Part shown: positions 1 to 64,000 of the stretch, in pieces
How positions within the stretch are numbered: the stretch's first letter is position 1
How the letters are laid out: each line of letters begins with the position of its first letter
Assembly: GCA_046563655.1 (NCBI GenBank)
Contig: CM102286.1
Coordinates: 10,416,001-10,480,000 of the forward strand
Direction of reading: 5' to 3'
Source: Yuukianura sp. NJ FZ-2021
Lineage: Eukaryota
Length of the DNA stretch: 64,000 bases
The notes under the pieces: generated by a model
Told to the model about the DNA's origin: nothing
The model's input: only the letters and a program-made list of their open reading frames with translations
The model's database searches: none
Made by a program: the position numbers and the translations under genes

Positions 1-195
1 ACGAAAAATTAATTCAAATAGTATCTATCATAATTTGCTGTAGTGCCGAATCATAAAAAGTCACACTCTGTATTTTAATTTTAAATGTAATTTTAAACTA
101 ACAAAGGGAATGAACACAATAAAATAAATAAATGGTGATCACGATCGGTCAGCACAGAGGATGCGCTTTTCTGAGTGATCTCCACTCGAAACAAT

Positions 196-755
196 TACAA
201 TTGGTCAACAATAAGAGCTGCAAAAATGACGCCATAAACCATTGAGATGTTTTTTGTAAAATGTTTATTAAATGTTTTAGTTAGCACTGTTACAATAAAT
301 TAAGCAACATGACTCCAGAATATTCTCAATTTAAGCAGTTTCGTCATGAAATTTCTTTTGCACAAGTTCAATGGCTGTTTTAGAAAAAACAAACGTTAAG
401 AAAATTAAATTCAGTTCAAAATCGAAAGCAAATTGTGTCAAACCGTGAAATTCTTATATGTACTTACCTGCTGTAACAAGGGAACCAATCACACCAATTC
501 CATTTTTAGAAGTAAAAGTTCGTTTTCCCGGTTTTTGGAGAACGGCATCGGCAGCTCTCGAAAAAATCCAAACTAGAGATGTAGCAACAAGTCCAAGAAT
601 TGCAACGCCAACAGGAACACCAATCAACTTCCCCAAATTCGATTCGAACCCTGCTTCACGTCCAGACGACATTCTGCAACAAAAGAAAATTAGCGACCAC
701 CTTTAGCCGTGAGCCGAAATATACTACAAAGTCGTATTTGACGTTTACAACTGAC
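196..755 (-). CDS. Small spliced membrane/secreted protein (partial model, 5' exon not located)
   Basis: Exon ~468-673 is bounded by ttgcag/gtaagt and encodes a hydrophobic segment (KLIGVPVGVAILGLVATSLVWIF). A plausible terminal exon near 196-218 reads ALIVDQL*. Confidence 0.4.
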
Positions 756-3700
756 CTAAATTTGTTTGAAAATAAGTTGGTTAAATGCCGTACGTCCAAA
801 ACCAAACACTTTCATAAATGGTGACTTCGTTAACATAATTTGTTAAAATTGACCATTCAACGCCTTGTTGTAAAATTATTTCTCTAGAGAAGGAATTTAG
901 GATCTGAAGATTACCATGAATCTGTAAACGTTTGCTTTTTGCACGATAGAATTTAAAACTTTAAAGAAATTCGACACCTTCACGGAAAAAGGCTCATGAA
1001 TAATAAGGTGGAGAACTTGTAATTATTTGAACGAAAGGCTTAATGTAGTTTGTGGTTTAGTGTGTAAATGTTTTAACCATGTTTTTGTCTTTTGCCGCTT
1101 TGATTCATATTAAATCCATTCCTAGCTTCGTAATCTAGTGACAGGGAGTGCAAAATTTAGGATAGCATTGAAAGCATTAGAACCATGATAGATACAGCCT
1201 TACTAGATGTTGATATAAATTACCGATGTGAACCAAAATATTGCTCAACTAGACAATTTGCATGAATCTCCTATTCAAAAACGTTTCACAAAAAATTAAG
1301 CCAAGAAAAAACTAATTCCGCATAAAACATAATGAAACTTTGAAGACATTCACTTCATTCCAGCTGAACTTTGTAGTGATAAACTCCAGCACTTCGAAAT
1401 AGATTTTCAGTGTTCTCCAACAGTTTAGAATTTTTGCTATTAAAGGACTTGAGGTACCAAATCTGCCGGCAGCGTTACCGTACTACATAACATGGGTACG
1501 GTTTGTGCTTTTTTCAATCCCTGAGTAACCGGACAGTTTATGATTTTGGAGCAAAATTTTTATGGTTTAACCCTATTTAGTGAAAACTTAAAATCTCCTT
1601 GAAAGTGTTCTCAATTCGAAAACTACCACCAACAAAACAATTGTTTTCACTAGTTGTGACCCATTGTTACACTTAAGTGAGGCACACCTTTACTTATTGT
1701 CGTCATTTAGCAAGGCACTGCTGGATGTGTAGGAAGAGTTATAGCGTGTGACACGCTCTCTTGAAATTGTTGACACAGAATCCCTAAGACCTCTTGCTCC
1801 CACATTTTTCCAATTTTCTACGCCATTCAAATTAATTCGAGGACAATGCCAACAAAAGAAAATCATGCTCCTCTTACATCTAATCCCAGAAGTAAATCCA
1901 TTTTCCGTTGTGTAAAGTCAATTAGTGTTTTAATAGTATTAGTGCAGCGGGCAGAAAAAGTGTATTGGCAAGGAATGAAGTAAAAGATTTCGTGACAAAA
2001 GTCCCAAATCAGGACAAACTTTGTGACCGTAGCGGCACTTTTAATTGCGACTACTGGTCCACAGTGATGCCCATTTACAATACGCTTATTAAATGCAATT
2101 GATCCAATTAGAACTTTACTTAACGTCCGCGTGCATGCTTTCAATATTTGTAAACACGCATACTATGGCCATTAATCCACTTTCACTGTGAAATTGCTTT
2201 TGAAAGTTTAGGAAAAAAGAAATAATATTTTCTACTATTTAATCATCTCACATGGTTTATTTATGTCAATTTCATTTTTAAGTGCACTCTTTGAACGCTT
2301 TTCACTTTTAACTGCTGCAGTATGTGAAAAGTAGAAGAAAAATGATTTTACTCAATGGTGATATAAAATATTAAATATTTTAGCACATGTTCAAAGTACG
2401 GCGTTATATGCTTTACTTCGAACATAGGGGAATTCTAATTCAATTGAATTAGACTTTCTCAATGTTAGAATTTGACACTTTCGTTTTAATTAATTTTGTG
2501 GCATTTGCAATTTGTAGAAAAATATTGTTTTACAATATAATTGGAGTTGAAAATTACGGAATTAGAAAGTCGTGTGTGTCGTTTGAAATTATAGGTTCTA
2601 CTAGTTGTTATTGAGCCGTCAGTATTGTGTTGAGTTAATTGTTGGGTTAAGTGGTGCTGGTGATGGCGTGCGGACTTGGCCAAGGTACCTTTCCTTAGCC
2701 TTGATCTTCATTCTTGTTTATGGCCCGGAAATTAATAGAATTGGAGCTTTGCAAAAGAAGGAGATCATGATGTGAGAACTCTCTCTTGGGTGGTGCCACA
2801 ACAATGGATTTTTAAGCATCTTAAGTGTCCTCTTTTAAAATACGCAATTGAAGGGGTTGACTTTTCCAGGTGTGACGAAGGGCGCTCAAAACCAAGTTCA
2901 GCATCTTCCCAAAACACAATAGGAATATCTACTCTACCTCAACGAACGTCCAAGTTTTGTCAAGCATCAACACTTCTTCAGACCAATCTTCACTTTTCTA
3001 TAAACCAGGGAATCCGTCACCTCACTTCCTGCAGTTTCATTTTGGAAGTCGGCTTCAAACCATAATTTTAACTGCAACATAATCAAAGCTTCAAATTTTC
3101 AAAGCATTGCATCATAATGGTCTCAATTTTGCACAAATTAATTCGCAGTGTTTACGGGAGATATTGAGCGTCATTTACTTATTGGCAATATAGATCGAAC
3201 TTCTGTTTCGTATAAAACACATACAGGATTCTTAAAGGTAAGTTTTAAATACATTCAAAATCTACAACTGCAGATTTGGACACCTAATGGTGATGTAATG
3301 TTAACACAACTTTTTTCTTGCGATGATTGTAGTTAGACATGGACAACTTTAATACGTGATTGGTGTGGGAGTAACAGCGTGTGCGAGTAGTTTTATGCGC
3401 TGGTAGCAACAAGTATAAACTGCAACGCGTGACTACGCGGAGCCATTTCGGCAAATAGCACACAAACAGAAAACGTAAGTAAAAATGCGTCCATCAAAAT
3501 ATTATTTTGTTTATTTTTCCTCGTGCTATTAATTTGGTTTAAACATGACAAAACTTACGCGATGGTATGATCAACAAAAAAACATCAGGTTTAACATTTA
3601 TTGCAATGACAGTGATTACGCAGGTAAAAACTGGTAGCAAATCATGCAGTACACGACATATAAATGCTGATTAGAACACTGTTAAAAATGTGCCGAAGTT

Positions 3701-4899
3701 TTTATGAATTCAAACCATAGTAGAAGTTCTTGACCGATAATTTTACCGGTACCGTAAGCACGACGCTTCATTTTATCAATCAACCAAATCTTCAGAAAAT
3801 TGAAATTTGCTTTGAAAATTTTCAGCGCAAACTATTGCTGCTTGCTGCAGTCTTTCATTGATTTTTCTCAGCAATAATTTTATTTGGGGGGTTTTTGGTT
3901 TTTCTTTTTAATAAGACAGTTCTCACCGCGATAGAAACGAAAGCGGAAGTGTGAAGACGAAAATTCTACTTTTAAGAAAAATTCGTAAAATACTAGCTCC
4001 TTCCGGTATCTAACTTAAAAGGCATGTTCCTGTTTCGTTTAACAAAATACTTACCGTTAGTTTGATTGGAGACTCATGCAGATTAAATTCAATTTGTTTT
4101 GGTCAACCATCGTCACGCCCGTAGATCTCGTCTTTCGTCAAGTACAAGTTGCCGTAAGGATGCAACTCCAATTTTCTCCCTTTGGACAAAAGGAAAATCA
4201 ACACAACACAACGGGGGAGGATAAGTAGCACTTTTTTCAACTAAACTGTGGGAAAATCAACACTTTTAGTTTGACTCAAAAGGAATCAGAAAAGTAGGCT
4301 AAATTTTTTTGACTTTTGCGCACTATAAATAAGAAGAGTGAACTTGAATTGTGGCCAACTTAGCCTTAATTCTTTGTTGAGAGGGAAGAATGACACTCGT
4401 ATTGAATTTAGGCGCTTAAGTTTTATGGTCAAGTTGAACAGGATTTACTCAAAATTCAGATTAATAGTTCTATGTAAAAGGCGTCAACGCCAAAATTTTA
4501 AGCACTAAAATTCCTAATTATATTCACCTAATTATATTATGTGAAAGTTTTTTCTTGTAGTCATAAATGGTTAGATTTCTCGAAAATGTAAAACGCGTTT
4601 TTACGACACATTTTTCAAATTGGTTAGTTGTGATGTCATAGTTCTCATGCAAATCCTTTTTATTTTTTCAGCTTTCATGAACGATAATCGTTTAGCGAAG
4701 AAAAAGAAGTTTACATCTCATCCAATTTTTCAATTTGACGTGGAATAATGAGAGCGATTTGAGGCACCACGCCACTGGCAAGCCACTTTAAGTCACTGTC
4801 ACCAAGAAAAGAAGAGAAACACAAGAAAAGTTTGGATTCCGTAAAATAAATTTTTTAAATCACTCCCGTTCAATCACCTTCCGTTGTACGCACATAATC

Positions 4900-6965
4900 A
4901 TGGTTGGAAGGAGCGGAACCAGACTGTCGCAGCGTGTCATCCTAACGGCAATTCCATTTTTGATTTCCGTACTATTCACACATATCGGAGTAGCAAGTAG
5001 CAGTGAACGAACGTCTACAGAATCCATTTCTTCCCGAAAAGCTGGAGCGTCGAACATTCGTCCAGAAGAAAAACAATATCAAGCAGTACCACTGAAGTAT
5101 TATGCATCAGAAGAATACAATCCATTCGATTCACTTGAAATCCTTCGATACCCTAACGACCGCAAAAGACCTTCATCTGCCTCAAGTGATCTGCGGTCCC
5201 AAAAATATCTTAGCAACACTCCCCTATCTTTCACCGTTACAAGAAATACTGCTAATGAAACGCCTAACTTTGGCAAAAATTATCCCCAAGCATCCTCAGA
5301 CTGTAACTTTCAAAAGAATTGTCCAGAAAATGCTTTTCGACACAAAGGAGCCGTATTTGATGAAGTCAAAAGCTCATTTGGTGATCACAAAATGCAAACT
5401 TCTGCAGTTCCATTCGCAGTAAAAACAGATATTCCGAATCCCACTTCTACTCGTAAAACTCGTACAACAACGGATACCGCTGACGCAAATTGGGTTAAGC
5501 TGGAGCCTTTGCCACCTCACAAGTCTTATGATCCCTTTCATCTAGGTCGCAATGGAAGCTCATCTTCCGAAGAGGCTAATTCTACTTCACTATTTGCAAG
5601 TCGGACTGGAATCGAACTTAATCCAGAAACTTTTGCTGAAAGACATGGATGGAAAGAGGGAAAGTATGCTGGTCCAAGCGGCTCAAAGTTACCCGCATGG
5701 CTTGAGGAGTTGAATTTACAACATGGTGGCTATGGTGGTTCCACCAGACTTCAAGGTTATGAGTCCGACAGACCCGGCTACGACCGTGATAGAGAAGACG
5801 CTAATCGTTGGGTTAAATTGGAGGCTATTCCGGTTTCAGGCGTGAAAATATCCAAGTGGGTTCCAAAAAATACAGCGCCCTCTGAACTGCCTTCGACGAG
5901 TTGGAAGTATCCCAGTAAGCCGAGTTGGTGGGATCGTATGGATGGCGGCTCAGGAAATTCGTTTGCGCATCACAACGCTCATGCGCATCACCAAAGTTCA
6001 CGCCCAACGAGTTATCTACCGTCTCACTCCGGCTGGCCTACTCGGTACCCAAATTCTCCGCTCCACCACCATCATCAAACCGATTCCTGGAATGATGTCA
6101 TTTATCCAAACAATAATCCCTGTTTCGGCTACTGCAAGTTGGGCTTCTGATCGTAGAGCTTCGTCTTCCTCAGCAATGGGACTCGGATGGCCAAAGAAAT
6201 CCTCATCCTGGGAAACGGTACCCCTCAGCATCATGGTCTTCCGATCAAACGTCGAGCGGTAGTCGACCAATCCCGAACTATGGCGACAATGTACCCAATT
6301 CCTATCTATTTGCTCGGCCACAAAGGCTAGGACATGGAAGTGGTCCAAAACCACCGTACTATCCAGATCCAGATGTAGATGACGCCAATTGGGAACTGAT
6401 TTCAACTACTAAAAATCAACAAGGATCAACTAAAGGTCATGCGCAGCAGTCTCCTTACGGTGAATTCCCATACAACTATAACAACAATAGGCACTCAAAA
6501 CTATTTAATTTTACAAAGCTGGATAAAATTGGATCTGCTGCCGTAGTTCCGAATCGGCCCGTGATGACTCAAGATGAACTGTTTCTATGGACCAATAAAA
6601 CCCTGTCTTCACTTAAACCCGTTCTGGGTGGAAAGCGTGGAGGGACGCCGAGTCCGCAGCTGAATCAAAAACTAATTGACATGTTGACTTCAACTGCAGC
6701 CAGCATTGTTGAAAGTACAACAATGAAGTACAATAATATTGGACTGAGTCGATCTTCAACTACGGTTAAAAGATCAGTTACAGCTACTCCCACGCGGAAG
6801 GAGCGTCAAATGCCTGAGATGAATCCTGCTATTGTTTCCGTAGGAGCTGGAATGCTCCCGTCGACGTTTGGAGCCATAGTGCCGATGATTTTTGGACGGA
6901 AAAGAAGAGCGTCTGGCGTAAATCCTAGACTATCGAGACGAGAACCCAGCAAGGTCTATCATTAA
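4900..6965 (+). CDS. Low-complexity Ser/Pro/His-rich secreted or membrane protein, broken by about 3 single-base frameshifts
   Basis: N-terminal hydrophobic segment VILTAIPFLISVLFTHIGVASS and a repeated NxWVKLE motif. Coding sequence continues through other frames (~6120-6560) into ORF 6561-6965, which ends with a hydrophobic stretch followed by GRKRR. Confidence 0.6.
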
Positions 6966-7298
6966 ACTTCCTACACCATCAACATATCAACAGCATAACT
7001 TTAATAAAGCAAGTGAAAATATGCGGAGTAGCATTGTTTAGTTGTAAGAGCTACTAATACACTATAGGATATTAGTTTTAATTTATTCACAACAAAATAC
7101 ATGTCTGTCCAATCACATAGTCACCTTACTCGGATTTTTTATGATTATAATACGGAATGGTTACTACGTCATCATCTTTTCTCCAAGAGTCAATATTGCC
7201 CATTTTGACAACGAATGAAAATTCCAAAGGTTTTGAAATATTAAATTCGCATAACCACACGGCAAGCCAAACATCAAGTGATCCTTTGTTAATGATTG

Positions 7299-8317
7299 TT
7301 TTAGTCTTCTGGAGACGCATGTCTACGATATGCTGAAGAAGACTATTGATACGACTTTGTCTGTCTGTCCGTCCGTCCGTCCGTCACACTTTTTAGGACC
7401 CTTTACCCTGAAACATAAGCCCTCTCGCAGTCGGGGGTTATGTTTGGCTCAAGAGTTTTCAGCAGGTCTACATTGCACTAAAATTCTAGAATTAACAGCG
7501 TCGAAATGGGCGGCCACGTTACGCACACGCAGTTTAGTCGTTTCTCGAAAACGTTTTGGTTTTGATTATACTCAAAATATATTTAAACAACGAAGTTTTG
7601 ACCAGGTCATCTTCTGACAGTATGTTTATTTACGTTGTTCATTTATTTCGTATTAGAGGGTAGAAAATCCAACTTAAATTCATAATAAGTAAACAGTACT
7701 TGGCAGGGTTCAAATTTACATTCACAAGCGATATTTGAGGCCTCATTCTCAACGCTGAATTTTGTGCACGATGCACACTTATGACTACCAGAGATACTTA
7801 ATCGTTGAATTGTGCATTTACCTGAACCGATCTCGATTTTAGGGAAAGGATATTCGACCCATTCCCCTCAACGTTCAATTTTGTGCATGATGCACACTTA
7901 TAAGCGGTTGCACGCAAATCTCAAATTGTGCATTTACTTGAACCGATTATGACTCTAAAGAAACGGTATTCGACCCATACCCTCCACGTACAATTTTGTG
8001 CATGATGCACACTTATGACTACCAGGAATATATAAATGTTGAATTGTGCATCAAAATGACTTTGAACAACATTTTTATGCAGTTAAATTAACGCTGTGTT
8101 CGTCCTAACCTAACCTAATAGTATATTACCATGGCAATATCGACAATACATTATGTGGGGGTTGCTGACTAGTTGTGAATTGTAATGAAACGTTTCTGGC
8201 TACAATGTGTAACTGGCAGAACAAACTTCTGCGCACAGCCGGTCTCAAAATCATATAAATTGCCAACTCCCTCCAGAAGACCAATGCTCAACCCTTGAGC
8301 ATCGCCCTACCTTATTT
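7299..8317 (+). mobile_element. DINE-1/HINE-like non-autonomous Helentron-associated element
   Basis: 5' subTIR gtcttctggag (7304-7314), partial inverted copy gaagact, (GTCY)n microsatellite at ~7360-7385, and three central ~115-bp repeats (ttgtgcatgatgcacacttat). At the 3' end: subTIR ctccagaagac (8271-8281), hairpin atgctcaa-ccc-ttgagcat (8284-8302), T-rich flanks. Confidence 0.8.
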
Positions 8318-8607
8318 CAATTTCAACGTTCTGCAAGTAAATGACAAGTTTGAACTTGGTGCCTGTTAAATAGTGTGTGGTTATTCGTTTTTTGGTTTCA
8401 ACTAGACCAACACGCGATAAGGTTTCAAAGAGGGTTCGCAGGCGCTAGCTCTACTGGATGGATATTCCTCTCCAATAGACGGAAATCCATTCACTAATAC
8501 AATATTTACTTTCGCTGGATGCAGCCTTCAGAGCAAAGGGTGGATTTTGGTTAGTAAGTAAAGATATAAATATGCCTGTTAGATTTTTTTTGCCGATTGA
8601 CATTACC

Positions 8608-9437
8608 TCTGGCAACCCAAAAAATGTCCTCCTACAAAAGTTGTTTCGCTCAGTGAGTTAGATCTTTTTTTTTTGCTCTGCGACGCGTGACCAAGACCAT
8701 GCGACAGTCCACAACCCACACTGGTAACTCATGTTGAAGTTTCACATCCAGAATTGGCGCCTTTGAAAAAACCCAACCTATAGCCGATGGAATTGGTTAC
8801 AGGGCCACAGGTCGCAGAGGTAAAAAAATGATCTACTCACTGAGCTGAACAACTTTTGCAAGGACGATTTTGTGGGTTATCCTCAGAGGGGCAAAACATA
8901 TTTTCTTACATATTACATATTTTTATATTTTTAAAAAATATTTCTTGAAAAAAATATAAAAAAAAATATGTAGCAAAATATCACAAGAATTTGCCTTAAA
9001 TAGACCATTTTCGGCAAATTTTTAACAATTTCTGACATTTAGTGCAAAATTTTCCCACATCTTGCTGAGATTATACGCAGATATTGGCTTTTTTTTTGCA
9101 AAAAGATAAAATTTTAAAGGTTGTTAGGCAAATAAGAGACGAACGAAAATTTTTGGGTTTGTGTGGGTAATCCGGATTTTCATCACCTTTTTTTCTGCAT
9201 ATACGCTATTTCCTAACCGTGAAAAAAAAATATTTTTTTACCCGCTCTATAAAATTTGCATTTTTTTAAAAATAAATTTTTAGAAAAAAAATAGTAATTT
9301 TGAAACTTTTTTGTCTCCGATTTCACTCACAATTGAAACCTGGAGTTTCAACTCTTGTCTCATTTCAACAACATTACTTAATAGGAATAGGTGTTGTATA
9401 TTTCACCGGTTTTAACAACATATGTTTTGCCCCTCTG
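8608..9437. mobile_element. Two adjacent degenerate MITE-like inverted-repeat elements
   Basis: Imperfect IR ~8608-8685 vs ~8810-8888. Second TIR pair cagaggggcaaaacata (8884) / tatgttttgcccctctg (ends 9437). No clean TSD. Confidence 0.45.
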
Positions 9438-9699
9438 GTAATAATGTTGTTTTCCAGGAAATAATTTGATTTGTAACCATGATTTCCATGACAATAATCT
9501 ACATGATCCGAGTTAACGTCGGATTTTTTTTTTTTAAAAATAAAGTCGCGAGAGGTTTGGTCGTCGTTCAGAATTGAGCCATTGACGTTTGCTTCACAGT
9601 CGCATATCGATTTTTTACAGTCTTTTTAATTATTTCATTCAGTGTAGGCAGCACCCCCGCCCACTTGGGACGAGGGTGGGGATTATTGGGTTTTTCTAA

Positions 9700-10625
9700 C
9701 CTAATTCTCAGAAATCACTAAAATTTTGCCTTGATGAAACACTTCTAATTCTCTGAAATCTCTAAAATTTTGACTTGGTGAAAACCTTCTAATTCTCAGG
9801 TAGGGCTGTTCAAGTTCCGGTGCCAGAAACGGAACGGAACTTATTTCTGGTGTCGTTTCGTTTCCGTTTCCACATTTTTTGGAAACGAACTTTCGGTTCC
9901 GGTTCCGTTTCGTTTCCAGTTCCATGGTATGATCGAACCGTTTCTTTGAGGAAACGGAACTGGAACCGGATGAATTGATTTTAGGGCAAATTTTGAAGCG
10001 CGAATCTCAAACTGGAAAAAACAAATAACACTTTTTCCAATAACTGTGTAGACCCAACTTGTTTGCAGTGAACAAATCGATTATTTGTCGATTTGCTGTT
10101 CAATTTGAAGTTAAAGGTTAGGTCATGGATTAGTCAGCTATTGACGATACACCAGCTAGTGACGCAGGTCAGAATGTCGTTGAAATTGACATTGCATAAG
10201 ATAATTCATATACCAAAGCTGGTCACAGGAAACGGTTCCGTTTCGTTTCGTTCCGGTGCCGTTTTGTTTCGTTTCCGTTTCCCAACTTTTAAACTAGTTC
10301 CGTTCCATTTTCAAAAACTCGGTTCCAGTGCCGTTTCCGTTTCCTCGTGGAAACGGAACGGAACGGAACTTGAACAGCCCTATTCTCAAGCATCTTTAAA
10401 GTTTTGACTGGATGAAGAACTTCTAATTCTCAGAAATCTCTAAAATTCTGACTTGGTGAAAAACTTTTAATTCTCAGGAATCTCTAAAATTTTGACTTGG
10501 GGACGAACTTCTAATTCTCAGGAATATCTAAAATCTATTTAGTCTCAGGAATATTTTGATAAAATCTACCTAAGTCTCAGGTATATCTAAAAATTTTTCT
10601 TGATGAAATCTTAAGTCTCAGGAAT
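9700..10625. repeat. ~41-bp minisatellite (cttctaattctcaggaatctctaaaattttgacttggtgaaaa), interrupted by a MITE
   Basis: The unit recurs at 9700-9800 and 10383-10625. Confidence 0.75.
9801..10382. mobile_element. hAT-type MITE
   Basis: TIRs tagggctgttcaagttccg / cggaacttgaacagcccta; 8-bp TSD ttctcagg / ttctcaag (1 mismatch); internal aacgg/ccgtt subterminal repeats. Confidence 0.85.
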
Positions 10626-11617
10626 ACGAGAAAGGTACCTTAGGGTATGTGACGAATTTGCTAAAAAATCTCTCAAACGTTTCAGAATGCGCGCCGAGGA
10701 TTTTAACGAAAGGCTGGGATACTGCCTTGTAGCGGAAAGGAAACAATTTGAACACTCAAGTTCCCATTTCTGTAAACTTTACAAAAAAAATAACTTGAAG
10801 GTTTTCAATAATTTAGAAAATAGCTCAGAAATCCTGTCATTGTTTAGAAAATAAATAAGTTGTTTACGCTGAAGGTGTTCAGTTTAAAGTGTCACGCGCT
10901 GTATTTATAATAATAAAGCCTGTACACAATATATTACATTCTACGCATTATAATATCAATATAATTATATTCTGATATTTTATATCGTTTATGACCCAAT
11001 AATATATTACATTATGACATTTATAATACAGTACATTAGTGTAATACAATATGTTATAAGGAACATAAAATACAAACTTCAGCAACGGAATTAAGTTAAA
11101 GTTTCATGACGAAGGACAATGACAAAACATGGAATGTGTGGGTGGAGCTACACGGAATCAGGGAATCAGGGCCAGACAGGTGGCTATCAAACTCATCTGC
11201 AGGGTAGCATACGTCGGCATTATTTTAAACTTTCGCTCACCTCATATTTCGCTAGTTGAAATGCAACAAATTTTTTAAATAATTTTTACTAAAGGTGTCT
11301 TTAGTTTAATTGAATTTCCTTTCGTACAAATTACTTCCATAACTGCGAAAAGTTGGAAACGGTGATAACAGGACAAAAAAAAGCTGACGTTATTTTTTTT
11401 ATCTCAAGTGTTTTGTTTGAGCTGATAATGATAAAAAATTGTTAATTTCCATTAGAATCATTGCTTTTGTTTTTTCCTGATAAAGGTAGATAACTATTAA
11501 ACTGTTAAGCGCTCTGGAAAATTCGATTTGGCTGATGAAATTTTTCATTATTTAACACCTCACAAAATTGATTGAAATATCACTTCAAACCAGTTCAAAT
11601 CAACCGAACAAGTTGAA

Positions 11618-13422
11618 ATGGCTCCGTCTTTAGCTTGGACTTTGATACTGCACTACTTCATAGCAATTACATCAGCCGAATTCTTCCAGTATGCGAAAAC
11701 GATGGAATTCTGCTCAAGATACTTCAAACCGACAACCTCGTAAGCCACTAAATTCAATGAAATGAGAAGTTTAGTTTTAAACATGGTAGCAAAATTTCTC
11801 TATTCTTCTAATCACGTTTTTTTTTACTCAAGCGTATTTTCCTAATTTCTTAGAAATTGAAAAATTATAAAATATCTTTTTCAAATTTTTATTTCACTTT
11901 AAAGAAAAACACTTTAACGAAAGTTATGAGCTAAATTTCTAATCAATTGTTTTCAACCAACAGACTTTGCATCATCGCTCCCAACACGGAAATGAGAATA
12001 GATATGGAATCTGCATACGGCGTTGTCGACGCTGCATGCATTAGATTCGATTCGAAATACAAACATCTGCCAGTCAATGTTAGATGGGAACTATTCCTAC
12101 ATGACCTCAGGAGTGCCCCCCTGCATCTGACAATCTTCGCAAACTTCTACAAAGCTAAGAGCATTTATGAAGAAATTACCAATACAACGTATCGTACCGA
12201 ATGCGACGAGGATAGGATTGATATGCGTTTTCCTATATTGGAACACTCTACGAAACAAACTATTGGCGCATTTTATGAAAGGGAATGGGTCAGAAATGTG
12301 AAACAACTGTCACAGACGTTTTGGAAGGTTAGTTTTCTATAGCTAATATTGCTCAAATTAAAGACATTGTATAAGAATCAAATTATTTCACAGGACAGAT
12401 CTCTTCACCTTGTCGTACCAGGATGGGAATACTTCACAGTGATAGGCATTGTTGAGGATGAATGCCCAGCATCGCCTACCAGGAATATCCGTAGTTCGCC
12501 GTTTTCTCCGACGACGATTTTAACTTACTACTCAACCGATTATCAGTGAGTGGCGGATTAGCAACCATTCGACGCGAGCTTCTTCATTCTCCAGCTAAAA
12601 AATTTGCTGGGATCATGGAAGAAACTTAAACATCAACAGTTTGAAGAATGTAAAGGTAGTAGTATATACCCCCGACCTAGACAAATCCTAACCATCATGA
12701 ACTTACAAAACCAAAGGTTAAATCCGGACGGGACATACGTTATTGATGATATTTCTTTTGCTATGAACAACTTTTGCGCAACAGCGAGTTTCTCAGTTTT
12801 GGATGAATCCCCCTACACTTTCTTGCCAAGCGGGGAGAAGGGAACGAATGCCGTTTTATTGCTAGTTAAACGAAGACACACTGCGCATAGTTTAGCACCC
12901 ATTTCACTGGCAAGAAAGGTAAAGTTACAACAATTGAGGGTGCTTGACAACTTCGAAACTATTCTAAAGTGTACCGTAGTAGACGCTGTCGTCTATGGCC
13001 AGAGCCCTTCGGAGGAAGCCGCAAGGCGTCTTGAACGAATATTACCTGGTGTTAACTTGGCTCGGCATGTGTTTCCAACGACAAGCGCAACAGGTGAAAC
13101 ATCTCCTGGTTTTGGTTTCGTGAAGTGTGACACGTCTCATGATCCGATGCAATTAGATAGTTGGAAGCGGGGGAGAGTAGGCATTGTTAACGACGACTGT
13201 AGTCATGACAGCACTATCGCTGATGAGCCTAGACTTGCCCCTCCAGTACTTACAAATCCACAGGCATGCGCCATTGCAAACATGAACGGCAACCCGGTTC
13301 CAAAAGCAACGATGCTCGCATTGCTGAAATTGATGGGCAATTGGAAATTCAGAAACGTTTCGGATTTCCCAGAGGAGAGAGGGCGTGGGAATCAACGTCT
13401 CATTTCACATGGATGGACTTAA
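11618..13422 (+). CDS. Spliced signal-peptide-bearing ORF of unknown function inside the hAT element (cargo or transposase N-terminal extension)
   Basis: Exon 11618-11739 (MAPSLAWTLILHYFIAITSA...; gtaag donor) splices in frame to 11964-12327, then to 12394 onward. ORF 12604-13422 follows. Confidence 0.55.
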
Positions 13423-14705
13423 TTATGGATAGAAGGAATCCAATGTTCTAGATGCGAACTTTATGAGTAGGCGTGAGGTACAACCCAATTTCGAACTTGT
13501 GTCTTGTTCTGACAGCCCCTTCAATGCCGTTGGCTGCAGGCACTGCTATGAGAATTTTTTGTGCTAACCGCATGCTTTCTGCCCATCGGCTGTTCCAACC
13601 TACGCAAAAGCCGAAGGTATTATTCTTCCTACAAAGGAAGCCAACACGGAAAAAATGAAAAGACATTTAAACGGTGACAGGCATCATACGTCAATAGCTA
13701 TGGAAGTTTTTCAGGAGCAATCCGTTCGAAGAGCATTGACTGCGACATATCAAAACTCAATTCTTAGCGAAATGGACGAATTACAACAGGAAACCGTGGT
13801 TGTGACGAGGGACGCATATACCACAGTAAAGAGCAACATTGCGCCTCAACGTTTCGGTGACATTATCAAACTTATAAAAGCATCCGGTGGTTCTGTTGGA
13901 GATACGCTTCACAGCTCTAAATCCGCTCTGCGTATAATCAAAGTAATTGCAGATGAGATGAGGTCAATCCTAATTTCTAGTTTAATCAGGTTTAATAATC
14001 CGTGCTCCCTTATTATCGACACCTCGACTGACATGAAAAACCATCATATTCTACTTGTTTACATTCGCACAACTGAAAGTGACAGATTAATCGACTATCT
14101 GTACAAAGTGATAGAGCTTGGAAAATCTGGGACTGGTGAATCGATATTTAATGCGATAGTGAAACAGTTCCAGAGTGATGGCGATGCATTTGTTGCTTAT
14201 ATGCGGCAAACATTGGTAGGTTATGCCTCCGATGGAGCGAATGTTGTTATGGCCGGAGCGGGGAAGGGGGTTTTTGGCAGATTCAGTAGTTGAGCAGGCA
14301 GGAAACTTTTTAGCGTAAAGTGCTTAGCCCATCGTCTGCAATTAACAATCCGTCGGTCAATAACGCAAGCAATTAAAGGGTGGAGCAAATTCCACCTGTG
14401 CCAGCCAAATGCGACGCAACTCCTGTCGACGGCAGGCCTTGTCATTCTTTGCCGGTGGATGCTGGAGGGGGGGGGGGAGGAGGATACGCTGGATGAGGAG
14501 GCAGACTTGGAGGATTACTTAGATGAATCGCAGCCGGATCCCATCAGTTGTCTCGATGCTAGAAATACAGAATGACAATTTTTGAGAAAACCCTGAATGA
14601 CATTTACAATTTCATCAAGCGCTCTTCGCGTCGAGTAGGAGAGCTAAGGGAGGTTGAGCAGGAGATGGATGTTGCACTAACTGTTTCTACATACTTGAAC
14701 ACTAA

Positions 14706-16000
14706 AAGGAGTTCGAGTTTAGACACACTCCAGATTAGACGTACACTCTTTTGCTCTTAATTAAAGAACAATAGAAAACATGTTCCGAGTAAATCGCTCC
14801 CCACCACCTAATGAGCCAAAAAGTCTCTTTGGTACTGCTGCTGCAAAACGCATAGCGTCTTCACCTTTGAAACCAAACGACCAAGGAAAAGAAGACAAAA
14901 GGATTAGGGAAGAAGCATCACGCGGAAACTTAGAAGACAAAATCAACTACCTACTTTCGAAGCTTATTGACTTTGAATCTGCGATTACAAAGATCAATGA
15001 CACCGATTTCTCTGCGTTGGTCAGTGTTGTCAACAGAGTGGATGTTCTGGAAAATGAACTCGAAAAACTTAAGAGGGAGTCAATTGAATCGAACATCATT
15101 GTATACGGCATTCCAGACGCTGACACGGAAACCACAGCAGATCTAGAAGGTAAAATTGACACTCTCCTTTCCAAATTCGATTTGACCGGCACAGACTACA
15201 GCCACACCCGAAGATTGGGAAGATTCAAGCAAGGAATCCAAAGACCTCGACCAGTTCAAGTGAAGCTCATCAGGCGAAAAGACAAGTTTGAAATTTTCAG
15301 AAAACTGAAGACGCTGAGCCCCGACCCGGATTTCAAAACCATACAAATTCGCTCCGAAAAAACGGCACACGAAAGGACCGTAGAAACGAAGCTGCGAAAC
15401 ACAGCCATCGACTTGGCCAAGCTGACCCCAGGACTAAGATTCACCGTCCGGAACGGAACCTTGACGACCACAAGCAACGGCCGATCCTCGCGCTACAAAC
15501 TTGACCCCAACGGTGACATTCAACCGATACGTCAATAACCTCTCAAAAACAAATCATCATTCAACAAATTCATCATCGTTCCAACAACTTGCAAACGTAC
15601 TCGCAACCCAAATTTCGAAGGAGACTCATCCCTCGGAACTGCTGACACATCCGAATCCAAAATACATCCATAAACTCAGAATCAGCATCTTTAAACAATC
15701 TCCAAATCTTTCAAAGCCGAATCCAGCCCATCCAGCAATGCTCTATGACCTACAAAGCACCTCCAACACCAATGAAACTGCAAACAATGCACATTGCATT
15801 CGACACTCATCGTAACCAGTAATACCATGAAGACAGTTGCAAAACATCGGAACCAACGCTCATTTCAAATTTATACTAAAATTCCATTTCATTTAAATTA
15901 GTAATTTAATGTACACAAACTCCACTCGAACTCCCTCTCCATGGGCTTCGGGCCCGCAGGGAGAGTAATTTACAAATAAATAAAAAAAAAATAAAAAAAA
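14706..16000 (+). mobile_element. ORF1-only non-autonomous non-LTR retroposon (HAL1-like)
   Basis: 14-bp TSD tacttgaacactaa (14692-14705 / 16001-16014); A-rich tail; 3' stem-loop gggc-ttcgg-gccc near 15943; a single ORF and no RT. Confidence 0.88.
14780..15538 (+). CDS. LINE ORF1-like protein (coiled coil + RRM-like domain)
   Basis: Intact 252 aa. A coiled coil (RVDVLENELEKLKRE) precedes NIIVYGIPD...RRLGRF...RPRPVQVKL, typical of L1/CR1/L2-type ORF1p. Confidence 0.85.
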   Translation: MFRVNRSPPPNEPKSLFGTAAAKRIASSPLKPNDQGKEDKRIREEASRGNLEDKINYLLSKLIDFESAITKINDTDFSALVSVVNRVDVLENELEKLKRESIESNIIVYGIPDADTETTADLEGKIDTLLSKFDLTGTDYSHTRRLGRFKQGIQRPRPVQVKLIRRKDKFEIFRKLKTLSPDPDFKTIQIRSEKTAHERTVETKLRNTAIDLAKLTPGLRFTVRNGTLTTTSNGRSSRYKLDPNGDIQPIRQ

Positions 16001-18100
16001 TACTTGAACACTAATAGATGGATAGGAAGCTTCTATAATACGGTACGCGCGCTTAGAATTTTCTATTTACCTTTAATTGCAACATTTCAAAAGCTAGGTG
16101 TAGCTTCGGATATACCGTCGGATGCAAAGGCTGAAGACATGAGGCTCCATGAGTTTTTGCTGGATAAGAATTTCGTCGCTTTGCTCCACTTTATGGAAGA
16201 CTTGACAGGTATATTCAAAAAATACTCAGCCACTTTCCAGAAAGATGACAACACCTTAGCTGACGCACATTCCGTAGTAAGTAACCTAAAAACAGAAATA
16301 GGAAGTATGAACATGACGGATGGGGTTTTGGAGGGTTTTTTCAGAATCGCTCCCGATAACGAAGATGTTGATATAGCTGCACGTGTTCCTATCACATTGA
16401 GGCAATACGAGTCACAAGATACTGTTTATTACATGGGTAATAGGCTTTCTGACCAAGATGTACGGATTCGAAAACTTAGTGTACTGTCGGAAATATTTCG
16501 AGAACGAGTACTGCAGCAAACGGAAAAGTATTTCCCAGAAAGCCTCAATGCTTTTATTGTTTCAACCTTAGAGTTCTAGTTCCAGAAATTAAGAAACACA
16601 ACTCCAACGTCAACTTTTTCGGGAAGCAAGATATTATGAGGCTTGCTAAGCAGTTCTCCCTGAACGAAGTTCATACCCAGGAACAATGGGATGCACTATT
16701 GCTTTCAGTAAAATCTAGCCCACATTGGCACGTACTTGCGAAAATTAGAAGCACTCCAATGTTTTGGTACACACTCCTTAAAGATCGCAGTTTGGACTGG
16801 GAAACGAATGTGGAGGAGTTAGTTCGAATTATGTTGTCAGTTCCCTCAGGGTCGGTTGTGGTGGAAAGGGGATTCTCACAGTACAACTTGATAAAAACTT
16901 CCATTCGCACAGGATTGACCACTTCCAATATTGACGCAATGATGATTATTTAAGTCAATGGTCCTGAACCCGAGGAATTTAATGCAGCGCATTATGCTTG
17001 GGTTCGGGTATCATCCGGTCACTGGCAAGCACTAAGGGGAGAAAAATCAATTCATTATCCTACTGTACCCAAAGCTCGCGATACGCACGGTTTGTTTCAA
17101 AGTTTTATTTTTTAGCTTAGCCATCCGAAGGTAAATTTGTTAAATCTAGTGTAACACACATCTTGTCCATTCAAAATTTTGCTGAAATAAACAGAACATT
17201 GAATTCAAGTTTCTATTGTTATTCGGATTCTTTTAATCAGTAATTTTTTTTAGATATGTATTACGCCTATACAATTATTCTACTGCTGCTCATTAACTGT
17301 GATCAGTTTTCATTCACGATGACAACTGCACGCTTCAAGCTTTTCAGGTGAGCGGTGAGCGAAAGTTAAAAAAATGCCGACGTATGCTACCCTGCAGATG
17401 AGTTTGATAGCCACCTGTACTACCCTGCTATGCTACCCTGCACGTATGCTACCCTGCATGGAATTCTGGCTTTGAAAAGAGTTTGCTCTACAACACATCG
17501 CCAGAGCCCCGATAATCCCCAAATCCCCGGGAATATGGAGTTAACCCCATTTTCCCTGAGGAATCATGAAATCCCCGGGGAAAAGCTAACACTGATTTCA
17601 TTGAAATTTGCATCGTTTCTGTAAAAAAAAAACAGACGAAAAGAAAATTAAGTTTCGATAGACATGTTTTTTTTAGTTTAATATTATTAAATATCATCGT
17701 CATCAGAGTAAACGTTATTTGCTTCACTCCAAACAAACGGCGGAAGTACATAATTGCGCGAAGTAATCGTAGAGTCGTGGTACTTCATCAATTCCGAGCG
17801 GTATTCATCTATCTGAAATATCAAACTCGCTGCCTCATTTATATGTTCAAATACTTCATTTTTACCATGCCTGTTATATTTTGATTGCTTTTTAAGTTTA
17901 GTTTAACTCACTTCGCTAAAATACGTATAATAACTTTCTTCAATGACACTGAAGACCAACTGCTGAAGACGTCGCAGTTGCCCAGTTCGACTTGCGTAAA
18001 TAACTGCCTTCCAGCACTCCACGTTTTCCTCAAAAAACTTCAAATGTGTCAATACTAAAACAAAAACAAATGCGAATTAAATTCTTGGCAATTTCAAATT

Positions 18101-19646
18101 TCAATGTTCAGCTGTGGTTGAAATTGCCTTGAGAACTTGTTTTAATTCAAAGAATGAAGAAATTGTCATTATTTTATTAGTAAGGGAATGGAACTTACGC
18201 GGCAAATTCCGAAAGGAATCAATCGAATCCGACGTATTTTCAGTGTCTGGGTCAAAATTACAAATTTCTGCGTTCGAGATATATCTAGCATCTCCTGTAA
18301 GGTTGTTCCAGCAGTGTTTCATGTGAATTTTAACAGCATACTCATTGGTATACGTTTCGATGTAAACATGGATGTGGAGTTTCTTGACCTTCGGAAATCG
18401 GAAAATTCCCTCCAACGTTTCAGAACACACATACAAATCTTCAACGTTTGGTAAAACCAATGGCCAATGCCTACAATCTTCCCCACGTCGTATATTGATC
18501 TTTGCAAATTTCACATTTGGAAAAACACATCCAGAAAAACTGAACTTATCGCCGTCGTATACCATGCAGTCGAGCGTTGTGAGAACTGGAAATTCCATGT
18601 GTGGAAGTACAGGAGTGTGTAGATTGTCAACCGTCAAACGCTGCAGATTTATGAGGGAATGGAGCGGTAGTTCTAGTGGAGGCTTAGGCTGGTAAGGACA
18701 ACCGTTAAATCTCCTGTCGTCATATTTCAGAGAAAGCTTGCGCAATGGCGCCAGGTTTTCAATCCATTTTGACAAAATTTCGCCGGTTTCAGCTAGTGGT
18801 TGTGAATTGTAATTGCGAATGTCAATTCTTGCAGGCATGTATAACTGCAAATCAAGAATTGTGAATCGTGTTGAAATTGCAACCATATTTTTTAGGTCAG
18901 ATATTTTCATCATTGGAAGCTTTAGCTCTATGTCCAACTTTTGTATGTGAACGGTTCCATTGATTTTATACAGTTGGTTTAAAATGTTTGTGACAAAGGC
19001 TGGCGTTCTACAGTTTTCGATTGAAACGTTCCGGAGGTTTGGTGCTTTTTCAAAAATTTGACTCAGAAGCGAAAGGAAGTTTTCGTTTTTAGAGGTATAG
19101 TCTTCCGTGATCGTGATAGTCTTCAGATATCGGAGTATAGGAATTCCTGTGACTTCGCTCATTTCCTTATCGGCAACTATTTCTATGTAGTTTATTTCTT
19201 CCACGTTGTCGCAGTTTTCCAAGAAGATTTGAGTGTTTTTTGAAATCCAATATTTTGCCGGACGAACCGAAAAATCCTTCACGAAATTTTGCCAGAATTT
19301 CACATTTTTCCCAAACTGGACACAAAACTGCTTCAAATGCTGCGCGGTTAATATTTCGCCAAATCCAAACTTCTCAAAGGGCACAACCGATTGGTTTTCA
19401 AACATTTCCACAAACTTCACAACGTCCGAGTCATTTTTAAAGTCCACTTGAAACAATTTTGGTAGAAATGGTGTTGCTAAGAAGTTGAAGCGTATATTCA
19501 CAAGACGGAGGTTTGGAACTTCTTTCTTCCTCAAGAAGCCAATGATATCAAGCAGTATCTGAAAAATAGGTAAAGATATATAGGTTAATAGTTATTAACA
19601 AATTAGTAATTATGTTTAAGTTTACTTCATTTGGAATGTAATCCAT
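18101..19646 (-). CDS. F-box/LRR-like protein
   Basis: Micro-exon MDYIPNE (19646-19626) splices to ILLDIIGFLRKKEVPNLRLVNIRFN (F-box), followed by LxxLxL-type repeats. A further 3' exon is likely after the donor at ~18198. Confidence 0.8.
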
Positions 19647-20021
19647 GTCTTCCTCAAACAGGCTGACGCGAGGACGAAGTGGTGGGTAATTCAACGAATT
19701 AACTGATGTGTAGCCCGTACTTCTTGTGAAGAATATTATGATTACTTTGCGCTCCCGAATTAGTTAAATTGGCTTACCTGCAAAATTAACAGTACTTCTT
19801 GTTTTGCTTTAACAACTCTGAAATATTTGTAATTGTAGACTGCAAGTTGAAGTGGTGGCGGCAGCAGATAAGAAATGAGCCAGTGATACCCTACTTCCAA
19901 AAAATAAAACAAGTCCAAAAGCCACATCAGCCCAACCAAACGTAAAATCTAGTAATTCAGAGTCAACATGACAAAGTTTAGTCCGGTTTGATCAATATTT
20001 ACATTGTTTGAGTACCACAAA

Positions 20022-20863
20022 CGATTCCATGTGATTTGGCCAAAACAATTAGGCCAAAAGTGAAAGAGTCAGAGATGAAAAGGCCAGAAGTTGAATAGCC
20101 AAAAAATGAACTGACCAGAAATGAAATGGCCAAAATATGAATTGACTAAAAGTTGAAAATGCCAAAATATGAAAATGCCAAAAAGTGGAAAGATCAGAAT
20201 CATAAATGATCAGAACGGAAAATGAAAAAAAAGGGTTCCAGATACATTCCAATCGAAGTAATCGCCTTTCCCGAATTCTAGCCAAACCTAACCTAAACGT
20301 TGCAAAAACATATGTAGTCAAACCTTTAAAATAACCTAATCTAATGTAACAAAGGAAAAGCTAAAGAAATTTAACAAATAGTCTAAGGGAAAATTCTTCA
20401 TTTTCAAAATTTTGAAAAAGGACTTACAGTAAATACCGTACTTTATTGTTTGCTTCTTGTGATTCAGGGTATTTACAAGAAAAAAAAGATTGGTCAAAAT
20501 CGCGAGAAGTTGAAATTTTTGCACAGATCTGCTCTGAAACGTTGAAGATGAGTGAAATTGAGATCCATCTTTTTTAAAAACAAAAATTCAGAAATCCTCG
20601 CTTGTAAAATTTAATATTAAACGTACCGTGTTTTTGACTAATAACGAAATCATTTTCTGATCATTTTCCATCCTGATCACTTATGGTTCTGACTTTTTCA
20701 CTTTTTGGATTTTCCCTTTTTGGCCATTTTCTTTCTTTCGTCTTAACATTTTGGCCTTTTCACTTTTTGGCCATTTCATTTCTGGTCATTTCATTTTTGG
20801 CTATTCCACTTCTGGCCTTTTCACCTCGGACCATTTCATGTTTGGCCAATTCACCTGCTAACG
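20022..20863 (+). mobile_element. Foldback-like non-autonomous DNA element with 7-bp TSD
   Basis: Arms built of ~15-bp ggccaaaa/ttttggcc subrepeats; ends cgattccatgtgatttgg ... ccaattcacctgctaacg; TSD ccacaaa/ccacaga. Confidence 0.7.
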
Positions 20864-20907
20864 CCACAGACAACACTTACACCACTTCAGGAGCCTCCCC
20901 TGAATCC

Positions 20908-21440
20908 AAAAACCGCAAAGAATCCAATTGGTCAAATGTATTCGGTGGTAACCAAACCGAAGGATACCACCTTTAATTTAACCATCAACCAATTGACATT
21001 AATTAATGTGTTATTCAAACCTTAATCTCAACTTAATCATATCTGGATGGTTGGAGATCTATCAAATTACATAACCTAACCAAACCCAACTTTTTGTAAC
21101 TGTGTACAGTTTGTTTTTCGTTTTGAGAAAACCACACCTTTTGACGTCTACAAGAATGAACAAAAAAATTTCTAATCAGTAGAGTTAATTACAATTTATG
21201 CGACAACATTTTGAGTGCAAAAACCGCAAAGAATCTAATTGGTCCAACATCCTCGCTAGTAACCAAAGCAACTTTATTTGAACCACCAACCAATTGAAAT
21301 TACTTAATTTGTTATTCAAACCTTAATCATAACCTAATCATTTCCGGATGGTTGGAGAGCTATAAAATTACTCACTTTTTGTAATTTTGTAAACTTTTTC
21401 TTTTGACAAAAGCTGTTACCTTTTGACCTTTACAAGAATG
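20908..21440 (+). repeat. Diverged ~310-bp tandem duplication upstream of the TCAF-like gene
   Basis: aaaaaccgcaaagaatc...ggatggttggag...ccttttgac..tacaagaatg occurs twice (~20908-21158 and ~21218-21440). Confidence 0.75.
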
Positions 21441-22969
21441 TCTCTGCAACAAGCCTCTTTGGACACGGTGTTTGCGGGTTTAGCTGCTGGAGTTGACCTC
21501 GGTGGGGCTCCTGGCCCTATGACCATTTTTGGCCCCCGGCATTTCCAATTTTGGCTGGAAAATCTGATCATGATATGGCTCACGTCAAGCGATTGGGGCT
21601 GCGGCGTACTTTGGTGAAGGGCGTGTCGTTGGATTTGGACATGACACCTATACGCGTCCTAAATCAGAACTTCAGAATCAACTTCTGCGCAACTGCGTTG
21701 TTTGGACGAGTGCTGGAAGTGGCAGGGCTCCAGGCGCTTTATCGGTTGGAATTATTGGATTCAACCAATATTTGAAAAACTGGGCACCGGATACGGTTTT
21801 CAAAATTAGCGAAATTGATGCCGAGTCGCTCCGGGACGGAAAAGAGCTAAACGGATTCGACGCAGTCATAGTTGGCGATGTAAATCTAGTGACGCAAGTA
21901 GTGGCAGATGCTTTGAAGTAACTTCATTAAGAGAGGTGGTGGCTTGGTGGTTGCTGGAACGGTTTCTAAACTCGGACAATATTTTGACATTTGCACCGAA
22001 TTTGGTAAGTCTTTTAAAACAAAATTAACAAGCAACTTTTTATTTTCTTTTGAAATTTTTGGAATTTTTGTAACACAGATTTGCCATGACGCTGGATTCG
22101 GCTGGACTGGAGAGTACGAAGTGACGGCGATCAACTCCGACCAGTGGAAGCCCGATCACGATTTACTTGAAAACATTCATGCCGGGAAAGCCTGGAACTT
22201 GTTGGTCAATATTGGAGGTCACGTGATCGACTCCACCCTGGAGGCTCAACTTAAGGCCAGTTACTTTTTGGCCAAAAACTATCTTCCCTCGGGCCATCCG
22301 TTAGTCGTGGCCATTTCAGAAAACAGGACCGTCCGGTACAATGACGACGACATTAAAGAGTTACTCAAAGGCCTAGAAGATGGCCTTGAAAAGTCCGGCA
22401 CTGTTGGCATGATGAGTGTTTACGGTCCTGATGCTTTTCTAATTCTCCCGGGACAACTTGACACAGAAAGACAAGCAGCGGGCGGAGCTACCCGGTTCGG
22501 AAATGGACGAATCACAGCCTTTGGTCATACTTGCTTCACCAATCCAACGCTGCCAACTACTTCCAGAATGCTGACGAACTGTGTGTATTGGACAGGAGGG
22601 AAGAAAAATGGCGGAGAAAAACTGCGCGTGGGAATTTTGGAAAAGTATTGGATCAAGGATTGGCTGACAATGAGTCAAAACATGGGAAACTTCCATTTTG
22701 AATATTTCGGAACTCTGAAGAAGTCACTGAAATGTTGGGTAACATTGACACTTTGGTAGTCACCGAAGTCGATGCACTTAGGAATTCTGAGCATATCAAG
22801 CTCGTCCGACAGTTTATCGTCAATGGTGGAGGTCTCGTCATACTTGCAACTGCTTGGGCAGTAAAAACGGACTTGAAGACAGATTTCAGCGGCAATTTGG
22901 TAAAATTTAAACAAAATCTTTCTCGTAAGGCCATTTTCAGTTTAAAATGTTATCCGATGGTTCGTCCAC

Positions 22970-23353
22970 CAGTAACGGTGTAAATTCGGATTTTAGTTCC
23001 GGATATTTAACGGATATGCATCCTTCCAAATCCGGATTTAAAAAAAATCGAATCCGGATTTAACGGATTTTGTGTTGCATATGACGGTATGGAGAGTCGA
23101 AAACTCGAAGTCGACAAACGCAAAATTTAATTTAGGTAAAAAAAATTCCTACTCCAAATTAATCAAAACAAGCATTCCTGAAGTCCGGTAAAACTTTCCT
23201 TTTTCAATACTTGGAGTTTAAAATAAAAAGAGGACGAAAAACTGAAAAATGTTCTAATGGGAAATCCGGATTAAAATCCGGAGTTTTGAATCCAAATCGG
23301 CAAAAATCCGAAGTCTGGATTTGTAAAAATCGGTAACGGATTTACACCCCCTA
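22970..23353. mobile_element. Degenerate MITE in intron 2 of the TCAF-like gene
   Basis: ggtgtaaattcgg / cggatttacacc ends with many internal tccgga/cggat repeats. TSD unclear. Confidence 0.5.
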
Positions 23354-24969
23354 CGCACCACCAATAACATTCATAACATTTTCCTAACTTTTTTTTCAGT
23401 TGCTACAAGACACCGGAGTTGCTTGGAATGGCTCCTACGAACCGATGCCAATTGAATCCGACAAAATTGGCTACACTTTCCGTGCAGAATACTTGGAAGA
23501 TACGAACGCCAGCATATGCTGGGAATTGTTGCTATGGCACTTGACCAACAGAATCCGACTTCCAGAAGATCGGCTTAATCAAATCGCAGCAATACTTAGT
23601 GTTGCTGCCGACTCGGTAGCAAATACCGGCCCAGCAAGTTTTCACGCCAAATTGAAATTTGAACTGGAAGAAGCGGGAATAAAGGAGAGCATTCCTTCTC
23701 AACACCATGCAATTTCAGACACTTTGGAAAAATTCAAAATCAAAATGATGGTTAACTATGTTTACAACGCAGAGGAAGCTCCAGGCAGTACAGATCACAC
23801 ATGCCACTGTCATCCAGCAGCCTGCTACTTTCCTGAACTCCCTTCATCAGGGGCCGTCAGAGTTCAAGGTCACTCGGTTCAAATTGAAACTACAGTAGGG
23901 TGTAGGATCGGATCTTACGGCCATTTATTTTTAGCTCAGCCGCGGGGGCTAGTCGGGCGCAATATTGGGGAGGGGAAAACCCCTCAAAAAATACATAATC
24001 ACAAAATCTCAACATATAAAATGGCAAAAAGTCAAAAATGCCAACAACAAGAAAGGCCGACATCAATAAGGTCGACAACAAAAAAGTCAAAACACAAGTA
24101 TTGAAGTATTGGAATTTTTCATAGAAAATTCGAAAAGTTCTTTTCAAAACAACTTGTCACAAGAAAAAACGTTTTTTGAAAATATTTTAAAATAGCATTC
24201 AACCATTGTTTCGATGGCTACTTAAACAGCGAGCTCTGATTCTAGAAATCGTCAGTTCTGAACTTAGTAGTGGAAATTACAACATTCCTACTCCATAGCC
24301 ATTCTCAAAAGATGGAATTGGGGAGGGGAAAACCCTCAAAATCTAAAAAGTTTCCAACGACAAAACACTGACAAAAATATCAACATCAAAAATATCAACA
24401 ACAAAAATGTCAACAACGAGTACACTGATGAATCTAAATATTCATCGTTTATCCCAGCAAATACACCGTTTAACCTGACAAATTCAACGATTACCCTGAG
24501 AAATCCACTGATCAACCTAACAAATTCGCTAAATAACTTATGAAAATGGCCGCCTACGCTAATCCCTTTGTTGTTCAAAATTATTGAAAGCTGTCTCTAA
24601 CCGTATGAAACCGTATGTAGCCGTCTGTAACTGACTACGACGCTTCCGGAATCTATTTTTTAGAACTCGCATACACTACGCCACGTTCCCGGCCGCCGTG
24701 AAAACTTCAGAATTTGCTAATCAAAGTCTCCAGAAGTTCTCCAGTATCAAGACCGCTGTCCAACTTTCCAGATCCCCCAATATTTTAAAAGATGGCTACA
24801 GAGTACAAAGTATTCAAGCTGAAACGCTTGAACACCTCATGGCTACAGCGTTGGATTTATCAAGCCCAGTCCTGGGGGAGCCTTTGGGCCGTGTGAGCCA
24901 GCCTTTGGACGCCAGCCCTTGGACGCCAGCCCTCAATTCGCATGAATTTTTAACGTAATATAACAACTT

Positions 24970-25475
24970 CACTGCATAATACAATGGCCTCTCTACATAA
25001 CACAATGGCGTCTCTGCATAATACAATGGCCTCTCTGCATAATACAATGGCCTCTCTGTATAATACAATGGTCTCTCTGCATAACACAATGGCCTCTCTG
25101 CATAATACCATGGCCTCTCTGCATAATACCATGGCCCAGTTGTATAATACCACAACGTCATTACATAATGCCGAGTTTATTCTGGACAACATAGCGAGTT
25201 TGCGAGAGTAAAGTCAGACTTTGTCAATGTCACGGGAACTTACTCCGTGAGTACACCTTTGCAGAGTTCTTCCTCGGAATTATTTCCCGCAGGTAACCTT
25301 CCTTCGAGAGTCAGATCATCGTCAATACCATGGTCACGTTGTATAATACCATGGTCACATTGTATAATACCATGGTCACGTTGTATAATACCATGGTCGC
25401 GTTGTATAATACCATGGTCACGTTGTATAATGCCATGGTCACGTTGTATAATACAATAACCTCACTGCATAATAC
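24970..25475 (+). repeat. Two 21-bp tandem arrays in the left TIR
   Basis: Units ATAATACAATGGCCTCTCTGC (~24970-25170) and ATAATACCATGGTCACGTTGT (~25323-25475); mirrored at ~28115-28590. Confidence 0.95.
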
Positions 25476-25546
25476 AACATTTTTTGTCAATTTTACATCC
25501 AACCACCACCACCACCACAACCCCAACGTGCCCACCCATGCAAAAG

Positions 25547-25612
25547 TATAAATAGCGACGTTGACTTGCTCATCTCTCAGTTTCATTTCAGACGTTGAGC
25601 TGTGAAGACGTG
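25547..25612 (+). promoter_or_regulatory. Pol II core promoter (TATA-Inr-DPE) at the inner end of the left TIR
   Basis: TATAAATA 25547-25554; arthropod Inr TCAGTT 25577-25582 (A+1 = 25579); AGACG exactly at +28 to +32 (25606-25610). Confidence 0.8.
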
Positions 25613-25648
25613 AAGATTTTACCATCTGGAGCGGTTAGGCTAACAGTC

Positions 25649-27033
25649 ATGGCGCAAAAATACATTCTTGTTCACGAAGACGACTACAACAGTCTACTGG
25701 ATCAGCTTGAGACATATGAGTCTCAGCAAAACAGCCCTTGCAAAAGTTATTTTGGAGAAAAGCAAATCCATGATGGTTTTTTGCCTGATACTAAACCCGT
25801 ACAATACTTACAGCAACATACAATGAACATGTCTCAGAACCGTGGACCAATGGAGCTTCATGAGCGTAATTCGCGAGATTCTGGGAACAACATTCCAATC
25901 GAACTTCAGAATCATATGATGCAAACGGAATTACGCCAGAACTGGGAAAATCAACGGAAGCAAAGGGAAGGCTACGTCAATGTGAACGTTGTAAACGATA
26001 GGCGGTTGAATGATATGTCTACAAGTCACTTTACCGGATGGGATGGTGGACCGGAAAAGTCAGCCAGAAAAACCGAAGACAGATATGACCGAATTACGAC
26101 CTGGTCAGAAAATCCAACGAATGGTTGGTCAAATACTGTGGTAAAGCCGAATGACGCGCTCGAGATACCATTTTCCAAGAGATTTAAAAAAGAATCGCAA
26201 ATAGCGAAAGATGAAACGCCGACAGCGGCACCGACAACTCCACCGTTTACTCTGGACCAGTTTTCAGCTGTTGGAAAACAGCTAGCACAATTTTTTGTAG
26301 CAAATGGTGCAACCTTTGCGAACAATAGCGTTAGTCTGGGTGATGCCAACATACCCAGGAGCGAGTTCGAGGAGGGAATACGAAAACTTGCGGATGGAAG
26401 ATATAAGTTGACAAGACAAATGATTCCTGTCATCGTAGACTTTATGATTCAGACAGGCATTCCAAAATATCTGCTTCCGATCAGCCACCGAGGCTTGCTC
26501 GGTGGAGATGAAGCTAAAAAGCTTTCTAGAAATCGCCCGCACGTGGAAAGTGATGTAGAAAATGAAGAAGAAGATGATGACGAGGAAGACGTGGGGGATG
26601 AAGAAGTAGAAGAAGAAGTAGAAGAAGAGGAGGAAAACGAGGAAGACGAAAGGGATGAAGAAGGGGGAGAAGAGTATAGACAAACTGGAGGAGCTAAACC
26701 ATCACCAGGTCCCATACGACATTATCAATTTCTCCACCAGATGAACCAACACTCCCCTATTATACGCGAGACACTTCTCTCCACAGCGTCTCCTGGTCAA
26801 ATTCTGGGGTTACACAAATGTGTTCAGGACGTAATCCAGGGCAACATTCCTATTGAGGCCACCGTCAAAAATATCTTGAGACCGCATCGATATAAGATTA
26901 AACGTGTTGCAGAAGCTAAAGGATCGATTGAAGACAAGAAAAACTACTTATACAGCACGGCGGGTTCCTGCCAGCTCTTCTCGCTGCCGCATTACCAATA
27001 CTTGGAGAGTTTCTCACTAGCGTAATTTCGTAG
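25649..27033 (+). CDS. Putative Maverick virion-core/accessory polyprotein
   Basis: ATG at 25649 (MAQKYILV); acidic tract; LLGG and QTGG motifs; a ...CVQDVIQGNIPI...ILRPHRYKIKRVA... domain. The -1 frame after 26938-26944 gives KLLIQHGGFLPALLAAALPILGEFLTSVIS* (stop 27033). The unshifted ORF stops at 27025. Confidence 0.75.
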
Positions 27034-27081
27034 AATTATACACCTTTATGACTGTATATTCGTTAGATTCCGAATTTTCAA

Positions 27082-27127
27082 AATAAAAAACTTGAAAATA
27101 GAACTTTTATCGTGTAGTGTGTTTATT
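27082..27127. terminator. Opposed polyadenylation signals between the convergent genes
   Basis: AATAAA on + at 27082-27087 and on - at 27122-27127, within a ~100-bp intergenic gap. Confidence 0.55.
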
Positions 27128-27130
27128 CAT

Positions 27131-27946
27131 TCATTCATTAGCATAGATTCGACAATTTTCAGGAAATATATTATCTCTAATGCGAAACAAATCATTTTGT
27201 CGTTGAGTTAAATCGATGAATAGATATCCATATTGCTTTGACATGCATTCCTTGTAGGCTTCTTCCATGGTTGTATTCTTCTTTCCTCCATTCATTTGAC
27301 GTCCAAGACAAGCTACAAATTGAGAGTCTCGCGGATTCTTCATTAGAGCAATGTAGTGACAGTTTGACGTGATTTCTTTCATATTCCTGTGAAAAAAGTT
27401 TTGCACAAGAATGATGAGTGATACGTTGCGGTGATGCGAAGTCCTTGTGAACGCAGCTCCAACTTCTCCGTTTTTGCCTGCTTCATGCATCAAATCGTCA
27501 AGGACGACGACTGACGGCTTGTCGGTTCCGTCATGCCATTTTTCAGGGAGCCCACGATGAAATTGTATAGTTGGAATCTTGGTCTTCAATTCTCCAAACA
27601 GCGTAGGCTGGAACTCAGTGTAGCAATACATGATACGTTCCAATGGCTCGTCAATATTAGTCTCGATAATTTCGTTTCGTCGTAGAAGTATTTGCTTTAC
27701 AAGGGTGCTTTTGCCGCTCTGAGTCATTCCACTGATGCACATAGTAAACGGTGCAAACAAATGCGGGTCAAACTTTTTCCCAGAGTGTACATGTCGAAAC
27801 ATAGTAGATTTTTCCCGCTGATTCATGCATACCTGAAGCATTTTCGATACTGCGACGCTACTATGACAAGTTAACTTGTGTCGTTTCAATGCGTCCCTTC
27901 GTGAGAATTGTCTGCAGCAAATATCGCACGCTGTACTGGTATCCAT
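27131..27946 (-). CDS. C2H2 zinc finger fused to an A32-like (FtsK/HerA superfamily) DNA-packaging ATPase of Polinton type
   Basis: CDICCRQFSRRDALKRHKLTCH finger; Walker A GMTQSGKS; Walker B VVVLDDLM; FTRTSHHRNVSLIILVQN; KNPRD; YGYLFIDL. Intact 271 aa. Confidence 0.92.
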   Translation of the reverse strand: MDTSTACDICCRQFSRRDALKRHKLTCHSSVAVSKMLQVCMNQREKSTMFRHVHSGKKFDPHLFAPFTMCISGMTQSGKSTLVKQILLRRNEIIETNIDEPLERIMYCYTEFQPTLFGELKTKIPTIQFHRGLPEKWHDGTDKPSVVVLDDLMHEAGKNGEVGAAFTRTSHHRNVSLIILVQNFFHRNMKEITSNCHYIALMKNPRDSQFVACLGRQMNGGKKNTTMEEAYKECMSKQYGYLFIDLTQRQNDLFRIRDNIFPENCRIYANE

Positions 27947-27964
27947 AATGTATAGTCCACAGAT

Positions 27965-29684
27965 TCTTCACGTCTTCACAGCTCAACGTCTGAAATGAAA
28001 CTGAGAGATGAGCAAGTCAACGTCGCTATTTATACTTTTGCATGGGTGGGCACGTTGGGGTTGTGGTGGTGGTGGTGGTGGTGGTGGTGATTGGATGTAA
28101 AATTGACAAAAAATGTTGTATTATGCAGTGAGGTTATTGTATTATACAACGTGACCATGGCATTATACAACGTGACCATGGTATTATACAACGTGGCCAT
28201 GGTATTATACAATGTGACCATGGTATTATACAACGTGACCATGGTATTGACGATGATCTGACTCTCGAAGGAAGGTTGCCTGCGGGAAATAATCCCGAGG
28301 AAGAACTCTGCAAGGTGTACTCACGGAGTAAGTTCCCGTGACATTGACAAAGTCTAGACTTTACTCTCGCAAACTCGCTATGTTGTACAGAATAAACTCG
28401 GCATTATGTAATGACGTTGTGGTATTATACAACTGGGCCATGGTAATATGCAGAGAGGCCATTGTATTATGCAGAGAGGCCATTGTATTATGCAGAGAGG
28501 CCATTGTATTATGTAGAGAGGCCATTGTATTATGCAGAGACGCCATTGTATTATGTAGAGAGGCCATTGTATTATGCAGTGAAGTTGTTATATATTACGT
28601 TAAAAATTCATGCGAATTGAGGGCTGGCGTCCAAGGGCTGGCGTCCAAGGGCTGGCGTCCAAGGGCTGGCGTCCAAGGGCTGGCTCACACGGCCCAAAGG
28701 CTCCCCCAGGACTGGGCTTGATAAATCCAACGCTGTAGCCATGAGGTGTTCAAGCGTTTCAGCTTGAATACTTTGTACTCTGTAGCCATCTTTTAAAATA
28801 TTGGGGGATCTGGAAAGTTGGACAGCGGTCTTGATACTGGAGAACTTCTGGAGACTTTGATTAGCAAATTCTGAAGTTTTCACGGCGGCCGGGAACGTGG
28901 CGTAGTGTATGCGAGTTCAAAAATAGATTCCGGAAGCGTCGTAGTCAGTTACAGACGGCTACATACGGTTTCATACGGTTAGAGACAGCTTTCAATAATT
29001 TTGAACAACAAAGGGATTAGCGTAGGCGGCCATTTTCATAAGTTATTTAGCGAATTTGTTAGGTTGATCAGTGGATTTCTCAGGGTAATCGTTGAATTTG
29101 TCAGGTTAAACGGTGAATTTGCTGGGATAAACGATGAATATTTAGATTCATCAGTGTACTCGTTGTTGACATTTTTGTTGTTGATATTTTTGATGTTGAT
29201 ATTTTTGTCAATGTTTCGTCGTTGGAGACTTTTTAGATTTTGAGGGTTTCCCCTCCCCAATTCCATCTTTTGAGAATGGCTATGGAGTAGGAATGTTGTA
29301 ATTTCCACTACTAAGTTCAGAACTGACGATTTCTAGAATCAGAGCTCGCTGTTTAAGTAGCCATCGAAACAATGGTTGAATGCTATTTTAAAATATTTTC
29401 AAAAAACGTTTTTTCTTGTGACAAGTTGTTTTGAAAAGAACTTTTCGAATTTTCTATGAAAAATTCCAATACTTCAATACTTGTGTTTTGACTTTTTTGT
29501 TGTCGACCTTATTGATGTCGGCCTTTCTTGTTGTTGGCATTTTTGACTTTTTGTCATTTTATATGTTGAGATTTTGTGATTATGTATTTTTTGAGGGGTT
29601 TTCCCCTCCCCAATATTGCGCCCGACTAGCCCCCGCGGCTGAGCTAAAAATAAATGGCCGTAAGATCCGATCCTACACCCTACT
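27965..29684 (-). repeat. Right TIR (1720 bp)
   Basis: Inverted copy of 23894-25616. Confidence 0.97.
27969..28034 (-). promoter_or_regulatory. Mirror-image TATA-Inr-DPE promoter upstream of the ATPase
   Basis: TATA at 28034-28027; Inr A+1 = 28002; DPE at 27975-27971; ATG at 27946. Confidence 0.8.
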
Positions 29685-30876
29685 ACTACAACAGAGCAGT
29701 GGTACTCTACCGGTTTGTATGCTCCGCCTGGCGAAGAAATTTCTGCTAAATTTTCTCAGGCTCCTTACAAAAAATTTGTAATTCAAATTGGAACTCACCA
29801 GGACGACATTTCCAAAACACCGGAGTGGCAACGGTGTCCGGTAATTCTTGTTCGGAAGGATTTGCGTACCGGCGGCACGGAACTTCGAATACGGAATGCC
29901 TTTGGTGGGTTGATCTACTTGCATCAAACCGATACCGGAAAAAAACTAGAGTTGGTCGACCTCACCATTTCAGGGGCCATTTTGGCACCATATTTTGTTT
30001 TGGGCAAAACAACGTTAGATGAGTGGCACCAAATTAAAAATTATGGAACTCTTTGCCCATGGGGAGAACTTGAGACGAAAAAACTCGTTTTAACTCTTCC
30101 TGGCTCACGATTGGCTGAATTGGAAAATCCAATTGAACTTATGGAGTATTGGGATCAAGTGATGGATGCCCAAGCAGATTTGGCGGCAATTCCAAGAAAC
30201 CGACCATACCCAGAACGGCTCTGCGCAGACGTTCAAATTTCTGCTGGTTACATGCACTCTGGGTATCCAATCATGATTCTTACCGATAAATCTGTTGCGA
30301 CTGCGTTGTCAGTGGCCGAATTGAAAGGTGAAGAAGGGTGGGGCTTCTACCACGAAATTGGACACAACCATCAAGTCAATACTTGGACATTTTATCTTGT
30401 CACGGAAATTACAAACAATATGTTTGCTTTGTATGTTTACGAAGAAGTGGTCGGAATAACGCCTGCCAAGGCACGCCCAGATAAATTTGAACCCAGTAAC
30501 ATAAGAAGTGCGATTGAAGCTTGTGCTGAGAGGGGTGCAGACTATGAATATTGGGCCAATGACCCCTGGTTGGGCTTGCTCTTCTACTACCAACTGAAAG
30601 TCAAGTATGGCTGGGACACTTACAAAAAAGTTTTCAAAAATTATCAAACTTTGGAGCCAAAACCAGATTCTGAACAAGACAAGGTGGATACTTGGTTGGT
30701 CCAATTTTCATTGGCGGCGGGAGAAAATTTGACGCCGATGTTCAAAGCCTGGGGAATTCCAGTTCGAGATGAAGCGGTGGCCAAAGTAATCCATTTGCCA
30801 CCGACTGACCAAAATCTCTTTTCACTCATTCACAATTAGTTGCCGGTTTGGCACTGCTAAACTTATATGCAATCCC

Positions 30877-31853
30877 CTGGGAGCATATTCTGGTAGAGGT
30901 CTTAAATCCTGCAAGCTTGCAGAGAAACTATCGGTCGGCTCTACCAGAGTCGGCTAATCCTTATTCATAAAACTTTGGGGAGAAACCTGGTAAGTTGGAG
31001 AAAACTTTCTCTAGACTTACTAGGTGGGTGGAGTTAGCAGAGCTCTACGCATGCATTCAAGCTCAACTCTGTTGACTGTGGATCATATGTTCTTGTTTGT
31101 TTTTGTTTCCACTTTTGTAATGTTATTGGTGAAGTGTCAGTTTTTAGTTAATTACAATACTTTGGATCATATTATAGAACCAAAAACCAATCAAAACAAG
31201 GGAGTACATTGAAAAAGGTAAAAACATATAGGAAAATCCAATTCAATTAGCCTTGACATATCATAACAATTCACATATCTTTTAACTTTGCAGTAATGGG
31301 TTCTACAAAGGAAACGTTGGTCGGATGGCGCGGATTTACAATTTTAGGGGTTCATGTGCATGCTGAACCCAATTTTCGTTTCTTGTCAAATAAAATGGTG
31401 ACATAATTCTTTAGCTTTACTATATGTATTATTTGTAGGGTTATTGGGCATGAACTAGCTAGTGAGAGGTCAGCATAGGGTTCAGTTATCGTTGCCGACA
31501 GTTATTTTGATGATTAGGTAGCATTTTGAAGTAAATTAAGTTAGTTTAGTTAATTAAAATCATCAGCTGTAGTTTCTGGTAAATAGTTAGGGGTGGGTCG
31601 AGGCACCCCTAACTTTACCAGCAAATTTAAGATACTAGGAGGGGGAGGAGCTCTTTATGAATACGAAAAGTGAAAGAGATGAGACCTCGTCTCACCTCTT
31701 TCAATGGAGAAAGAGAGGTGGCTGGTAGAAGATACCAGCCACTTACTAGGTCTCCTGCAAGCTGTTTTATGAATCGGAAAGCTGGCAAATTTTGAATTTA
31801 CCAGCCGGGAAAGATACTATCCGACTTACGACCCTACCAGAATATGCTCCCTG
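30877..31853. mobile_element. MITE-like element
   Basis: TIRs gggagcatattctggtag / ctaccagaatatgctccc. No TSD recognised. Confidence 0.55.
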
Positions 31854-32261
31854 GTACCTAACTTATTTAGAAAAAAAATATATTTTGAAAATTATAGATA
31901 GCACTCACTTTATAATTTGAATAAACTTGAAAAATTTTAGAGCGGAGCAAAATTTGAACCTAAGGCAGAGACTGCCAAAAATTTTTTTTTTAATAATTCT
32001 GCAATCGTTTTTTTTTTAATCGAATCGTCTGTTTGTAACATTAAATTTTCTGAAATAACAGTGTGTACCACAGTTCAAAAAAGAAATGTAGTCAAAATTT
32101 TGGAGTTTGCTGCAATTTTTTTTGCAAGCGTTTTTTGACAAAAAAAGTAATCTCGTTTGCTTCCGCAGTTTGTTTACTGTGAAATATTTTTAATACGTTT
32201 ATTAAGTAGTTCAAGACGTTTTATTAATTAGGTTAACAAATCCTTGGAATGCCAACCAGTC

Positions 32262-33720
32262 TCACATCGAACGGACGTTGAGTTGCCTTAAGGAAATTCG
32301 TTTTGAGTTGTTGAGAAGTTTGGATTTACGCGGCTGATATTCCTTGGATTTTGCATTTGGAAATAATACGTCCCATGGGTCTCCTGGTGGGGAACGATCA
32401 CAGTTGATTAAATTAAGGTGTTCAACAGTTTCAAAAATGCTTCCATCAAATAGACTCCATTGTTCAGTTTCTTCATCGTCCGCGTCACGGTAGCCCCTCA
32501 AGGTAAGGCTTTTAAGATTTGGAAATTGTACTGCCTTCAATTGACCCGATAGATAACGTTCGATTGGATTATCCCAATCGTACTCATCAAAATCCAGCTC
32601 CAGTATTTCCAGATTTGGGAGCGACGGAATTGTTTGTTCTGAACCACGCAGGAACAAATTCAATTTGTGAAGTGTATCGCCAACGTTTTTCAGCAAGGCT
32701 ACAACCAATTCTTTACTGATTTCCAAATCGAGGTACAGCGTATGCAGGCTCGGTAGTGGGCACTCGATTAACTTTTGAACTAGAAGAATATCTCCTTGTT
32801 TTAGATGAAGTTCGACAGCATCAAACTGTTGAAGCAATCGGAAGTATTCTTTTGCTTCGATCTCTGAAGTTACTTCAATACCAAAACCGGTTGTAAGAAC
32901 TTGAAGCGCCGGTGCATTTGAGATCCATGATGAAAATTGATTAAATTTGACTCTGCCAGGTCCATCGTGATCTGAATCTGTTGGTATCCATTCAATTTCT
33001 TGTGAGTACGGCATTACTGCAATATACTTCAGTTTAGGAAGATGGAAAGACGATTTCAACGCAATCGTTGTGGTCCCTTCCGAGTTTTGTCCATAAAGGC
33101 AAAGTTTTTCCAAATTCGGCGCCTGTTCTAGGATCACTTCCAGGACGTTGTCCAAATCACCTCCGAAGAAATGTTCCAGGTGAATTGCATAGTGTTTCAC
33201 AAATGGGCCAACCGTAGCTGCCATTTTCTTGAATGATGTCAGACATGGATGAACGTGTTGCTTGTCACTGCTGATCCAGCATTGGTACAAGTAAAATTCA
33301 TAAGCAGAAAATGGAAAATTGGTGTCCTGTAGTCTGTGTTCCATTGTTTCCAGGAATTTTTGGATTGATTCGTCGACTTCCTCTGCTTCATCGCTGCAGA
33401 CAACCTCAGTAAAAAACTTTACTGGAAGCCCTTTCTGGAAAATATGGTGACTGGTCATTTCATTCCAGGTTCTGCTAAGCGTACGCAATGGCAGAAGGTC
33501 CTTAGGGTCATCAACATAACCTAGCACCTTGAACAGCACCTAAAAGACAGGACAAATACTCCTCGTCATTCTTGATAAACCAACCAAACACGACATAAAA
33601 TAAAAAAAATAGACAAACTGGCGTCGTATTATCTGATCGACTCACCTCATTGGGTAGAAATGGATTGATGCTGTCAGCTGTTTCCTTGCATTTCACTTGT
33701 GAAGATTGTGATGAATTCAT
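32262..33720 (-). CDS. F-box/LRR-like protein
   Basis: Exon 1 ends ...NPFLPNE|gtgagt and splices to VLFKVLGYVDDPKDLLPLRTLSRTWN (F-box). LRR-like repeats PNLEKLCL, LPKLKYI, LPNLEILEL, FPNLKSLTL. Confidence 0.85.
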
Positions 33721-33870
33721 TTCCGAATGCCGATTGCGAAAAAATATTGTCGATTCTTCACCTACTTAAACGCAGTTATTGTTGTATGTTGAACATGTGC
33801 AACTTAATCGTCTATTACTTTGTTAATACGTTTGCGGTTGAAATGAAAATTGGAAAAGAGTTCTTAAATC

Positions 33871-34015
33871 ATATCAGGTGTTCCAGAATTAACGATTATC
33901 TTTTTGTGCACAAAACCCATAAGCTCCAAAAACTCCACAGTGTGAGATGAGAGATGAGATGGAGAAGTTACACAGAGAGAAAAAAGATAATCGTTAATTC
34001 TGGAACACCTGATAT
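33871..34015. repeat. Perfect 35-bp inverted repeat with 75-bp spacer (mini-MITE)
   Basis: atatcaggtgttccagaattaacgattatcttttt (33871-33905) and its reverse complement (33981-34015). Confidence 0.8.
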
Positions 34016-34246
34016 TTGCGTTTTTTTTTGTAGTAAATAATCCAAGGAGTTACTACTAGTAGTAAACTTTATCTCTTTCCTCTTCCCACAAAGTCGTTCG
34101 GAAAAAAGTGCTTTTTTTAAAGTCGATGCTTTGCTTTTTGCTTTAAATGGCTTCTTTTTTTCCAGCTTTTCATGCTTTAAATTCAAAAAGTTGCTGTAAG
34201 TACTGCTGCAAGGAATGCGGCCGAAATCGATTAACTTGGACTCAAC

Positions 34247-35858
34247 CGTAGCAGGTAATTTGGTCGGAATTATTTGGTCGGAATTGAAATGATCGGAGGT
34301 GAAATGGTCGGAAGTGAATTGGTCGAAAAGTGAAAACGTCGGAAGTGAAAAGATCGCATACTAAAATGATCGCATCATGAATTGGTCGAAAAGTGAATTG
34401 GTCGGAAAGTGAAATAGTCGCAACAAGAAAAGGTCGAATCAACAAAATGTCGAAAAGTCATTTTGGTCAGTGATTTGCATGAAATTTATTTTCCAGATTG
34501 ATTTCAGGGTGCTGAACTCGCATCTGCAATCAGATTTAGGCGGACTCCTCAAACAACGAAATGCCTTTAAAGGACACCTACGGGAATTGGTTGATTTTGG
34601 GCCCATTTCGCTTTCTCGCCGTGTAAATTACTGGGCCCAGGATTCATGTGTACTTTGATAACAAAATTGTACTTTTGAATTGCACAATTACCACCTGGGT
34701 TTTATAGTGCACAAAATCCACTTTTCAGGTTTTTACATTGCACAAATTCCACTTTTCGGGTTTTTAAAGTGCACATGTACCACCTTTCGGGTTTTCACAC
34801 TGCACATGTTCCACTTTTCGGGTTTTTTAAGTTGTACACTTAAACTTTTGTGTGGAGGACTGAACCATTTCACAGGTTTTCAGTTTTTGAAATGCACAAT
34901 TTCAAATTTTGCAATTTGTGAATGGTGCACTTGCTTACTTTTGTGTTTTTTATATTGTACAATTTCAAACTTGTCGGTTTTTGATGTTGTACAATTTCAA
35001 ACTATTGAGTTTTCAAGATGCACAATCGTCCACCTTTCGGTTTTTGTGCTGCACAAATTCCACTTTTGCGTTTTTTTGTGCTGCACAAATTCCACTTTTT
35101 CGTTTTTTTGTGCTGCACAAATTCCACTTTTGCGTTTTTCCTGCACAATTCCCGCAATTGGGTTTTGCTTACTGTACAACTCCAAACTTTTGCGTTTTTT
35201 CGTTGCGAAACTGTTAACTCTTACTGCAAACATCGCCCAAGAACACGGTTGCCGAAGCATTTTCCCTATTTTTGCAATTTTTTGAGCTTCAAATCCGCAA
35301 AAAGTTGCCGGAGTTGGACCCCAAGTTGGACCAGTATTTGAAATGACGTCATTTTGAAAATTTCACACAGTTTTCTAAAGGGTTTCATCTAGCTATCCTG
35401 AAAATTTCATCATGTCGTCATTTCAAATACACCCACTTTTGCCGGGGCCCAAAACACGCCGATAATCGAATCCCTTCTTTCCCGCGCCGAAGGCGCGGTT
35501 AGGTTTGGTTAAGTTGACAATAGTGATTAGATTTGTAAGTTAGATTAGGTTACTGAGCTTATATACGCTTTTCATGCAAATCGGAGGCAAGAAATTCAAA
35601 GAAAATCACTAAATTTTGAAATTCTGGATCACCTTCGACATTATTACTTTTCGACATTTTCATGATTCGATCTTTTCTTGTTACGACTATTTCACTTTCC
35701 GACCAATTCACTTTTCGACCAATTCATGTTGCGATCATTTCAGTATGCGATCTTTTCACTTCCGACGTTTTCACTTTCCGACCAATTCACTTCCGACCAT
35801 TTCACCTCCGATCATTTCAATTCCGACCAAATAATTCCGACCAAATTACATGGAATCG
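34247..35858 (-). mobile_element. Foldback-like element, same end family as 20022-20863, opposite orientation
   Basis: ~200-bp inverted arms of 15-bp ggtcggaa subrepeats; ends cgtagcaggtaatttgg ... ccaaattacatggaatcg; TSD actcaac (34240-34246 / 35859-35865); internal ~24-bp tandem array at 34660-35200. Confidence 0.8.
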
Positions 35859-36661
35859 ACTCAACGTATTGTAGTACGTAAAAATAATACCAAACTTTTA
35901 AAACGCCTCGCAACACCACCAAGTATACAGGTTATGAGTAACACATATTTTTCCAAAATATTGTCATCCATAAAGAATTTTTTGTGAAGAAGTGGAATTG
36001 AAGTGGAGGTGTTTCAACTTAAAACTAATTTTTTTGGTGGGGACTCTTGAAAAGAAATGTTTTTTTTTTCTTTGCGTTTTCACTTTTTGTTGTATTACAA
36101 TTTTCAAGTATTTTCTCTAAAAATAATTTTAATACATAATTCAACAATTTTGCGCTGCAGAGTTAGGTTTTCGCTTTCTTTTCGCTCGCTAGACTTAATA
36201 TGGAGATTAGTAATTGGTCGTCCTTAATTTTGGCACACATTGTTCCTGCCAGAATTTGCCCGAAGTCACTATAGCGTTAACGACAGAAAATGACGACGCA
36301 TCCTTCGCGCCCTGCGCACATTCACAAAAACGGAGTTGAGTTAACGTTTATAAAAGCGAGGAAGCAGCAATGGACTCTGTCTGTCGTCTTCTAATCCTTT
36401 CAGAAGGTGGGTTGCATTGAATGAAGAAAGTGGACGCGTAGAGCTGTGAATCGTGTCACCATCACAAAACCCAACTGATCACCATCTTTGTCAACTTTTG
36501 TGATAATTCCAAACCATGAAGCAGAGGTAGACCAGAACTCGGGCAGGCCTTGGTTCAATTCTTTTTTTGTGCTAGTGTAGCTTATCGCCGAACGGATAGC
36601 CACAAAAAACGTTTCGTTGTTCCTCCAAATCACGCTGAAGTGAATTTCTCAATTTGGTGAC

Positions 36662-39600
36662 ATGTCGCCCTGGACGTTTGTATTTTGTTACATTTGCTTC
36701 AATGTCGCCATTTCCACTCACGCCAAACCCTCTGCCGGTAAGCAAAGTTTTTTTCTAGTTGTGAAAAGATTTGAAATGTAGAACGTTAATTCTTGCGAGT
36801 TTGTCCAGCATAACAGCGTATTTGAATTAACGACCAAAATATTTTAAGATTAATAACCGTTTCTTTCTTTAAAACAAGCATGCGCAGCAAATAGTGTCAG
36901 GCATTGATTTCAAATTAAAATGAAATGTCCATGATAAGATAGAAAACTGATTTCATTTTAAAAATCGCCCATTAAAAAATAATGAAATTGATTAAAAACA
37001 TCAGAAGTTGTTTAATAACGTTTTTGTTAACAGTACAAGATCCTGAAAAATTATTTCCAGCAGCTTCTGTGGAACAAACCGCGAATACAAGCATGCTAGA
37101 TGCAAGGAATTCCAGTACGAGTCGATCCTCTTCATGGGACGAATCCAGTGTAGATGGACCACTTTGGAAAGCGTCGGCGCGTTTGCCGTCTTCAATCAAA
37201 TCCGGAGGAACTGAACAGAGCAGGTACAATATACGTCGAGACGGTAGTTTATCAATTGCTTTAGAAGGTGACTCTAAACAATTCAGCGACTTCCCACCCC
37301 AGCCCAATAGGTATTTTTCATATGGTCCCACTCCTACTCACGGTCAATGGTCCCACCTTAGCAGTCCCACCCAAAAACCCACGGAACTCAAATCCTTTTC
37401 CGTTGTCATCTCCGACGTCGATGTCGTTGGGAGTTACGCACCGCTGGAAAGTTCAAAAGTGACGGACGCCTACTCATCTCTCGGTTGGGAAAGCTACAAA
37501 TTAAGTTCACATAGTATTCATCGCATGAATGCAGCATGGCGCCTAAATCCAAACAGTAGCACGCGTTTATCTGCCGATGACCTCGCCCATTTTTTGTCCC
37601 GCTACTCATCTCCATATGCCCGTCCCGGTTTCAACAAGCTTCCCAGAAATCCTGAAGAAGAGTCTGAAAGTTTAGACGGCTTTTCCGGAAATCCTGAAGG
37701 AAATTTTATGAATACCAACTTTTCAAGAAACTTAAACGGCCAACAAATGTCTCGTTCGGAAAATTCTACTGAGAGAAGATTGATTGAAAGTCGAATTCTT
37801 TCTAACGAGAGTCCTGAATACCGTGACCGAAAGAGTTCCAACAATAGTGAAATCTTGTTACAAGAATTGATGGCTCAACTTGAAAAGTTTGATCTTCAAA
37901 ATGGAAGTCATGCCGAGAATAATTCATTTAGTTCAAGTACTAATGGAGTCAATAACTCACAAATCCTTAAAGACACTCGAATGAACAATCCTCAATCTTC
38001 AAATTCATCAGAAACAGAAATAGATGCGGCCAATTTGAAGAAATTGATGACCCTCCTACTCAAAACGGGAGAATCCATCACATCCACAACTAAAGAAGGA
38101 GCACAAGTTGTCAATATCGTCTTGACACCAAATTCAACCGCACTTGACGAAAACCAAAGGATCCATTTTCTGCAGAATTCATACTTAAAGCAACTTTTAA
38201 ATTCGGCACTCGATGACCCCAGCGTGAGTTCAATCGCTCAACAAGTTGCTTCTTCGCTGTACTCACCCACGCCTCTTGGTGAAAAAAATTATGAAGTTGA
38301 AACTTTAAGTAATTTGGGTTCAGGAGCAACTGCGTGTGCAAATTGCAATCCTGCGGCGGATGTCGAGGTCATGCCGATTAATAACGAGCATTTAATTTCA
38401 AATAATCCACATTTAACGGTGTCTTCGACTCCTGATGGTTTTCCGCTGGCTGGAAATGGATTTCTGAATCTTAATCATCCAAACCTACAATTTCATCAAG
38501 CACTTCATCATCTAGTGATTAATGGCACCGCACCAACAATAGTTAATGCCACTGCTAAAACAAATGTCATCAACGTCTTTGTAATTAATTTTAAAACGAA
38601 TGCTCCGGCTACTCAAAATTTCAAAATTTCAGAAACTACAACACCGCCTCCGACTTCGACGATATTCCCATTCTTAGCTGGACTTAAACCTCCCGCAACG
38701 TTCAACCAACTTAACCAAATTCTTAGAGAAGTAACTCCTCCGCCATTGACAATCACAGCGCAATCCCCCTTTGCAACAATTCCCGAACAGCATCTAGAAA
38801 TTTTGAAACACCGTTTCAAAAATCCAAAACAATCTCCGTCTCACATTACCCCAATAAAACAAGACTTTGCATTATCCCATACTCCTCCTGTGATGAAGGC
38901 CCCTTCACCAGGAAGAATTGACATTTTGGATTTGCTTCCAGACGGTTTAAATTCTTATACAAAAGTTGAAAAAGATGACTTCAGAATTCCATTACCATCG
39001 AATTTGAAAAATTCTGAAGTTACAGACGACACTGACACGCCATTGTCCACACCGGAGCCTGACATTGCTCACCTGAGTTGGATTCTTCATCAAACATATT
39101 CTAATAAGCCTCAACCAAGACCAAGTATTTACCGAAATCGTCTTCTGCCATACCTGTCGCCTTTCCACAACAGTGAAGATGCGCTGAACAATGGAAACTC
39201 AAGACAGCCTTATATGAAATCCCACTTCGAAATTTCGAAAAAAGCGAATCCTAGTTCAATGACTGCTGATGAGCAACCAACCATGTCTGAAAAGAATGAA
39301 ACAGGATTTTATGATTTTTTTGGAACTATTAAACCAATCAGAAACCAGCCGGTGTTAATGGATAATGAAAATTCAGAACGTATCGGAATTGAACCGATCG
39401 TTAAGGGTAAACAGGAGTTTAATGGAACTGGCATGAAGACGCGGGTGAATAAACTTTTGACTGCTTTACGGGTCAATGCAGTTCCAACGTTAGCGGCTGG
39501 GGCTGCTATACCGATACCTCCATTGGCTCCTATGATAGCTTCTGATCATAGTCGTTTACAAAGAAGTGAAAATAGCTCTGCTTTCGCGTTACGATCAAGT

Positions 39601-40560
39601 GACACTTTGAAAGTGGAAAGTGGTTCCTGGTCAAAAGTGGGGGTTGTGCCAGAAATTGGCGAATCTAGCACAAGTGCAGCAACTGTCATTCGTTTGAAAG
39701 CTGATGTGAACGACACTGTCGAGCAGAAACAGTCGCTTGACGAGGGCACAGTTGAAAAGTGGATCAAAGTTGGTGTGATTAGCGAGGAGTCATTCTCACC
39801 TACTTTGAAATCCCAAAATAGTACAACAACGACATTGGCCTTCTCACCACCAGTAGTGAAACCACCAGTGGCGTCTGTGCTTAAGCCACAACTAATAGAA
39901 TCAGCCAACAAAAGAACATTAGAAAATGAATCGGCAAGGGATGTTCCGTTAGTTAAAAATTTTCTTAAAAATGTTCTTGCCAATGAATGGAACATTTCAA
40001 CCACGACCAACACGACCAACGTCTTTTCATTATCCCAACCATTACCACAACATACTTCAGAGTACACTGAAGAAACGTATGATTCTGGCTCATCTTCTTC
40101 ACCAATTTCCTTTGAAGAAGAAGGTACACAACAATTAGGACAAGAATTTGACAAGATCAACAGAACAAAAATAACTCTCGTCTCTCCCACGTTTGAAGCA
40201 GCAATTTCAAAAATTCCCTCGCATTCACAATCTCTAAATCTGAAACACGGAAGCTTTGCTCCCTTGCAGACTTTATCACCCCCGGCTTCTGATCACTTCT
40301 TCGCCTCAAATCTCAATCGAATCTTACCGCTTGATTCCCTTCATCATTTTGAATCAAATTCAAAAGCCAATCGAGTTCCCACCATTTTTGAAAAGAAAAA
40401 ACTGAGAAAGAAGTTGGGAGCCGTTATTCAAGAGGCTACCGCAGCCTACTCTGCCGGAGCTCTGCTTCCAATTTGGTTCCCTGTTCTTCTGGGGAAGTTT
40501 AATTTGGCAATGAATAATGAACTTCCCATAGACCAAACCATTGCTACTGAAAATAGTTAA
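36662..40560 (+). CDS. Large secreted Ser/Thr/Asn/Pro-rich protein
   Basis: Signal-peptide exon 36662-36737 (MSPWTFVFCYICFNVAISTHA) splices in phase to 37034; >1170-codon open exon with hydrophobic patches. May join 40858-42490. Confidence 0.75.
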
Positions 40561-40857
40561 AGTTGTATCGGGAGATTAATTGACTTAGCTCACAGCCTTA
40601 TTGGCACACATCGAAATTCCATTTATCAGATCCTGCCCTGCAAAAAAAATTGCAACAGCTTTCCTTTTATTTAGTGCCGATTTCTGGTAGTGGGAACGGG
40701 GATTCTAGGATAGTTGGGCTATGGGTGCTAATGGTTTTTGTTAACAAACCACTTAAGTATAGATGTCAAGTTATTAATAACAGATTTCAACAATAGACAA
40801 TCAAGTTGACAATTGAGACAAATGACAAACAACGGTCCTTTCTTTATGTTTTGACAG

Positions 40858-42490
40858 AGCAATTAGCACGGACAAGCCCTTGACAAAGGAATTGATGACG
40901 ACTGCTACTGCCGACGAACAATCAAATCCTGACGACTTGTTCCCACCAAACAGAAAACGAGATAATCGACGACTGTACAAGTTTGGTAAAAATACACACG
41001 GGAAATTTGATGACAATTTGGACACTTCTGGAATTGACGGAGAGCATGAAGAACCATTGGTACAATCGCTTTCGGCAATGGCATCCCATTTGATTGAGAG
41101 TCCCGAAGAATCCTTAGAAAATTCAGCTGAAAAAGACGTTTTTCTTCAAGCTCTTCATTTGGAAAATGCTCCACAAAATGATAACATTGGTGAACAAGAT
41201 TCTGAGAACCAAAATAATTCTGGTGGCGGAGAAGATGAGACTGGGGTTACCGGAACTCCGTTTGACCTTGACGAAGATAGTGCAGAACAAAAGGTCAAAA
41301 CAACTCTGACCTCAATGGAATTCGAAAGATTGCGGCCGCAATCTTGGTTTTCAGACAGCATTCTTTCTACTACTCCAAAAGGCCTAACGACATGGAGTGC
41401 CGTCAACGGTGGCGGCATCCACAGTCACAATCACCATGCAAATCTTGAGTTCAAACCTACAGTTCAAAAAATGCCGTTGCCAGAATACGCTTCAGGAATG
41501 CTAGACTTTCAATCTAATCGAATGACCACAACACCAAAACATTCCACCACTACGCCAAAACCATCCACGACAACCACAGCAGCACCAAAGCCTGTAACTC
41601 AAACCGACGCAACAACGACCACAACTGAGCTAACGACAATGGCTAACATAGCGCCTGCGCCTGCCCGACGCAAACCTCCTGCATACACCCGATTTAAACC
41701 GAAACGACCGACGCATGACAAATACATAAAGCCCCAACCGGACAATCTTGTTGCAAAACCAATCGCTTCTGACGAAACACACACTAGGTTTCAATTGGTT
41801 GTACCTGAAAAGAATGCCCAGTATAACCGACCCACAAAACGTCCTCAAGCATGGCCTATGAATCCGAGTACTAAAAATACAAAAACCACTCAAAGCCCTG
41901 TCAAAAAAACACCATTCTTGAGATTCACAAATAAGCCTTTCACTACCATGGTCAAGGCCACTAGGTCACCACCATCTCTTAGCCTAACAACGCCACCTAC
42001 AACAACTGTCAGCACTTCCACGACTGTTGCAAGTTCTACAACCGTTTACCTCAGAGATCCTTATCCCACTCCACTAATTAATGCATTTCCTCTATCATTT
42101 GCAAATATCCCGTTTTTTGATTTTCTTCGAACTCAAATTTTCCCGCGAATTGGGCTGAGTCTCCTCAGCCTAATGGCTTCTTCTCCCCTAATCCTAACGT
42201 TGCTTGGGTCGGGAGTAAGTGGAGTCGTGGGAAGGCGCAGAAGAGATGCCCATACGAATGACAATTTTGAAATTCAGGACGACTTGAGTGACAGACTTCT
42301 AAATTTGGACAAAGTGTTGAATGGGCGTGACAAAATTGTGAATAGGAGACAAAAGAGGAACGAAGATGAGCATCCTGCTGCTATTCTTTCCGCTAAATTC
42401 ACCGCATTGCTTGCAAGACTGCTTAACAAATACCTAGGCATTGAAATTCAAGGAATGAAAAAGAACGGAGAGAGCAAAGTTAAGACCTAA
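40858..42490 (+). CDS. Thr/Pro-rich mucin-like exon with a hydrophobic segment followed by GRRRR (probably the 3' part of the preceding gene)
   Basis: 536-aa ORF after the acceptor ttgacag; FPRIGLSLLSLMASSPLILTLLGSGVSGVVGRRRRD. Confidence 0.75.
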
Positions 42491-43673
42491 TGAATTTCCC
42501 TTTAGAAAAATTGGAATTTTGGAACATAGTTTTGCAAAGCTTTTTAACAAAAGTTGATTCGCTCAATCACTCACGACTTCGCTGCTTAGTTTAGCTTAAC
42601 CTACTCTTTTCAGCTTCAGGACGCTTTTCGTCAGCATAGTTTTTGAGGAAAGTTAATCACGTTCCGTTTTTCGATAATAAAAAGTTTTCACTTTCTGGGG
42701 TTTTAATAGCTTGAAATGTTTCCCATTTATAGTTTAATATTTATTATTTATAATTTATTATTAAATTATTTATCATTCACTCTTTTTTTTACTCTTAACA
42801 AAGCACCAATGGGCTTGTTGGTACCAATGTTAAATTTATTTGCAGTATGAATAAAATCTTAATTGAGTGTGACCGAAATGCCTATTTAGAAATTAAAACA
42901 CGTCATTACATTTGTGTTGCTTGAAATGTTGTTAGTCTCGCATCGTTTGTTTCCTTTTAAACAAAATTAATCGATGTTACCACAATAATATTTTTTAAAT
43001 CAGTTTTTAACAAGCATTGTGCAGTGAAGATGGTTGTTCCGAATGAGTTGACTTTTATTATCCAATAATTTTTTCATGGTTTGCGATTGATGGTGAAAAT
43101 GGAATTCCGAGTGCAATGGCCTTGCTCATGAGTTGAAAAATCCTTTTGTTTTTTTTTTCACCTGTAAATTACAGGCTGTAATATCCTACTGCTAAAAGAA
43201 CCTATTATTATCAATTCAGTTTGCATTTCCAATAGATCTGACATCATGTCAGATGGTTCCTCTGTTTCAGATCTTTTATTGGTTTCCTCACAGCCATAAC
43301 GTTTTGTACAAAATCAACGAGTAGGAAAAACGACGAAAATTATTGAAGTGTCACTTTGTTTAGATTTTTCAAATAATCTGAAAACGCAAACCCACGCATT
43401 TTCACCTCGTGTAAAAGACAGCTTAGGTTTCAGGTACCGATGGATAAGAGTGGGCTACAATTTTTAGTCCCAGTTTGTTTAATAGTTTTCGAGATTCTGG
43501 TTGCCTATTCATACGTTATTGAGCTTCACCACGAAACAAGTAAGTTAAAAAGAAAAGTTAGTGCCAAATTTCATTTCTGTTGCCGTTTATACTCAATATA
43601 GTATATTTAACACTTCAACACTTTTGCTTGTGCTAAAGGCATTTTTAATCTAGCCAATGATTTATGTATTTTT

Positions 43674-44425
43674 ATGATCGTAGAACCAGAAGAAAGCATT
43701 GGCACGACTGAACTTCGGCGGTATCCCAACGGAAGACGAGAACGAGCTGTTTCAAATGAATCCTTGTTTGAAACTACAACGGAACTTTCCCTGTACCGAA
43801 CAGAACCCACAAAACTGCAACAAGATATTTTGGCTGAATTAGAAGCTGTTTGGGACTACAAAGAACGGTCGGAAGATGAATCATTGAAGACCTCTTTGAC
43901 TTGTCTAATTCAGTTTACGTACGATCGACTTCAGTCAGAACCAGAACAAAGTTTGGAGCGCCTGAAATATCTTTTTACAAAATTTAGAGAACGCTTAAAC
44001 AGTGACAAAAGTCCTCTGCCACAATCGGTTTCACGGAAGCGAAGTTTCCACTTTAATCAAGAACAAGGTGCCAAAGAATTGGACACGCTAATTTCCGAAA
44101 TTTTAGAGCAACTGCAGAATTCGCTACAAAAGTAACTGACTCCTTTCCAGTTCGTTGACTTCGACTTAATTCTCGATTTGATTCACATATTACAAATGAC
44201 CAGCACGAAATTAGCAAATCAATAATTAGGAACTTCTTGGACGACCTCAGAACGCCCGCCAATATGGATCCAGTATACGAACAGCTTCAATGGTCAACGG
44301 AACTCGAAGTTTGCTTATTCGGTTTGTCGCCGGATTCAATCGTCTTAAAAAATATGTCAAGATGTTCATATTGCTTTTGTAATTTCATCGGGGATAATAT
44401 GGAAGCAGGGATGGCCATAAAATGA
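43674..44425 (+). CDS. Uncharacterised helical protein (uncertain model)
   Basis: 153-aa ORF with protein-like composition, plus a downstream 62-aa ORF. No family recognised. Confidence 0.35.
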
Positions 44426-44845
44426 TTCTACCACTGTTCCTTGCAAGGATCCTCTGGCCGCTGCCGCCAGTGTTATTACTTTTACTTTTTGACGGTATTC
44501 CTAGATAAATGCGTTCTAAATGAATCGCTTGTAAATTCACAAGCGATGTTTGGACGAAGAAAAATGCGGAACCAGAAAAACTCCCGCTAATCACCAGCAA
44601 CTTTTGCCTGTGAAGTACGATGAATTCGACAAATACTATGAGAAGTGAAAGACACTGCAAGAACTTTTTTTTTTGGTTACGGCGGCCTTGTCGGTTTCTA
44701 AAAAGAGTGTTAAAAAACAGAACTATTGACGTGAGGACATAAAATTTATAACATTTTGTTGTACATGATTATTTGATACCATCAACAAACGACAAATTCC
44801 TCTCGAGAAAAGTAGCAGCGACGAACGGAAAATGAAGATCAGCAA

Positions 44846-45262
44846 TAGTGCTTCAAGTTCGAACTTTAAAGTTCGAACTTCCGAACTCGAACTCGAATAT
44901 TTTTCCGGGTTCGAAGTTCGAACCTCAGGCAAAAGAGTTCGAACTTATAGGTTAATATAGGCAAAATATACAGCAATATATGGATTTCAACCAAAACCCA
45001 AACATTTTGCCGCAGGAGGCAGGAATAAATTTAACAAAAATTTAAACCCATCTGATTATTTTAGCTTGTGAGAAAGAATTCATATACAAAGAAAAGTACA
45101 TTTTAAATGTGACTTGCTAAATTGATCGCCTTCCACTTTTTTCACTGCCCATTGCTTTTTGCCTGTTAAAAAAGGTTCGAAAGTTCGAACTTGTTCTGAA
45201 GAAGTTCGAACTTAAAGTTCGAAGTTCGAACTTTTCATTTCGGGTCCGAACTTGAAGCACTA
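44846..45262. mobile_element. hAT-type MITE
   Basis: TIRs tagtgcttcaagttcg / cgaacttgaagcacta; perfect 8-bp TSD atcagcaa (44838-44845 / 45263-45270); many gttcgaac subterminal repeats. Confidence 0.92.
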
Positions 45263-45688
45263 ATCAGCAATATATAGCATATTTGACATCAGCATTAATT
45301 CATTTTTTTTTAGCAAATTTCAATTCTCGTTGCCAATGGCTACTGCTATCGCTGTGAACTTTCTGATGTAAACGTTGTGTAAATGCGATAGCTGGATATT
45401 TTAGAATGATTGTCTAGGTAACAATTTGGTGCAAAAATGTGGCATTGTTTTGATTTGATATTTTAAAACTTGGCGCGGAAAAGGTCAACTTGGAGTTGCA
45501 GCAATTTCGCTCTCGTTCTTTTTCTGCTCGTCTTTTTCTTTGAACGCATCCGGATTGACGCTTTGACAAAGATTTGTGTCGAAAGTATCCTTGCTGTTAC
45601 ACTGAAAAGGTATTGACATTTGAAAAATGTTTGTAGGTTTGACTGCTGTAATTGGCCAATTTTTAATTTGTGAACAATGTTTTAGAGC

Positions 45689-46642
45689 ATGATGTATTCT
45701 GGAGAGAATGGAAGATGTGGTGGTGGTTACAACCAGGACCAATGGAACGGAAGGTCGAATTGCGTCGGTCAACTCTATCGACATCGCGCAGACGCAATAG
45801 GTAGCTTAGGTTCTGGACGCCTCATGCAACCATCTTATCCTGTACTGGAAACGCGTATCATTCCGGATCTCCTTCGATTCAACCTTCCATGCAAGAACTT
45901 GATCGTCAACTACCTTCCGCAGAAGTTTACTGACAAAAATCTCTACGACATCTTCGTCCCATTTGGTCCAATCCATAGTGTCAAGATCATGCGCGAAGGA
46001 GTCGTAAAATCGATTTACTTAAAATAATCTCGTTATTCTCATTGAGTCAATCAGTTTTGGTTTTCACATTTTTAAATTTGTTTTAGACTGGATACTCTCA
46101 TGGATATGGATTTGTCAATTTTCTTCGTCAAGAAGATGCCATGGAAGCTTTGCAGGCCGTGCATGGGCGTCAGGTTGAAAGGAACAAGTACCTCAAAGTC
46201 TCCTTTGCTCGTCCTCCCTGTGAGGAAATCAAAAATACGAATTTGTACATTTCGGATTTGCCGCCAACGATGACCGTGGCGGAACTCGGCGCCATTTTTG
46301 GTCAATTTGGGCCCATTTTGCAGAAGAATCTACTTTTTGACAAAGTGACGGGAAGACCACGTGGAACTGCGTTTGTTCGGTAAAATACAATAATCAAGCA
46401 GTATCTCGATACTTTAGGCTGCCTGCATATGGTGTTCTCATTGGTTGATGATTTTTTCCAGGTTCGCTTATCGAGATGACGCTGCTCGAGCAGTTTCTTG
46501 TTTGAACAATTTCGTTCCTCTTGGAACTTGGAAACCAATTCATGTGAAAATAGCCAAGGAGCACGGAAGACAGAATCCTGGTGTTTTCTATCGACGCAAT
46601 CAGCAAACCAATGGTTTCGCCGGAAATGGTCGCGCGTTTTGA
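45689..46642 (+). CDS. Sex-lethal-like two-RRM RNA-binding protein (ELAV/Sxl family)
   Basis: Exons 45689-46003, 46087-46379 and 46462-46642 splice in frame. Motifs NLIVNYLPQ, TGYSHGYGFVNF, LKVSFARP, EIKNTNLYI, ILQKNLLFDKVTGRPRGTAFVR and AKEHGR match the Sxl RRM1-RRM2 layout. Confidence 0.88.
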
Positions 46643-47581
46643 AAATGTCAAGCTCCGCGCTAAAAGTCACAAAAAACTTAGAAATACTCAAAGAAAAAAA
46701 TATTAATCTGTTTCTTCATAATATAAAGCGTAGCTCTCAATTATGAAATGAATTGAAGCTGTAGTGTAAATAGGTGGGTTAAAATAATAAGTTGAAAAAA
46801 AAATAAATCAAAACTTAATAAAATAAATTTTCGTTAGTACATAATCTCATTGGATTAAAAAAAAGCTCGTGCTTTCAAAATGTTTATTTTATTCAAATCA
46901 AATCCTTGTAATAGTTTTGACCGAAGGCAGTGTCATGAAGTATTCCGTCTTGTTGGGTTATGGTTCGGCGAGTAATTGTGCCTCAACGTCTTTTTATGGT
47001 CTAGTTACTCCCTCTTACCTAATTCTTTCCAGGCACCCAGCGCCCTGAACTCTTCACACACTGCCCTTGACGTGCTCTTCATTTTCAGAAACCGTCAACC
47101 TACCTTGTTATGTCATTATTATGCGACAACAATTTTCAACCTAATGCTAACGGTGGATTCAGTTCTGCACAATAGTTCCGTTTTCTTCTTCTGTCGTAAA
47201 GCGTCCAGTCGTATCCTAAAGAAAACTGTCACACAAAATATTGTAATTTATTTTGAGTTGCACAGCAGGCTTGGGTGACATAATAAGATCAGCGAAACAA
47301 TACGGATAATAAAATATGAGTTTAGCTTAGGAGTTTTGTGTCATTTTAATCCAACTTCAACTTTTAAAGAAATCACGAATTAAATTAAACAAGAAATTGT
47401 TTCAAACAAAGCTTTTACATGTCAGTTGAAAGTTTTTCAAGGTTTGGACAAAGGAAATGTGACACATTTGAATCAACTCTAAGGTAACGTAAATTGACTA
47501 GGACTAAACATAATTAAACGTTGTTAAGTTTAGCCAGTTTCATATGTTTTTGGATTAAAAAACCAAACGTAATAATTTCAG

Positions 47582-50500
47582 ATGAGAAAGAAGCACACGC
47601 CGACAATAGTGAAAGTTGCATTTCAAACCGTTCTGTTAGTATACCTCATTTCACCCTCATCCCTGCTTTCTCCGCCTACACTGGAAGCTGAGGGAGGACT
47701 TCACACAAGCACAGTAAGACCATGGCCCAGTCACGAGTTTTTAGAAGGCTTAATTTCAAACCTCACTGGCTGGAAAAAATCAGGAGCTCTAACAAACAGA
47801 AGTGCTAGAATAACTTCAAACGTTGAACATGACTTAGAAAAAGTACATCAAGTCTCAACTGAAAATGTGTCAAATGTCGAAAATACAAATCCATCAAGCG
47901 ACAAAGTTCTGGAATCAGCACTTACTGTGGAAGTGCCAAATTCCCAAGTGGCTTCAAGAAATCTGGAATTTGATGTAGATTTAAATTCGGGAGAGCTCCG
48001 AATTTTGAATTTAAATTCAAGCTCACGTGGGATATTTCATATCAACACTACACATCATGATTCATCGGAAAGCGAAGTTTTTGTTCAAGACAGAAGTGCT
48101 GCCGACTTTGATGAAACTGGAGATTTGGGTATTTCTACATCAACTACAAGAAATAAAGCCGACGCACTTCAACGACTTGTGGACATTCGAAAATATCGTG
48201 ACGAAAACTTTTCAGCTAACAAAGGAGGGATGGGCGGCATTCATTGGGTGAACGGTTCTAAGCTTCAGCGCCGAATTCAAAATATTCGCAGCATGGCACC
48301 TTCTTTTCGCAAACTTTGGGCCGTGAATTCCTTCGGGATTCCAGCAGGTCCCACTGCGCCAGTTATTCCGTTGTTCACAGGATTACCTCCAAAGGAAACC
48401 GCTCTGGAATCACCTCTAAAGATCTCGGATACTAAAAACGCCCCGCCTGTTCCGCAACGTCACATGGGGCGAATTCCAGCCGTAAGTTTGGGAATTGCGC
48501 CGGTGCGATTGAAGCCAACGGCTGCAAAACCATCAAAATTCACTTCTAAGCCGATTGCTTTTTATTCGTCAAAAGTGGATCTTATACCGGGGCCAACAGG
48601 ATCAAGCTCATTAGAATCCATATTTGACTTTTCCCGGCCAACTCCCGCTCGAACATCCAAAACAAAGCCGAAGCGTCCATTATCGCCTGCAATAGCGGCA
48701 GAAACAGAAGTCGATGAGTTCAAATCAAGCGATGAAGAACCGATTACGACTTCAGCCTCGACTACTGCTGTTCCCACTGTATCAGAAATTCTACTGAAAA
48801 TTTGGTCTTACACTAAAGATGGCTTGAAGCTTCAATTCCTTAAACAAGTTCCATCAGTTCTTTCACAGGGGCTCAATTTAAGTGATGACGATGTTTTAAA
48901 TTTGGAAAGTCTCCCGCTTCAGATGAGAAAAAATGTTGCATCTGCTTTCAATCTAACCAACTCTATAAGCAAAAGACACAGTGGACCTGGTGACTTTGAA
49001 GCATTTCATTGGCAACAACTTCCAAGCGTCAGTCCTAGGACGACATCAACAACGACACATTCCCCTTCCATACTGCGCCGTTCGCGATGCCACCGAGGCA
49101 AGTAGCCCTCAATTATATAATTTGGTCAACGCCAACAACGACGCCAGCACCTCCCTCCACGACGCACTCCCAACTACTGGCAGACGCAATTGCCAATCTT
49201 TTGTTAAATGCACCAGTGATAAATTCGACACCAATTTCCATATACTCTTTGAATTCTCAAGATTCAGGTTTGTCACTTGAACATTGTTTTTCAAATTTTA
49301 AATTTTAAATCTGTTAGTTTTTTCTTGTTTTGCGTTAAGTTTTGAAACTTTTTTCATTCTTTTTAGGCTTGAACAAAATAAGCGAAAATGAATTAATGAC
49401 AAAAGTTGCATCGATGGCTCACATGATCTCAAAAATTAACAAAGAATTTGGAACACGGAAACCTTCCAAGCATCAACTTAATCCAGAATACGGTAAACCA
49501 TTAAAGAATTCTGAAAGTAATCAAGAAAGTAGCGTTGAAACGCCTACTGGTTTGGCAACTCTTTTTCCAATGTACATCAATAGTCTCAAGTTCACACAAT
49601 CTGCAATTAGCGGTGATCGATTCCCACTGCAAAGCCCAACCGCGCCTTCACGACCAATCAGAGGAACTGAAAAATCTGTCATTTCATCACAGTCGAATGA
49701 CTACGGATTCTATCCTCACTCGGCTCCAGGAGGCATTGTTACTAAAACCCGACCTCTTACATACACGGATGACTTTTCCTTGAAGAATATTAGGAAAAAA
49801 TTAAAGAAGAAAAAGAAAAGGAAAAGGAAGAATTCCACTAAGGCTTCGACGTTTTGGGATCCCGGAAATTTTGACTTGAACTACAGTTTTGGAGTAGACT
49901 TTCTTGCAGCGTTGCGAAATATATTTTATACAGTTTTGGCAGTCAAAGCGGCTCCGTGGATTCTCTTGGCGCTGCTAGCAATTATACCACTAGCAATTGT
50001 AGTATTTCCGACAATTTTCAAAGGAGCGAAACTCGCAGAATGGATTTGGAGAATCTTACATCCGGCTACCAAAATTCATCACCACTACTATCCACACACC
50101 TTCAAACACGTCCACCATCGACCGATCTACGCAGGATGGTCACCAGCTCACGCTGGATGGGCTCCACCACAGCCAATCTACAGCGGATGGTCGCCAATAC
50201 CACGCTACCGCGGATGGTCGTTTCCAGCCCACAGTGAATGGTCGCCTCCATCTAACAGCGGATGGTCGCCTCCCCGTTACAGCAGTTGGTCGTCAACGCC
50301 AGGCCCCATTGGGTGGTCTCCACCAATTTACAAAGGATGGTCGTCTACGCAGAGACCAAGATATCGTGGATGGTCACGACAGAAAACACACCATCGTAGA
50401 ATGGAGGATTCCAGTGATGACGTTGTTCCAAGCATCAGTTCACTGGTGGAGGAAACGTATGGACAACAAGAGACTTCAATTGACGATCAACCTACTGCTC

Positions 50501-50787
50501 ACCATATAGAGGATGGTCAACTGACTACAACGGCGTACTCGCTGGATTCCGCCGAACTTGATACTCTTCACAATCGCAAAGTAATGGAAATTCTAATGAA
50601 TGCCAAAAATATTACGCTACAAAAACTGCTGGAAAGTTGGGAGTTGGAATTCCCACTGCCAAGCAAAACGTTGGGTGAAAGAACCATCGATCCTGGAAGC
50701 GAGGGTGAACGTAAACGAAAAAAGAGGAGCCTGTGCACTCGCAAAAAGCGAGTGTTGCAAATTCCTGCCTCAACAACAGTTACTTAA
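47582..50787 (+). CDS. Large secreted/membrane protein with poly-Lys tract, TM helix and GWSP repeats
   Basis: Signal-like N-terminus; frameshift near 49070; intron ~49268-49366; KKLKKKKKRKRK; APWILLALLAIIPLAIVVFP; HHHYYPH; about 10 (G/S/E)W(S/A) repeats. Confidence 0.7.
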
Positions 50788-52697
50788 CCGTTCGAATCGT
50801 AAAGTTCGAATTCTATAGAGGAATAACTTGTATATAAAATATTGAACTTGAAATGTGCCAAAATCAATATGATCAAAATTAATGTAAGATGATATGATGA
50901 TAAACGAGATAATGAATCAACAAGATAAGTTACGTACCTACTTCTTCGTACTTATTTTTGGACGCTTTCTCAAAGTTGTTTTATGAGGGTTTACAAACAA
51001 ATGAATTCAGATTGTAACCATCTCCAGAAATGTTAAAGTTTAATTCGGGCTTAAAGTTAACAGTAATGCATCTTACAAATCTTACATTTCAAACGGTTAA
51101 ATGGCTTACTGAGAATGCGTACCGTGTGATTATGTTTAATAGAATTAAACGTCGATCGTATTTCCATTATTTTTCAAAATTTTCCGTTGGTATTTCCGGA
51201 AATAGAAAGGAAAGTGTAATCTATAATCCCTCTTAAGTGGAAAACTATCGCTCTCAAATATCAATTCTGTTTAGTAAGTAGTTTCAATTTTCAAAAGTTT
51301 CCAACTTTTTTATCCAGTATGTTTCGAGAAAAGCGACCTGATTAACCAAAACCAGAAAAAAGCTTTCGCAGAGAAAAAATGCTAACCAAGTTGGGGCTGA
51401 AATTGATTCACTTCCTGCTAAAGAGACATCCAAAATTGAAACTGGCGCCGTTTTCGCCGTTTTAGTGAAAAAGATCGTGCACTTCAAACAAGCCCCAAGC
51501 TTTGGAAGATGTCAAAAGTCACGACTTTTGGAGCAGTTTTTGTAGCATTTCTGCACTGCTTTGTAGTAATATTCCGTGAAATCCAACTATGTACCGACTA
51601 CGTCCGTATTTAAACGAATTCTTAAATTTTAACGATTAAACGAATTGTGTGGAATGATCGCAGCTTTCTGCCGGATCAACTTGATTTTACATTCATAGGA
51701 AATTGCTTGCATTCTCAATAATTTGCACAAATGAACAAAATCCGAGGTAATTATTTATTTATTTATTAATCCAGCCCATCGGGCACTCAGCCCACGGGGC
51801 CATCATAGCCGTTACCTTGCTGTTACCTTTTGACAATTTGGAGAGCGAGTGCTACTTAAACTATCAGATTAATCGTTACATTTGCATCTAGAGTTAATTC
51901 CTTTTATAAATTTCTTCTGTGACTCACACCATTCAAAATATTCCTCAAAGTGGTACTGAAATTCAAAGGAGACATCCTGAAAATAGTTTTCCCAATTTGG
52001 ATCAGTCCTTTTTGCACATTGGGCGCATTTTTTCTCAATAACTTTCTTAGCTAACGTTTTTGCTAATTTTGTCACGTCACTAAAATTAACAAGATTTTCA
52101 ATTTCCTCTTCTTTCATAATATGTATTAGATCTAAATCCTGCGGTCCAAAATCTGAGCATTTCTGAGTGCTTGGACAGAAACGAGAAATTGCAAGGGTCA
52201 CAATTCTCGTTCCCCTTCACTTTCTACGGTTAGATTCTTATATTAATTAAGTGGAAAGTGTTTAAGATCACTGAGCAATTCAAAACAAGTGTGAGAAGAC
52301 AAAATCTATCTTCCTTCTTTCACTTGTTTTGGACTTGTTTACCTTTCACCTCCCGTGAGTCCCATTAAAAGCAACTTAGTTGCTTTTAAAGCAAAAAAAA
52401 GCAAAAACAGCAAAAAAAAAGCTATTTACAGCGAAAAGCAAAGCATCGACTTTAAAAAAGCGCTTTTTACGGAACACTGCTCTCGAGTTAACCGGAGTTC
52501 AACTAAACGAAGTTTAACATTTCGAAAAGTTGGTTGGCTGAACCAAGAAAATTTAACCGTCAGTTAAAGAACTAAACTGAGTTTAACTAAACTCAGTTTA
52601 GCTCAATTTTAACCTGCAATGGACGAACTGGGCATTAGTGACGTAATCCGTTAATAGTAAATTGTAAACAAGAAATTCGTGAACTCTGACCTAATCG

Positions 52698-53257
52698 TCA
52701 GGTGCATTGCCTGTATGATTGGTCAGGCGCTCAAACAACTATGCCCACACTTTTCGCATTAACATACGCACGCTGCTCCACATCCCGAAAGTTTGCTATG
52801 TGACGAATCTTCAACGGTTTTGCCGTTAAAAGCAAAAGAAGGCAAAAATCCGGGGATTTCTGAAACGTCTTCCAGAAAACCTGTTTTCTAGACGAAGGGT
52901 CCTGTTTTCGTCCGATTGCAAACTCTCGGGATGTGGAGGAGCGTATGCGAATCACGGGTGCCTCTACAGGTCGTACCTTATGCAGCAAGACTTTTGGTTG
53001 GTATCTGGTGGAGGCTTTGTGTATAACTGTTTGCCCCTTCTCTGAGAAGAGAGGGAGGCACTGTTTTGTTAAAGGCGCAGTGCCTCCCTCTTTTCGCAGA
53101 GAAGCGGCAACTGGTGATACACAAAAGCCTCCACCAGATACCAACCAAAAGTCTTGCTGCATAAGGTCCGACTTGTAGAGGCACCCGTGATGCGAATGCG
53201 AAAAGTGTGGTTGTAATTTTTTGAGCGCCTAGCCAATCACACAGGCAATGCACCTGA
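52698..53257. mobile_element. Palindromic MITE-like element with a ~113-bp-arm internal hairpin
   Basis: Outer IR tcaggtgcattgcctgt / acaggcaatgcacctga; inner arms 52951-53063 and 53078-53191. Confidence 0.75.
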
Positions 53258-53607
53258 AGTCTTATGGGGAATTCCGTATATGCGAATCTGTCCATCCTAA
53301 TCTTAAACCTAATTATTAGGATATTCCTGTAATTTGTATAATAGTATGGTACGTTAGATTAGGCTAGGGATGACAAATCTTAAAACAGAAGTCCACGTGA
53401 CCTTTCACTTTCTCAGTTTATCACTTTAAGGTTCCACGTAGTACTTTCTATTTGAGGTCTTGGATACCTAAAAATTGCAAGATGCATTGTCGTTTAATTT
53501 TGCATAAATGGTTTTGTATGAGCTAATTTAAATATATTATAATTATTGCAATAAAGTAAATAAATATATGGCTTTATATATTATAAGCTTGTGGCTATTA
53601 CATTACA

Positions 53608-55372
53608 GGGGATTGTCATTGTCGTGATATTTGGTGACATTGACCTCGGCCTTTTCAATTTACCCCAAAAAAAAACCGCCATCAACTTTCCAATTCATAT
53701 TTGTGGAATACTAAAGTAGATGATATTTTGAAAAGCCATGAATTGCAGATTCTGAACATCAACTCTCAGTACATGGATGAAGCGTGTCCTCACAGTTTGG
53801 GGATGTCAAAGCCAAAAAGTTACCAGTGCGGTCGTTGTTAAATATTCAGTTTTTTTCATTTATGGCGTGTACAATTGACGACACGATTTTAGACAATATT
53901 GGTAGTATTTTTCCAAATGAAGTGGAAGTTATGATCGATATGGAGGATGTATTGTCTCGAAGGCTGCTTCCGAAACTTGTAAAACACCGACCTCAAAAAA
54001 TCACCATCAAAATGCCAGTGTATAGTCCAGAAGCCAAGGTCAAATCACAATTTAGAACAATGATAAAAACAATTTTAAATGCAACATTTCCCGACAACAC
54101 TTTAGAAAGGGGAAATTGGCTATTGTTTACCTTGAACGGGAAATACGGGTACCAGTATGACAACATCGTTTATGCCGATTGGTTAAAAAAGAGTATAGAA
54201 TTGCAAGTTATTTGAAACTACATGGAATCTCGGAACCGGAAGTAAGTTCAAGGCTGTTCTCACAAATTTATAACACCCACATTACATTTGTTTGCTGTAC
54301 ATGCTGTATTGGACTACTTTGCAACTGCTTGAGTTTTGTTGTGCTCATGCGCAAAGCAATGCGCAGCTCAACAACCATGCTTCTGTTGGGACTCACATGC
54401 TGCGATTCCATGTACTTGATTACGTCGTTTGTCACGTCAGAGGAATTCAGTAATTTGTTTCATGAAACATTCCGGCGTTCAGATTTGAATGGATATGTAG
54501 CGTACCCAATCAACAAAACAAGTAAGCATTTAAGTTTATGACAAAAAAATATTATGACGTAGTTAAGTAACACCTAGTCCGTTCCTATAGTGTATACGGC
54601 GTCGGTGTACATGACACTTCTCATTACGGCGGAGCGATATGTTGCAATTTCCAAGCCACTGCAAGTGTCATCCATTTTTACAATACGCAAAGCAGGGAGT
54701 TACACGCTGCTTTATTTGGATTTGCAGCATTTCTGAATTTACCGCGTTGGTTTGAATTTGCGAAGTGGAGCTACGAAGCATCGTCTCCTCTGTGGAACAG
54801 AAGTTTCCCGCGTCAGTTGCACAGATATCCACTCTACCAAATCATGTACCAGCAACTTTTGTGGTACACATGCATTTACTTGGTTCCCTTTGTTACCATC
54901 GCCACACTCAACATACTCATCATTCGAGCGGTAGTTTAATACAAAAATTATAAACACAAACTAAATAAATTAATAAAATGAATTGTTTATGTTATATTTG
55001 TAAGGTAACCAAAGCAGCGAGAGAGCGGCGCCTTACTGCAACCACCCACACTACTGCGCATGACTTTTCCCTGACTAGAATGTTGCTTTCAGTTGTGTTT
55101 GTGTTCATCCTGCTTAACTCTGTGCTGCTGCACTGGAACTCAACTTTATTCTGAAGGGAGTGGAGCCTGAAGTGGCAGCAGCAATTGTCTCTCTCCACAT
55201 ACTCATCAACCCTGCTCTCAGTTTCATTTTCTGCGCATGTCTCGGAAACAAATTTCAAAAAGAATTGAAACTTCTACTAAGAGAAGTTGGCACATGGATT
55301 TCAACTAAATGTTCTCGTAGAAGAGTAGGCAGCTCTAATCCGGTTGAGTTAAGGGAACACAGAGTAAGGTAG
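53608..55372 (+). pseudogene. 5'-truncated tandem copy of the LRR-GPCR gene
   Basis: Homologous to ~58580-60393, with a ~50-bp deletion near 53790 and 1-nt deletions near 54185, 54710 and 55120. Confidence 0.85.
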
Positions 55373-56409
55373 TAGTTAAGGTCGAAGTTACACATTATTG
55401 CATAGTTACTGCAACTGTTTCCAACTTTTTTGTGAAAATAATACATTCTGGCTTTTGGTGGTCGGTGAGCTTGTAGCATAGCATCAGATTTCAAAAAATG
55501 AAAGATGAACAACTGATTTTGATTAAAAAATTCAACTTAATCAATCAATCAATCAATCAATTAGTTTATGTGACATTGGCAATTGCCCTATCAAGTTACA
55601 TTTTAGTTTAGATTTAGTGTGAATTAAAATTCGGGATTTAGAAATTTAAAATACGGTAAAAGTATAGTTAAAGTTTATGGTTTGTTTGACTGTTATTGAA
55701 TTTAAGTTAAGCAAGTGAGACGCAGGTTTGCGGGTGTATGGGTGAATCGAGGGTTGAAATTGGTATTCTGTTCGGCTAATCGATTCTAATCGAAAGAGCT
55801 GCAACTTCTAAGAGAAGTTGCAACATGTATTTCAACTAAATGTAGTCGTAGAAGAATACGCAGATCAAATTCAATTGAGTTGACGAATCGAAAGGCAACA
55901 TAGTTAAGTTACGTAGTTTCACCATGTTACATAGTTAGCGCAATCCAAAGATTTCAACCTAACCTAATAAAAAAAATAAAAGCAATGTTTCTAATTTTAA
56001 CATTTCGCATGTACAATTTCGTTTAAAAAGTATTTCAAACCAATTTTTTTCACGCTGTTACTTCAGTTTTTCTAGAAAGTTTACGGTTTGTGGTTCATTT
56101 TTTTTTCTTTGGAAAAATTTGTGGTGGGAATAAATTTAAGCAGGTAATTTTTACGCGTTTTAATTACGGTCCACTACGCATTAGTAAATTTCTAACTTAA
56201 AAAAGGTTATCATAAAATTTAATTAGCACCTTAATTAGTTGGTGCTAAGCAAAAGATAATTAAACTACACCAAAATTTTTATTTTACAAACTAGAATAAA
56301 TTTAACACTTCCTTCCTTGTCTTACTTTCAAAAAGGAAAAGAGTATTAGACGTGCAAAACTTGGTGTCAAACTTTGAAATTTAACGGAATCTATATTTGA
56401 ATTTCAAAC

Positions 56410-59400
56410 ATGAATTTGTTGTTAGTATTTTTGGTTGTTTTAGAGGTGAAGGGCAAATGGCGTATCACTGTAAGTATACATCAAGACTTAGCAGGATCCT
56501 AAAAACTAATATAAATTAAAATACATGTAGAACGTTTACTTTATTATAGACAAAAGCTTTCAATATAATGTATAGAGTATGTTTTTTATTTTTAAAGGAA
56601 AATCAAATAATACTGGAAGGAAACTACCGTATTTTCCCTAATAGTACACCATACCTAAGTAGTACACCAGGTCCCTAATAGTACACCAGGTCCAGGGGCC
56701 GAAAAATTAATTAGTACACCGTCCCAAATAGTACACCAGGGTCTCTAATAGTACACCAGGGTCTTTGGTAATGTAGCATTAGGAGTATAACACCCGGAGA
56801 AGGTCGTTGAGCTAGTAATATTATAGCTCTTCATTTGTTGTGTTTATCTCCACGTTACTTCTCTCCAAATTGTTTCACTTATTAATATTCGTATTCTTAC
56901 TTAAAATGTCTCCCAACAAAAAAAGATCATTTGACCTGGAGTTCAAATTGAAAGTGTTGAAATTGGCCAAGGATAAATCAATTTCTGCAGCTGCTAAAGA
57001 ATACAACATTGATCGACAGAGTATTCGGACATGGATTAGAAAGGAAAATGCTTTAGGTGAGCAATTATTGTAAACAAAATTTTTCCTCATGATTACGTTC
57101 GTACTGAAACAGTATTTTGTTTATAGTGTCAAACGTGAAATCATCCAAGGTCAAACACAAAAGGTGATCGGCGGTGGACGGAAACGATTGATCCCTGAGT
57201 TGGATGATTCACTCTTTTACTGGATTACGGATTGGATAACGGAAACAGAACGAAGATCAGAACCATCACAAATTATTGCAATGGACGAAATCAGTCTGTT
57301 GTTCGACATGCTGAGCAACACAACAATTGCTCCAACTGGATCTAAAACTGTTCAACTAAAGTCGACTGGAAATGAGAAGGCACACGCTACGCTTGTTCTA
57401 GCGGCCAAAGGTGACGGAACAAAGCTGAAACCATTCATCGTTTTCAAACAGGGAATTCGAGAGGTAGCGAAGCTTCCAACTGAAACTGGGATCGTAATTC
57501 GTAGCAGTTCAAATGGTTGGATGAACGATGATCTGACCTGTGACTGGTTGAAAACTGTGTTAATTGACTCAAGTGGAGAAGAAGAATACGAGTTGGACAC
57601 TGTGGATACGGATTGTGAAAACGAAGTGGAGTAGTTTTTAGTAATTTAGAAATTATTTTCTCCTGATTCCTAAACGTTTTAGTGAAGAATAAAATCCTCA
57701 TTCTTAAAAAATTAATTAGTACACCGTCTCTAATAATACACCAGGTCCCTAATAGTACACCACCCCCAGAAGTCGAAAACAAAATTAGTACACCAGGTGT
57801 ACTATTTGGGAAAATACGGTATACGTTTCTGGAGGATTTCGAAGGATTTGAGAAAATATTGGCAGTCGATGGTCAGTGTGCACTAACAGCAGTGGAATTG
57901 AAATACGCGCGTGTGAGGAGATCCACACTCGGAAATTTTTTAGCCAATTGTACCAAGTTGACAACTTTGAAGTTGACGAGAGTAGAGTGGGAGTGGAAAA
58001 CAAAAAGGAATTTTGAAAAGCTTTACCTTCCCAATTTAAAAAAATTTGAATTCAAGCAAATGTATAATGCACTATATCTGTGGAGCGCCCACGAAACGCT
58101 AGAATCAGTCATCTTCTTTTATACAAATTCAAGCATAAAAAAGGGAGTAATTCCAGTTCTTCAGAATTTGAACTTTGACATTCATTGCTTTACTTCACAA
58201 AGCGGATCTATAGAACTGAACAATTCAAGGTTTGCAGTAAAGAACATTAAAGATGACGCCAGTTGGAGACTGTTATACACCATAACCACAAAGGTTAAAA
58301 CATTCGAGGCTGAGTACTGCACAATTGACGTGAGGTCATTGAACTTGATATTTGTCAAAGATTTGACCTTGGTATACAATGACATCATCGGTGGTACCAT
58401 ATCACAACTTATACAGTCCGCTATTGTCCTTGAATATCTAAGGATTGCTAGCAAACTTCCTGAAGCTGTTGATATCTCAATTCTTCCTGCCAACTCACTC
58501 GTCAAAATTGCAACAGAGTGGTTAAGTTTCCGCTACAATTCGGCTCCACCTCACTTGCGACAACAATTCGCCAAACTAGAGACGATTATAGTCTCCTTTT
58601 GTGACATTCACTTCGGCGTTTTCAATTTAACCAAAAAATTACGAGAAATTCAACTATCCAATTCGTATTTGTGGAAATCTAAAGTAGATGATATTTTGCA
58701 AAACCATGAATTGGAAATTCTGACCATCAACTGTCAGTATATGGATGAAGCGTGTCCTATAGTTGTCCTAGGGTCAATCGGGTTGAGGTCATTGGAGGGG
58801 CTAGTTTTACAGTTTGCGGATGTTACAGCCAAAAAGTTTCCAGTTCTGCCGTTGTCAAATATTAAGTTTTTTTCATTCATGGCGTGTACAATTGACGGCA
58901 CAATTTTAGACAATATTGGCAGTATTTTTCCAAAAGTAAAGGAAGTTATGATGGATATGGACGATGTATTGTCTCGAAGGCTGCTTCCGGAACTTGTAAA
59001 ACACCGACCTCAAAAAATCACCATCAAAATGCCAGTGTATAGTCCAGAAGCCAAGGTCAAATCACAATTTAGAACAATGATAAAAACAATTTTAAATGCA
59101 ACATTTCCCGACAACACTTTAGAAAGGGGACATTGGCTATTGTTTACCTTGAACGGGAAATACGGGTACCAGTATGACAACATCGTTTATGCCGATTGGT
59201 TAAAAAAAGAGTATAGGATTGCAAGTTATTTGAAACTACATGGAATCCCGGAACCGGAAATAAGTTCAAGGCTGTTCTCACGAATTTATAACACCCACAT
59301 TACATTTGTTTACTGTACATGCTGTATTGGACTACTTTGCAACTGCTTGAGTTTTGTTGTGCTCATGCGCAAAGCAATGCGCAGCTCAACAACCATGCTT

Positions 59401-60393
59401 CTGTTGGGACTCACATGGTGCGATTCCATGTACTTGATTACGTCGTTTGTCACGTCAGAGGAATTCAGTAATTTGTTTCATGAAACATTCCGGCGTTCAG
59501 ATTTGAATGGATATGTAGCGTACCCAATCAACAAAACAAGTAAGCATTTAAGTTTATGACAAAAAAATATTATGACGTAGTTAAGTAACACCTAGTCCGT
59601 TCCTATAGTGTATACGGCGTCGGTGTACATGACACTTCTCATTACGGCGGAGCGATATGTTGCAATTTCCAAGCCACTGCAAGTGTCATCCATTTTTACA
59701 ATACGCAAAGCAGGGAGTTACACGCTGCTTGTATTTGGATTTGCAGCATTTCTGAATTTACCGCGTTGGTTTGAATTTGCGAAGTGGAGCTACGAAGCAT
59801 CGTCTCCTCTGTGGAGCAGAAGTTTCCCGCGTCAGTTGCACAAATATCCACTCTACCAAATCATGTACCAGCAACTTTTGTGGTACACATGCATTTACTT
59901 GGTTCCTTTTGTTACCATCGTCACACTCAACATACTCATCATTCAAGCGGTAGTTTAATCCAAAAATTATAAACAAACTAAATAAATTAATAAAATGAAT
60001 TATTTATGTTATATTTGTAAGGTAACCAAAGCAGCGAGAGAGCGGCGCCTTACTGCAACCACCCACACTACTGCGCATGACTTTTCCCTGACTAGAATGT
60101 TGCTTTCAGTTGTGTTTGTGTTCATCCTGCTTAACTCTGTCGCTGCTGCACTTGAACTCAACTTTATTCTGAAGGGAGTGGAGCCTGAAGTGGCAGCAAC
60201 AATTGTCTCTCTCCCCATACTACTCAACTCTGCTCTCAATTTCATACTCTACTCCATTCTTGGCACCAAATTTCGGAAAGAATTGAAACTTTTACTAACA
60301 GAATTTAGAACATGGATTTCGACTAAATGCAATCGTAGGAGAATACGTAGATCAAATTCGATTGAGTTAAGGCAACGTGGAGTAAGGCAGTAG
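56410..60393 (+). CDS. Signal peptide + LRR-like ectodomain + FMRFamide-receptor-like class A GPCR, interrupted by a pogo insertion
   Basis: Exons 56410-56469, 56598-56626 + 57822-59539, 59609-59949 and 60022-60393 join in frame. Motifs TASVYMTLLITAERYVAISKPL, NLPRWFE, TRMLLSVVFVF, LNSALNFILYSILGTKFR. Confidence 0.8.
56627..57819 (+). mobile_element. Internally deleted pogo/Tigger-like (Tc1-mariner superfamily) transposon
   Basis: TA TSD; TIRs ccgtattttccctaatagtacacc / ggtgtactatttgggaaaatacgg; repeated subterminal agtacacc; HTH exon (KRSFDLEFKLKVL); partial DDE (MDE...TGNEK...DGTKLKPFIVFK...NGWMN) lacking the last catalytic region. Confidence 0.92.
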
Positions 60394-60610
60394 AAAAGTT
60401 ACGTGGTTACACAATGTTACATAGTGTAGTGAAAATAATAAGGCGACTTTCGTAGTAAAGCGACTTTCGTAGTAATTCGTTTCGGTGTAGTTCAATTTCG
60501 AAGTAAAGTAGCTTTCGTAGTAAATCGACTTTCGTAGTAATTCGTTTCGACGAAATTCATTCGTCGAAATGCGCTTCGTAGTAAATTCGGCGAAATGGCA
60601 TGGATCCGTA

Positions 60611-60958
60611 CAGTCAGATAGTTGGAAAGAGATTCTGAGGGAAGTACGAAAGCTTTCTGCTAGAGCTGGACGGGCTAGGGCCCTACCACATATCACAGCT
60701 CCAGGCAAGTGACAGGAACAGCATCGTACGCATACCGGCCCGCGACCCGCCTCCACAACTGCAACTACTGACCTCTTTACACGCACACATAACCCCCCAA
60801 ACTGACCTATCATCCGAACGCCCCATCTGGGCTAGGAAAGTGGAAAAACCATTTCTGGAAAACGACTTTCGTGTCGGCGACGCCGGGACTCGAACCTGCG
60901 CCCGTCCAAGGTGTTAGTAGGATAGAGCCAAAGCTCTAGTCCCCCCGGCCTATGGGCC
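60611..60958 (-). mobile_element. tRNA-derived SINE-like element
   Basis: The minus-strand head has a degenerate A box and B box GGTTCGAGTCC (60896-60886), followed by a GC-rich non-tRNA body. Confidence 0.6.
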
Positions 60959-61483
60959 TTGGACATTTCACTAATTAATTTATCTTAGTAGTTCCATACT
61001 CAACTTTGTCTAAGAATGTTGTCCGAGGAGTAGTCCATGGAAAAAACTGTCACATTAGTGTTCTTTTTTCCAGAAAAAATCGTTCGCAACAAATTAGCTA
61101 ATAATTTAAGCAACTAATTTTACCACGTTCTTAATTACATTCTAATTAAGACAATGAGTTAGTTCTGTTTCTTGCCAGTGAATTTCAAGGTCAAGGTCCA
61201 TGACCCCTTGAACTTAACTTTCTTTAGATCTTGATGTCACACTAATTAAAATTAATTTTTTATCAACTTCCCGCCTTTTCTTAGTATTTGTGTGATTAGT
61301 TCTGCTCTTCTTCAAATTCTTTACACACTCCTCCCTCAAAAACTAATAAATTTTACGGTTGAGACGCACTTCATGTTTCAAAATTTTGAAAACATTTTTT
61401 GAAAGTTTAGCCCTAAACTTAAAAACAACTTCGAACTCTCCAACACTGCTAGCGTCCACCCGCCAATTTTTGAACTTTTGAAA

Positions 61484-63086
61484 ATGTTAACTGCGAAGGC
61501 CATTGAAAATTTTCTGAGACTTTTAAACATTGGGACAAAACTCCGAATCTCACCGATTCTTTGGAAAAGTACAAACTGTACGCGGCGTGAGCGAGCGACA
61601 TATTTTTGGATCTACTGCGCAGGTCTGTTTTACTACACAACTGACGTCGTTTATCTACATTTTACTATGTACGGACTGCTAACTACTGCGCATACACCGG
61701 TCCCAGTGATCGTCAAAGTGCTAAATCACTTGCTCTCTAGATTGTTCACGCTTTTGTTCCACTACTACGCAATTTGTTATTCGGATCAACTCAAAATTTA
61801 TTGCCGACATTTGTTCCACTTACATGCAAAGTTACAACGTAAACTATCCAAAAATTACTTTTTGAATTTGAATTTGCATTTGACTTTTCGTTTTTTCATT
61901 TTTAGATTTGTATCATGACATGGATGAAACTCCCCAGCGGAAGTGGACAGTTGATGCCAACAACTTCGTTTCTGCCATCTACTGGCTGGTCATCTTCTTT
62001 CCGTTTCTGCCGGCCATGAACGTCTTCTCGGATCCGCTGAGTCCGCAGTACTGGCCAGCACATTTTATGCCGAACTGGTACAATACTTGGGTTGGCAAAG
62101 AACTTTTCAGTACTTGCGAGTGGTACTGCACTGCCAGCGGTGGGTATGCAACCGCCGTGTTTGTCACGTTACTCGTCATGCACATGCACACGCTCAAGTC
62201 ATGGCTCAGTTTCTTCAGGTAACTCCAAAATTACTGAATTTGAAGTACAGTAAAACCTCTGATTCGGAAACTTGCTCTGATTGGCTGATTTTAAAAGTTT
62301 TGCTTACCGTAAACGTTCCAATTATAGCCCACAGGAGACCAATCAAAATGTTCAACAAAATAAAGTTCCCACCATAACGTTCAACAAAAAAATATTTCCT
62401 CCAAACTGGTCAACAAGAAAAAGTTTTCAAATCAGAGGTTTTACTGTATACCAAAGAAAAGTTAACAGAATTTCAAACATCATTTGAGTTTTTATCATTT
62501 CACCTACATCAAAAAACTTTGATTTCAGTTGAATATTTATAAATTCAACCACAAAACTTTGATTTCAGTTAACTAACATTGAATTTTGAATTTTTTTAAC
62601 AGTTCCAGAGTTGATGAAAATGACGCAAATACATTGGACAGCACGGGAAAAGATTTTCGACTTGAATCGATTTATGCATACAAAGAACTGCAGTTGTTGG
62701 ACATCAGTTATGAAGATGCCATTAGAACATACTTGCCCATAGCTTATTTCCAGTTCATCGGTTATCACTGTGTACTAAATTTAACTTTAATTCGAAATCA
62801 CAGTTTCCCACGTCAGTTCATACCGGCACTCATAATTGCAGATTGCCTCCTCTTCTCATTTGCGCATGTGTGGTTTGGGAGTGGCGGAAAAGTAAGCAGT
62901 GCTGCAGAAGAATTGAAACTGCGTCTGCATTGCTCTACGTCACAGGCACACAAAAAAGGCGCCAACTCTTGTCAGGTGCTGTTCGTTGAAATTGGCCCGT
63001 ACATTAAGTTGAACAAACGATCAGTCATTGAGTATCTTTCCGTTTTGAGTAACTGTGTCATTCAGGCACTACTTTATGTTGAATAA
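61484..63086 (+). CDS. Gustatory/odorant-receptor-like multi-pass chemoreceptor
   Basis: Three exons (61484-61838, 61906-62218, ~62602-63086) with multiple hydrophobic helices and C-terminal GPYIKLNKRSVIEYLSVLSNCVIQALL. Confidence 0.7.
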
Positions 63087-64000
63087 ATTGTTTAAAAAAC
63101 GTTTTTCAAAAAATGACACAACCTTTTTTCAAAAAAGTACAAAAACTTTGTGTTTGTGAAGGTGATTTATTTATCTTAATGTCATTAGACAATGAGGATG
63201 AGCTTGTTGAAAACTTTGACTTTGATTTGTTTTTGCTGCGCCAAATTTTTGTCAAGGTCATTTAGTGGTGTAGCACTTGTAAAAATTGGCAAAAACGGCA
63301 CACGGTTGCAAATTCTTGCAAGGTCATCACTCTAATTGCTACGCGCAAACAGAGTAGTTTTTGTTCGACTTTTTTATGTAAAGTTTTCAAAAATTGCTTT
63401 TCTCTGGAGGCGTTTTGAACAATTTTGCTTTGAAAATTTTGCTTTTAAAATTTTAGCATACAACTGGTGTCAAACCAAGTATGACATCTTTGCCATAAGC
63501 GTTAGCTTTTCAGTTTTTGAGTTACAGTTTTCAAAAATTGGTGAAACACACTTTTCTTTTGCAATTCAGGACAAAAGAAGTGTAAAAGCAGGGCTTGAAT
63601 ATATCTGCAAAAGCCCTAGCAACAATACGAAACTGGAATCACTTGATAACCACGTTATCAAAAAGTCGGACGATGCGAATTGACATCACTAAATCAGTGC
63701 TAACTCTACTTAAACTGATTATTGAAATGAAATCATGCGATAAAGGTGTCAAATTATTATTGCAATTTAATCTTCAAGTTCACAAAACGTCAATGTTGAG
63801 TTAGTAAATCCAGTTTATTGTTGATAACAATCCAGTTTATAAGTGTCCGCTACGCTGGCTCTTATTGGACTCCGAAATTCAGTTGCACTTTTGCCAACGA
63901 GCGTAATCTTTGTATTTTACATCCTTCAACCGGTTTACCCCCGAGAGCAGAGAACTGTTGTGAAGTTACGGATGGAAGGAGTTGTCTACGGAACTAGTAA

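Follow-up and report, generated by a model that had tools for sequence, protein, structure and literature searches.

Mavericks/Polintons are regarded as genuine animal viruses, but observations of their particles and life cycle are scarce. Repeat libraries also hold non-autonomous Polinton families, which are shortened, keep their ends, and depend on full-size elements. For Mavericks, PMC10748475 quotes terminal inverted repeats (TIRs) of 100–1500 bp and target site duplications (TSDs) of 5–8 bp, and PMC8097293 quotes TIRs of 46–1447 bp and reports AGT-type tips with a 5–6 bp duplication, (AGT)2//(ACT)2 end motifs, and a pPolB-ATPase-PM-PZ module. Transpovirons of mimiviruses are small (~7 kb), TIR-flanked linear DNAs with few genes, a zinc-binding protein among them, and no capsid genes; according to PMC5499653 they are carried in another virus's particle and are thought to derive from polinton-like viruses by gene loss. 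They are tied to giant viruses of amoebae, encode a fusion of an SF1 helicase with an inactivated polymerase, and lack a packaging ATPase. Virophages and polinton-like viruses are often dependent on or associated with another virus. They encode their own major, and usually also minor, capsid protein (PMC5499653).

Here we describe an element of 5791 bp at positions 23894–29684 of the window, the whole 64-kb stretch of DNA that was analyzed. Like autonomous Mavericks (adintoviruses), it has TIRs with AGT-type tips, a 5–6-bp TSD, and an A32-like packaging ATPase that falls within a clade of polymerase-linked Maverick ATPases. Unlike them, it has no gene for a protein-primed polymerase, integrase, protease, or major or minor capsid protein, its two genes are convergent, and two accessory families (A and B below) are fused. 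At 5.8 kb it is also far shorter than full Mavericks (13–25 kb), whereas its 1.72-kb TIRs exceed both quoted ranges. It shares retained ends and a presumed reliance on full-size elements with the non-autonomous Polinton families, which were compared by name only. Transpovirons are similar in small size, TIR-flanked form, scarcity of genes, lack of capsid genes, and presence of a zinc-binding protein. However, the helicase–polymerase fusion is absent among the element's ORFs, and the element is integrated with a TSD in an animal-type gene. Virophages and polinton-like viruses belong to the same wider virus group and share the A32-like ATPase, but the element encodes no capsid protein. We found no literature description of a build that retains just an ATPase gene and one accessory gene, flanked by ends with promoters.

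The architecture given in a preliminary description of the locus (a 5791-bp element with ~1.72-kb TIRs, AGTAG/CTACT tips, an ACTAC TSD, and a 2348-bp core with two ORFs) was confirmed by alignment and an ORF check (Table 1). The TIRs are ~99% identical over 1677 aligned bases. Aligned globally, they span 1766 columns, of which 16 are substitutions and 89 contain gaps, a similarity far above chance, and the longer gaps are all confined to the 14- to 21-bp tandem arrays. The tips read AGTAGGGTGTAGGATCGG at the left and its complement at the right, and are of the AG/AGT type (AGTAGG//CCTACT, compare the end motifs in PMC8097293). A TSD of 5 bp lies within the range given in PMC10748475. The alternative 6-bp reading, ACTACA, is inherently ambiguous, as element base 1 equals the base after the right-hand TSD copy, and we favor 5 bp because the tips are symmetric. 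The unique core (25617–27964) holds two convergent ORFs 105 bp apart. The inner edges of the TIRs bear a TATA box and an initiator-like sequence and are separated from the downstream start codons by 33 and 18 bases. We infer a promoter role from these motifs. The suggestion that each gene sits behind its own promoter stands insofar as promoter-like sequence precedes each, but because that sequence is part of the TIR it is identical for both genes. Nothing else in the 64-kb window resembles the element (0/53 BLAST pieces outside it).

Table 1. Features of the element and its insertion site (positions in the 64-kb window)
Feature	Position	Strand	Evidence
Interrupted host exon, left half; open frame running into the element	23388..23893	+	
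Left TSD copy, ACTAC, 5 bp	23889..23893	.	Sequence; empty-site joint skips 5796 = 5791 + 5
Left TIR, 1723 bp; tip AGTAGGGTGTAGGATCGG; 15-, 21-, 14-, 21-, and 21-bp tandem arrays	23894..25616	+	
TATA box GTATAAATAG (25546–25555) and initiator-like TCAGTT (25577–25582), inner left TIR, upstream of ORF1	25546..25582	+	Motifs
ORF1 as assembled, 458 aa; family-A domain, acidic linker, family-B domain	25649..27025	+	
Family-B tail (LLIQ.GGFLP and hydrophobic end) and stop codon, out of frame with ORF1	26938..27033	+	
AATAAA polyadenylation-type signal downstream of ORF1	27082..27087	+	Motif
AATAAA polyadenylation-type signal immediately following the stop codon of the ATPase	27122..27127	-	Motif
ORF2, 271 aa; C2H2 zinc finger (residues 6–28), then A32-like packaging ATPase	27131..27946	-	
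Right TIR, 1720 bp; mirror TATA box (28026–28035) and initiator-like motif (27999–28004) upstream of the ATPase	27965..29684	-	
Right TSD copy, ACTAC	29685..29689	.	Sequence and empty-site contigs
Interrupted host exon, right half; M60-like_N, then Peptidase_M60	29685..30839	+	

The insertion point lies in a coding exon of an M60-like peptidase gene, an observation that adds to the preliminary description. The insertion point is exactly where the M60-like_N match starts, at position 14 of the profile, and the host reading frame stays in phase across the site.

ORF2 encodes an intact packaging ATPase. It matches Pox_A32 (PF04665) at 24.8 bits (Pfam cut-off 22.8) and retains Walker A (GMTQSGKST), Walker B (VVVLDD), and 14/14 invariant columns of a 30-sequence alignment, including G73, G78, K79, D150, and D151, which bears out the earlier characterization of an intact packaging motor. 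Among 76 homologues found, the highest identity is 74%. The ATPase groups with Maverick ATPases in a clade of five rows (support 100/98), one member of which, L009, is a zinc-finger ATPase directly behind a PolB C-terminus. The C2H2 finger is thus not peculiar to the small element. In a scan of 14 related metagenome loci, DNA_pol_B_2 was present in 4, rve in 6, and an adenain-type protease in 1.

ORF1, previously labeled a core protein, is instead a fusion of two orphan Maverick accessory families, for which we found no Pfam or PDB sequence match. Family A forms the N-terminal part (start KY..H.DDY, core at about residues 190–290), followed by an acidic linker (about 300–345) and the family-B domain (about 355–430). 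On related Maverick contigs these families occur beside ATPases. In 60/80 loci, the gene immediately downstream of the ATPase, on the same strand, belongs to family B, an arrangement that recalls the vertebrate module of PMC8097293. Family A follows the ATPase as a fusion partner in L001 and P0002, and in L013 it adjoins family B. The A–B fusion itself is absent from 1.84 billion representative proteins (0/22 matches cover both domains). The GGFLP motif and hydrophobic tail of family B may resemble adenovirus protein X. A Pfam search with 9 family members gave no adenovirus pX match at E up to 1, and a PDB profile search returned nothing relevant. Adintovirus accessory proteins with pX-like C-termini have been described in PMC8502044. 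As a correction to the preliminary ORF description, the frame breaks at an A-run just before 26938, placing the conserved tail (26938–27030) in another frame. Contigs of all four read sets vary by one letter in length at this run, and some contigs of read set X4 carry a 4-base insertion.

These genes and ends make the element a well-supported candidate for a non-autonomous derivative of an adintovirus-like Maverick/Polinton, because its ATPase clade has a polymerase-linked member and because families A and B lie beside ATPases on Maverick contigs. The Maverick derivation proposed earlier is strengthened by the same clade and fits the AGT-type tips and the 5–6-bp TSD. The proposed loss of replication, integration, and capsid genes also holds, with polymerase, integrase, protease, and capsid genes all absent from the element. 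Neither element ORF matches DNA_pol_B_2, and rve matches were found neither in the element nor among 21 large window ORFs scanned. The 2348-bp core leaves no room for further autonomous-Maverick genes. Across the 64-kb window we found no polymerase, integrase, or capsid genes and saw no helper Maverick. The only window matches to 80 Maverick loci were ORF1, ORF2, and one antisense frame overlapping ORF2, and no other window ORF matched the polymerases or other genes of these loci.

Read contigs show that the element is one copy of a multi-copy family and that, as the preliminary description had proposed, it integrated in its present form. An empty-site joint (23891>29688) occurs in contigs of X1, X4, and X5, three read sets from one sample. 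The 5796 bases skipped equal the element plus one TSD copy, independently confirming the element edges. These contigs are 5–9% diverged from the window flanks, with three different ones in X1, and may come from paralogous loci and not from the other allele. Contigs cross the left TIR/core border (X2, 25425–26796; X1 and X5, from 25589), the right border (X1, 27758–27976), and the convergent gene junction (X1, 26870–27643; X2, 26807–27963; X5, 26787–27888), and are ~99–99.5% like the window. Word depth, our estimate of copy number though not itself a copy number, is 1958–2148 in X1, 113–118 in X2, and 171–206 in X5 for element contigs, compared to 87–127, 2.1–3.3, and 48–49, respectively, for flanking exon contigs. 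Core, TIR/core borders, and gene junction therefore stand at 4 to about 50 times flank depth under two organism labels, with a ratio that varies among libraries of one sample (~4× in X5, ~20× in X1). The empty site and these high-depth contigs together indicate a multi-copy family rather than a one-off deletion, and same-build contigs above flank depth remove the reading of a single copy that suffered a deletion after insertion. In the read contigs, other elements match the TIR over no more than its outermost 87, ~160, or 424 bp (loose ends at 29598, 29523, and 24317/29261).

We interpret the element as one copy of a multi-copy non-autonomous Maverick derivative that needs replication, insertion, and capsid functions supplied in trans by a full-size relative (probability roughly 0.8). 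It would have kept the parts needed in cis, namely long TIRs with AGT-type tips, the presumed substrates of the Maverick polymerase and integrase, together with a small block of accessory and packaging genes, and would have lost the protein-primed polymerase, integrase, protease, and both capsid genes. With polymerase and integrase gone, copying and insertion would depend on trans-acting enzymes from full-size Mavericks of the same genome. Insertion into the peptidase exon produced the 5-bp duplication. Since the same TATA and initiator-like sequence closes each TIR, transcription of both genes probably proceeds inward from identical promoters and would end at the AATAAA motifs in the 105-bp spacer. 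One gene encodes an A32-type packaging ATPase that bears a zinc finger, the other a protein in which two Maverick accessory proteins are joined. Our preferred elaboration, though itself less likely than not, is that both products aid packaging of the small genome into helper capsids, for example through binding of the zinc-finger ATPase to the 21-bp repeat arrays in its own TIRs. Alternatively, the two genes may be mere leftovers of a recent deletion.

The latter alternative, a functionless derivative in which internal deletion, with or without rearrangement, of a full-size Maverick left two genes beside the ends, has a chance only somewhat below even. Such an element would have amplified only because short elements with good ends copy well in trans. 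Non-autonomous Polinton families exist (Polinton-1N1 is named in one paper), and PMC8097293 gives 96% of vertebrate Maverick loci as degraded. Where this copy departs from the majority contigs, the changes look like neutral decay, with no sign of selection on the genes (11/15 coding differences listed alter an amino acid), and ORF1 is frameshifted in this copy. The TIRs also reach both genes, as they would had the parent carried these genes at its termini. However, no parent with ORF1 and the ATPase at opposite ends is known, and both genes keep their start, stop, and polyadenylation signals. The nearest relatives carry the ATPase and then family A on the same strand (L001, P0002), or PolB before the ATPase (L009), orders that would not yield convergent genes after one deletion. 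A single simple deletion therefore does not suffice to explain the origin of the element, unless an unseen parent had another gene order.

A true satellite, or hyperparasite, is possible but doubtful. Both genes would be under selection for letting a 5.8-kb genome compete for the capsids of a helper Maverick, the ATPase recognizing its own repeat arrays as a packaging signal and the A–B fusion serving as a virion or core component. The compact, symmetric build with identical promoter-like sequence and polyadenylation signals for both genes is consistent with this possibility, as are the intact ATPase, the occurrence of the same multi-copy build under two organism labels, the absence of the A–B fusion from the representative proteins, and a convergent order that is not a plain remainder of that in the nearest relatives. 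On the other hand, the copies show no sign of purifying selection, ORF1 is frameshifted in this copy, some X4 contigs carry the 4-base insertion, a zinc-finger ATPase also adjoins PolB, and so young a family would retain open frames without selection. Unlikely in our view is the full combination, in which a streamlined satellite steals the polymerase, integrase, and capsids of a resident Maverick and itself expresses, from promoters within its enlarged TIRs, only a zinc-finger-guided packaging ATPase and a fused accessory protein of the virion. Capsid hijacking, as first proposed, would be one part of it.

It is improbable that the element serves the host or interferes with active Mavericks, its ATPase or A–B protein poisoning their assembly as defective-interfering genomes do. 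A single assembly enzyme kept without the capsid it serves would suit this general analogy, but this copy destroyed a host coding exon, and the family is multi-copy and mobile in the manner of a parasite. It is barely credible that the assembly is at fault and has joined two Maverick ends by collapse or chimerism. Inverted repeats of this length and tandem arrays do pose assembly problems, and no contig listed spans the whole element. Against an artefact, the 5-bp duplication is clean, the host frame is in phase on either side of the element, the length skipped by the empty-site joint is exactly as predicted, and independent contigs from two studies bridge the TIR/core borders and gene junction.

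As a young, multi-copy dependant that should move only when a helper is active, the element is a natural marker of Maverick activity, and its insertion has just knocked out a host gene. The two kept proteins and the TIR repeat arrays point to what is needed in cis for copying and, perhaps, packaging. Giant viruses and phages have satellites, and the element also offers a test of whether the same is true of virus-like transposons in animals. If the satellite reading is true, an animal Maverick would have its own hyperparasite, an integrating counterpart of transpovirons and phage satellites. If the element is only a deletion product, it would still be a clean example of how non-autonomous Mavericks originate and spread.

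The inserted element, a 5791-bp sequence with long inverted ends around a core of two genes, is well supported as a non-autonomous Maverick derivative. Globally aligned over 1766 columns, the two arms differ by 16 substitutions, and 89 columns are gaps; the longer gaps fall inside 14- and 21-bp tandem arrays that occupy the inner half of each arm. Both arms share the tip sequence AGTAGGGTGTAGGATCGG..., ACTAC is present on either side of the element, and the unique core of 2348 bp between the arms holds just two convergent ORFs. The long, near-identical terminal inverted repeats, the ACTAC target site duplication and the two-ORF core proposed in the preliminary description are all real. Each inverted end includes two arrays of 21-bp units (24972-25136, 25324-25454 and their mirror copies) with a common ATAATAC(A/C)ATGG core, and copy number in these arrays varies both between arms and between read contigs. 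The first 117 bases of the element have a predicted DNA fold with z = -2.6 and a small hairpin at the tip, from which no conclusion is drawn. Rfam gave 0 matches on 23000-30500, and the 18-base tip has no exact match in the viral contig collection.

Positions of the element, its parts and the interrupted host frame within the window
Feature	Positions	Strand	Remark
Left half of host open frame	23388-23893		Runs directly into element
Left inverted end	23894-25616		1723 bp
ORF1	25649-27025	+	Core ORF
ORF2 (ATPase)	27131-27946	-	Core ORF, convergent with ORF1
Right inverted end	27965-29684		1720 bp
Open frame right of the insertion	29664-30839		M60-like_N then Peptidase_M60 (E = 1e-63)

The 64-kb window holds no second copy or likeness of the element (0/53 BLAST pieces outside it). 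Other repeats are present. A 1.6-kb direct repeat (53792-55406 and 58809-60425; 94.6% alike, 5 kb apart) flanks a DDE_1 transposase fragment (57074-57634), and an extended ORF (57667-59559), with matches of the LRR-like and Srw-type receptor kinds, begins between the repeats and extends into the second; the pair could belong to another element as its long terminal repeats, or have arisen by duplication in place. A 207-bp inverted repeat (34255-34461 and 35643-35849; 96% alike) bounds about 1.6 kb, possibly a small DNA transposon, with an ORF (34662-35285) that has no family match. Five further long open frames (36976-40560, 40826-42490, 47576-49105, 49339-50787 and 18101-19591; 482-1194 aa) lack any Pfam match at E <= 0.001 and are unlike each other and the Maverick loci.

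The element inserted within a coding exon of a gene for an M60-like peptidase, as both flanking frames and the domain match meet at the duplication. The M60-like_N match begins at profile position 14, exactly at the duplicated ACTAC, and by the coordinates, taking out the element and one ACTAC leaves the host halves in phase. That both exon halves remain open fits a young insertion. The interrupted gene (23388-23893 plus 29685-30839) encodes an M60-like (enhancin/TCAF-type) peptidase. Five DNA read sets contain more than half of the words of the stretch; four derive from a single organism A sample, and the fifth (X2) belongs to a separate study, labelled organism B. The comparison over 23400-30200 used Logan contigs from X2 and from three sets of the single sample (X1, X4 and X5). 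Contigs of X1, X4 and X5 connect 23891 to 29688, omitting 5796 bases. This length matches precisely that of the element and a single copy of the duplication, and so independently confirms the element's edges and the duplication. These empty-site contigs are 5-9% diverged from the window flanks, with three different ones in X1, and may represent a diverged allele or paralogues. At least three distinct empty-site versions occur in the reads, which points to a small gene family or to alleles that have diverged strongly.

The exact two-gene build, junction included, exists in many copies, since contigs crossing its borders exceed the flanks 4- to 50-fold in depth in two studies. The border between left end and core is crossed in X2 (25425-26796) and in X1 and X5 (from 25589), that between core and right end by an X1 contig (27758-27976), and the spacer separating the genes in X1 (26870-27643), X2 (26807-27963) and X5 (26787-27888). 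Word depth of these contigs is 1958-2148 in X1, 113-118 in X2 and 171-206 in X5, against 87-127, 2.1-3.3 and about 48 for the flanking exon contigs, where contig word depth is not copy number and the ratio varies between libraries of one sample. This variation is about five-fold, from about 4x in X5 to about 20x in X1; library type, tissue and extrachromosomal copies are each a possible cause. In the middle part of the inverted ends some bins have little or no depth, which is not read as absence of sequence because a contig that fits both arms is assigned to just one of them. Between read sets of the two organism labels the core is 99-99.5% identical (window 25425-27963 versus X2), and the flank-like contigs in X2 are only 5-8%-diverged ones; either the flanks are paralogous, or the element is far younger than the split, by recent activity or transfer.

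The second core gene encodes an intact packaging ATPase (271 aa), as first claimed from the sequence. ORF2 matches Pox_A32 above the Pfam cut-off. An alignment of 30 sequences has 14 invariant columns, Walker A and Walker B among them, and ORF2 keeps every one. It has a C2H2 finger at its N terminus, a feature shared by several of its 76 homologues from a word-index search (top identity 74%). A PDB sequence search with the ATPase profile returned chance-level or P-loop matches only, and the ATPase alignment found no relatives in the viral contig collection. A metagenome scan yielded 521 relatives, from which 80 loci were kept; 80 of the 143 listed ORFs, from 14 loci, were then scanned (longer, non-overlapping ORFs were chosen, and L052 and L054 were dropped). 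Among these 14 loci, 4/14 have a protein-primed-type polymerase, 6/14 an rve integrase (three with a chromodomain) and 1/14 an adenain-type protease, with PLA2-like and IAP-like genes also present; the scanned relatives are ordinary Mavericks/adintoviruses. In translated ORFs of the closest loci, polymerase C-termini (YTDTDS motif) adjoin the ATPase in L002, L003, L004, L005, L007, L008 and L009. A tree of 33 ATPases places ORF2 in a 5-row clade with L001, L009 and the related proteins P0001 and P0002 (support 100/98). Because L009 in this clade has a zinc-finger ATPase directly after its polymerase gene, the ORF2 ATPase, finger included, derives from polymerase-bearing Mavericks.

ORF1 (458 aa) is recognised by no family library, and its sub-cut-off Pfam matches to CDC45 and Nop14, which lie on an acidic stretch, were rejected as low-complexity. 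A word-index search gave 0 matches among 6313 candidates, and the metagenome scan with ORF1 found no relatives. Searching 1.84 billion representative proteins in full with HMMER produced 22 weak matches in two groups, here called family A (ORF1 residues about 165-316, with a conserved KY..H.DDY start and FF..NG ... GIRKL.DGR core) and family B (residues about 355-445; members about 110 aa, ending in LLIQ.GGFLP and a hydrophobic tail). In ORF1 the two domains are joined by an acidic run. As 0/22 of these matches cover both domains, the A-B fusion is unique so far.

Families A and B are both Maverick families, as their genomic neighbours show. The family-B profile finds a gene in 63/80 loci: in 60 it directly follows the ATPase in the same orientation, in L062 it does likewise but with overlap, in L013 it is divergent and in L069 it is distant. 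Family B is missing from 11 loci with room for it (L001-L005, L007, L008, L010-L012 and L028, most of the closest relatives among them), and six of the 80 have no such room. Family A occurs as an in-frame fusion behind the ATPase in L001 and P0002 and beside B in L013; an alignment search with it gave 0 matches among 2155 candidates, and it has no relatives in the viral contig collection. The continuous ORFs of ATPase plus family A in L001:72-1724 (551-aa frame) and P0002 (471 aa) could be real fusions or reflect a missing stop. PDB sequence searches with the two family profiles returned nothing beyond chance-level or P-loop matches. The earlier label "core protein" was based on a presumed likeness of the family-B tail to adenovirus protein X, which Pfam and PDB searches do not show. 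A and B may correspond to PM and PZ of the pPolB-ATPase-PM-PZ module that vertebrate Mavericks carry according to the available text of PMC8097293.

Each core gene had been thought to sit behind its own promoter. TATA and initiator motifs do precede both genes, but they belong to one repeat-borne sequence rather than to separate ones. The final 70 bases are identical in both inverted ends and carry GTATAAATAG (TATA box) and, 32 bases on, TCAGTT (initiator-like motif). The repeat stops 33 bases ahead of the ORF1 ATG and 18 bases ahead of the ATPase ATG, and AATAAA occurs on both strands within the 105-bp spacer. Because these 70 bases are the same, both genes would, judging by motifs only, lie behind an identical promoter-like sequence.

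The window copy shows signs of decay. The conserved B tail (26938-27030) sits in a different frame from the remainder of ORF1, with the break at an A-run just upstream; the window copy, or its homopolymer assembly, is the odd one, since in each of the four read sets the contigs depart from it there by one letter in length. Majority contigs differ from the window core at about 0.5-1% of sites. Comparison of copies used the 16 best-supported single-letter core differences between the two, and 157 further differences lie over the whole stretch. Coding differences make up 15/16, and 11/15 of these change a residue (9/11 in ORF1, 2/4 in the ATPase). The pattern looks like neutral decay after insertion, with no evidence of selection keeping the genes. 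We give a probability of about 0.45 to the two proteins being remnants without a role for the small genome. That they serve this genome, as the satellite reading has it, is less likely, and that they interfere with helpers is improbable. These readings all fall under a non-autonomous Maverick derivative; an assembly artefact alone does not and is very improbable beside junction contigs from two studies.

A single deletion would suffice for the origin of the element if the parent had ORF1 and the ATPase at opposite ends, both reading inward. In the nearest relatives the order is either the ATPase followed by A, on one strand, or PolB followed by the ATPase, and since these orders differ from the convergent build, at least one rearrangement, or a parent of unseen type, is needed. 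Polintons encode a polymerase and an integrase by definition in the available text of PMC5499653, so on that definition the element is a Polinton derivative and not a Polinton proper. Compared with the Mavericks in the accessible parts of PMC10748475 and PMC8097293, its 1.72-kb ends are longer than the quoted ranges, and the whole element reaches a third of the size of the smallest intact one. No description of a Maverick derivative with two genes in such a build turned up in a literature search; repeat libraries may contain similar entries. Transpovirons are the nearest life-style analogue, although they have no gene in common with the element.

The same tips are used by other element classes, since some contigs follow the inverted end for no more than its outer 87, about 160 or 424 bases before diverging elsewhere and others finish ...CTACT and continue into different flanks. 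These matching tips fit, short of proof, mobilisation in trans: with no enzyme of its own for copying or inserting, the element must rely on copying and insertion enzymes from outside.

Follow-up and report, generated by a model that had tools for sequence, protein, structure and literature searches.

Mavericks/Polintons, which are thought to be integrated viruses, leave target-site duplications of 5–6 bp. One account gives their ends as AGT/ACT and their duplications as 6 bp (PMC8097293). In butterfly polintons, terminal inverted repeats (TIRs) of ~2 kb hold the whole hexon and adenain genes, and TIRs also flank polinton-related insertions that lack polB (bioRxiv 10.1101/2025.02.07.637071). 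In maize MuDR (Mutator), the convergent genes mudrA and mudrB have their promoters and start sites inside the TIRs, and failed termination between these genes yields antisense RNA (PMC3440606). In adenovirus, the packaging ATPase IVa2 binds the A-repeats and a downstream promoter element (PMC5033970). For Drosophila, the upstream T of the TATA box is placed between −32 and −28, and the DPE, RGWYV(T), at +28 to +32/33 with strict spacing (review PMC5580651).

We analyzed a window of 64 kb (the whole stretch of DNA under study) and found an element of 5,791 bp (23894–29684) whose inverted repeats, termini, and two genes identify it as a nonautonomous derivative of the Maverick/Polinton (adintovirus) type. 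We put the probability at roughly 0.6 that this is a recent insertion in which one TIR-borne TATA-Inr-DPE promoter, duplicated by TIR extension or end-copying, drives both genes together. Alignment delimited a left TIR of 1,723 nt (23894–25616, plus strand) and a right TIR of 1,720 nt (27965–29684, minus strand), so that the inverted repeat is ~1.72 kb per arm rather than a short TIR, and the TIRs make up 59% of the 5.8-kb element. Both termini are AGTAGGGTGTAGGATCGGAT, and both arms start AGTAGGG, giving long TIRs with AG(T) termini. Over its whole length (1–1723), the left arm is 94.4% identical to the reversed right arm (1–1720), with 16 gap openings, and the differences are located in tandem arrays. 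The complementary blocks between the arms measure 441, 340, and 276 nt (100, 98, and 99%), and the innermost perfectly complementary segment (25502–25616 and 27965–28079) spans 115 nt at 100%. There is no further copy of the TIR elsewhere in the 64-kb window.

Direct comparison of the flanks revealed a target-site duplication, ACTAC, at 23889–23893 and 29685–29689. The duplication is exact over 5 bp, and the 6-mers differ (AACTAC and ACTACA). The element thus resembles Mavericks/Polintons in having long TIRs that start with AGT and a short target duplication (PMC8097293), but it is just 5.8 kb long and has a duplication of 5 bp instead of 6 bp. It interrupts an exon of an M60-like peptidase gene on the plus strand. 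The left part of this exon (23388–23893) was recognized by its open frame after removal of the element; the right part (29690–30839) matches the M60-like_N (E = 4.7e-17) and Peptidase_M60 (E = 1e-63) domains in Pfam. Once the element and one ACTAC copy are deleted, the frame is open for 551 codons, and the insertion is in frame. The M60-like_N match begins at profile position 14, indicating that the insertion severed this domain. A look-up of the M60-like protein in Atlas returned bacterial clusters only. The near-identical arms, the exact target duplication, and the disrupted host coding exon together point to recent activity.

Each arm carries tandem arrays of 21-nt units. Array B (24972–25139, plus strand, ~8 copies) is mirrored at 28436–28579, and array C (25324–25475, plus strand, ~6–7 copies), which lies 72 nt upstream of the TATA box, is mirrored at 28139–28248. 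The core ATAATAC[AC]A[TC] is common to arrays B and C; the left TIR has 13 occurrences and the right TIR 12, and there are none elsewhere in the window. The element contains only two genes, and its 2.3-kb interior is filled by both ORFs. Searches of the 64-kb window by tblastn with the polymerase fragment and the integrase of a related locus (L003, described below) gave no match, and none of the 5 + 15 ORFs scanned had an rve match in Pfam. For the major and minor capsid proteins and an adenain-like protease, the element has no ORF, no Pfam match, and no space left; Rfam gave 0 matches over 23500–30000. Unlike an autonomous Maverick/Polinton, the element therefore has no polymerase, integrase, capsid, or protease gene, which is why we regard it as a nonautonomous Maverick/adintovirus derivative.

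The gene on the minus strand (27131–27946) encodes an intact protein of 271 aa, in which Pfam, homologues, and alignment identify a C2H2 zinc finger followed by an A32-type (FtsK/HerA-class) genome-packaging ATPase. The Pox_A32 match scored 24.8 bits against a cut-off of 22.8 (E = 1.8e-5), and we found 76 homologues with identities of up to 74%, many of them carrying PF04665. Alignment A1 has 21 invariant columns, and the protein keeps every one of them, among them the Walker A (G78, K79) and Walker B (D150, D151) positions. The element thus possesses the A32/FtsK-HerA-type packaging ATPase characteristic of Mavericks and adintoviruses. A profile of the ATPase found nothing below E = 0.027 among PDB sequences.

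The gene on the plus strand, ORF2 (25649–27025), encodes 458 aa as written in the window and was characterized from the ORF list, homology, and structural models. It consists of module A (residues ~1–295), an acidic linker (~296–345), and a GasderminX-like module B (from ~355). Its frame is broken near 26938, and a conserved hydrophobic tail lies in another frame at 26941–27033. An exhaustive search yielded 22 homologues of ORF2, whereas a word-indexed search gave 0 of 6,313 candidates at E ≤ 0.001, and Pfam and PHROGs gave only low-complexity matches under their cut-offs. The family model of module B (first row P0081; the window's segment is one row of alignment A4) reached a pLDDT of 90 and matched GasderminX of Terrapene box turtle adintovirus in BFVD (E = 1.4e-6, TM 0.90/0.92), with no match in the PDB at E ≤ 0.001. 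The helical fold and the pX-like hydrophobic C-terminal tail of GasderminX are both present, the window's tail being in the other frame, and the window's module B segment also matches a small ORF of L003 (E = 2e-15). Module A was modeled with a pLDDT of 63.8, residues 200–290 being confident. It had no match in BFVD at E ≤ 0.001 and no usable match in Atlas, and none of 48,161 PDB representatives was accepted as a match (best Z = 4.5); cyclin/TFIIB-like folds and adenovirus capsid chains (Z = 3.4–3.8) were too weak to accept. A predicted complex of the ATPase with module A scored 0.04 against a mark of 0.34. We conclude that ORF2 is a fusion of a Maverick module (A) with an adintovirus GasderminX-like module (B). 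An A32-type packaging ATPase together with a GasderminX-like accessory module is a combination that the element shares with Mavericks/Polintons (adintoviruses); the N-terminal C2H2 finger on the ATPase and the fusion of two modules in the second gene set it apart from them.

The innermost ~70 nt of each TIR, and only these, contain the promoter motifs. Direct reading and pattern matching place a TATA box, TATAAATA, with its first T at −32 (25547–25554 on the plus strand and 28034–28027 on the minus strand), and an initiator, TCAGTT (25577–25582 and 28004–27999), with predicted A+1 positions, and hence putative transcription starts, at 25579 and 28002. The DPE, AGACGT(G), extends from +28 to +33(34) at 25606–25612 on the plus strand, where pattern and direct reading agree, and is read directly at 27975–27969 on the minus strand; the AGACG at +28 to +32 corresponds to 25606–25610 and 27975–27971. 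The spacing proposed in the initial annotation is therefore present in both arms, and the TATA-Inr-DPE feature is real. Internal promoters of the DPE type containing AGACGTG are found in non-LTR retrotransposons of Drosophila, and the initiator consensus around A+1 is TCAKTY, which TCAGTT fits at both 25577 and 28004. TATAAATA, with its first T at −32, conforms to the TATAWR rule, which is a Drosophila rule and may not be that of the host. Likewise by Drosophila rules, RGWYV(T) is matched by AGACGT at 25606–25611 and 27975–27970; because a T comes directly after AGACG, the longer consensus RGWYVT is matched as well. All three words thus stand at the consensus positions of Drosophila-type TATA+Inr+DPE core promoters, with a predicted function. 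The description of this arrangement as canonical insect geometry holds insofar as it fits the published Drosophila rules (PMC5580651); "insect" was an assumption.

The surroundings of the motifs also agree with the initial annotation. The perfect complementarity of the arms stops at 25616/27965, and because AGACGTG ends at 25612, arm homology ceases 4 nt beyond it. The first ATGs, at 25649 (plus strand) and 27946 (minus strand), each open their ORF, and direct reading shows no upstream ATG in either 5′ leader (70 and 56 nt). Opposed AATAAA signals, both read directly, occupy the 105-nt gap that separates the two stop codons, at 27082–27087 on the plus strand for ORF2 and at 27127–27122 on the minus strand for the ATPase gene, 3 nt past its stop codon. 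The further proposition that the promoter defines the inner TIR boundary fared less well, as there is a single junction and end-copying that chanced to stop at +38 explains it equally.

We then asked how often such a motif arises by chance. A strict composite pattern (TATAAA, 22–27 nt, TCAGT, 24 nt, RGWYV) was scanned on both strands of the window and occurred twice, both occurrences being the TIR copies, which count as one independent occurrence because a single sequence was duplicated. In 300 first-order Markov shuffles, the mean number of matches was 0.007, with at least one match in 2 of 300; with a relaxed pattern the mean was 0.01, and 3 of 300 shuffles had a match. The chance expectation is thus ~0.01 per window (0.007–0.01).

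Diverged relatives provide a second line of evidence. Of the four relatives with upstream sequence, one has the whole geometry and a second has its TATA/Inr part. In L002, TATAAA at −32, TCATTC, and AGTTG at +28 to +32 precede an ATPase gene whose product is 59% identical to that of the window in the best segment; the promoter DNA is not alignable with the window's, and 0 of 20,000 shuffles of the 250-nt upstream stretch matched the geometry. L004 has TATAAG at −32 and TCAATT but lacks the DPE, and the loose pattern that it fits was widened after L004 had been inspected. No TATA/Inr/DPE geometry was found in L003 or in L001, which has only 143 nt upstream. The expectation that motif spacing is kept in related elements thus holds in full for L002, for TATA and Inr alone in L004, and fails for L001 and L003. 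L002 and L004 are not fully independent, because upstream sequence and record prefix are common to both. In these relatives the geometry sits before the ATPase gene, not before the module A or module B genes, and in L002 and L004, as in the window, the promoter is preceded by 21-nt tandem arrays. L003 combines a polymerase-like fragment (YTDTDS motif), an ATPase, and an rve integrase (E = 3.8e-9), indicating that the element family is Maverick-like. L005, a truncated ATPase fragment, was excluded from the promoter count. A search of viral contigs with the single ATPase protein found none, and one with the alignment found three distant loci (26–29% identity); genome contigs gave none in the first search and then two distant loci (30–33% identity). 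All five were too diverged for the promoter comparison and were excluded from it.

In the reading that we favor, the element would have retained both 1.72-kb TIRs with their many 21-nt tandem repeats, along with two genes facing each other, with the innermost ~70 nt of each TIR acting as an RNA polymerase II core promoter. The promoter was most likely native to the ATPase gene of this lineage and may have reached the other end by terminal-repeat extension or by copying of one end onto the other, up to transcript +38. A common 38-nt leader, identical in both genes, and their joint switching-on would follow from copying to this point, and the transcripts would terminate at the opposed poly(A) signals ~40 nt apart. 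Co-regulation of the ATPase gene and ORF2, as initially proposed, is plausible on this layout. Among the relatives with downstream sequence, the two closest (L001 and L002) have ATPase and module A in one ORF, so identical promoters on the split genes would keep their expression joint.

Alternatively, only the ATPase-side promoter may work. The ORF2-side copy would then be a by-product of replication or recombination (perhaps analogous to the end-copying seen when linear viruses with protein priming form defective genomes), ORF2 would be decaying as a passenger, and the +38 boundary would have no function. The place of the geometry before the ATPase gene in relatives would fit such a history, as would the mosaic nature of ORF2, whose modules stand alone in relatives, and its broken frame. 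Between the window and run X2, 11 of 12 differing ORF2 codons change the residue, compared with one of the four listed differences in the ATPase gene (three are synonymous), which suggests that ORF2 may be under weak constraint. However, the differences in ORF2 fall mostly within its linker and acidic stretches, and the ORF2 leader has no upstream ATG, its first ATG opening the frame. Moreover, in all three runs with contigs across the break, one homopolymer letter differs from the window and the frame would continue into the conserved tail, so either an assembly error or a private allele may account for the break. We consider a one-sided promoter possible but unlikely.

We think it very unlikely that the motif match is functionless, with the element either silent or dependent for its transcription on host read-through or on starts in the repeat arrays. 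Read-through is conceivable, because the host gene is on the plus strand and reads into the left TIR, and the arrays are rich in TATAAT-like words. Against this stand the low chance expectation, the preservation of the geometry in a different sequence in L002, and the placement of the motif 56–70 nt ahead of both first ATGs. It is still harder to believe that the inverted duplication is a fold-back chimera of assembly and the element not real. Palindromes can arise in long-read assemblies, and the window contains at least one probable homopolymer error, but the arms are unequal in repeat copy number, the interior is not palindromic, and the 5-bp duplication flanks the element within an otherwise open host frame. 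The interior is present at ~99% identity in run X2, which carries a second organism label, and contigs from the two labels cover the unique interior and break off where the arms begin, which is what a true repeat would produce. This comparison covered DNA contigs of runs X1, X2, X6, and X7.

Returning to the proposed joint driving of the two genes, the architecture is not new in principle, given MuDR. The element shares with MuDR two convergent genes with TIR-borne promoters, putative ones in its own case, a likeness of working principle and not of membership (PMC3440606), and by the same principle convergent transcription could yield dsRNA, as suggested initially. MuDR belongs to an unrelated plant superfamily with a MURA transposase, whose binding sites lie in ~215-bp TIRs, and no packaging ATPase; the ORF list and Pfam revealed no MURA-type transposase ORF in the element. 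As in butterfly polintons (bioRxiv 10.1101/2025.02.07.637071), kilobase-long TIRs extend into functional sequence. Those polintons keep many genes and have whole genes in their TIRs, whereas the TIRs of the element end at +38 of the predicted transcripts, so that only promoter and leader are duplicated.

Adenovirus offers another parallel. As at its left end (ITR, A-repeats, E1A start), the element has repeats placed between its terminus and the first putative transcription start, and its packaging ATPase belongs broadly to the class of IVa2, to which it may be homologous. The element differs in having its 21-nt repeat units at both ends and, as its putative DNA-binding part, an added C2H2 finger. 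These features permit a more speculative, improbable reading, in which the element is a satellite-like "mini-Maverick," a parasite of full-length Mavericks of the defective-genome type that keeps exactly what wins encapsidation. It would have kept both ends, with ~25 copies of the 21-nt repeat core between terminus and start site acting like adenoviral packaging A-repeats; its own packaging ATPase, whose C2H2 finger would read these repeats; and a core or membrane-active accessory protein. One strong TATA+Inr+DPE promoter would then fire both halves of the relatives' single polypeptide together.

Literature searches on Maverick/Polinton promoters turned up no report of TATA/Inr/DPE or TIR-borne promoters in these elements, and the word "promoter" is absent from the adintovirus paper PMC8502044. 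With two genes and a single textbook core promoter in two copies, such a derivative would offer a compact natural system for addressing several questions about this family. To our knowledge, the transcription of Maverick/Polinton genes in animals has hardly been described, and the element would allow one to ask how elements of the Maverick/Polinton type express their genes, whether a reduced element can bring along a packaging enzyme of its own, and whether small-RNA silencing is fed by convergent transcription from the TIRs, as it is in MuDR.

Each arm of the element carries a TATA box (TATAAATA, starting at 25547 on the plus strand and 28034 on the minus strand) whose first T lies at -32 relative to the A of an initiator, TCAGTT (A+1 at 25579 and 28002, respectively), followed by a downstream promoter element (DPE), AGACG, at +28 to +32 with T as the next base. 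The initial annotation had described this arrangement in both terminal inverted repeats (TIRs), and by reading the sequence and by pattern scanning we found every motif where it had been placed. The same holds for the other landmarks that had been claimed. The innermost perfect pair of arm segments (25502-25616 and 27965-28079, 115 nt, 100% identity) ends 4 nt beyond AGACGTG, and the first ATGs follow at 25649 (plus strand, ORF2) and 27946 (minus strand, ATPase), giving 5' leaders of 70 and 56 nt, neither with an upstream ATG. Opposed AATAAA signals (27082-27087 on the plus strand and 27127-27122 on the minus strand) lie within the 105-nt gap that separates the stop codons. The observation is thus confirmed. 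Judged by sequence, the motif positions also match published spacing rules, by which a TATA box has its upstream T between -32 and -28 and the DPE (RGWYV or RGWYVT) lies strictly at +28 to +32/33 (review PMC5580651). The composite motif has two matches on both strands of the window, both of them the arm copies; the mean expected by chance is 0.007-0.01, and any match occurred in 2-3 of 300 first-order Markov shuffles. Because the arm copies are one sequence present twice, they count as one independent occurrence.

The inverted repeat is far longer than the frame first drawn around the two promoters, with about 1.7 kb per arm. Aligned with each other, the left arm (23894-25616, 1,723 nt) and the right arm (27965-29684, 1,720 nt) are 94.4% identical, and the differences fall in tandem arrays; complementarity is 100%, 98%, and 99% in blocks of 441, 340, and 276 nt. 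The repeats comprise 15-, 14-, and 21-nt arrays plus a (CCA)n/(GGT)n run, and the two large 21-nt arrays have in common the core ATAATAC[AC]A[TC]; the left arm has 13 copies of this core and the right arm 12, whereas the rest of the window has none. Another small element, unrelated to this one and about 1.6 kb long (34252-35852), has inverted ends of 210 nt (96% complementary) that are built of GGTCGGAA-like repeats, and the 207-aa ORF between them matched no Pfam family.

Both termini of the promoter-bearing element are AGTAGGGTGTAGGATCGGAT, each flanked by ACTAC. When the element and one ACTAC copy are taken out, the joined flanks have a frame that is open for 551 codons, and the right flank codes for the domains M60-like_N (E 4.7e-17, from profile position 14) and Peptidase_M60 (E 1e-63); the element therefore interrupts coding sequence in an exon of a gene for an M60-like peptidase, as expected of a true, fairly recent transposition. 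In the assembly, the insertion disables this host gene (23388-23893/29690-30839), whose M60-like product is of the enhancin-like kind. The nearest Atlas clusters of the peptidase are all bacterial, with Verrucomicrobiota most frequent, and by sequence the gene may have been horizontally acquired by a eukaryote. Elsewhere in the window, very long open frames of up to 1,194 codons (36976-40560, 40826-42490, and 47576-50787) matched no Pfam family at E <= 0.001.

In the 271-aa protein encoded by the minus-strand gene, a C2H2-like finger precedes a packaging ATPase of the A32 type (Pox_A32, 24.8 bits; cut-off, 22.8). For the finger, the match is weak (E 0.011, under its cut-off), and six ATPase relatives have an N-terminal finger of like kind. 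Among 326 candidates, 76 were homologues of the ATPase at E <= 0.001, the best at 74% identity, and the protein keeps all of the invariant columns of a 19-row alignment. In one metagenome locus carrying a relative (L003), the gene order is a polymerase-like fragment (YTDTDS), the ATPase, and an rve integrase (E 3.8e-9). Searches of the whole 64-kb window found no polymerase and no integrase. Taken together, the L003 gene set and the lack of both genes in the window indicate that the element is a non-autonomous derivative of a Maverick/Polinton of the adintovirus type.

The plus-strand gene, ORF2, is 458 aa as written and is a mosaic of modules; a Pfam search assigned it to no family. Residues ~190-290, within module A, match the stretch by which the ATPase is extended at its C terminus in two other metagenome loci, L001 (E 6e-17) and L002 (E 1e-11), as well as stand-alone proteins of 131-255 aa. 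Residues ~355-430, within module B, match proteins of ~110 aa and the small ORF adjoining the integrase in L003 (E 2e-15). A structural model of this small family (pLDDT 90) matches GasderminX of a Terrapene box turtle adintovirus (E 1.4e-6, TM 0.90/0.92, 32% identity). GasderminX is described as a homologue of the gasdermin regulatory domain whose C-terminal part is like pX, and as typical of the virion modules of Beta-class adintovirus (PMC8502044). Some of the GasderminX-like relatives (P0080, P0093, and P0087) begin with a zinc finger, of the C2H2 or the FLYWCH type, and also have an acidic linker; with the finger on the ATPase they suggest that zinc-finger tagging of Maverick proteins is recurrent.

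The reading frame of ORF2 is broken near 26938 in the window copy, in a homopolymer run, and its conserved hydrophobic tail can be read in another frame (26941-27033). In the contigs from all three of the sequencing runs that cover 26934-26940 (X1, X2, and X6), the homopolymer differs in length from that of the window by a single letter, and the break probably reflects either an error of the assembly or a private allele. The acidic linker (26593-26599), an unstable GAA-rich coding repeat, differs by 12-nt units among the window, X1, and X2. In X2, which comes from a second organism label, the interior of the element is ~99% identical and differs from the window at 13 letters over 25502-26796 and at 6 over 26807-27963. 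Among the differences listed, which cover 40 of 45 rows, none falls within 25502-25838. Among the listed differences between the window and X2, three of four differing codons are synonymous in the ATPase and one of 12 in ORF2. Alongside the ~99% copy, X2 has short contigs that match stretches of the ATPase gene (window 27152-27755) at ~80-88% identity, which indicates that the X2 organism holds further, diverged Maverick ATPase copies.

The initial annotation had made its promoter reading depend on conservation of the motif spacing in related elements, and this held in part. We compared the sequence upstream of the ATPase start in four of the five metagenome relatives, leaving out L005, a truncated fragment. 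The geometry is complete in L002 (TATAAA at -32, TCATTC, and AGTTG at +28 to +32), whose DNA cannot be aligned with that of the window, and none of 20,000 shuffles of the upstream 250 nt matched it. L004 has TATAAG at -32 and TCAATT without a DPE; a loose pattern, widened after L004 had been seen, was matched by 44 of 20,000 shuffles. L002 and L004 are not fully independent, because they have upstream sequence in common. The geometry is absent from the 143 nt available upstream in L001, and from L003 upstream of a finger-less ATPase that directly follows the polymerase gene. We conclude that some members of the finger-ATPase lineage keep the geometry, which is consistent with a native ATPase promoter; the interpretation first offered, of one TIR-borne promoter driving both genes inward, is partly supported. 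In the window, L002, and L004, the promoter is preceded by tandem arrays, whose period is exactly 21 nt in all three diverged elements and whose unit sequences are unrelated. Such a period equals two helical turns and suggests phased protein binding upstream of the ATPase promoter.

Butterfly polintons have kilobase TIRs that extend into functional sequence, and polB-less variants retain flanking TIRs (bioRxiv 10.1101/2025.02.07.637071). In MuDR, TIR promoters drive two convergent genes, with antisense RNA arising through failed termination (PMC3440606); the element would share this working principle but is not a Mutator. The left end of adenovirus offers a possible analogy: there, too, repeats lie between the terminus and the first start site, and the packaging ATPase, IVa2, attaches both to these A-repeats and to a downstream promoter element (PMC5033970). 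The likeness is a lead for the less likely reading of the element as a satellite of full-length Mavericks. Among the papers listed by our searches for Maverick or Polinton promoters, none described TATA/initiator/DPE or TIR-borne promoters in these elements.

The locus is a two-gene mini-Maverick inserted in a host exon, with 1.7-kb TIRs that bear predicted promoters. The simplest reading of its arms is that one end of the element was copied onto the other as far as +38. End copying of this kind happens in the repair or extension of terminal repeats in protein-primed linear replicons, and inverted ends are enlarged in some defective genomes of adenovirus. In L001 (527 aa) and L002 (508 aa), the ATPase and module A form one open reading frame, the only two fused forms among 77 homologues seen; in the window they are separate convergent genes, split exactly at the domain border. 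A predicted complex of the two scored 0.04 against a mark of 0.34. Since the two genes carry the same predicted promoter and their leaders begin with the same 38 nt, the two parts, which are one frame in relatives and are split here, would still be expressed together.
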